Shown here: positions 1 to 64,000 of the stretch, piece by piece
Layout of the letters: the number at the start of each line of letters is the position of its first letter
Position numbering within the stretch: position 1 is the first letter of the stretch
Origin: Macrostomum lignano
Taxonomy: Eukaryota
Length of the DNA: 64,000 bases
NCBI GenBank assembly: GCA_002269645.1
Contig: NIVC01000896.1
Span: 124,001 to 188,000, forward strand
Reading direction: 5' to 3'
The notes under the pieces: generated by a model
Told to the model about the DNA's origin: nothing
Databases searched by the model: none
What the model saw: the letters and a program-made list of their open reading frames with translations, nothing else
Made by a program: the position numbers and the translations under genes

Positions 1-3000
1 TAGCAGGGGCGCTGAGCCACCTAGGATACTCTTGATCACTGAGTCCGTGTGCGCCTTGCTCGGCTTAGAAAGCTGAATTGCAGAATTGAATAAAAACAAA
101 CTAAGGAATTTAAGCAGAGTGCAGCGTAGAAACCAAAAATCGCAAAACAAATTTGATTTGACCAACCGAAATCTGCGTATAGTTGTTGCTAACAGTAGCG
201 CCGTATACGTCAGAGACCACCACCTGAATGGTGACTACTTCACTAAAGAAAGGGAAAGGCCCGATGAAGTGCGGCTTGTGGTTGTAGCCCAGCAGAAGCG
301 AGGAAGTTTTGCCATTGACTTCCTTGACCACTGAAATTAGTAAAATATTTGCAATGTAGATATGAGCTGTTAAATGGAGCCGATATTCACTTAATAATAT
401 CGTAGGTGCAAGCTTGCCTACAGGATATACATATGGCAAACTTCCACACTTTATTTCTACTACAGCTAGGAGCTGCAACCCTTATCACAGAAAAATGAAC
501 TTTGACTCAGTTAAAATAGTCTCCTACTCAATATTAGTGGAAGTCTTGATAGGTGACGCAAGCATAATCTTTTGCTTGCTTGCCGTGTCCATGTTTTCTT
601 AGCTCGTTTTCTTAACTCGTAGCAGTTGGCTACACAGCAATAAGGTCCTAGATACCCGGGATATGATAAGGTGAAGCTGAAAAAGCTACTTACAGAAGAA
701 CTTGTAGGAATCGATGCCGTCATCGTCGCGGTATCCGGAGCAGGTGATGTTGAAGCCTGAAATACCGGCCACTCCGCTGGTGGCGTTGCAGCTGCAGGTG
801 CCTGCTGTAGGCATGGTGTTTGTGAACAACTGGATGCAGCCTTCGCCGTCGTAGTCCGTACCGTTAGCAACGTTCAAGCAGACTCGATATTTCCGCGAGT
901 TGACACTATTAAACAAGCCCGGACTAAATGAGATTTCGCTGTTGGATGTTCCTTCAATGAACTGGGAACGCGTAGTATCGTCCACGTCAACCCAGACGTT
1001 CAAATGGTTTAAATACTTGACGTGCCAGCTGGTGGACTGGCACGCCGACGGGCTTTCGGAGCAATTACAGCTGCCAGAAAGTTGAACAGTTTCAGATGGG
1101 TTCACGATTTGAAAGTCTGTCATGGATGCCACTCTGCGGCAGGCTGATAAGAAGCGGCATCTAAAAATTCGAATGGTTTCAGTTTAAAACTAGCGTTCCA
1201 AAATGAGATTAAATACATTTTGTTTGATCTGAGATTAGGATTTGGACTTACCGGAGTACCACTGTAGCTGGAAGATTATCAACCATCTGAATTCTGATAG
1301 ATGCCTTGCCCTTGCGGCCAGACTTGGTCCCCTGCACTTTGAAGATGTAAGTTCGTCCAGACAGAAGGTTTCGACCGTCGAAGCAGAGCACTCCTGAGCC
1401 ATCGTTGCTAACAATACCCGGTGGTGAACTGAAACAGCCAGACGCTGCTGGCGGACTGCCGGTAAAATCGAAGCTGCTGGGCTTGGGCGTCTGTAGTGGC
1501 GTAAGGCTATTGTCAGAAGGTTCGGCTTCTCCCTCTTGGTAGCAGTGGTAGATCCAACCTCCGATGCCTTGGTTAGATACACTAGTCGAGTTAACGTCAG
1601 GATCCCGAGAGAACATTTTTGGTTGTAGGCATATTTGCCGTCTAGTTGTTAGCTTGACCTCGCTCATTCCGCCATTGTTTAGGGCGATAAATAGTGGAGA
1701 ACTGCCAACTTGCAGGTACATTGAAGTCGAATTGGCAAACTCCTCAATAGTTATTGAAGTGTTCATCACCACTCTCACGGTCACCTTGTATAGTCCAACA
1801 TCAAGGAAGAGCTTCGGCACTGCTAGGATTGTATTTCCAGAGGACGGCAAGGCTGTCACGTTCACGGATCCAATGACACCGAAGCTGATAGGATCAAGCT
1901 TATAGAAATACCACTCCCGCTTGTTACTGAGGGTCAATTCGCAGGGCAATTCAATTATTCGGCACTCAATGATAGCTTGATCGGAACGCAGGATTTCCCT
2001 GGGCGAATCCGGTGTTGAGTAGCGCGCATCGGTAAACACGACCACAGGGGGGCGGCACTTGGCATTGGATACGGCTAGCGTTCCAGAGAAAGATGAGTTT
2101 GTGAATTCATTGCAGGCAAACACATTCACCTGGTACGTGCCTCTTTTATCGTAAACGACGTTAAAATCCAATCTGTTGTTTGTGACTAAAGCTCCAGTGT
2201 ACTGATAAGTATCGTCAAACGAACTGCCACATGTCGTATTGCAATTTGCTGGTCCATATACATATCGGTACTGGGGAAGACCCAGGTCGACAAACACGCA
2301 AGTATCGTCCGAGATGACATCCCAAACTAGAGAGACAGAGCGAGTCTCCTTCGGCTTTGTGACGCCATCATTGTCAACAACGCGGCCACCCAAAATTGAA
2401 CCACCAACAGTAATATTCATGGTTACAGTTGCATTGGACATTGGGTTCCAGGCGGTTAAAGTTACTTCGAAAGCTCCCGTCTGCATAAATGTGCGCAAAG
2501 TATTTTTTACGATTCTCCGACTTGCAGGTATACGCAATAGGAAAAAACTATTTTAAAAAGTAAAAAAAAAGAATGAAAAGGTGTACTTACTGTTTCGATG
2601 TACTTAAAGGCACTCTCGTTGGACGCAAAGACGCACAATTTGATGGCTGAGACGTTGACAGGAATAGGCTCAATGGAAAGTATGTAGCCTTGGATGTATC
2701 CTGTAAATTAGAAAATTGTATTAACTGACTTAAAGAATTGAAATATAAAGATAAAGGTTTCCTCTCATTTTGTGTGTAATAATGCTCAACGCACCGTCTG
2801 ATGTTGGTACAGCAACGAGGTCCTTCTTATTAGGGAACATCAGCTGGTTCGGTCCGTACCCGCTGCTAAGTTTAGTGTCACCCGGTGTGCGATATTTCAG
2901 GGTGAAGTTCAGATTTGTTATGTTGGTAAAGGTGCCGATCTGAAAGTTGATTATTGTTGAGTTTTTGATGCTGTATATAGAATTATGTAAGCATGTCAAT

Positions 3001-6000
3001 GCAAATTTAAATTAATATAGATACAAAAAGAAGCGAAGAAAATGTCAAGTATATTTGAGTTTTTGGCTCACCCTCGGTCCAGCCACGGTAAAGTTGCTTC
3101 CGTTATTATAGACGAAGAATGTGTAGTCGATGTACCCAGCAACGGGTGGGAAAAGGTTAAGCGTGGTAATTGGTATCACGACGGGCGAATTCTGCACGAC
3201 AGCGTCGCTGGAATCACGAACTTCAATCATGGCGCCGTAAGGAGCATCCGCTGAGGCTCCCGAGTACGTGAATGTAAACTCAAGTGGCCCTGAAATTTAA
3301 AAGTCAATCAGAATTCGAATTGAATAGCCAAATTTACTTTTGCAGCTTTTGCAACGAGAAAACAAGTGCAAACTTTAGAAATCAAGGTGGAGTTACTTAC
3401 TCCCGAAAGTTACATTGCCAGCATTGGTCAGGCCCAGAGTGCCGCTGTCCAATTTATTTACGACGGGGAGATTGTTTGTGTACACGAAGCAGTGGTACGG
3501 ATTACAGATGGTCAGATTCATGGTGAATGTTCCGTTTATAATGTAGGTGGCGTTCATCACTACTGTGCTTGTAGATGCAGCTGAAAGGGGCGAAGTGTTA
3601 TACGAGCCTAAGCATTGGTTGATTAAAAATTTAACCAATGATATTTTTATACTGGGAGATAAATTTATAACTTACAATCAATCCAGTACGTTATTGCAGG
3701 ATTTCCATCGCCAGGATTCAAAGTAATCGTAATGTTTGTGCCAGAGTCCACGTTTACTATAGCTCTGGCTACTTCGCCTTTGGCAAGTACCGGTGGAGTA
3801 AAGAGGACTGTCGGATTTTCGATTGGTTTTACCACAATGATGCTGGTGCTGTTGGAAGCCGTGGATGGTATAGGATTCTTAGCAGAAAAGCTGACTGCAT
3901 AGCCTCCTACTGCTGTGTATGTGTGGTTGTAGTCAACGTTGAGTTGCACGTTATTGAACGTACTGATTGGAGTTCCGTCGCCCCAAGTGAAGTTAGCTGT
4001 GGTCAAAGACGGTGGCGAGCCAACCACCAGTTGCAGCTGAAATCCCACCGGCGTGTTGAGTGTAGCGACTGAAGGACCGACCAGTTGGTAAATTCCAAGA
4101 GGCGCTATTACGTGCACCGTCAGCGTCAAAACTTCAAAGCCAAGCAGATTGCTCGCGTTAAGTGTCACTGTGTAGTCGCCGCCGGTAGCGTACGTGGTGT
4201 TTGGTAGAATAATGCGTCCGCCCCACGGCTCAATGTCTTCAGTGGTGTAATTGAAGCTATTTCCATCACCGAAAGCTAAGTCGATTTGAACACCGCTGCC
4301 TTTTGTCATGCTGATTTTAAACGAAGCTACTGAGCCGATCTCTTGCACTGCGTTGTCTATTGTGATGTTGAGGCCTGCGATACGCTCCTGAACTGTGAAG
4401 TTCATTACCGTGAGCACGTCGCTGACATTGTTGTAGGCTCGGCTGATCAGAACGTACTTACCGACGGCAGCTATTGTAACGGGTTCCATATCTACTTCTA
4501 GAAGTGGTTCGTTATAGGTCATCGCCCTAGTCAGATTAAGCAATAGCGCCTCAAATTTAGGATGGGTACAGTTGTTCAACCGAAACTTGAGCTGAATGGC
4601 CACATTCACCTCCGCAGCTTTTGTAACAAGTTGAAATGTTGTGACGGGAACTTCAACATAAAGTACATTACTACGGCTGTCACTGGTCAGAAAATTAGTG
4701 CAGGTGGCATTTACATTGTAGTAACCTATGTTTGCCAACGGTGGAATTCGCATAGCGTTGCTAGAGACGTAGTAAGTGCTCCCGGGTGAAATGCTAAACG
4801 TGCAGTTGTAGTCCGTACCAGTTGCTAGCACAACTGTTGCAGCAGAATCGTTTCCAAATATCTGCCCGTCAAGAACCAGCGCGCTGATGTTGACTCGCTC
4901 AATTATCTGGAAGCTGGTGCTGTTGGTCTTGTTCTCAAACACTGTAAAAGCTGTGACATTGATGAAGCCCGGTCCTGCGCTGCTGTAGCTGTAGGTACTT
5001 ACTGGGACTGAGGTGGATTCGGTCGTGCTTGAGTCACTATACGACCAGTTGTATTTAACATCTACACCCGTATGAGGCTCAAGAGCAATGTTGCACGGCT
5101 CCCGGGCGAGAACATACTTGACTGGGACAAATCGTGTGTCGTTGATGTTCGGCTGAATCCAAACAGATTGACTAGCGTTTGACTCTACTCCAGTCAAGTA
5201 GGCATTGGATATTGTCACTTTGACGGTAAAGTTTCCTGTTGTAGAGTAGGTACGGTCAAGCCGGTGCGACGTCACCGGTCGAGAGATTGCGGATATTTGA
5301 TGCTGCATGGGCTGAGCAGTCAAGTCGGACGAGGTTGTTAGAGTAGTCGGACTGCTAACTGAGGAGAACGAATAGTCGTTTCCCTCTACGACGCTAACAG
5401 GCCTGGCCGCTACTATGGCGACACTTCCCCAGAAACCGATTTTATCACCCGGCAACACCAGGAACTGGTCGGTCACTGGCAGCAAGTTGTAGCCTACTTG
5501 GGCTGAGACCGAATACTTCTTAGCGACATTAAACGTTGAGTGCAGACTTCTGGTGACATTTCTCTTGGTTGCTTTTGTGGCGCAAGTGGAACCGCTGGCT
5601 TGCCAGCAGTTCTCAGTCGCTGGGCAGAGAATTTCTGATGTTGCCGCGCAGTCGATGTCGCTGTTACACGCGTTACTAGCATCGCAGATATCTTTGGAAT
5701 AACAATAGTATGGCGTTCCACCCGAGCAAGCAGGACGAAGAATCTGTGAAGAAAAGTGGCAAAGGAAAATACATTCAAATCAGAGCCTAATAGGCAGAAA
5801 ATATATCCATTGTACTCGTATGATAGTTTCTAATGCACAATAGCCCCATCGTGAGCTTATGAGCAATATTCAGAAGTTCACTACGAGAAGCTGAACAGAC
5901 AGAAAAATGGAAAAATAGCAAAGACTCTACAGGAAAGTCATTTACTGAATATTTGATGAAGCAATTTTCTCTCGGCCCACACAAAAGCCAAGCGAACAGC

Positions 6001-7360
6001 TGCAACGTTCCCAGATGCAGAAGCTCTCTTTACTAGTTTGTAGACTACTCTGTATAAGGGTAAACTCCCTATGTACTGCGAATTAAACTTTATTACACTC
6101 ACCAGCAACTCAAGTGATCCAGCTGTATGAGCAAAAAACTCAAAAGCTTGCAGTGTTCCTTCGAACTTGAAATCCGCAGCGACAAGAGCGCCAGTAATTG
6201 AGGAATTCTCCATCTCGGAATTTTGCGTAGCCACTGGCGAGCCGGCGCGGTCCCACGGTGGGTCTGCAGTTATAAATGGCCGGTTATTGCAACTAGTAAA
6301 CGAGCACACTCACTGTATAGTAATTCTTTAGTAAGGCTTTAAGGGTAAGATTATCGTACCTGCCACAATGAAGTTCTCAGTGGTCCCATCGCCCCAATTG
6401 ATCAGGGCTCTCAACCCAGTGCCAGAGGCGATGCTCAGCACGCACTGCATCTGCTTCTCAGTGATCCACACGGACGGGCAGGTGAGGTTTATACCGGACA
6501 GAGGCTCGGTCACCTTGATTTGAAGGGCGCCACTGCCGATCTGAAATATGACAAATCGAATATTCCAATGAAGCTAGTGAAAACCTCTCTAAAAAGAATA
6601 TTCGGAGTCTGTAGAATCAAACTCGACTCTCTTACCACCGTATTTTCGTACTGATAAGCCTGAGCCTTGATGTTAAACACTCCAGGCTGAATGTAAGACT
6701 TGTTCGTGGCGTAGCCGTTCGACATAATCAGCTCCTTTCGGAATCGATCGTCCGCATAGCCAAGGCGCGTCGAGAAAGTGTTCGACAGCGGAGCGCTGAC
6801 ATTCAAGGCTTTCACTTCGAGCGGCGTGTTGACAGCGACCTCTGTCGTGGCTCCGACAGTCACCTCAAGATCTTCGATGCTCGTGGCGATTTCAGAATTG
6901 TACACCTGGATTACGTTTAAATCGAAATATTTTTGCTTGGCATTGCTCTAAAGCTGAAATTCTTTGACGTAAAAATATTAAAAATTACTAGCAACTCACA
7001 GCAACATATTCAGGCGCCGTGCATGCCGCCGCAGCCAAATCGGTGATGTTGAAATCAGCCGTCTGGTTGATGTTGTCAGAGCAGAAGCAGAACCGAGACT
7101 GCCATATCGCGGCGTAGGCGAACGACATCTGCTGGCAGCGGCTCGTGCACACCACGGGCTCCGTGGCCAGCAGATCCGGGTCATAATCGCCGGGCGACTG
7201 TATGAACACTCTTTCCTGGCTCTTCTCTTCGAAGCAGCCGGCAAATGTAACAGCACTGGCCTCTGGAGGCAGCAGAAGTGCGCAGGCGCCAAGCAGAAAT
7301 GCTGGCAGAGTCGCCTGAAGTAGCAAAAACAATACACTGGCTATGATTGCTTTTTCTATT
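1..7360 (-). CDS. PKD1-like: Polycystin-1 (PKD1)-like receptor, N-terminal ectodomain (signal peptide, WSC, PKD repeats, REJ); continues beyond the left edge
   Basis: Phase-consistent GT-AG exons: ~7360-7000, 6905-6636, 6540-6360, 6263-6103, 5743-3676, 3580-3401, 3289-3072, 2939-2795, 2700-2591, 2480-1252, 1133-694, 330-167, 72-<1. A hydrophobic leader is followed by a WSC pattern (FAGCFEE...CTSRCQQMSFAYAAIWQSRFCFCS). There are repeated PKD motifs (INWGDGT, LAFGDGN..YATGGDYTVTLNASN, FTWGDGT..HTYTAVGGYAVSFSAKN) and REJ-like segments (NPSETVQLSGSC, IQVVVSDVYGA). The start codon is unresolved, and GPS/transmembrane parts lie outside the window. Confidence 0.88.
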
Positions 7361-10300
7361 CTTGTGGAGTGAAAATAAAACTCTGTCTCAATATGGTCGT
7401 CTCATCAGTGTTCTGAAGAAATTTTCAAAAGAATAATAAAAGCAACACAGTTTCAAAGTAAAATTTAGAATAAGAATCCTATCTAAGCTGTCATAAAAAA
7501 ATTAGGCCACATTTTTTAAATTTAATACTGTTGAAAAAAATGACGTGAAAGTCTTACCATTAGACGCATTCCTGATCGAGTGTTAGGACTTTTTATAACT
7601 TGCTTGATTGCGACAAGGCACTTGGTGGGTTTTTATTAAAGACGAAGAACTCAGCTAGGAAATCGAAGCCAGTCGGTGAAAGCCAGTTCTCGGGTCTGCT
7701 TTTTAAGTCGAAGAGACGCTCGCTGTTTTTCGACGAGGTCTGAGTGGGGTTAGACCGATCGAAGAGAGACCAAATACGATAGGCCTTGCCGATCTTAGCG
7801 CAGGGAGGCTTCAATTCTTACCTGATTTCCAGCCAATTGCGGGATCTTAGAGGCTGCAAAAATGGCCACGAGGAGAGAGAGATTTGTAAAGAGAGACAGG
7901 GGAGAGAAGGAGCGGAGAGACAGAGAGACAGAGAGAGAGAAACACGGGGGCGATGGTGAAAATACCAGAGCAAACCTGCCAGGCTCAGCATTTTCTGCTT
8001 TTGTTTGCTGCCTGGTTGCTCTTGGTGACCAATTTCCGCTGGGCTTTCGGATCCCCTCCCCACGCCTAAGCCGCTGGTTTCTCCCGCCCTCCCCCTCCCA
8101 GCCCTCTTCCTCTCTCATTCACCTCCCACCCGTGGGAAGCGAGGAAGTTTGCTGCACAGGGTGGCTTCCTGCTGAATAGGGGGCCAGGATTGAATTGAGA
8201 ATTCGGATAGAAAGCCATTTTCATCGATAAATTCTGAATCGACAGAGAAACAGAGGGGAGAGAAACAGGGGATAGAATTAGAGGACCGCGTACTTCGATC
8301 ATACACTCTTCTTCTACCGTAAATCCCGGTGGCCAGCACAGCAATGAAGTTTGGAATTGATCAAGAGAGAGAGAGAGATGTCGCTCCCACCCAGCTGCCT
8401 AGCGTTGCGCTACGACTGCAGGCTGCTATGAATCAAAATAGACACCAGCAGCAAACAAAGCTAACAAAGGATAGGAAAGCCTCGCTGCCTCCCCACTGAG
8501 GTGGGGGATGCAGTTGGAAGACAATCGAATGACTGCAACGCTTCCGTTTCGTTTAAATCCATGCAATCCCTATCTTCCTAGGTTTGAGTCGCTGGTCCAA
8601 CGAAGAGTTTTTGGGGAAGGGAGGCTGCTGGGAATCGGGAAGCGGCACTCCCCACTCCGCGCTCTCCCAAACCTGCTGAAATCTCCGGTGCCTGCTGGCA
8701 TGGTTACCGAAAAATGTTTGCCGAGAATGGAGCTCAAACCAGGCTGTCTCTCTGTCTGTCTGTCTCTATCGCTTTCTCCCAGGGCTTCTGCTTCTGAATC
8801 CTTTTTCTTTTTTTACCTCCAAACCCATCTTTTAAGGCAGGTTTTAATGCATGAGCTTTTCCGGCTTTTTGTCTCGTCGGTCCTCCATTTCCTTTGCATT
8901 CATTGTAAAGGCTTTGGTTCTTATTTTTGTCGCTGTGATGTTGGAAAAAGCAGGCTTGCTCGTAGTTTGTATGAATTGGGGTAAATTTGCAGAATCTGCA
9001 TGCAGACAACGTGTTCTATATCTTTGTCGTTTGCAAATATTCATGCGAGATATCTTTTTAAAGACTTTTTGTCAGTTTTCCTTTTATCTGCGAGCTACTC
9101 TTTTATAAAATGCTTTCTGTTCTACATTGCAGTTTGGCTGCGACATGCAGCTCTCTAATGTAGTACATGCAGCCTTTAAAACACAGCAAATGCCATTAGC
9201 TTCTGTCCGTCAGTCTGAATCTGGTTCTGAGTATCTGTTGACTTCACCCTCAGTGACTGAAAAGTACAGAAGCTGATATCGACAGAGGTAAAATATTTGC
9301 ATTTTTTCCCAACATGCATCTGTCACTCCGAGACAAAAAAATTGACACTGAATAAATATTTTTTAAACGTACTGACACTTGCTATTGAACGATAGATTTT
9401 GGTTTTTCAAATATTGATTTTATATTTTTAGTTGGTAATAGTTGTGACTGCAATAGTTGCAAAGCTGTGACTGGTGGCTTAAATTAGTTGACACGCACTA
9501 ATATATTATCAATAATTAAAAACACAGCACTACAATGAGGGAGATCGGCGTAACTTTCATCAACAGTATTCGACAACATTTAAACAAAAAATAAACGGAT
9601 AATTCAAAACACGTGCACAATCAACAATAACATGGTCTTTAATGTCGAATATCTAAAAGTTAAATGCCATTGACGAGACGGTACGGTAAACACAAGCGTA
9701 TGGTGGCAATGCGATGCATTTTACACGGATATAATCTTTGTTTTAACTTGCATATTGTATACACCAAAAATAACGCCATATTCATAGAATTTCTCAATCT
9801 ATGTGTAGGGGTACATCAAAAACTGTCGGTAAAAACTAAACTATGGATTAAATTCGACTAATAAACATTTTAAAATAATTGTTTTTTAGTAGTATACATT
9901 CAAATATTAAATTTAATACATTTTTAATTCGTATTAATGATGAAATGTTTTTGAAAAGTTTATTACTCGTGAGCGAAAATGGAATCCAACCGGAAATGGT
10001 TATTTAAATTGCCAACATAATTTTTTTAGGATTTTAGGATTGATATTTCATAAACTAAAAGTCGCATACTGAACATAATTAATACACAATAAAACAGCAT
10101 GAAACTCATGACTAAATACGGCCATTAAACTGAAAAAAAATTTGCAAAACAGATCACAATATTGAATGGATATACAGCAAAAAACTATTTCAGACGAACT
10201 ATAAATATTTCAAAAAAGCAAGGACAAGGGTAGCTAAACCAGAGATGAGACACTATTTTACTTGACGCTGATGTTTGCTGCTAAATCAATTTTTTAGAAA

Positions 10301-10940
10301 ACATTTCGGACCGCTGGCACGAAATCACTAATATTTCACGTCCTGAAACCACCAATTTGTAAATCAAATAAGCGTTATTATGAGCCACATCACAATTTTA
10401 TTATCAAGCTTATTTTTTAATGTTACAAGCATTTAATGCGACAGTGTTTTGTGTCTTTGAAGAAAATTTTTTCGAACATTTAAAAGTCCAGATGTTGAGA
10501 TATTGAATTTAGTGATGCATTTTTCAGCGAAAACCAGCCTACAGCAGCATCCGCTGTTTCAGTTGTTTTACTAGACTAGAGAAACTCGCACGAAAATAAT
10601 TTTGCAACTGTCTCGTTAATTAAGCTGGTGCTTTTTAATCAACTGCCCTGGCATCCATTTAATTAAACAGAAAGCTTTTTCTCATAGCAATTACATAAAA
10701 ATAATTAAACGTAATATTTTAACAGAATTACAACTTCAATGTACTAACAATGTCCATCAAGATTAATTAGAGAGCGAGAAAAATATTTATTGGGAACGAA
10801 TAATAGGCTCAATGTTGACTAAAACAAAACAATTATTAATTAATTAACTGAAAAACTACAATGACATTAATTCACCAGAAAAAGCTACAAAAACCAGCGT
10901 GGGATAGTCATTGTTTTATTGACTTGGCGTTGATCAATTG

Positions 10941-28803
<17,863 letters not shown>

Positions 28804-31484
28804 GTCACTAAAGTTGTTTGTCTAGTGCAAGCGGCTTTAGGCGAGTCTGAAAAGTTGAGTCAATGAGTAATAAGATCAGTGTCTTTTGGAATAATAAATA
28901 ACTATTGTCTTCAATGCTACACCACCTTTAGTTATTCGTCTGTCTCGACTACCCCTCCTTATAGAAATGAGTGCAGTATTTTTTTCATAAATTTATATTC
29001 CGTCTGGATTGGAGAGGGAGCTACAGCCCTCTTTGGCTTTAGCGGCAGACGTATGAAGGGATAAGGGAAGAGTGGGGCACTGAGAAGCGGATTGGGGCCT
29101 CCCAGGTCCAGTGAGGACTTGGTTGGAGCAGAGGAATGGCCTAGGTGCGGTAGAGAAAGAGCGAGATGGGGGAGACCGGGAGGGCAAGGCTGAGCTTCCC
29201 CAGCCAACTGCACTTAGTGGGCTTGGGAAACTGCAGGGTAGGGCAGACGGATAGCGGAGGCGAGGGGCAGAGAGATGGAAAGAGAAACTGGGAAGAGGAT
29301 GGGGAGTTGCATCGAGTGAGCTAACAGGAATGATAGAATGACAGAAGCGGGACTGTCTGTTCCAATACAGCCAATCGCCTAGTGCCAGTGACTGTCTCTG
29401 GAATACTCGTCTATCACAGCTTTAGTTGGGAAATGTATTGGGCTAATAGTGAATACTGAATTGCGCTTGCCTGGTTTCGACTGTCGAGCATACAGGAAAT
29501 TTCTGTTGATTGAGCGGAGCGAGCACAGAAAATGACGGCCTGTCTTCGAATTCCCACCAAAGCCCCGAGGGCTGGTAAGAAAGTCCTGGGCTGTAGTTGC
29601 AATGCCTCCGGGAGGACGAAAATTTAATAAATCGCGTCGAAAAACTCAACTGCTAAGGCATTTAAGATTGATGTGGAAACTGTTTTGTCTGGATTCGAAT
29701 CTGTCTCATTTACCAAATCGTGTTTTCTTCTGGAAGACAGAAAAGAAAAGCTACTCAAGTAAGTGTCATTATTTCCTAAGCACTTGCGCTACCTTATAAG
29801 TTCCTCCTCGTGATTGAATTTTTTCTGTCCTTCTTGCTCATTTTTGTACAGTACTCCAAAAAGTGAGTGCATTATTGGGCTCGGGACTCAAGAGCGGTAA
29901 GGGGTTGTTGGACAATGAAATTGGTGGCTTGACACGCCCCAGTGGCCTCAGCCAATTGCTTACAATATACGACCTTAATCTGATCGCGCCTCTCTAATTC
30001 TGAACGAGCGAGAGAACTAGAAACTGTCCGCTAATGAGGAAGAGAAGGGAGGGGGTGTACATTGAGCTAGCTGAGGGGGTGAGTGGGGAAATGTACACTC
30101 TGGCCCAAATAACGCACAACCCCCCCCCACCCGCCAAGCCCGCGGGCAAAACTGATAAGTGAATGGTCGACACTCTCAGTGGGGGTTCCCAGTGCTAACT
30201 GCTGGAGTTTGTCACCCTTATAGAGGGAGGGGGTGGGGAGTTTGCGGAGTTAAAATCAGCCAAGCACGAACTAAACTAAACTCAGTAAACTGAAACGAAA
30301 ACGATTAGTTCGCTTTGCTCTGTCTGCTAATGCTAGTTTCTGGTCAGAAAAGCAAGATTAACAGTCAAACCGCCCCTGATCCCTCCGGACTCCGGAGTCC
30401 ACGCAGAGGTCTATACTCTATATACTACTTATGTGTATATTTACATGTAGCGACTGTAGTTAGAATAAATTACTAAATTATACTATATCAAAAAAGTGTA
30501 TCCTTGCGTGTTATAAATTCGATATTTTTATTATGCAACTTAGCTTCGTGAATCGTGACGTGAAGCCCGTTCGAGTTCGATGAAGTTGATAGTTGATACT
30601 CCATCTTCAGCATTTTTCTTTCTGAAAAAAAGCTTCGCATGCTATCCCCAAGAGTCGAGAGAATTTGGCATAAACATGTTTTGACCGTTTAGTCCTTTGG
30701 AGACGATTTCGCGAAGTCTGGTAATGTACTTTCAATCGAAAGCTTTACACGTTCATAAATATCAACCGGCAACAAGCTTTCGATGGTTCATTCAGCTTTC
30801 GAAACCTATTAACCGAATGAAAGTCATATTGAATATTTCATGCGATGGTATATAGAAATTTACAGACTTGAAATATTAACCAATCTTCGTTTTGAAGCCA
30901 TGCAGACGGAATTTTTGACGACGCCTCACAGAAACGAGATCAACTATGCACAAGAGTCTGGGGGCTAGTGACGCTGTCAGAGTGGGACTATAGAAGCTCA
31001 AGGTTTGCTAACATCAAGGGGGCTCCTAAGTGTGAATCATTGATGAGTGGGATGCTGTTTTGCCCCCCTCTAATCTCATAGTAGCGATGCTAAGGGGAAC
31101 ACCTGAGCCCGTATTTTTCTTGCTATCTGGCATCGCGCTCTGTATCAATTGCTTTTCCTTCTCTGCTACGTTAGCTCTCTTCCCCGATTCTCTCAGGTGC
31201 TCGAGTGCGGACGTCACGGCATGAAAGACAGACTTTAGCCGATTCAGTTGATTTCGAGCTTTGCTGTTTTTTAATTCTATGCGAAGAAGATGCTTATTTG
31301 TTAATATTATCTTCACAGCTCAAAAAACAGGGTGGATTTTTTTGATGCGTTCTTTGATAAACTTGCATACCCCAGGGGTTCTTTTATCTCAATCAGTACT
31401 CCATAGAGCGTTTCTCAACGCATCCTGATTATTATTTTACCAATAATAATACAGTATTAGTAATAAAAAATAACTGATTACACC

Positions 31485-31649
31485 TGTAAGAACAAGCGAA
31501 AACGAGAAATTGGCTTAAGGCGTAGACCGACTCTTGGCTGCCCAGGGCGCCAAGGCATTCACTTATATATTATCATTGTACAGCGAGCAAATGTACATAA
31601 GAGCTAGTGAACGTGCGCACACGCAATCAACTAAGCAAACCATCTTACA
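31485..31649 (-). repeat. 3' LTR
   Basis: TG...CA termini with TGTAAG/CTTACA inverted ends; identical by eye to 36526-36690. Confidence 0.97.
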
Positions 31650-31652
31650 ATG

Positions 31653-31665
31653 CTCTCCTTCTTTC
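31653..31665 (-). other. Polypurine tract (GAAAGAAGGAGAG)
   Basis: Purine run ending 3 nt upstream of the 3' LTR on the element strand. Confidence 0.85.
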
Positions 31666-31846
31666 AAAAAGTGTTCCACTCACTTTCTGCATTTTTCGTT
31701 GTGTTAAAAAAAGTTACGAGTATGAGTTCGACGAATTCTGATCGAATATTTGAACGAATAAATATTTGAGGAAATAAAAGTGGAAATTAAAATGAACTTA
31801 AGCAATGTCAATGTTTAAAAAAAAAACTATCTAAGAAAATCTGCAT

Positions 31847-34800
31847 TCAATGAGTATACACTTCACCAAAAAATTCTGGCGGGGCACGGGCCCTCTCACT
31901 TCGGCGCAATACAGGCTGTTCTGGATGCTCTGGAACATCAGCAGGGGCGCCGACCGGAGCGCCGACTGGGGCGCCGGCTGGGGCGCCGGCTGGGGCGCCG
32001 GCTGGGGCGCCGGCTGGGGCGCCGGCTGGGGCGCCGGCTGGGGCGCCGGCTGGGACGCCGTCAAATCTCAGGTCGTCCTCGTCAGGACTGTGCAGTTGCG
32101 CCGCTGGTTGCAATTGAGGTGCTGCAGCTGGACTGGCCGTGTTGCATGGCTTCAGGCGATTGAAATGCACCACCCTTCGCCGTCGTGCATTGGCCTCGTG
32201 CTGAATGCGGTAGGTGACGTCTGAGATCTGCTTTTTAACGCGCCATGGCCCAGTCCACCATCGATGAAATTTTTTCGGCTCTCGCCTCGCTTCAGCGCCG
32301 GATTGTGCAGCCAGACCAGATCGTTCTCGCTGAATGCCTCGCCGTGGCACCTCCTGTCGTACGCTGCCTTCTGGTGCAGTTGCGCTGCCTCCAAGTTTTG
32401 TCGCGCCCTCTCGTGCGATTTCTGCAGCCGGCTCCGCAGCTCGGCCACCCATTCACAAGGACGTTGCCTATCCGGCGCCAGACCTCCGTATGCCAAGTCC
32501 AGTGGTAGTCGCAGTTCCCGGCCGAAATGCATCGCCGAAGGTGTCTGACCAGTCGACTTGTGGACTGAAGTGCGGTAGCCCATCAGTGCAATCTGCAGAT
32601 GAAGATCCCAGTCTCGCTGATTCTCGTTCACCCATGCTCGCAGCAGCTGCACCAGTGTCCGGTTCATCCGTTCGCAACCGCCGTCTCCTTCAGGGTGGTA
32701 GCCTGTCGTCCGAGTCTTGTCGATTTTCAGCAGCCGCATCGTCTCTTGAAACAGCTGTGACTCCCAGTTCCGACCCTGGTCGGTGTGCACCGACTGCGGG
32801 ACTCCAAAGCGAGCCACCCACTCGTTGACAAACGTCCGGGCTGTGGTCTCAGCGTCTTGAGACGGCAGTGGAAAGGCCTCAGTCCACTTGCTGAAGGTGT
32901 CGATGACTACCAGGATGACTGAATTTCCACGATCGGTCCTCGGCAGGCCCACCATGAAGTCCATTTCCAGTCGCTGGCCAACGCTGCCGACCGCCATGCT
33001 CTGTAGAGGTGCCCGCCTGTGCTGGCCAGAATCTTTCAGTGTCGCGCATTCGAGGCACGCAGCACACCAGTCAGTCACATCTGCTGTCATTCCAGGCCAG
33101 TAGAGTCGCGCCCTGATCTTTTCAATGGTCTTCTGCGGTCCGCAGTGGCTGCCGCTCGTTCCAGCATGAGCTTCGACAAAAACATCGCGCTGTAGACTCT
33201 CTGGCACCAGCAGCTGCTGACAAAAGGCGCTGCCATCTTCGGATTCCCATCGGCGGCACAGCAGTCCGTTCACCAGTGTCAGCCGCTTAAACTCGGACAG
33301 CAGTTGCCGCTGCCGATTGCTCCAGCCGTCCGTCTCTGCCTTATCCGGTGGTTGACCATCTCGCAAGCAGTTCGCCAGCTTCTGCATGCACCGATCCTCT
33401 GCCTGTGCTCGTCGAATCGCGCTGTCGTCATTGAACTCGACAGCGAGCGCAGAGCCACTGCACAGGCAAGGTCCTTTTCGACACGGTCGCCGACTAAGTG
33501 CGTCTGCATTTCCATGTTTCTCGCCCTTGCGATACTCCGTCTGGTAGTCGAATTCGCTTAGCTTATCCAGCCACCGTGCCAGCTGACCATCGGGATCTCG
33601 AAAGCGCAGAAGATGGATCAGCGAGGCGTGATCAGTACGTAGTGTGAATCTTTTTCCTAACAAGTAGCTGCGATAGTGACCGACGAAGTGCACAATTGCC
33701 AGCAGCTCACGCCTCGTTGTGCAGTAATTTCTCTCTGCTTTGGACAGAATGCGACTGCCGTACGCCACCACCTGCGTCCTGCCACCACGGCGCTCTTGAA
33801 GAACTCCGGAGATGGCCACGCCAGAGGCATCGGTATCTAGCACGAACTCAGCGTCTTCTGCGAATGTCGGCATGATGAGGACTGGGCTGGAAGTAAGGCA
33901 CTGCTTTAGGCGATTAAATGCTGCTGAGCATTCGAGAGTCCAGCTGAAGGTCACGTCCTTTTGCGTTAGCTTGTACAGCGGTTCAGCAATCTCACTGTAG
34001 TTTTTAACGAAATGACGATAGTAGCCACATAACCCCAGGAATTGTCGCACTTCTGAACGATCTTCGGGCGTTGGCCACTCCTGTACTGCTTTCACCTTGT
34101 CCGGGTCAGTGGTCACGCCATCTTTTGAGATTCGAAAGCCAAGAAATGAGATCTCCTGATAGCACAAGTGGCACTTGGTCGGCTTCAACTTCAGGTTAGC
34201 GGTTCTGAATTTCTGCAACACAAGCTCAAGACGCCGCAGATGCTCCTCGAATCCTTTCGAAAAGATGACAACGTCGTCAAGAAATGACAGGCACACTTCC
34301 CATCGGAGGCCCTTCAGAACGAGTTCCATCAGCCTTGAAAACGTGGCAGGACCATTGCACACACCTTGCGGTAGTCTCTTGTACTGGAATAATCCTTGTG
34401 GCGCAGGAAATGCTGTTTTTGCGCGACTCTCTGAGTCCAGCATCACCTGGGTGTACCCGCTAGTGAAGTCGAGCGTTGAGAACATTGTGGATCCTGCGAG
34501 AGCATCGATCAGATCGCTGGTGTGAGGCAGTGGATGACTGTCTTTGACGGTCACGGAGTTGAGCAGTCTGAAGTCGTTCACGAAGCGCAAACTGCCGTCC
34601 TTCTTCTTCACCAGAATGACCGGGCTCGACCACGGAGAATTCGAAGGCTCTACGATGTCGTCTCTCACCATCTGCTCGACCATATCTGACACAGCTCGCT
34701 GGTTCGGCGGCGACAATCTACGAGGAGGCACTCTGATAGGTTTCGCCGACCCGGTGTCAATTTTGTGGTCAAGGAGTGAAGTGCAGCCCAGGTCGTTTGG

Positions 34801-35715
34801 ACTTTTCGAGAACACATCCTGGTACTGATGCAGAAGATCTTTGACACACTGAACTTGATTGGCTGTAAGATTTTTCTCATCAATGTGCACATTTGGTACA
34901 TACTCGGCGATTTGACCTTTCACTGTCTCAACTTGCATTGACAACTCTGCATCGGCACCATCTGACATCGGCTCAAAAGTCCCCAGTCTTGTTCCGGGGT
35001 AAAATGTATGCGGCTTGGTGTCCGTATTGACATAGTGAACAGCGATGAGTCCTCCTCGCAACACCGAGAGGCTGCGCGCTCCACACATGACCGTGGAGAT
35101 GTCCTTCGAATTGTCAGGCTCAAAAATGCCGCACTCACCATCAACAGCTGCATCTGACTCACTTGCCAATCTCGCTGGGAAGACGATTTCGTGACCAGCG
35201 GGCACGGTTGTCCTGTCTGCTACCTCAACGGCGAATACACAGGTGCTGGCTGCCGATGACTCCATTTTTACTTGCTGACCGCACACAGTGAGCGTTTGGC
35301 GATTGCAGTCGATGACGCAGCCACAGTTTGCCAGGAAATCTGCACCCAGCAAAAAATCCTTGGCCAGATTGTCGACAACTAAAACTCTTTGTCGAACCGT
35401 TGCCACACCGAAACTTAGCTGCACTTCCTGCCAACCACAGGCAGCCAAATAGTTAACGTCTGCCAGCTTCAACTGCACCGGAGTCGTCAAAGGCAGGAGC
35501 CTCTCATTCAGCTTGCGAAACAGGGAACTTGACATCAAAGACTGGGAACACCCAGTGTCAACTAGACAGCTGGCAGGGACACACATTGGCAGGATGCGAC
35601 AGTTTACCAGCATGTTGGCACCAGTGGCTGAGCAGGACACCTCTACGACTGGTTGCGCCGGGATTCTCACTTGCGGAACGGCACCCCGGCGGTCGCCGCT
35701 CCATCGAAGTTTCCC
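31847..35715 (-). CDS. pol: Pol polyprotein (protease, RT, RNase H, integrase), with one apparent 1-nt deletion near 32270
   Basis: LVDTGCS (protease), FVNDFRLLN and SFLDDVVIFS (RT), LDTDASG (RNase H), HAGTSGSH..CAACLEC and the LEMDF..HTDQGRNWES..ERMN DDE core (integrase). The C-terminus (KFHRWWTGPWRV..VVHFNRLKPC..LRRSERARAPP) continues in another frame after the T-run at 32270-32275. Confidence 0.93.
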
Positions 35716-36507
35716 GACTTCTGAGTGCAAAATCTTTGAACATGGCCCGGCTTACCGCACTTCCAGCATGTCACAACTCTGCGTCTGTCGCCGCTCTGAC
35801 GATGATCCTGGTCCTTTGACTCCCAGCGGCTGAGCTTGTTGGACAGCTCCTTCAGGGACCGTTGAATTCCGACTGCAAAGGCTTCGGGAACCTCAGCAGC
35901 TAGAGCCGTAGCAGTGCCTCCTTGCGACTGTATCGATTCCACGAATCGCGCTGTTTCAACTGTATCAGCGAATGTCGCCTTTGGCTGCATCTGCGTCTGC
36001 ATTCGCACAGCTGGGTCCCTCAATCCGGATAGAAACCGACCTTTGAGAAGCTCGTCCTTCGCTGTCACCGACGTCTCCTGCTCGGCACTTGCTTTCGTCT
36101 CCATCAGACTCGGGAAAGCGCGTTTGCCGCAACGATCAGGGCATCGGAATAGTCTGCAACCGACTGACCGTCCTTTTGAGTCAGATTGAAGAACTGCGCC
36201 TGCAGCTCAGCAGAGGATTTGATGGCCGAAATCGATTTTTCAGAGCCTTCTCAAAGTCGTCGTAGGACAGGGCAGCATCCAAATTGCTGGCCGCTTGATA
36301 TGATTTGTCGTCGAGGAATGACAGCAGAGCATTCTTGCGCTGATCCACAGGAAGAGATGATGCGAAATTGTTGAATCGTGCCAGCCAAAGTTCAAAGTCT
36401 TGTCCATGCTGGTATTGAGGCGGCCGCAAAAACATGTTGACAAAACGAGCTTGGGGCTGAGTCACCGCCACTGTAGGGCTCTCTGCACTGCCTTCATTTT
36501 CAGTCAT
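35667..36507 (-). CDS. gag: Gag with CCHC zinc knuckle, interrupted by two apparent 1-nt deletions
   Basis: ATG at 36507 (MTENEG). Adding one A at each of the T-runs 36218-36220 and 36123-36125 joins three frames into one protein ending with CWKCGKPGHVQRFC. Confidence 0.85.
35675..35715 (-). promoter_or_regulatory. Predicted -1 programmed ribosomal frameshift signal (G GGA AAC + 6-nt spacer + hairpin)
   Basis: The slippery heptamer at 35709-35715 is in the gag frame, and a -1 slip gives exactly the pol frame (GKLRWSGDRR). It is followed by the stem GGAGCGGC...GCCGTTCC (35702-35675). Confidence 0.8.
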
Positions 36508-36512
36508 AGCCG

Positions 36513-36524
36513 CCGCTGCCACCA
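36513..36524 (-). other. Primer-binding site TGGTGGCAGCGG (probably tRNA-Leu)
   Basis: One nt inside the 5' LTR; complementary to CCGCUGCCACCA, the 3' end of animal tRNA-Leu(AAG/UAG) as I recall it. Confidence 0.75.
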
Positions 36525-36525
36525 A

Positions 36526-36690
36526 TGTAAGAACAAGCGAAAACGAGAAATTGGCTTAAGGCGTAGACCGACTCTTGGCTGCCCAGGGCGCCAAGGCATT
36601 CACTTATATATTATCATTGTACAGCGAGCAAATGTACATAAGAGCTAGTGAACGTGCGCACACGCAATCAACTAAGCAAACCATCTTACA
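36526..36690 (-). repeat. 5' LTR
   Basis: Adjacent to the PBS; identical by eye to the 3' LTR. Confidence 0.97.
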
Positions 36691-36920
36691 CACCTGTACT
36701 AAATGGGCAGATGTGCAACCGACAGCTCAGCCGCAGCTATTGCGCGGCGCATCTAAAGGCTGCGTACGGTCAGTTCAGTCAAGGACTGGGGGGTCACCAC
36801 ACACACCCTCAATTACCCCTGCTAATGCTGGCACCAATTTTACTGCCGAGTGAATTGAAGCAATGCAAAGTCGTGTCTTGCTCAACGACACAAATTGTTC
36901 CGAGTAGGTCGAGAATCGAA
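36691..36920 (-). mobile_element. Second copy of SINE family 1, interrupted by the Gypsy element and 5'-truncated
   Basis: Aligns by eye with 15376-15582 (CACCTG..GGGCAGATG..CACACACCCTCAATTACCCC..GCTAATGCTGGCACC..GAATCGAA). Its AT-rich tail ending TGATTACACC is at 31450-31484 on the other side of the LTR element. Confidence 0.85.
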
Positions 36921-37014
36921 ATGAGTGCCTGCGGCGCCTAAATGAGTGCCTGCGGCGCCAAAATGAGTGCCCCAATTGAAATTCCATGGCTACGCCACTG
37001 GCTACGACCCCCTG
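36921..37014. mobile_element. hAT/MITE-like terminal fragment with a 21-bp subterminal repeat
   Basis: ATGAGTGCCTGCGGCGCC(T/A)AA x2.5 is followed by CCATGGCTACGCCACTG, whose reverse complement begins CAGTGGCGTAGCC like the terminus at 15014. No matching other end was found. Confidence 0.45.
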
Positions 37015-38631
37015 CTTAGTAATAAATATACTTTTGAGTTCTAGTTTACTCGTACCTACGAGTTTAGTACGAGCTTGTACTAATGGCAGTAGGAAGTTCA
37101 ATGATCTAAAATAAATGCTAAATGCTAAATGCTAACTAAAATAAAAGTGGGAATGGCATTCTTGGACGCTTCTGCCTGCAGGAATGAATGATTCTTGATT
37201 GCTTCTATCTTAATTATATACCATTAAGTTAAACCATAGACAAAATCAATTCTGCACGCTTGAGCGTGCAAGATCAGCAAACTCTTTCACTGCTTTGGCG
37301 ATGTTTTCGACGATTACTTGTAGTTAATATTGTACTTCAATGAAAATCCAGCCTTTACTTTCCAAGACTTTAGTTATTTCTAAAAGATTGGCTGACCAAA
37401 TTACAAAATGCAGCTCATAAAGGTATTTAATTTGATGTCGGCGTAAATATCCTGGATGACTTTTCAACTTTATCCAGTGAGATAGAGAGCCTTTTTCGAT
37501 CGTCTCTCTTACTGAATTAGCAAGATACACTGGCAGTAAGTGTCAGTAAAACTAAATTTACCCCAAAATTTAGGGCGAATGAACAAACAGACTATGGGTT
37601 CTCTTCTTCCATAATCTAACCGTCTGCGTATTATACAAGAGCTCTTTGCTCCTCTTTGATCGCTGCTGTCCACTGCCGCCTATTAATCGTTACAAAACCT
37701 TTGAGCGATCAGTCTCATAGCATTTTCCACGTGCGCGACATACAAAGTAACAGAGGCAGCCGAGTAGTGCCAGAAAGTAATCACGCTACATGATAGAATG
37801 AATTGCGTGACCGAAAAATGAAATATTGCCCAGCTTAAAGCAAAATAAGTATGTACAAAGACAGACGAGAGATTGGGGGAGCAGCTGTATTCAGAGATAG
37901 GGAAAATTTGACGTATTTTTTCAGAGTGGAACACAAGCAAAGCTTTCGTGGCTGGGAATGCAAGAGATATAAAACAGTCCAGCCTGGCACTCTCGCTGCC
38001 AGCGCGCGCTCAATTCATCTTTTTTTGACTTGCTGCTCCCCCCATCTCCACTCACTTATACAGACCCGTAGATATCGAGGCCTTCTACGGTTAGCGTCAC
38101 GTGGTTAGGGAAAATATTTCCTGTCCAAGTGCTTGGCCTCGACAAAACAGACGGGGAAGGCTTTTTCCCCTAATAATTATATGCGAGCTACCAACAAAAA
38201 TGCGAGAGAGAAACTGCCCCGATCGTCTGCAGCTCCTCCGACGTTTTTTGAGCACCAGCCGACTCCATCGGGAATTTGGTCGAATTGCATCTGCTTGCTT
38301 TAAAGAGTCGGCTAGGCTCCCCTTTCAGTGAAAATAAATATTGAGACAGCAGGTCAGAGAGGCTGGGGATGCCGATGCGCCTTGCTCTGAGCGGAGGCTT
38401 TAAAGCAACGCCACTTTTGGCTTGGTTATTTTTTTCGGCACACTGCTGGCCGTCCAAGAGTTCAAAGAATTGCACTTTTACAAACAGGAAATTTTATTGA
38501 TGCAAGATTCCATATTTAAAGCTGGATAGTCTGCCTTAGCTAGACAAGAGTCCTTGTCCGAAGCTAGATTTACAATGCAAATTGAGTCGATTTAAATCGA
38601 AAATTATTCGGCCACTGTAACCAGATTACCT

Positions 38632-38995
38632 TAAGGGGGGCCATAGCCCAGCGGTAGCGCAGCTGCTCTGGTGTGCCAGCGACCCAGGCTCGATTCCAAG
38701 TGCAGTCACATTAATTTGGGGCTGAATTGGAATCTCGGCTTGGCTCTGCTCGTGCAATTAACGGCTTTGAGGGCCAACCCCCCAAGGCGCAGTGAAGTGT
38801 ACATGCCTAACGATAATATAAAGTTAGGGCCGGTGTACACTCCTGTATGAGTGTGTGCCTGCGTAACGTATCCGCGCGCTTGTATGCCTGCTCAGGGGAG
38901 TCGGTGGAATGGGCAGTAATGCCTCTCGCCGGTTGTGTGCCTATGTCGCTTAAAGTGCGCCAGGGTGCACACAACCCCCCTGCCTCTAATAAAAA
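38632..38995 (+). mobile_element. tRNA-derived SINE (family 2) with 13-bp TSD
   Basis: TSD AACCAGATTACCT at 38619-38631 and 38996-39008. The head GGGGGCCATAGCCCAGCGGTAGCG carries an A box, followed by the B-box-like GGCTCGATTCC; the tail is A-rich (TAATAAAAA). Confidence 0.85.
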
Positions 38996-40134
38996 AACCA
39001 GATTACCTAAAGTAGCTACTTGTTGACTAGGCAAATGATTCGCTTGAATAGTTGCAAAAATCCGAGTTTTTTACTTGTTTTATGCTTTGAGTTTGATTAG
39101 TAGTTTTCCTCATTGTAGTTGTTTGAATTTCAAGTTCGCTGTGTCATTTTAACAATAGAATGACTGTAGATAATCGATGCACCCCAAAGCCGGTAATTGC
39201 GTGACAATGTCTATAAAGAAATTATTCAAACGTGAATCAAGGACGGCGAGTTTACATTTTTACTCAGACATTAATGAAAGCAGTACAGCTTTTGACTGTA
39301 GAATCTTCCGTTCCTTGTCCCGAGTCTGAAGGTCACGAGAATTGTAGCCAGACTGCATTGCTTCAATTTTTTCTTGCTCCACTGATGCGGAAATCCTAAT
39401 GCTGTGCATTAACTCTGGGTAGATCCAATTCCTTGCGGAGGTCAGGAAGGGACAGCGTGAGCGGGGATTTTCTATCAAAAGCTTTGGCCAAAAAAGCATT
39501 TTTGATGCTGTCTAGACCGCGAAATAATGTGCTGTAACATTATAAACAAATATTTTTTCAGCATGATGCCTATGGCACTGGTACAGTAAATTCTCTCACA
39601 TGCTCACATTATTCATCTCACGCTCAGTCATCGTTCGCTAGTGACAGCTCCATTCTGAATTCTGATTGATTACGTTAAGCTCTGTATGCACGGGTTTAGT
39701 GTAAATCACTAAAATGTCTGTACGCGTCGCATGCACAGAGCGTTTTCACAAGACCTAAATGCATTTAATTTCGTTGATAAATAATTAGATACGTCCTGTG
39801 AAGTTTTGACGCTGTGATATTGTATGCTTAACTTTCAGCAATGTGAAATTTAGGTTTCATGAAACCCCGTCTGTTTTAGGCTAAATTTCTTGACGTCTCG
39901 AAATACTTATGGCCGAATTATGACTTAGCGGCCATGATCCTCCTATATAATAAAATCCTTTGGATTGTAATACATACAGAAAATGTTGAAAACTTGCTTT
40001 CAGCAGGTAGTCACTGCAATCTAAGTGCTTGAGCGGGCTAAGATTAGTAGAAACAGGAAATCGAGGCCAGCATCGTGCTACTTGGTCAACCATTAGAGTA
40101 GTATCATAAGAAAACTGTGCTTTATATTCACTTT

Positions 40135-40206
<72 letters not shown>
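40135..40206. repeat. (GATA)n microsatellite, left flank of the 272-bp array
   Basis: Read directly. Confidence 0.97.
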
Positions 40207-43200
40207 TAGATAGCGAGAAAGAGCGAGCGAAGCGAGCTCTTTCGAGCTTGCTTGCCGCAGCCAATCAAGCTGAATGCACGCACACAAGATCACCGGAAAC
40301 GATTAAGGCAGCTGGAAAGCCAATGGGCGCGGTAAGCGCTTTTATCCAGAGGAACTACCTGCTGGAACCAGCCTGCCGTTCGAAAATCAGACTACTCAAG
40401 TAGTGCAAAAGAGTGCGAGCAACTACCGAGAAATCTAATTTTCGTAACCGCTCCGGTGCAGGTCCTGGCAATAGATGGTAGATAGCGAGAAAGAGCGAGC
40501 GAAGCGAGCTCTTTCGAGCTTGCTTGCCGCAGCCAATCAAGCTGAATGCACGCACACAAGATCACCGGAAACGATTAAGGCAGCTGGAAAGCCAATGGGC
40601 GCGGTAAGCGCTTTTATCCAGAGGAACTACCTGCTGGAACCAGCCTGCCGTTCGAAAATCAGACTACTCAAGTAGTGCAAAAGAGTGCGAGCAACTACCG
40701 AGAAATCTAATTTTCGTAACCGCTCCGGTGCAGGTCCTGGCAATAGATGGTAGATAGCGAGAAAGAGCGAGCGAAGCGAGCTCTTTCGAGCTTGCTTGCC
40801 GCAGCCAATCAAGCTGAATGCACGCACACAAGATCACCGGAAACGATTAAGGCAGCTGGAAAGCCAATGGGCGCGGTAAGCGCTTTTATCCAGAGGAACT
40901 ACCTGCTGGAACCAGCCTGCCGTTCGAAAATCAGACTACTCAAGTAGTGCAAAAGAGTGCGAGCAACTACCGAGAAATCTAATTTTCGTAACCGCTCCGG
41001 TGCAGGTCCTGGCAATAGATGGTAGATAGCGAGAAAGAGCGAGCGAAGCGAGCTCTTTCGAGCTTGCTTGCCGCAGCCAATCAAGCTGAATGCACGCACA
41101 CAAGATCACCGGAAACGATTAAGGCAGCTGGAAAGCCAATGGGCGCGGTAAGCGCTTTTATCCAGAGGAACTACCTGCTGGAACCAGCCTGCCGTTCGAA
41201 AATCAGACTACTCAAGTAGTGCAAAAGAGTGCGAGCAACTACCGAGAAATCTAATTTTCGTAACCGCTCCGGTGCAGGTCCTGGCAATAGATGGTAGATA
41301 GCGAGAAAGAGCGAGCGAAGCGAGCTCTTTCGAGCTTGCTTGCCGCAGCCAATCAAGCTGAATGCACGCACACAAGATCACCGGAAACGATTAAGGCAGC
41401 TGGAAAGCCAATGGGCGCGGTAAGCGCTTTTATCCAGAGGAACTACCTGCTGGAACCAGCCTGCCGTTCGAAAATCAGACTACTCAAGTAGTGCAAAAGA
41501 GTGCGAGCAACTACCGAGAAATCTAATTTTCGTAACCGCTCCGGTGCAGGTCCTGGCAATAGATGGTAGATAGCGAGAAAGAGCGAGCGAAGCGAGCTCT
41601 TTCGAGCTTGCTTGCCGCAGCCAATCAAGCTGAATGCACGCACACAAGATCACCGGAAACGATTAAGGCAGCTGGAAAGCCAATGGGCGCGGTAAGCGCT
41701 TTTATCCAGAGGAACTACCTGCTGGAACCAGCCTGCCGTTCGAAAATCAGACTACTCAAGTAGTGCAAAAGAGTGCGAGCAACTACCGAGAAATCTAATT
41801 TTCGTAACCGCTCCGGTGCAGGTCCTGGCAATAGATGGTAGATAGCGAGAAAGAGCGAGCGAAGCGAGCTCTTTCGAGCTTGCTTGCCGCAGCCAATCAA
41901 GCTGAATGCACGCACACAAGATCACCGGAAACGATTAAGGCAGCTGGAAAGCCAATGGGCGCGGTAAGCGCTTTTATCCAGAGGAACTACCTGCTGGAAC
42001 CAGCCTGCCGTTCGAAAATCAGACTACTCAAGTAGTGCAAAAGAGTGCGAGCAACTACCGAGAAATCTAATTTTCGTAACCGCTCCGGTGCAGGTCCTGG
42101 CAATAGATGGTAGATAGCGAGAAAGAGCGAGCGAAGCGAGCTCTTTCGAGCTTGCTTGCCGCAGCCAATCAAGCTGAATGCACGCACACAAGATCACCGG
42201 AAACGATTAAGGCAGCTGGAAAGCCAATGGGCGCGGTAAGCGCTTTTATCCAGAGGAACTACCTGCTGGAACCAGCCTGCCGTTCGAAAATCAGACTACT
42301 CAAGTAGTGCAAAAGAGTGCGAGCAACTACCGAGAAATCTAATTTTCGTAACCGCTCCGGTGCAGGTCCTGGCAATAGATGGTAGATAGCGAGAAAGAGC
42401 GAGCGAAGCGAGCTCTTTCGAGCTTGCTTGCCGCAGCCAATCAAGCTGAATGCACGCACACAAGATCACCGGAAACGATTAAGGCAGCTGGAAAGCCAAT
42501 GGGCGCGGTAAGCGCTTTTATCCAGAGGAACTACCTGCTGGAACCAGCCTGCCGTTCGAAAATCAGACTACTCAAGTAGTGCAAAAGAGTGCGAGCAACT
42601 ACCGAGAAATCTAATTTTCGTAACCGCTCCGGTGCAGGTCCTGGCAATAGATGGTAGATAGCGAGAAAGAGCGAGCGAAGCGAGCTCTTTCGAGCTTGCT
42701 TGCCGCAGCCAATCAAGCTGAATGCACGCACACAAGATCACCGGAAACGATTAAGGCAGCTGGAAAGCCAATGGGCGCGGTAAGCGCTTTTATCCAGAGG
42801 AACTACCTGCTGGAACCAGCCTGCCGTTCGAAAATCAGACTACTCAAGTAGTGCAAAAGAGTGCGAGCAACTACCGAGAAATCTAATTTTCGTAACCGCT
42901 CCGGTGCAGGTCCTGGCAATAGATGGTAGATAGCGAGAAAGAGCGAGCGAAGCGAGCTCTTTCGAGCTTGCTTGCCGCAGCCAATCAAGCTGAATGCACG
43001 CACACAAGATCACCGGAAACGATTAAGGCAGCTGGAAAGCCAATGGGCGCGGTAAGCGCTTTTATCCAGAGGAACTACCTGCTGGAACCAGCCTGCCGTT
43101 CGAAAATCAGACTACTCAAGTAGTGCAAAAGAGTGCGAGCAACTACCGAGAAATCTAATTTTCGTAACCGCTCCGGTGCAGGTCCTGGCAATAGATGGTA

Positions 43201-43491
43201 GATAGCGAGAAAGAGCGAGCGAAGCGAGCTCTTTCGAGCTTGCTTGCCGCAGCCAATCAAGCTGAATGCACGCACACAAGATCACCGGAAACGATTAAGG
43301 CAGCTGGAAAGCCAATGGGCGCGGTAAGCGCTTTTATCCAGAGGAACTACCTGCTGGAACCAGCCTGCCGTTCGAAAATCAGACTACTCAAGTAGTGCAA
43401 AAGAGTGCGAGCAACTACCGAGAAATCTAATTTTCGTAACCGCTCCGGTGCAGGTCCTGGCAATAGATGGTAGATAGCGAGAAAGAGCGAG
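40206..43491. repeat. 272-bp tandem satellite array 1 (12 apparently identical units + 22 nt)
   Basis: The period is exactly 272 (40207+12x272=43471), and the ORF track repeats identically every 272 nt. Confidence 0.98.
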
Positions 43492-43499
43492 AAAGAGAA

Positions 43500-43737
<238 letters not shown>

Positions 43738-44733
43738 CGTTTGTCTGCGGGACGTTTGCCAGCCAACATTATGTCAGTGAGTGAAAAATTTGATTCACTC
43801 AGTTTTTTAGTCCAACTTTTTGACGGCTATTCGCATGTATAAATGTTCGAAAACAAAATCTATACAAATGATGCAGTTCATCAATCTAACATCTAGTTTA
43901 ACAACAATTTCTTTGAATTTGAAAATATTATAAAGTTTAATTTTGGCAGTTTTGTATCGCTTTGCTCAGTTTGTGATGTTTGCTCAATCACTCAGTTGTT
44001 CAGATGTTCAGATGCTCAGATGCTCAGATGTTCAGGTGCTCAGATGCTCAGATGTTCACTTCACTCAGTTTGAAGGAAGACACGCAAATTTAAACGGGAA
44101 TCTGCAGCGAGCCAAGTTTTGAGCAAATAAAAGAACTGCTAAACGATAATTCTGGCTTCTATATTTCCCAGTTCATTGGGAGATCCAAAAGTAAGCGAAT
44201 TAATTCCAATGCAGCTTGTCAAGTCCACGCTGTCACGGCCAAACTTCGTTAAGCAGAGTTTGGCTTTTGAGTTAAGTACGAGTATGTATAGGCGAGACTA
44301 AGCCAATATCATTATGGATGTCTCAGTATTTTCCCATTTAGCTTGTAAACACTTAGCTTGTTTGGCCACTGAGATGGAAAGGGCCATTCCATGGCATACA
44401 TAGGCATCAACTGTGACAATGGAAACTCCTATTTTGTATTTTTACCTTTCTATTTAGGCAGACAAGAGCAATAACTTCAATAAGCCTGAACAGTAGTTTG
44501 TTGGTAATCTGTATATTTAATAGCAGTAGTAGGGAGGGAGGTGGAATTAGATTAGTGCTGTGTCCACAGTTTTCAAATGCAAGTACATGTAAGCCTAGAA
44601 AGGGCAACTTCTTTAACCAATTGCCGCCTGCAAATGTCCGGCTGGCGAACGTCCCGCAGGCAAACGTCGGCTGGCAAACGTCGGCTTTAAAACGTCGGCT
44701 GGCAAACGTCCGGCAGGCAAATTCCGTAGACCC
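43738..44733. mobile_element. Foldback-like non-autonomous DNA element remnant between two (GATA)n tracts
   Basis: 43738-43770 is an ~85% inverted copy of 44633-44666. Tandem CAAACGTCGGCTGG-type subterminal repeats lie at 44661-44712, an internal (CAGATGYT)n 8-mer run at ~44000-44057, and (GATA)n resumes at ~44735. Confidence 0.5.
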
Positions 44734-44739
44734 AGATAG

Positions 44740-44770
<31 letters not shown>

Positions 44771-47053
44771 AATAGATAGAAATATGAGAGTTTAGTTCAG
44801 ACTAGTTTCATTCAGCATGCTTATCTTTTTTGCTAAGTACTTTTGAAGGCGAGGATCAAGGTAGCTCTAAATGAATCTTCTCTGCAATTAATCAAAATCA
44901 TGTACTTTTTTGGCAACGTGCAGTCTGTAGGTTGCGACCTCCTGGTTGACTGCTGGTGGACTAGATAAGGGAGTTAGGGAGAATCACTAGAGATAAATGG
45001 GAAGGGGGCAGATAAAGTGCAGAAAGATTGGAATGGAGAAGCGCTCGTATCTCGCGCTCAGCAGGCAGAGGATTGCTAGGCCCAGTCAGCATGCCCGCAC
45101 CCCCCTCTTAGCCCTTTGTCACGTTGCCATGCCATGCGGAATCCCAATCGCTCGCAAGGATAACTGAGCAGCAAGCTGCGCATCGCCAGCTCTCTGGAGG
45201 CGGCCTCTCTTCGAATGGCGCATGATTATAATCCGATAGATAGATAGAGGGAGAGAGAAAGTCAGAGGCAGCCGTCTCTCCGACCGTGATTTAGCATTTG
45301 GTTCAGTCGGCGGCCTGTTTGCGTCTGTGGAAGAAATGCTGAAAGCGGTCCAATTCAATCGGCGCCAAATAGGGCCGCCATCCAGACGCCAAGGGCCGTT
45401 TTTGCTCCTTCCATTTCACTTGCACGCGCGAGACGGAAAGTTTTTTTTGAGGCTACTGCCGGTGGCCGAGCAAACCAGTTGGCCCTAATGAGGTTTTGGG
45501 CTTGCTAGTAGACTCTGCAGGCTTGAGAAGCACTGGAGGGTGGGAATCAGACTTCGCCTTCTGGGTCATTTTTGGCTAAACTGAGCTCCCGGAAGGTTCT
45601 GTCTAAGCGACCTATCAGCTGTTGTTGGCGTCCACGGAGCTTCATTAACAACTCTGAGGCTCCATTATTGACTAGCCTCAAAGACAGGGCAGCAAGTTTT
45701 GAATAGAAAATTATGCACATAGTCTGATGGACAGAATTCTGAATTGGGAGTTGGCAGGCGGGTTAGAATGAGGAAGCGAGAGGGAGGGAAAATGGAGGAA
45801 GAGTTCAGGGCACAGGCGCATTGCTGAAGAAAAATTCAATGCAGGAATCAATGGTCTTGGTAATTACACAGGGAGGAGCTACTCAGCGCCTCCCATTCCA
45901 CCTCGGCCCCCGACTCCGCCCCAGCTCTCCATCAAATTTCCCTCAAAACCCAGCACAGCTCCACCAGACCATTGCATTTGGTCTGGTGGGTAGCAGAGCG
46001 TGTCGATGAAGAGTTGCTGGGAGCAGCTCCAAGGAGCTGCCTTCATCTAATAGAAGAGACACTGGAATCCTCAGTCCCCCTCACTCTGAAAGAAGCTCAA
46101 CTATATTTCATGCACAGTGTTTTGACCATTTCTCTTTGATGTCTTCTAACCGGCGCGAACCGACTAGAGGCTTAATTATGTGGTTGTTGTTGCATTGTTG
46201 CTAGGCCGAGCATACTTAATACTATAGTTAGTTCGAGTCTTAGCCCTGTGCAAGCTGACTTAGACTTGTTTAGTAGTTTGACCATTCGGGAGCTCTAATC
46301 AGTCCAAAGAAAAAAGCAAATGTCTTCTATTCTTCACAGCATCAAAAATAGTTACATGTGATAGACTGTTGGCAAGGAAGTGATAATACGCGCCTTAGAG
46401 CTTGTATAAACAAAAGTACATGTAAGAAAAGCCAAAGTAGTGCCAAGCAGCGGTGTAAATCAACGAAGGCATCAATTTCTTTTGTCTGACTGTCACTCGT
46501 TGTAAAATTACAAATAGAATAGTTATTTCTATGTTTTGTATAAAGATTTTATACATTACGTATTACATTAAGACTAGTCAAATATCTATCCACGATCATT
46601 TTTCGTCTTAATATGCGCCCACGTCTGTACTTTAAACTAGGCTGGCTATGATGACAGGCAGGATTTTCTCTCCACGAACTTCATCGAACTAAGCACTCAA
46701 CTCTGCGTTGAAAAATCACTTGAAAAAGCCAGGTGTCAGTAGGGTTTTCACGCCAGTGCCTTTCTCGCGCTTAGCCAGTTTTTAAGGCATCGATTTTCGA
46801 CTTTCTAAAAAACTTTGACGCATTTTGCAAGCACGTGACTAACAATGCACTACCGAGGGCTATTAACACCACTATTAATGTACTGTATACCTCTTAGAAA
46901 ATTGTGTACCTTACTAGGTAACACTAATATTTCATTTCAAGAGAGTTTTCAGACATTATTCACGCTTGTAAAACGATTTTTTGTTATGCTTGGGTCTCAA
47001 TCGGCTGCGCATTTTTAGCACAAAACGCGAATGTCGCCTTCTATTCTATCTAC

Positions 47054-47056
<3 letters not shown>

Positions 47057-47102
<46 letters not shown>
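47057..47102. repeat. (CT)n microsatellite
   Basis: Read directly, ~23 units. Confidence 0.95.
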
Positions 47103-47104
<2 letters not shown>

Positions 47105-47864
47105 CTTAGCGCGGCCCTGTAATTTTCGGGTTGGTTGCCTCACCCTTTGTCCAATTGCCTGGGACAGAATGGGCCGACCGTCTCGCAACAGAGATCCCCC
47201 ATCCCAGCCTCGTCTAGCGTTGCGCCTCGCGTCCCCAGCCACCCCACTCCGCCCCTGACGCACAGTCTCTGTCCTCTTTCTCTGCCTGACCTATCCTCTC
47301 AGTCTCTCCCTATAGCACCGCATCCTACAGTCCTCAGACACCCAGACGCAGAGGAGAAGAGCGCTCTCATACTTAACCGTAGCAGTCATACCCAGACGAT
47401 TGTAGATTTTAATCGATCTCCAATATAGCCGCGACTGCAGCAGAGTTCATAAAGAAACGCAATTATTTTTTCGCATTTTTTTCAACCGCTGCAATTATTT
47501 TTTTGTACGACCGACACACCGGCATCATAATTGGCTGGCGACAGAATCTTGGCGACATTGAGGCAGCTGAATAATTCATCCGCTTAACTGGTTCCGCTCT
47601 GTCAAAGCGCTTGTTAAAGGAACTTGCCGGCTGCTAGCCAGCGGAATAGACGCCATAGCTGCATAGGCCTTTTGTTTCGCTCTTAATTGTAAAATTTTCT
47701 TAGAGGAGCAAAGCGGGAAGAAAAACACTAAAGGGACAGAAAGTGAAAGAAACAGATAAATAGTCCGCTTCAAAGCGCCGAAGCCAGAAAAGCCGGTTTA
47801 ATTTTTTTGGTGCCATGGTGAATTAAGCGCTGCTGTTTGAAGAAACGCAGAAACATAGCTTGTA

Positions 47865-48878
47865 ATGTCGCAGCACAACTTAAACAACAACAAGTCATCG
47901 CAGCATCCAGAGGTCCTAGAAGAGAACTCTGATGAGGAAGAGCAGAACCAACAGACAAAATTGGGAATGATCAATGAAAATGAAAATGAAGGCGCCGACG
48001 AGAGAGCAGGCGAAGGCGGTCACTACTGCCGACACGAATTCAACACTATATTCTTTGGCCGAAGAGACAGCCCCCGCTACCGTTTAACTGACAATCGGGG
48101 CATCGGCACTATTGACTATGATCCGTACAAGAGCATGCAGCAGGAGAACGAAGAGAAAATTGCTAGACAGCTTCGACTTCAACTGGTGGTTGGCGGCATC
48201 ATGGTGGTCGTATTTGTTACGACAATAGCAGTAGTCATCTCGATGTCTATGGCTCGCGAAGAGGTCAAGGAGTACATTAAAATAGAGCCGCGCAATCCGC
48301 AGGGCGGTAGCGTGATTTGGCTCGACCGGCGCAATGAAGACGACTTGGCGGCGCTACTGGCCCGCATCAACGGTGAGCTGGACGAATACGAGATCCGTCG
48401 ATGGTATCCCCGACTTCGCAAGGCCGGTCGACGGGCCAAAGACTGCCGGACTTCCTTTCCAAAACCTGGTCTGGACGTGTGTGTACCGCAGTTGGAAATA
48501 TTTTCTAGCTGCAATTCTTACAACGCCTTTGGCTACGTTGTCGGAGATCCATGCATCCTGCTGAAGGCTGGACCAGCGCTCACAAAAAACTACAGCACCG
48601 ACCTTTGGCTGGACTGTCGAGCGACAATCGATTCAAACAATGCGGAGATCCCATTGAGGTTCTATCCGCAGCTAACCTACCTGAACAGAACCTACGCCTA
48701 TTTCCCGCGATACTTTTTTCCTTACCAACCGGACAGCTCGTTCTACCTGCCGCCTTTGGCTATGATACAAATAATTAATCCGCCTAGCGACCAGAGCTTT
48801 CGCATCAACTGCTCTCTGGCTAATGAAGAGTTCAAGAACTTGACTACGCTTGCCACGCTGCAGATATTGTTTCTCTAA
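47865..48878 (+). CDS. ATP1B-like: Na+/K+-ATPase subunit beta-like protein (type II membrane protein), intronless CDS, 337 aa
   Basis: A single transmembrane segment (LVVGGIMVVVFVTTIAVVISMSM) precedes six ectodomain Cys in the beta-subunit pattern. Motifs: CNSYNAFGYVVGDPCILLK, LRFYP, FPRYFFPY, YLPPLAMIQI, INC; N-glycosylation sequons NYS, NRT, NCS, NLT. Confidence 0.88.
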   Translation: MSQHNLNNNKSSQHPEVLEENSDEEEQNQQTKLGMINENENEGADERAGEGGHYCRHEFNTIFFGRRDSPRYRLTDNRGIGTIDYDPYKSMQQENEEKIARQLRLQLVVGGIMVVVFVTTIAVVISMSMAREEVKEYIKIEPRNPQGGSVIWLDRRNEDDLAALLARINGELDEYEIRRWYPRLRKAGRRAKDCRTSFPKPGLDVCVPQLEIFSSCNSYNAFGYVVGDPCILLKAGPALTKNYSTDLWLDCRATIDSNNAEIPLRFYPQLTYLNRTYAYFPRYFFPYQPDSSFYLPPLAMIQIINPPSDQSFRINCSLANEEFKNLTTLATLQILFL

Positions 48879-49710
48879 CAATGTTCGGCCGATAAAGTTT
48901 GTTTAACTCGTGTTTTTTTTTTAATTTTTAGGCTGCGCATAATAATGATGCTCATATTTTCTGTACTTTTATTATAGATGTGTTCAATTGTGCCTCCGGT
49001 GATTTTCCTTGCTCGCCTTTTCGCCGAATGGCAGGCTGTCTATTGAAATAACCGAGCAATGAAAATTAGCTTTCCTCTGAGCTATACTCCAACACTTCTT
49101 AGCACAATAATTGATTGTTATCTCAAGTATCATTAATTTCTACTGCATACAGCCTAACTGCCATTGTCCCGTTTTGTCCAAATCGCTTTGCAAACTAATC
49201 GCATGCAATGGTTAATCTGTAAATTAGTATCAAACAAAACGATCTCTGCAGTGTGCAGACTCTTCATGCATGATGAAAGTGAATAGTTAACGTCCAGCAA
49301 AGAATTCTTTTCTCTCATCATTTCCTCAATTAACAAATGCTTGTCAAGTCTGCGTTTCCTTCTATAATGACCTTCTAATGAGCTGTTTCATTGCCGAAGC
49401 TACATGCAAAAATCTGTCAAACTAATAGACTAATTACAAAACAACAGCTCTTTGGGAGTTGTACCATTCCAAGAGTCTAGTTTACATCAATATTTTATTA
49501 AATTATCCCTCTATTAACGCAATGTGGCGTGTTCTGAGAGTAACGGTTATTTGCAGAAAAGGAAAAGAGTTACAAGAGTAGCAACCAAAAACTACTTCGA
49601 CTCATTATCGGTCGGTCTTCATCACGAAATTTCAACTTCACATTAGTGCAAGAGACAGAAACAATCAATACTTATTAATAAAATGACTATGTACTTTTAA
49701 CGATGAACGC

Positions 49711-51207
49711 AGGCTGGTTCCAGCAGGTAGTTCCTCTGGATAAAAGCGCTTACCGCGCCCATTGGCTTTCCAGCTGCCTTAATCGTTTCCGGTGATCTTG
49801 TGTGCGTGCTTTCAGCTTGATTGGCTGCGGCAAGCAAGCTCGAAAGAGCTCGCTTCGCTCGCTCTTTCTCGCTATCTACCATCTATTGCCAGGACCTGCA
49901 CCGGAGCGGTTACGAAAATTAGATTTCTCGGTAGTTGCTCGCACTCTTTTGCACTACTTGAGTAGTCTGATTTTCGAACGGCAGGCTGGTTCCAGCAGGT
50001 AGTTCCTCTGGATAAAAGCGCTTACCGCGCCCATTGGCTTTCCAGCTGCCTTAATCGTTTCCGGTGATCTTGTGTGCGTGCTTTCAGCTTGATTGGCTGC
50101 GGCAAGCAAGCTCGAAAGAGCTCGCTTCGCTCGCTCTTTCTCGCTATCTACCATCTATTGCCAGGACCTGCACCGGAGCGGTTACGAAAATTAGATTTCT
50201 CGGTAGTTGCTCGCACTCTTTTGCACTACTTGAGTAGTCTGATTTTCGAACGGCAGGCTGGTTCCAGCAGGTAGTTCCTCTGGATAAAAGCGCTTACCGC
50301 GCCCATTGGCTTTCCAGCTGCCTTAATCGTTTCCGGTGATCTTGTGTGCGTGCTTTCAGCTTGATTGGCTGCGGCAAGCAAGCTCGAAAGAGCTCGCTTC
50401 GCTCGCTCTTTCTCGCTATCTACCATCTATTGCCAGGACCTGCACCGGAGCGGTTACGAAAATTAGATTTCTCGGTAGTTGCTCGCACTCTTTTGCACTA
50501 CTTGAGTAGTCTGATTTTCGAACGGCAGGCTGGTTCCAGCAGGTAGTTCCTCTGGATAAAAGCGCTTACCGCGCCCATTGGCTTTCCAGCTGCCTTAATC
50601 GTTTCCGGTGATCTTGTGTGCGTGCTTTCAGCTTGATTGGCTGCGGCAAGCAAGCTCGAAAGAGCTCGCTTCGCTCGCTCTTTCTCGCTATCTACCATCT
50701 ATTGCCAGGACCTGCACCGGAGCGGTTACGAAAATTAGATTTCTCGGTAGTTGCTCGCACTCTTTTGCACTACTTGAGTAGTCTGATTTTCGAACGGCAG
50801 GCTGGTTCCAGCAGGTAGTTCCTCTGGATAAAAGCGCTTACCGCGCCCATTGGCTTTCCAGCTGCCTTAATCGTTTCCGGTGATCTTGTGTGCGTGCTTT
50901 CAGCTTGATTGGCTGCGGCAAGCAAGATATCTACCATCTATTGCCAGGACCTGCACCGGAGCGGTTACGAAAATTAGATTTCTCGGTAGTTGCTCGCACT
51001 CTTTTGCACTACTTGAGTAGTCTGATTTTCGAACGGCAGGCTGGTTCCAGCAGGTAGTTCCTCTGGATAAAAGCGCTTACCGCGCCCATTGGCTTTCCAG
51101 CTGCCTTAATCGTTTCCGGTGATCTTGTGTGCGTGCTTTCAGCTTGATTGGCTGCGGCAAGCAAGCTCGAAAGAGCTCGCTTCGCTCGCTCTTTCTCGCT
51201 ATCTACC
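49711..51207. mobile_element. 272-bp tandem satellite array 2 (~5.6 units, inverted relative to array 1) flanked by a 19-bp TSD
   Basis: Reverse complement of the array-1 unit except for one fixed SNP. TACTTTTAACGATGAACGC is duplicated at 49692-49710 and 51208-51226, and one unit has a 34-bp deletion at 50927. Confidence 0.95.
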
Positions 51208-53952
51208 TACTTTTAACGATGAACGCTTCCACGCGAAAAATGTTAACATGGAAAACAAATGATGCAAAGATAAGCAATCTATCCATCACATACCTGCATA
51301 GCTTTTTCCAGTTCAAGTTTTTCCGCTAATGGGCTTAAAATGAAGATGGACAAGTATTTTTTATAGCTTTTTCTATCGTTTTCCTGTCTAGAATGGTTTT
51401 GAGGAGGAAGATATCCTGCCAGTACTTTCAAAGTAATGCCTTTTGGTAAAATGTAAAACGTGTTTTGCTATCGAATTTTGAAACTATGAAATTGTGAAAC
51501 AGTAATACATATACGAGGAAGCTGTAAAAATAGCTAATGTACTAGGCAAGAATGCGGAAGACCAAAGTTATGTTAAATTAAAATAATAATGGTGTCCGGT
51601 TCCGTAATCTAGGCAATTTAATGGACGTCGTCCGTCTTAAATTTTGGAATTGGGAAAACAATAAACGATTCCTATTAGTAATTGTTTAATATGCTTTTAT
51701 TGTGGGATTTGAATGAAAAATATTAGCATAACTTTTATCTCCCATAGGGGTGAATAAAAAATCTTCACGATGGGAGAGTCATTCGGAGCAAACTCAAAGA
51801 AAGCTGATGGTTATAGCCTTTGCATCCATAAGCTGGACCAAATAATAACTTTTGGGTTTAAACAAGTCCAATCCAGTTTGGTCTGCGTCAGCGTACTTAA
51901 ACGCAAAGAAAGGCATCCGTCTACTAGGGAGTGAGGGAGTAGAAATGTTGGAGAAAACGTAATTTTAGAATTTTCCACAGCCTTTCCGCAAGTAGCGATT
52001 GCAGACTTAGTCACGCCATCGGTTTTGGCTTAGGATTTGTCACTCAACCGTATCTCTAACGTCTCGGCTCTGCAGTGGGCAGTCCTCATCTTTCCCTGAT
52101 GATGAGGAGAGGAGAGGAGAGAGAGAGAGAAACTAGACAGAATTTCTTGCGTGATTTGAAAAAAATAGTTACTGAGATCGATCTTGTTTCTACTAGGTGG
52201 CATTGCATGGGAGTCAAGCTTGAAGTGAGAAAATATAAGATGTGCTGGGCGGAGGTAGAACAAGGAGAAAATCCCAACTTACAAACGAGCCATCGAAGCG
52301 CGGGCTCTAAGCTCACGGAAGCGAAGAGGAATATTTCTGCTTGGATTGGCCCAATAATTTTGACAGGAGGTTATTAAAATTTCTAGCTTTCATTATTAAG
52401 CCAGATTAAACTACAATTGATTGAAATTGAAAATAAAGCTGAAACAGCTTTTAGTCACATTACCCAGGTCAAGGTAAAAGTAGTGCTAATCTGTACTTAT
52501 ATTTTCATGGCGTGGACTTGAATTTCCGGTGTGCATCGTCCCGAGCAGTCTAGTATTTGCTCACAATCTTGTGCTTCCTAAGCCTGCCACGCCACGGTGA
52601 GTGGTAATCTGAATACTTGCCCTATACTAACACCCCCTTCGCTTGCAGCATTATCGACTTACCCTAACTGAGTTGGTCTTCAACTTTTCAAAGCTGATAT
52701 TTCCGGTTCACTGAACCTTTGGAATTCAGTTCGATTCATAAATTTACTTAAGGCTTGGCGATAGCTGGGAGGTGCTCAAGTTATAAAAAGTACTAATAGT
52801 CTAATAGTCTACTAATAGGCAATATCGTTGGCTAACGCTGTAAATGCGGTCCGCATCATAATTGGATGAGCAGCAGATTTACCCTGCCTATTAGTATGCA
52901 AATAATTGCTATGCTAATATAGGCCCCTGTTTGCTCAAACAGAGCAGATTAGATCGCTTCTACGGCTTGCTTAAACCTATTAAAAAGAGATTCACTATAG
53001 CCAAATGCTTTGCAAAATGATAAATTAGCTCAATTAATTCTCTTGATTCGGTTGATTAGCAGTGGCGATCAAGTGCAGCTCAAGATCAATCTAAATGTCA
53101 AAGGATGAACCTGGCTTTGAAAGCGCCTAAAAGGACTGCCGCGCGCCATTCAGGGACATCAAAATCTATGCTTGAAATCTGGTCGGCTACTAGATTATAT
53201 ACGAGGCGTATAGTAAGATTAAACATGGAAAATTACCATTGTATTAAAACCCGATGTGTTTGCAGGCAAAATGGTAACAGAATTCAACCGAATGAAGATC
53301 GAATAAATCCCAGCACTAATCGTTGAGCGAAAATTCTCTAAATCCTGACTTGCAGTTAAGTAGATAATCAGTGGGCTTAGCTCCTGACAGAGACAGATTG
53401 CCGGTTTGAACTCAAGGAGCAGCGGGATGGCAAGCTTTATCAAACCGAATGCCGAAGTCAGAAAGAGACAGACAAATATGAGTAGGTTTCATTAAATCAT
53501 CGATAATTTCCTGAGATAGAAATTTTCAACAATTTACTGAGCAGTGATCAAATTTTGAGCATTTAATAAACATTTGAGAACGTGCTTTGTATAGTATAAT
53601 ATTTGGTCACCAAAAGAGGCATTTGATGCTACTAAAAAGTTATCTTGCTAGTAGTAATGCCTGTGCGTTTCTTGTGAGTTAAGAAATTTCACAACTTTTA
53701 AGAAGCTCAAGGCAGTTAATAGAAAGTAGTTTATTTATTTAAAAATTATCTCTTGAGCCAAGCTATCAAATTTATTTCGAAAATAGTCGCAATCAATTTT
53801 GAGAGTAAGCCAATACAAAAACAGATTTGAATCGACAAGCATGCATTTAAACAGTTTTGCCAAGTGGTTTGCAAATAGGAAATGTCATTGGGAAGAGAAG
53901 CAAATAAAAGTAAGAACAACACGAAGCAAGAAGTCCAAGATAGGCTTGAAGT

Positions 53953-56900
53953 TTATGCTTGCTCGTTCTCCTTCGCCGCGCTGATCACTTCGTCGAGTTC
54001 GCCTATGAGACCTCGGAAGTTGCTGTCTCCCAGGTCTGTCGGCGTGGACACCTCCTGGTCAATGACTGAGAGGTTCCGAGCAAACGTCTCTAATGAGGTT
54101 AGCAGATCGGCTGAGATGGTTGCCATGCCAACTGAGTCCCTATTAAAGGGATCTACTAAGCAGAAGAGGCTTCCGGTACGCGTGTTTACGTCGAACTCGA
54201 TGCCGTGAGCTCTGCAGGCTTTAAAGAATGCAGCGAATTGTAGCTTTGAAAGGTTACTGTGATTCAGTCGGCTCGACATCGTGGCGTAGCGTCGACCTCG
54301 GTCCCTGCGTTGACGCCTCCCGATTGGCGCTCTCGATTTGTTCGCCGTTTTCGATTTCTCGACAAAGACCTCGTGCTGCTGTGGATCAAAGCGACCCTTT
54401 GTGGCCATGTAGAAGAGCTGCGACAAGGCAGCGGTGTCACTGTAATGAAGGCTCAGGTCTGTGGCCCACAGCTCCTGTCGATTAGTCTCCGAGTCCTCGA
54501 AGGTGACAAAATCCACGCTGGCGTGGCCGTAAATTCGCCTCTCGCGGCAGGCGTCGCCAACCTGTCGGCAGAGATCGTTGAGCTGCGCCGGTGGCACACT
54601 GCACTGCGGCGCAGAGATGCCTAAACAGGAAAACGGATGCTGAGCGCTGACCAGCTGATCGCCACTCGACAACAGGCGAACCGAACCGCTGGGTTCGATG
54701 CAAAGATCGACAGTTAGACGCGTCACTGATTCTGCAGGAGGGCAGGCTTCGATGACACCGCCCTGAGAGAGGAACTCCTGCTGAAAAGCCTGCCAAGTAG
54801 GGTAGGCCTCGGGACAGGCCACTCGAGTAGCCGAGGATCCGAGCAGTTCCGGCAGTTCTTCCTGCACCCGGAGCAGAACCTTTTCTTGTGCCCACTTTTT
54901 GTCCCACTTTTCACCGTATCGACGTCGTTCACGTAGAGCCCACCGGTAGCAGGGCAGCTTGTCGACGTCCATGAAACCGATTCCGCGTCCGTCGAACTGC
55001 GAGTCGAGCTTCAACAGCCATCGAGTGACGGTCAGGTTAGACGTAATCAGCTGGGCGAGAGATTCAAGCAGCTGCGTCAGCGAGTAGATGTCAAAGTCAC
55101 CAGGAGGGGCGGAGACTTTGGCGGCACGAAAAATTCGCCTAGCGCCAGACTTGGTGCCATAGAGCTGCGCCACCTGCGGCTCCGGGCACAGGATCGGAAC
55201 GTCGAGTTTGTCAGCCACGGCAAGGTCGTCTTGACACGGATAGCCTGGGATAATAACGGCCGGACGGCCCTGTTAGCAAAGTTTGTGAAAGGAGTGATTA
55301 TTTATTTTTCAGCTTTCAATAGCACATTTTCATATGCTTTTACGGCAGCATTCTTACCTGAATTAAATTCCTAATTCGTTTCAAAGCTCTGGGAGAATAG
55401 TTAAGCAGGGTGGCCAGTGACATGCTTCTATCGGCGAACACTTTCACCGCCTCAGGGACAACAATTTTGTAGCGATTCGACACTGGCTGCTGCTGCTTCT
55501 GACCGTCTCCGTTGAGTCCAGATAGCAGTCTGCCGTAGTATTGTGTCATCTCGTCGTCAATGGCAACAGCAGAGAGCAGGATGACGTCAACATTCGGATC
55601 GCGAATGTCGCACAGGCGAGCCATTTGCGTGTTCTGCGCACGGCTGAAGTTCAGAAAACCCTCTCGAATCTTTTCGGGATAACCCAGCGATGGCAGGTGA
55701 ATAACAACACGTCGCTTTCCGCACCACTTGTCCCAGTGGTCCTGCAGCGATGCGAAACGTCTTTTGTAGCCATCCAGATGCATCTGGCGCGTCCGCTTTA
55801 GATGTGCTCGAATCTCAAGCCGTCTGGTGTACAGCTTCCACTGGTCGGCAATTGCCTTAGCGGCCTGGTTTCGGCGTCGACGCTTCGCATAGTCTCGTCT
55901 GGCCAGGAATCCGCGCCAACGTTTCTGAATGACGACGGATGCGCGTTCCGTGCCGCCCGGGCCGACAAATTGACGACCAGGCCGCCTCATTAGTTTCAGC
56001 ACGTCGGTACGATTGATCAAGCAGTCAATTAGCTCGGAATCGTCAGTTGATGTCGAGTTGGGCTCAGTGAGTTCAGCAAGGTCGCAGAGCAGTTCTCCAT
56101 TGACTTGCGCCATCGGTATGGTAAATCTCTGCATCAGACGTTCGAGCTGCTCTACTAATCGATCAACCAAGTCTGATTCGATGCCTTCAAGCTGTTTGCA
56201 CCGGCGTTGGAAGGCCTGAAAATCGCTAGCGTCTTTTCGAACGTGCCCATTTTGAATGGTGAAGCGTGATATGCCCGGAGCATCGGCTCTAGAAGCCATC
56301 GCAGCAAACGACGCTGGTGTGGTGGGAGGAGGTGGCGCCGCAGTAACTGACTGCTGGCGCGGAACCGCTGCTGTCACTTCTTTTGCTGCTTTTGATTTTG
56401 GAGCTGCTTCAGCCGCAGCAGCGGCGGCAGCGACAGGTGGCGGATGCTGCATCACTCGGTCAGCTTCCGAACGTGATCGAAGCATCGGCGGCTCGAACTG
56501 CTGTAGACGAACCTTGCCAGGACATGCTGCGTTGGACGTCTTGAGCTTGAGTTTCACGACGCCGTTCTGTTTAGCTGGTTTTGATTCGTCAAGCTGGTAA
56601 CCCTCTTGCGTGTAGCCCGGATCAGCGGCATCGGCAGGAAAGCGGTCTCGTGGTCGCGTATCCGGATCGTGCACCGGCGCCTGTCGATGTCGGATTGGCT
56701 GCGGCTCCAGCATGACGCTGGCTGATGGAGGAATCTCGCCGCGCTCCATCAATGCCAGTAAGCCTCCTTTGTAGTCCTTGGCAGAGATAACCGTTGGTAG
56801 GGGTTCATGCTCGTGCTTCTGATGGTGACTCTGGTCCTTACGTTGAATTGGCTGCTGTTGATGGATCTGCGGCAGGTGCACTGGCGTCACCTGCATGCGA

Positions 56901-57097
56901 TTCAAAACGTCATTAGATCGAGTGCGCAAATCAGTTTCGGCCTTGACGAGAGCCTCCTGCAGTGCGCTGGCGTCAAATCTGGTGGTGCTGCCTGAGCTGC
57001 CGTCGAGTACAGCGACTGACGATGCTTCGAGCTGCTCGCGAAGTCGGCCCAGGTCGTCCTGCACCTTCAGTAACACCTGGCCGACGCTTTCCTCCAT
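53953..57097 (-). CDS. IQCH: IQ motif-containing protein H (IQCH)-like, 2 exons, ~1018 aa
   Basis: Exons 57097-55358 and 55269-53953 with an 88-nt GTAAG...CAG phase-0 intron. IQ motif VIQKRWRGFLARRDY; IQCH-type segments RRVVIHLPSLGY, QNTQMARLCDIRDPNVDVI, GRPAVIIPG..DDLAVADKLDVP, ELWATDLSLHYSD. Confidence 0.9.
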
Positions 57098-57965
57098 GAC
57101 TTGGCAGTTGAATAGACCTGGAAGCCTAGCTTCGCTGCCGTTTCTTAGCAGTACGGGGTGTGTGTTAAGTTCTATTCTATTAGGGTTTCTGCTTTATTCG
57201 TTTGCTATCTCCTCTCGTCTCTGCTTCTTCCAGTGTACAGCAGGCTCAATTCTGCGACCCCCTATTTTGCTTTGCTGAAGCCTGAGGTGGCTGCTGCATA
57301 GTTAGAAGGGATTGAAAAATTGGACTCGTTTTGCGTACTGTCTGCCTGTCCCGCTTTTCCTGCTCTCATGGGTACTGGCTTCGCGTTGCTAGTGACAACA
57401 AGTCACCCACCGCCGCCCGCACAGGCGAGGCCAGTCCTTAGTAGTAAAAAGGCGGTAGAGAAACGGAGTGGAGGGTGTGGAAGAGAAGGAGGTAGAGAGA
57501 GAGGTGCAGACAGAGTGGTGGACAGAAGAGCCCAGAGTTGGACACATTAATGCGAGATGCTTGAAGCATTGTGAGACAGTTCACTACAAAGTCCTTTGAT
57601 GCTGGATTATTCTCAAAGGTGCAGTTAAATGTTAATGGGAGTCTGTTCATTTCGGATTCATTTGAGCATACAAAAAACTATTGTCTTTAATTCTCTGAAT
57701 CTATTGACTAGTACAACTAGGACAGATTGAGCAAGCATACTACTTAAAAATAGTAGTCCCAAAGATGCTACGAAAATATGAAAGTAAGAAAGAAAACTTT
57801 AAAAATATCAGTAAGCAACAAGAGGCTGTTTATATTAAAAGATAGCTAGCCTTCGATTAATTTGCCAAGAAACACAGGAAGCGTTTCGTTCCTTCTCTTA
57901 AGCCCTAATTGTAGTTGCCATGCACATACTACTATATATCTGTTTAAAAGTTTGATAGGATTATC

Positions 57966-58525
57966 CAAAGAGTATTGAGGTCGCCTAGTATAGAGTGCCA
58001 ATAAGGATGAAAATCTGAAGCCGATTTTTAGAATCCACCCACCCCCTCTGGTCACCAAGCTGTTTAGTCTATGGCACAAGTTGTGGCTAGAAAGGTGTAC
58101 AAAGCCGATGCTCAGAAATATACATAGAGTGCATGAGAAAATACAAGTAGCTAATGTAGCTGGACGAATACCATGTATGCTTAAAACGTCCTCAAGACTT
58201 TATTTCTGTATCTATACTGTAATACCGTACCGTACGTACGATGATTGCATTGTGTAAGGAGAAAAGAAGTTTAGCAGGATTCTTGCAGCAGAGTCGGAAG
58301 GACAAAAACATAAGTGATAAACAGGCAGAGTGAAGGTGCAGCAGTGGGAAAAGTGGTCTTGCTTATTTGATACATGCATTTTCTAAGTGTGAAAACCATT
58401 CTAGCCACAACTCGTGCCATAGACTAAAAAGCTTAGTGACCGGAGGGGGTGGGTGGATTCTAAAAATCGGCTTCAGATTTTCGTCCTTATTGGCACTCTA
58501 TACTAGGCAACCTCAATACTCTTTG
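57966..58525. mobile_element. MITE (560 bp) with ~131-bp TIRs and a perfect 8-bp TSD (hAT or P superfamily)
   Basis: Terminal inverted repeats (TIRs) CAAAGAGTATTGAGG... at 57966-58096 and 58395-58525 are ~93% complementary by eye; TSD GGATTATC at 57958-57965 and 58526-58533. Confidence 0.92.
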
Positions 58526-59706
58526 GGATTATCTGATAGAACCCGTTTTCAAAGTGTTTAAAACACTGCTTGTATGCTCTAAACCGCTTTTGGCCATAGA
58601 CAAAGACTTGGAACTAAGACATAAGTACAAACCAAATTGATGAGATGACTATGCAATAAAGTTAAATCCCGATTTAGCCCTGTCCAATGACTATGGTAAT
58701 CCATTTATATTACCGTAAGTAGCGATCGGAAAGTTTTTTTACCGTAAGGGTCAGATAGAGAACCTGTTGGTCAGAGCAGCGAAGAGTGGAGAGATGAGAG
58801 AGGATGAGATTAGATGAGAAAAAGGGGAGCTGAGAAGAGAGACAAACCTTGAGCGGGCCGGATTGCCTATTGTGAAGTTTTAAAGGACCCGAGGGCTGCA
58901 TATGGCCCGTGGATCGAAGTTTTGTGACCCCTACATTGACCAGATAAAAATGGGAAAATTTACAACAGTGAGGAAATAAACTTGTAAGTTAAAACACCAG
59001 TTAGTCTGAATCAGCAATGCAGCGAGAAACAAATCTTAAAACTAGTCAGTCAAAGTAGAAATAAAGTATGTTGATCTCGACATTAATTACAGTCCGTATC
59101 CTTTTCTGTACCGAAATCTCAGTACTCACAATCTGCTCTGGAAGATGTTTTTGCGATTTGACAGGTTTCGCATGAATAAAGCTTTATCTCAAAGTTCAAG
59201 TCAATTCGCCGCCTATTGAGCAGTTGCTCAGTCACTTTAAACCATAGGCTTAGTTTTTTAGATACGGTACAATGTTTGAGCATGTTTTTAATTCTAGGAA
59301 ATAGAAGTTGGTATGTGTTCCACAGCGTCTTTTGCATAGAAAAGAAAAAAGCTATTCTTCTTCAACCATCCTTAATTCTCTTTAAAAGTTATAAGCACAT
59401 GAAGTAAAAAATATGGGAGTGTAAGTTCTAACAAAAGTTTTGTGTGGTTATTTAAAATTTGCAATTTGAATTGTATTGTAAAGCAAGCAAATACATCTAA
59501 CGTTATAGTTGGCATCATTATCGATTAAATGGAGCAACTAAGTTGCGCGCGTATTTTATTTTGTAATGTGTACATCTCTTGAGTTTGAGCAAATTCAACT
59601 AAAGCTAAAATCTTCTATGTATTATGTTTCTGGATTACCGTACGTACGCTATCTTTATTTAATTCTGTCAAACATTTTCAGCAAACATGTCGAATGAATG
59701 CAAATT

Positions 59707-62700
59707 TCATCGCGAGGCCGTTGCCAAAACTCGTACGGCAATCTCGGGCGGTGATCTGGCAACCAGCAGCTGCAGCACAGACTCTGAGCTTTTGATGAGG
59801 CCAAGGCATCTGTAAAGTTGAAAGATTTTGTTCAAAGTAATTAAATCAAGTTGTTTACGATTGGCCCATAGGTTTCGAGTCGTTAAAAGAGTCTTCCTAT
59901 CGGCATATCAACGACTTTAAAATCAAAGTTCTGTGATTCAGAAACATGCCCGAAGACACCCTTTATACAAGGGCTAAACCTGTAGCCATATGTAACAAGT
60001 TTTTAATTGACTCAACACGAACTTACTTGGCATAGGGCCGATTCACTAAACTCTCATTGTTTACAGCGATAATGCGGTCACCCGGGCACAGACGATGGCA
60101 CCTGTCTGCCGGGGTGTCGGCCACGACGCTTCGAATGTAGACGCCGGGCGAAACCAGTGGACTCTTCTGCAAAGTGTGACAATTACGAGCTAATAAAGTC
60201 ATTAAGCTTTGGCGCCCTCGGTGCAATATACAAGTAGATCCCCACGATCCCATTTACTAACTATAAGTAAATGTACAGCTTTAATGCACGCTGAAACTTA
60301 ATATCCAACAAGATGTCACAAAAATGTTTCTACTCAAAGTACCAAACTTGAGCAAACGGAAATTCAAAGCCCCTGTAAGAGGGGGGCAGATTCCTGAACT
60401 TGTCCTTTGACGTGAGTCTTACTTGACCATGTCCTTTGAATTGAGTCTTTTTGACCTTGTCCTTTAAGTTGATTAAACCCCAAGTCAATGCTAGTGTTAG
60501 ACGTCCATTGGACCTAAAAAATGCTACGCTAGGGGTGATGTGCCAATCTAAAAGGCCAACAAAATACGTACTAATTTTGGCCGCTCAAAAATTCTCAAAT
60601 ATAGCACGAAAAATTCCTATTGCGCTGTGAGCACCGGTGGCACCTTTCGCGGGTTCGTTCGGATTTAGATATGGAAAAATCTTGACCACTGCCTCAAAGA
60701 ACTCAAAACCGCACCTCTCCATCAATGAGCTCCATGCCAAACGACTGCCCTGGACGGCGACTCAGCGTCACAAAAAACAGGTCGGGTTCCTCGTCGCCAG
60801 CCGATCGAACGTCCATCTCTTGGCTGTGCTCAATTTGAGTTCGACGATTGTTCAACGACCAAGACCGCGGTGGTGGCGGTGGGGGCAGCTGCACCTCTTC
60901 CAGCTGATGCTGCTGCTGTTGCACACGCTGACTGCGGCTGGGCAGCGAAAGCTTTGAAAGTTGGCGAACCGGTGTCGCGACAGGCTCCGACGATACAAAT
61001 GACATCGTGTGCTGCCTGTAGAGTGCTTCGTTAGTTGCTGATAAGCTACCATTGCCTCCGCCGCTAATAGTGCTTTCAGTTTCGTTACTCTGGTCGCCAA
61101 GGAAACCGCTACTTCCGTTGGCAAAGAAGCTAAGCGGACAACTTGGCCGATTCTGCTGCTGATTCCGCGGCAGGGTGGACTCGTCGCCGGATCCGCCACT
61201 CTCCGATTGAACATAGTGGGCGTGCATCTCGTTTCTCAACGTGTTGGCCAATGTGAACGGATCAATACCGATGGATAATTCTTCGTCAATGTCTTCGTCT
61301 TTGACTTCTAGTTCTCCTTGATCGCCATATTGGAGCGTTTGCGGTTTAGTGAAGGCTGGCATCGCTCCGGCTGCCTTGACCGTCTTGGATATCAACTCGT
61401 CGGTTTCATCGTCCAGTCGAAGTTCAACTGGCGATCGTCGGCTGCTCTCGTTCGGTTCATCTTCGCTCAACGAGTCATAAAAGTTCTGTTGTTGCGCCTC
61501 GTCGTTGTTGGTGTCTTCTTCCATATCAGTGTCCGCGGCCGCCGCCCCCGCCGCCGACGGCGTGTTGGAAGCTGCAGGTTTTGGCGAAGTCGTGAACAGG
61601 CTGCCCAGCGGGGACTGAGCCGAGCTAGGAGAGCCGAGACGATCCCGGATGTGATTGGCAACGTGGTGCCACTGGAGTTGGCAGTTGCTAGCTGTAGGGG
61701 AAGATGGATATGATAATTTTTGCCAGTGCTCATTTAAAGGCCTTCTGCTAAAGACCTAAAAGATGCTACATGTAATGACCAAGAACTACTCGATTATACT
61801 GACAGAAGTAATTGATTCGAGATTTACTTAAAAGTTTGCAGGTTTTTTGTCCATCTGAGAGAATGGCTCAAAAAACCTTCAGACATCTCTGAGAAAAGTG
61901 GAATGACTTTTTAAAGTTTTAGAGCCAGTAAAGTGCTTCCGATTATCCTCATTGACAATTTTTTAAATGACCTGAGTTTGCTCACCACCAGTTTTGTTAT
62001 CCATGTGTAGCAACAGCTGATTGAACTCGGGGCTCTTCAGCAGCGAACGAAGTTGAACACTTGGTCGAACCTTCTCCACGGGTATCTGGCAGTCAACTAT
62101 CGCCAACTGGAAGTGATCCTCGATGGCGCAATCAACTACAGTGGGGTAAAGCCAGTTTTTGTTAATTTTCTAGCAACCATAAAGTGTTTTAAAAAGGTAG
62201 CTACAGTAGGACTCACCATCGTAAGCAACTTCTCCCGAGTCTTCATCTGGCACACTCCATAGGCCATTGACCGGGCCCGTTCTGGACTCGTACTCAAGAA
62301 GAATTCGTCTTAACAAACTTGCCGGAATCAACGGATAATTGGTGCGAATGCGTTGCCATGGTGTCTGGAATATCCGATCGATTGAGACAAGACTTAAAGT
62401 CATGCAAATAATTAAATCGAACTACGAGTAACAAACCATCCTCACCGACATCAGCAGAGACTTTGGCGTAGCCAACAAATCCACGATACTATTGGGCAAA
62501 TCCAACGCGACGATGAACTGCTCAAGGCCTTCCTGACGCAGCCACTCCTCCAGCTGGTCAAGATTGACTCGAAGTTGAACGGCACAGTTCCATTTGAGAA
62601 AGTTAGTTGGATCTGGAGTGAAATATGTGACACTTTATAAAAGCACCATGATATTTCTCTAAATCGTAGTTAAATAATCATTCCTGGGCAACGCATCTTT

Positions 62701-64000
62701 CAGGGTGCCACTTTCATTTAGTCGGACGGCCGAGTCATCTTAGGAGCGCTATTGTATTTCAGTTGGGGACCAGCTGCAGAGCTGACGCCAAAGCTACTGA
62801 AGAGCGCGGAGGCTATGGTAAGGAAGGCCCTCTTGCACCCACCCTCTTGCCACACTGTCTATGTCCCTGAATTTTAAGAGTTGCTTCGAGTCATCTTTGT
62901 TACCTTAAGTACATTTTTGAAATATGAGCTACCTGTAAGGTATTAAATTTTTGCATGAAATCTCACCTGTTCCAAAAAGTCTCTGCGTAAAGTGCTTGCC
63001 TATTTGAAACACCAGCCGTTTCATAATCATGAGTCTCAGAGTGCTCACGCACTGATACTGCATGTTAGTGAAGGCCCGGCTAACCTGGGTGAGCAGGGTT
63101 AGGAAGCCTCCCATGGTTGGTCCAGTACCGCTGGGCTCACTCGCTGAGCCAAGTCCTGTGTCGCATAGGGCCGCGCTCTCAGCCAGAACTTCCTGCACGT
63201 TTGGTTGGATAAGCTCAATTTCTAATCGGCAACTCAGTGCAGTACGCATGCATCTAACGAAGAGGATTTTCTTCGCATGTTTTGTGTTCAGTTTAGGGGA
63301 AAAACTAAATCACTCTTACCTCTCCAAGCTGACTAAAAATTCTGTCCAGCATCTGCTGCATCGTGGTCTCGCAGAAGTCGCGCCAATGCTGGCATCGAAC
63401 CGCCGCCGCTGTCAGGCCGACGCCGCAAGCCTCGTGGAAGAACAAGAAGATTTCGAAGGCCAGAGCGCAAGCCCGGATCATCTCCGAGTAGCACTGGGCT
63501 TTGTCGCGTCGGTCCTCCATCTGGTTGGCCTTCTTGGCCAAGGTAACGGCCGAGTCGGTGATGTGCCACTGGATCTCGGCGCCGGCATGTTCCAGCTCTA
63601 GATCAGCGACGTAGACGGTCAGAAGGACGAATAGACCAGCGGCGAATTGAAGATCGACGGCCTCTCCAAAGTAGAGAGCCAACACGCTGCCCAAGCTGGC
63701 CTGGGTCAGCTGCTGAGTGTCCACTTCGCGAGCTGCCGAGTTCAAAGAGGCGGCCTTATCGTCACGCGGGGTGTCCAGAAACGAGTCGGAAGGCACCGTG
63801 GTGCTCACAAAGGATCCGGCAGCCGCTGCTGCAGTTGTGACTTTTCGTCGTTCGCTTTCAACAGCGCCGCTGTCTTCAAGCAGCTGCTGAAGATCGATAG
63901 ATCGCTGCGCCGACTCCAAGAACATGAGCCAAGTCAGGCCTATCGACCTATCTGGCACCTGGGAGGTGTCCTTGAACATGAAAACGTAGGAGCACATTTC
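59707..64000 (-). CDS. RADIL: RADIL-like protein (DIL domain + C-terminal PDZ), 3' exons; continues beyond the right edge
   Basis: Exons >64000-63320, ~63200-62967, 62612-62446, 62364-62217, 62135-61986, 61691-60715, 60166-60027, 59809-59707 (TGA). The DIL motif reads WNCAVQLRVNLDQLEEWLR. The terminal PDZ (FFVTLSRRPGQSFGMELIDGEKSPLVSPGVYIRSVV..GDRIIAVN..LLVARS) has only a short tail, which favours RADIL over afadin. Confidence 0.85.

What the first reader, a model, noticed from the sequence alone, without database searches (positions are those of the whole stretch)
49692..51226. A satellite concatemer inserted as a mobile unit with a perfect 19-bp TSD (top candidate for an undescribed system)
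Seen: TACTTTTAACGATGAACGC flanks 1497 bp of pure tandem units with no credible protein. The right end (...TCGCTATCTACC) is in the same register as the left end of array 1, while the opposite ends differ; here it is truncated mid-unit with GC/GAACG microhomology to the TSD. Known: a long TSD, one fixed end and one truncated end with microhomology are hallmarks of target-primed reverse transcription, and non-LTR retrozymes are 150-400-bp tandem units spread via multimeric or circular RNAs, normally carrying a ribozyme. Inference: a non-autonomous retro-satellite mobilised by a LINE or Penelope-like RT. With no canonical hammerhead, it may use an unrecognised processing motif.
Basis: partly seen in the sequence, partly recalled or inferred. 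Interest (0 to 1): 0.75.

Follow-up and report, generated by a model that had tools for sequence, protein, structure and literature searches.

The report
Satellite repeat block inserted as unit
A 1.5-kb block of identical 272-bp tandem repeats sits between two perfect copies of a 19-bp host sequence in an animal genome, so it was inserted as one piece. The likeliest route is copying from RNA, as in known tandem retroelements, but a local DNA-copying accident from a sister array 6 kb away is not excluded.

Summary
TACTTTTAACGATGAACGC occurs exactly twice (49692-49710 and 51208-51226), flanking 1497 bp of 272-bp units with no ORF over 68 aa. A second array (40206-43491, opposite strand, 12 units) lies inside a (GATA)n microsatellite. 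Each array is internally identical, and the two differ at one fixed base.

Array 2's right end (...CGCTATCTACC) and array 1's left end coincide within about 1 nt. Array 1's end is ambiguous over about 8 nt, because the unit is microsatellite-like there. Array 2's left end is mid-unit, with GC (or GAACG-GC) microhomology.

No hammerhead, HDV-like fold, any Rfam family, tRNA-like promoter, or LINE/Penelope gene was found in the window. No other copy turned up in any searchable collection.

My best reading (about 0.45) is a non-autonomous retroelement inserted by target-primed reverse transcription as a head-to-tail concatemer. This resembles non-LTR retrozymes and hammerhead-less Penelope-like (Naiad/Chlamys) non-autonomous elements, which also target microsatellites and give variable duplications.

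The main rival (about 0.27) is a local replication template switch that copied array 1.

"Undescribed system" is an overstatement. At most this is a new variant of a known kind, and the source genome is needed to decide.

The parts
49692..49710 (+). Left copy of the 19-bp target-site duplication, TACTTTTAACGATGAACGC
   Evidence: Exact match with 51208-51226. Only two matches in the window even with 3 mismatches allowed; 0/100 shuffles give two. Not part of the 272-bp unit.
51208..51226 (+). Right copy of the 19-bp target-site duplication
49711..51207 (+). Array 2, the inserted concatemer: 170-nt 5'-truncated unit + 3 full units + one 239-nt unit + 1 full unit. Putative sense strand is +.
   Evidence: TRF period 272, 99-100% matches. 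Units are identical to each other. Composition 170+816+239+272 = 1497.
49711..49880 (+). 5'-truncated first unit. The junction shows GC (or GAACG-GC) microhomology with the end of the duplication.
   Evidence: Read directly from the sequence.
50697..50935 (+). Unit with a 34-nt deletion plus 1-nt filler (breakpoint after 50926). The deletion removes almost exactly the predicted 37-nt hairpin near the unit's 3' end.
   Evidence: TRF period 239; sequence; hairpin at unit positions 229-265.
51196..51207 (+). Shared ('fixed') end ...CGCTATCTACC. It consists of a hairpin followed by a 7-nt single-stranded, (CTAT)-like tail.
40206..43491 (-). Array 1: 12 units (the last lacks its final C) plus a 23-nt partial unit at 43469-43491. 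All units are identical. It differs from array 2 at one fixed base (A versus T in the + sense of array 2).
40135..40205 (.). (ATAG)n microsatellite abutting the shared end of array 1.
43492..43737 (.). Degenerate then perfect (AGAT)n microsatellite abutting the other end of array 1. Array 1 therefore lies inside one microsatellite.
49684..49694 (+). Target motif CTATGTAC spanning the inferred first-strand nick (49691|49692). It resembles the element's own end CTATCTAC and the (CTAT)n target of array 1.
   Evidence: 7/8 match. About 3% of random 20-nt windows score as well, and the test is post hoc.
50033..50096 (+). Two inverted CCAAT boxes (ATTGG) in each unit (here the unit 49881-50152), 120 and 61 nt upstream of the next unit boundary. 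Possibly an internal promoter.
   Evidence: Motif positions 153 and 212 of the unit. Function is inferred only.

Best explanation
The 272-bp unit is a non-coding, non-autonomous retroelement. An RNA of + sense (as in array 2) ends at ...CUAUCUAC(C). This end follows a stable hairpin and a short single-stranded, (CUAU)-like tail.

A reverse transcriptase/endonuclease supplied in trans nicks the bottom strand at a CTAT-like site: CTATG|TAC for array 2, (CTAT)n for array 1. It primes cDNA synthesis on the RNA 3' end. A Penelope-like GIY-YIG enzyme is the best fit; a LINE enzyme is possible.

A head-to-tail concatemer is then built in one of two ways: serial end-to-end template jumping onto further monomer RNAs, or going round a circular monomer. 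Synthesis stops mid-unit, and the cDNA end is joined to the top strand through GC/GAACG(G)C microhomology. A second nick 19 nt downstream, followed by fill-in, gives the 19-bp duplication.

Shown: the insertion, the duplication, the junction sequences, the absence of coding capacity and of any known ribozyme, and the strand-biased predicted RNA structure.

Inferred: the RNA intermediate, the enzyme, the nick order and the way the concatemer was made.
For: - A perfect 19-bp duplication of sequence foreign to the unit. Staggered nicks in target-primed reverse transcription give duplications of this size and of variable length (PMC8557442, PMC9977147).
- The Ty3/gypsy element in the same window gives only a 4-bp duplication.
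- One end is common to both arrays within about 1 nt. The other end differs and is mid-unit with microhomology. The common end joins the target without microhomology.
- Both targets are CTAT-like at that junction. Penelope-like elements show a microsatellite insertion bias (PMC8557442).
- The predicted sense strand folds better than its complement. Linear unit: -106.1 kcal/mol, z -5.0, against -93.3, z -3.7. Circular: -99.5, z -4.4, against -87.0, z -2.7. The unit ends are unpaired.
- Head-to-tail concatemers from template jumping are produced by retroelement reverse transcriptases in vitro and in cells (PMC11371274).
- Non-autonomous Chlamys elements give multicopy head-to-tail insertions without hammerheads (PMC8557442).
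- Retrozyme circRNAs are proposed to give multimeric cDNAs (PMC7761336).
Against: - Only two arrays are known, 6.2 kb apart and inverted. No decayed fragments occur elsewhere in 64 kb. That fits a local event better than a dispersed family.
- No LINE or Penelope reverse transcriptase or GIY-YIG domain is in the window.
- No ribozyme, poly(A) signal or tail, Pol III box or Rfam family explains how a defined RNA end would be made.
- The 'fixed end' of array 1 is ambiguous over about 8 nt, and the target-similarity test is post hoc (p about 0.03).
- The pattern of identical units with one fixed difference between arrays can come from ordinary concerted evolution. It does not require a monomer template.
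- No transcript evidence is available.
Confidence: 0.45

Rival explanations
1. Local DNA copying, by a replication template switch (FoSTeS/MMBIR) or by ectopic synthesis-dependent repair. A nascent strand at 49710 switched by GC/GAACG(G)C microhomology to array 1, which lies 6-10 kb away on the other strand. It copied about 5.6 units towards array 1's microsatellite border. It then returned 19 nt upstream of where it left, creating the 19-bp duplication. No mobile element is involved.
For: - The two arrays are the only copies in the window. They are close, inverted and differ at 1 base per 272.
- There is microhomology at the departure junction.
- Array 2 ends at the position where array 1's unit-specific sequence stops at the microsatellite, a plausible stalling point.
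- An imperfect 8-nt homology, CTATCTAC/CTATGTAC, lies at the return site.
- No reverse transcriptase partner or ribozyme was found.
Against: - The return junction has 0-1 nt of terminal microhomology. The product (…CTACC|TAC…) is not what annealing at the 8-nt homology would give.
- A neat 19-bp duplication is only one of many outcomes of a template switch.
- The fixed A/T difference requires later homogenisation of a whole array.
- The last base before the target is C, as in internal units. It is not T, as at array 1's terminus.
Confidence: 0.27
2. DNA circle route. A monomer or oligomer of the satellite was excised as extrachromosomal circular DNA and amplified by rolling-circle replication. 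The linear concatemer was then captured at a staggered chromosomal break whose 19-nt overhangs were filled in.
For: - Every unit within an array is identical.
- Array 1 is an almost integral number of units inside a microsatellite that is homologous to the unit's CTAT-like segment. This is what a single crossover of a circle would give.
- eccDNA-mediated spread of satellite arrays is the standard model (PMC7719264, PMC5844308).
Against: - In that model the flanking duplications are 2-10 bp and are motifs shared by satellite and target (PMC7719264). Here the 19-mer is absent from the unit.
- A documented de novo alpha-satellite insertion had a deletion and no duplication (PMC8662618).
- Nothing explains a 19-nt staggered break or the shared end.
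Confidence: 0.13
3. The arrays are severely 5'-truncated copies of a larger autonomous retroelement (LINE or Penelope-like) whose 3' region consists of this tandem repeat. The satellite is then not an independent element.
For: The evidence is the same as for the best explanation: fixed 3' end, variable 5' end and a long duplication. Some Chlamys Penelope-like families carry internal tandem repeats (PMC8557442).
Against: Array 1 shows 3.3 kb of units with no non-satellite element sequence at its 5' end. No reverse transcriptase of that kind is in the window.
Confidence: 0.07
4. An artefact or coincidence: either a mis-assembly, or a chance 19-bp repeat next to an array that grew in place.
For: Perfectly identical units can result from assembly collapse or polishing.
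Against: - A chance exact 19-mer pair precisely at both array borders is very unlikely.
- One unit carries a private deletion.
- The flanks are unique sequence.
Confidence: 0.03

Closest known systems
Non-LTR retrozymes of animals (Cervera & de la Pena 2020, PMC7229834; PMC7761336)
   Same: Non-coding tandem units in the 150-450 bp range. Arrays run from dimers to tens of units, dispersed in the genome. Duplications, when present, are longer than 4 bp. The predicted RNA is highly self-paired, and multimeric cDNA is the proposed intermediate.
   Different: The defining type I hammerhead is absent. There is no CUGANGA core on either strand and no Rfam hit even at E<=10. GC is 51%, against the usual <50%. 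No RNA data are available.
Non-autonomous Penelope-like elements of the hammerhead-less Naiad/Chlamys clade (e.g. MRC1, Chlamys-N; PMC8557442, PMC9977147)
   Same: Multicopy head-to-tail insertions, frequent 5' truncation, variable-length target duplications, insertion into microsatellites, and no hammerhead.
   Different: Membership rests on 3'-end similarity to an autonomous element with reverse transcriptase and GIY-YIG domains, and none could be found or searched for here. Known microsatellite targets are (TA)n, (CA)n and (C)n, not (CTAT)n. The unit here is much shorter than typical elements of this kind.
Stringent-type LINE/SINE pairs (3' stem-loop plus short tandem-repeat tail recognised by the partner reverse transcriptase; from general knowledge, e.g. 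UnaL2/UnaSINE1)
   Same: A hairpin followed by a short repeat-like single-stranded tail at the fixed end. A long duplication, and 5' truncation with microhomology.
   Different: No Pol III promoter or tRNA/5S/7SL-like head. Insertion is as a concatemer rather than a monomer.
eccDNA-mediated dispersal of satellite arrays (alpha satellite, TCAST, 1.688; PMC7719264, PMC5844308)
   Same: Short satellite arrays in euchromatin, abrupt junctions, and array 1's near-integral unit number inside a homologous microsatellite.
   Different: The flanking repeats in that model are 2-10 bp homologies shared with the satellite. Here a 19-bp stretch of pure target sequence is duplicated.
Templated insertions from replication template switching (FoSTeS/MMBIR; from general knowledge)
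   Same: A nearby inverted donor, junction microhomology, and a short duplication at the acceptor.
   Different: One junction lacks microhomology. The end coincides with an element-specific position.

Membership tests
Non-LTR retrozyme | Short (about 150-450 bp) non-coding units in tandem | tested here: met
   272-bp units; no ORF over 68 aa.
Non-LTR retrozyme | A type I hammerhead ribozyme in every unit | tested here: not met
   No Rfam match at gathering score or at E<=10 on the array or on a dimer. No CUGANGA core on either strand.
Non-LTR retrozyme | Expression as monomeric linear and circular RNA | not testable with these tools
   No transcript data. Only predicted folding is available.
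Non-LTR retrozyme | Target duplications longer than 4 bp where visible; GC below 50% | tested here: inconclusive
   The 19-bp duplication meets the first part. GC is 51.5%, slightly above the stated range.
Non-autonomous Penelope-like element | Head-to-tail multicopy or partial-tandem insertion with 5' truncation | tested here: met
   Array 2 is a 170-nt truncated unit followed by five more units. Array 1 is a 23-nt partial unit followed by 12 units.
Non-autonomous Penelope-like element | Variable-length target duplication from staggered GIY-YIG nicks | tested here: inconclusive
   One 19-bp duplication. The second insertion lies in a microsatellite, where a duplication cannot be read.
Non-autonomous Penelope-like element | Insertion bias for microsatellites | tested here: inconclusive
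   Array 1 lies in (CTAT)n. Array 2's target has only a CTATGTAC motif, p about 0.03 post hoc. Two sites only.
Non-autonomous Penelope-like element | 3'-end similarity to an autonomous element encoding RT plus GIY-YIG | not testable with these tools
   No such ORF in the window. The source genome and its relatives are absent from the searchable collections.
SINE | Internal Pol III promoter derived from tRNA, 5S or 7SL; poly(A) or simple-repeat tail | tested here: not met
   ARAGORN found nothing, Rfam found nothing, and there is no A-tail. Only array 1 is followed by (TATC)n, which is also present on its other side.
eccDNA/short-homology satellite insertion | Flanking direct repeat of 2-10 bp that is a motif shared by satellite and target | tested here: not met
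   The 19-mer is not in the unit. Only GAACG(G)C is shared. Criterion taken from PMC7719264.
Helitron/Helentron-borne satellite (pearl-type) | No target duplication; non-repeat left and right element arms around the array | tested here: not met
   The duplication abuts the units directly on both sides.
Foldback or other DNA transposon | Terminal inverted repeats bounded by a short fixed-length duplication | tested here: not met
   Array 2 has no inverted termini. The duplication encloses array 2 alone, not the inverted pair 40206-51207.
LTR-retrotransposon-dependent element (plant-type retrozyme, TRIM) | LTRs, PBS, PPT and a 4-5 bp duplication | tested here: not met
   None of these is present. 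The resident Ty3/gypsy element makes a 4-bp duplication, CACC.

The most novel reading that the evidence does not exclude
The 272-nt unit is a retrozyme-like satellite RNA that lacks every known self-cleaving motif. It is cut at CUACC|AUCUAUU by an unrecognised ribozyme or a dedicated host nuclease. It is then reverse-transcribed into concatemers and inserted at CTAT-like sites. That would be a new class of ribozyme-independent (or new-ribozyme) 'retro-satellite', showing directly how a satellite array can be born at a new locus in one step.
Probability: 0.1. Interest if true: 0.8.

Novelty: new variant of a known kind. Interest (0 to 1): 0.45.

Why it matters
How satellite arrays reach new chromosomal sites is a long-standing question, and the usual answer (DNA circles plus short homology) rests on weak junction evidence. 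Here a young array still carries an intact 19-bp duplication of pure target sequence. That shows a whole concatemer can be inserted in one step at staggered nicks. If the genome-wide census confirms a fixed 3' end and variable duplications, this would extend the retrozyme and Penelope-dependent class to hammerhead-less satellites. It would also give a clean system for testing whether reverse transcriptases seed satellite arrays. If only these two arrays exist, it is instead a tidy example of a local templated insertion, and of modest interest.

Tried and rejected
- Known RNA families: Rfam at gathering score on the whole window, and at E<=10 on the array and on a dimer, gave nothing.
- Hammerhead core regex on both strands: none, apart from one relaxed C.GA.GA hit of no significance.
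- HDV-like double-pseudoknot descriptor: two adjacent hits that merely reuse the long hairpin. They are not at the unit boundary, and shuffles give 0.75 sites on average. Rejected.
- tRNA-like or SINE origin: none.
- Coding capacity: ORFs of at most 68 aa, with no homologue in 5.8 billion proteins.
- Other copies of the unit:
  - exact-product look-ups: nothing;
  - two metagenome scans: nothing;
  - one viral scan: nothing;
  - one prokaryote-genome scan gave two 20-26-nt matches in bacterial MAGs, as expected by chance, with no further similarity.
- Host identification: the best IQCH relatives are only about 50% identical. The best relative of the resident Ty3/gypsy is 66% identical and lies on a TARA Oceans contig. 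So the host is a poorly sampled, possibly marine, animal, and no species-specific literature could be used.
- Partner enzyme: Pfam on all stop-free stretches of at least 90 aa found only host genes and one Ty3/gypsy element.
- Foldback-transposon reading of the inverted array pair: rejected, because the duplication encloses array 2 only.
- Priming on a circular RNA by annealing of the nicked target: rejected, because the primer end GTA would pair so as to give ...CTATCTACTTTT, not the observed ...CTATCTACCTACTTTT.
- 'Identical units with one fixed difference prove a monomer template': rejected as proof, since fast concerted evolution gives the same pattern.


Full report
**What is there**

The window comes from an animal genome. 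It holds:
- a PKD/REJ/WSC receptor gene;
- a RUN/PH_RBD/TBC gene;
- a single-exon Na/K-ATPase beta-like ORF;
- an IQCH gene;
- one intact Ty3/gypsy element.

The closest IQCH relatives are only about 50% identical. The closest relative of the Ty3/gypsy element is on a TARA Oceans contig. The host is therefore a poorly sampled, possibly marine, animal.

The 19-mer TACTTTTAACGATGAACGC occurs exactly twice, at 49692-49710 and 51208-51226. This never happened in 100 shuffles. The repeat cannot be extended by a single base on either side.

Between the two copies lie 1497 bp made only of a 272-bp unit. A second array of the same unit lies on the opposite strand at 40206-43491. It has twelve units plus a 23-nt partial unit and is embedded in a (GATA)n microsatellite on both sides. 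No other fragment of the unit exists in the 64 kb.

**Fine structure**

I take the unit as ATCTATTGCC...CGCTATCTACC, that is, cut at the end the two arrays share. Array 2 is then:
- a 170-nt 5'-truncated unit;
- three full units;
- a 239-nt unit;
- one full unit.

The 239-nt unit lacks 34 nt and has one filler base. The missing stretch is almost exactly a predicted 37-nt hairpin that sits 7 nt from the unit's end.

All other units within an array are identical. The two arrays differ at a single position, which is fixed in every unit of each array. I first read this as a sign that each array came from one monomer template. However, fast concerted evolution within short arrays gives the same picture, so I do not count it for either side.

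The unit is 51.5% GC with no CpG depletion. It has two inverted CCAAT boxes 120 and 61 nt upstream of the next unit boundary, and no poly(A) signal.

**Junctions**

On the right, the array ends ...CGCTATCTACC and runs straight into the duplicated TACTTTT with no microhomology.

On the left, the duplication ends ...GAACGC and the array starts AGGCTGG. In the unit this is preceded by ...GAACGGC. That is 2 nt of clean microhomology, or 6 of 7 with a 1-nt gap.

Array 1 ends, in the same orientation...CGCTATCTAC followed by (TATC)n. But the unit continues C-ATCTAT, which is itself nearly (CTAT)n. Array 1's end cannot be placed better than within about 8 nt, so the coincidence is worth roughly p = 0.03-0.05 rather than 0.01.

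The target of array 2 carries CTATGTAC across the inferred first nick. This resembles the element's own end CTATCTAC and the (CTAT)n target of array 1. About 3% of random windows do as well, and the test is post hoc.

**What it is not**

- It encodes nothing. ORFs are at most 68 aa, and there is no relative among 5.8 billion proteins.
- It matches no Rfam family at any threshold I could set.
- It has no hammerhead core on either strand.
- It fits an HDV-like descriptor no better than shuffled sequence does.
- It is not tRNA-like.
- The duplicated 19-mer is not part of the unit. This rules out the usual 'short shared homology' duplication of the DNA-circle recombination model, in which the repeats are 2-10 bp and belong to both partners (PMC7719264).
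- A Helitron-type carrier would have no duplication and would have element arms.
- A foldback transposon formed by the inverted array pair would be duplicated outside both arrays, not around array 2 alone.
- An LTR-type integrase gives 4-5 bp. The resident Ty3/gypsy shows CACC.

**Most likely mechanism (confidence about 0.45)**

This is insertion by target-primed reverse transcription of a non-autonomous element.
1. The + strand of array 2 is the sense strand.
2. An enzyme supplied in trans nicks the bottom strand between 49691 and 49692.
3. It starts cDNA at the RNA's 3' end, ...CUAUCUAC(C).
4. It makes a head-to-tail concatemer and stops mid-unit.
5. The end is joined by microhomology, and a second nick 19 nt away gives the duplication.

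Three points fit this model. The predicted sense strand is the better-folding RNA: -106.1 kcal/mol, z -5.0, against -93.3, z -3.7. The circular fold is -99.5 against -87.0. The unit ends are single-stranded next to a hairpin.

Such reverse transcriptases do build head-to-tail tandems by template jumping (PMC11371274). Rolling reverse transcription of circular monomers is the published model for retrozymes (PMC7761336). Priming on a circle by annealing of the nicked target does not reproduce the observed junction, so I favour a linear RNA with a defined end.

A Penelope-like enzyme fits best, for three reasons:
- these elements give variable duplications, partial tandems and microsatellite targeting;
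- the Naiad/Chlamys clade lacks hammerheads;
- its non-autonomous derivatives make multicopy head-to-tail insertions (PMC8557442, PMC9977147).

The RNA intermediate, the enzyme and the concatemer step are all inferred. No reverse transcriptase of this kind is in the window.

**Main rival (about 0.27)**

This is a local replication template switch, or ectopic repair synthesis, copying array 1. The donor is 6-10 kb away and inverted, and nothing else in the window carries the unit. The departure junction has microhomology. Array 2 ends where array 1's unit-specific sequence meets the microsatellite, a likely stalling point.

Against it:
- the return junction has no usable terminal microhomology, and the product is not what annealing at CTATCTAC/CTATGTAC would give;
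- the last base is the C of internal units rather than the T at array 1's terminus;
- a clean 19-bp duplication is only one of many outcomes.

Lesser rivals are:
- capture of a rolling-circle-amplified DNA circle at a staggered break (about 0.13);
- truncated 3' ends of a larger retroelement (about 0.07);
- artefact or chance (about 0.03).

**Comparison with known kinds**

It works like a non-LTR retrozyme or a non-autonomous Penelope-like element. It fails the defining test for retrozymes, since there is no hammerhead. The defining test for Penelope dependence (a shared 3' end with an autonomous element) could not be run. I therefore do not file it as a member of either family. If the retro model holds, it is a new variant of that known kind, not a categorically new system.

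**What could not be done**

The unit was not found by any of the following:
- exact-product look-ups;
- a six-frame chimeric protein query;
- two metagenome scans;
- a viral scan;
- a prokaryote scan, which gave chance 20-mers only.

Without the source genome, the key discriminator is out of reach. That discriminator is whether many unlinked arrays share this end and carry their own duplications.

Noticed in passing
window 31485-36690 (- strand): An apparently intact, very young Ty3/gypsy LTR retrotransposon. It has two 165-bp LTRs that are 100% identical (TG...CA) and a 4-bp duplication, CACC. Its 1192-aa ORF carries protease, RT, RNase H and integrase domains. The closest relative (66%) is on a TARA Oceans metagenome contig.
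   Followed up: partly
window 43738-44721: A roughly 1-kb segment bounded by inverted repeats (CGTTTGTCTGCGGGACGTTTGCCAGCC at the left; 14-15-bp GCAAACGTCCGGCTG tandem copies at the right). It is itself flanked by (AGAT)n on both sides (43496-43737 and 44734-44780). It looks like a second insertion into the same microsatellite that holds array 1, which suggests the microsatellite predates both.
   Followed up: partly
window 49881-50152 (each unit), unit positions 153 and 212: Two inverted CCAAT boxes (ATTGG), 120 and 61 nt upstream of the next unit boundary. The boundary reads CC|A. This geometry is typical of an NF-Y-dependent Pol II promoter and would place a transcription start at the unit boundary.
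   Followed up: no
window 50926/50927: The only within-array variant is a 34-nt deletion with a 1-nt filler. It excises almost exactly the predicted 37-nt hairpin near the unit's end, as if a polymerase had skipped the hairpin.
   Followed up: partly
window 11150-12372, 16843-17411, 17720-18020, 26818-27331: Several large minisatellites (29-, 21-, 23- and 32-39-bp units) and an (ACTA)75 microsatellite lie within the span of the RUN/PH_RBD/TBC gene (about 12.9-29.4 kb, - strand). The genome seems unusually rich in tetranucleotide and minisatellite arrays.
   Followed up: no
window 47865-48878 (+): A Na/K-ATPase beta-subunit-like protein is encoded in a single 337-aa ORF lying between the two inverted satellite arrays. 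It may be an intronless gene or a retrocopy.
   Followed up: no
window 39995-40011: An 11-nt exact match (CAGCAGGTAGT) to the unit lies about 190 bp outside array 1, in the opposite orientation. About two such matches are expected by chance in this region, so I treat it as chance.
   Followed up: yes
L001 2880-2899; L002 501-526: 20-26-nt matches to the unit occur in two bacterial MAG contigs. About one such match is expected in 596 Gb, and nothing further is shared. They are chance matches.
   Followed up: yes
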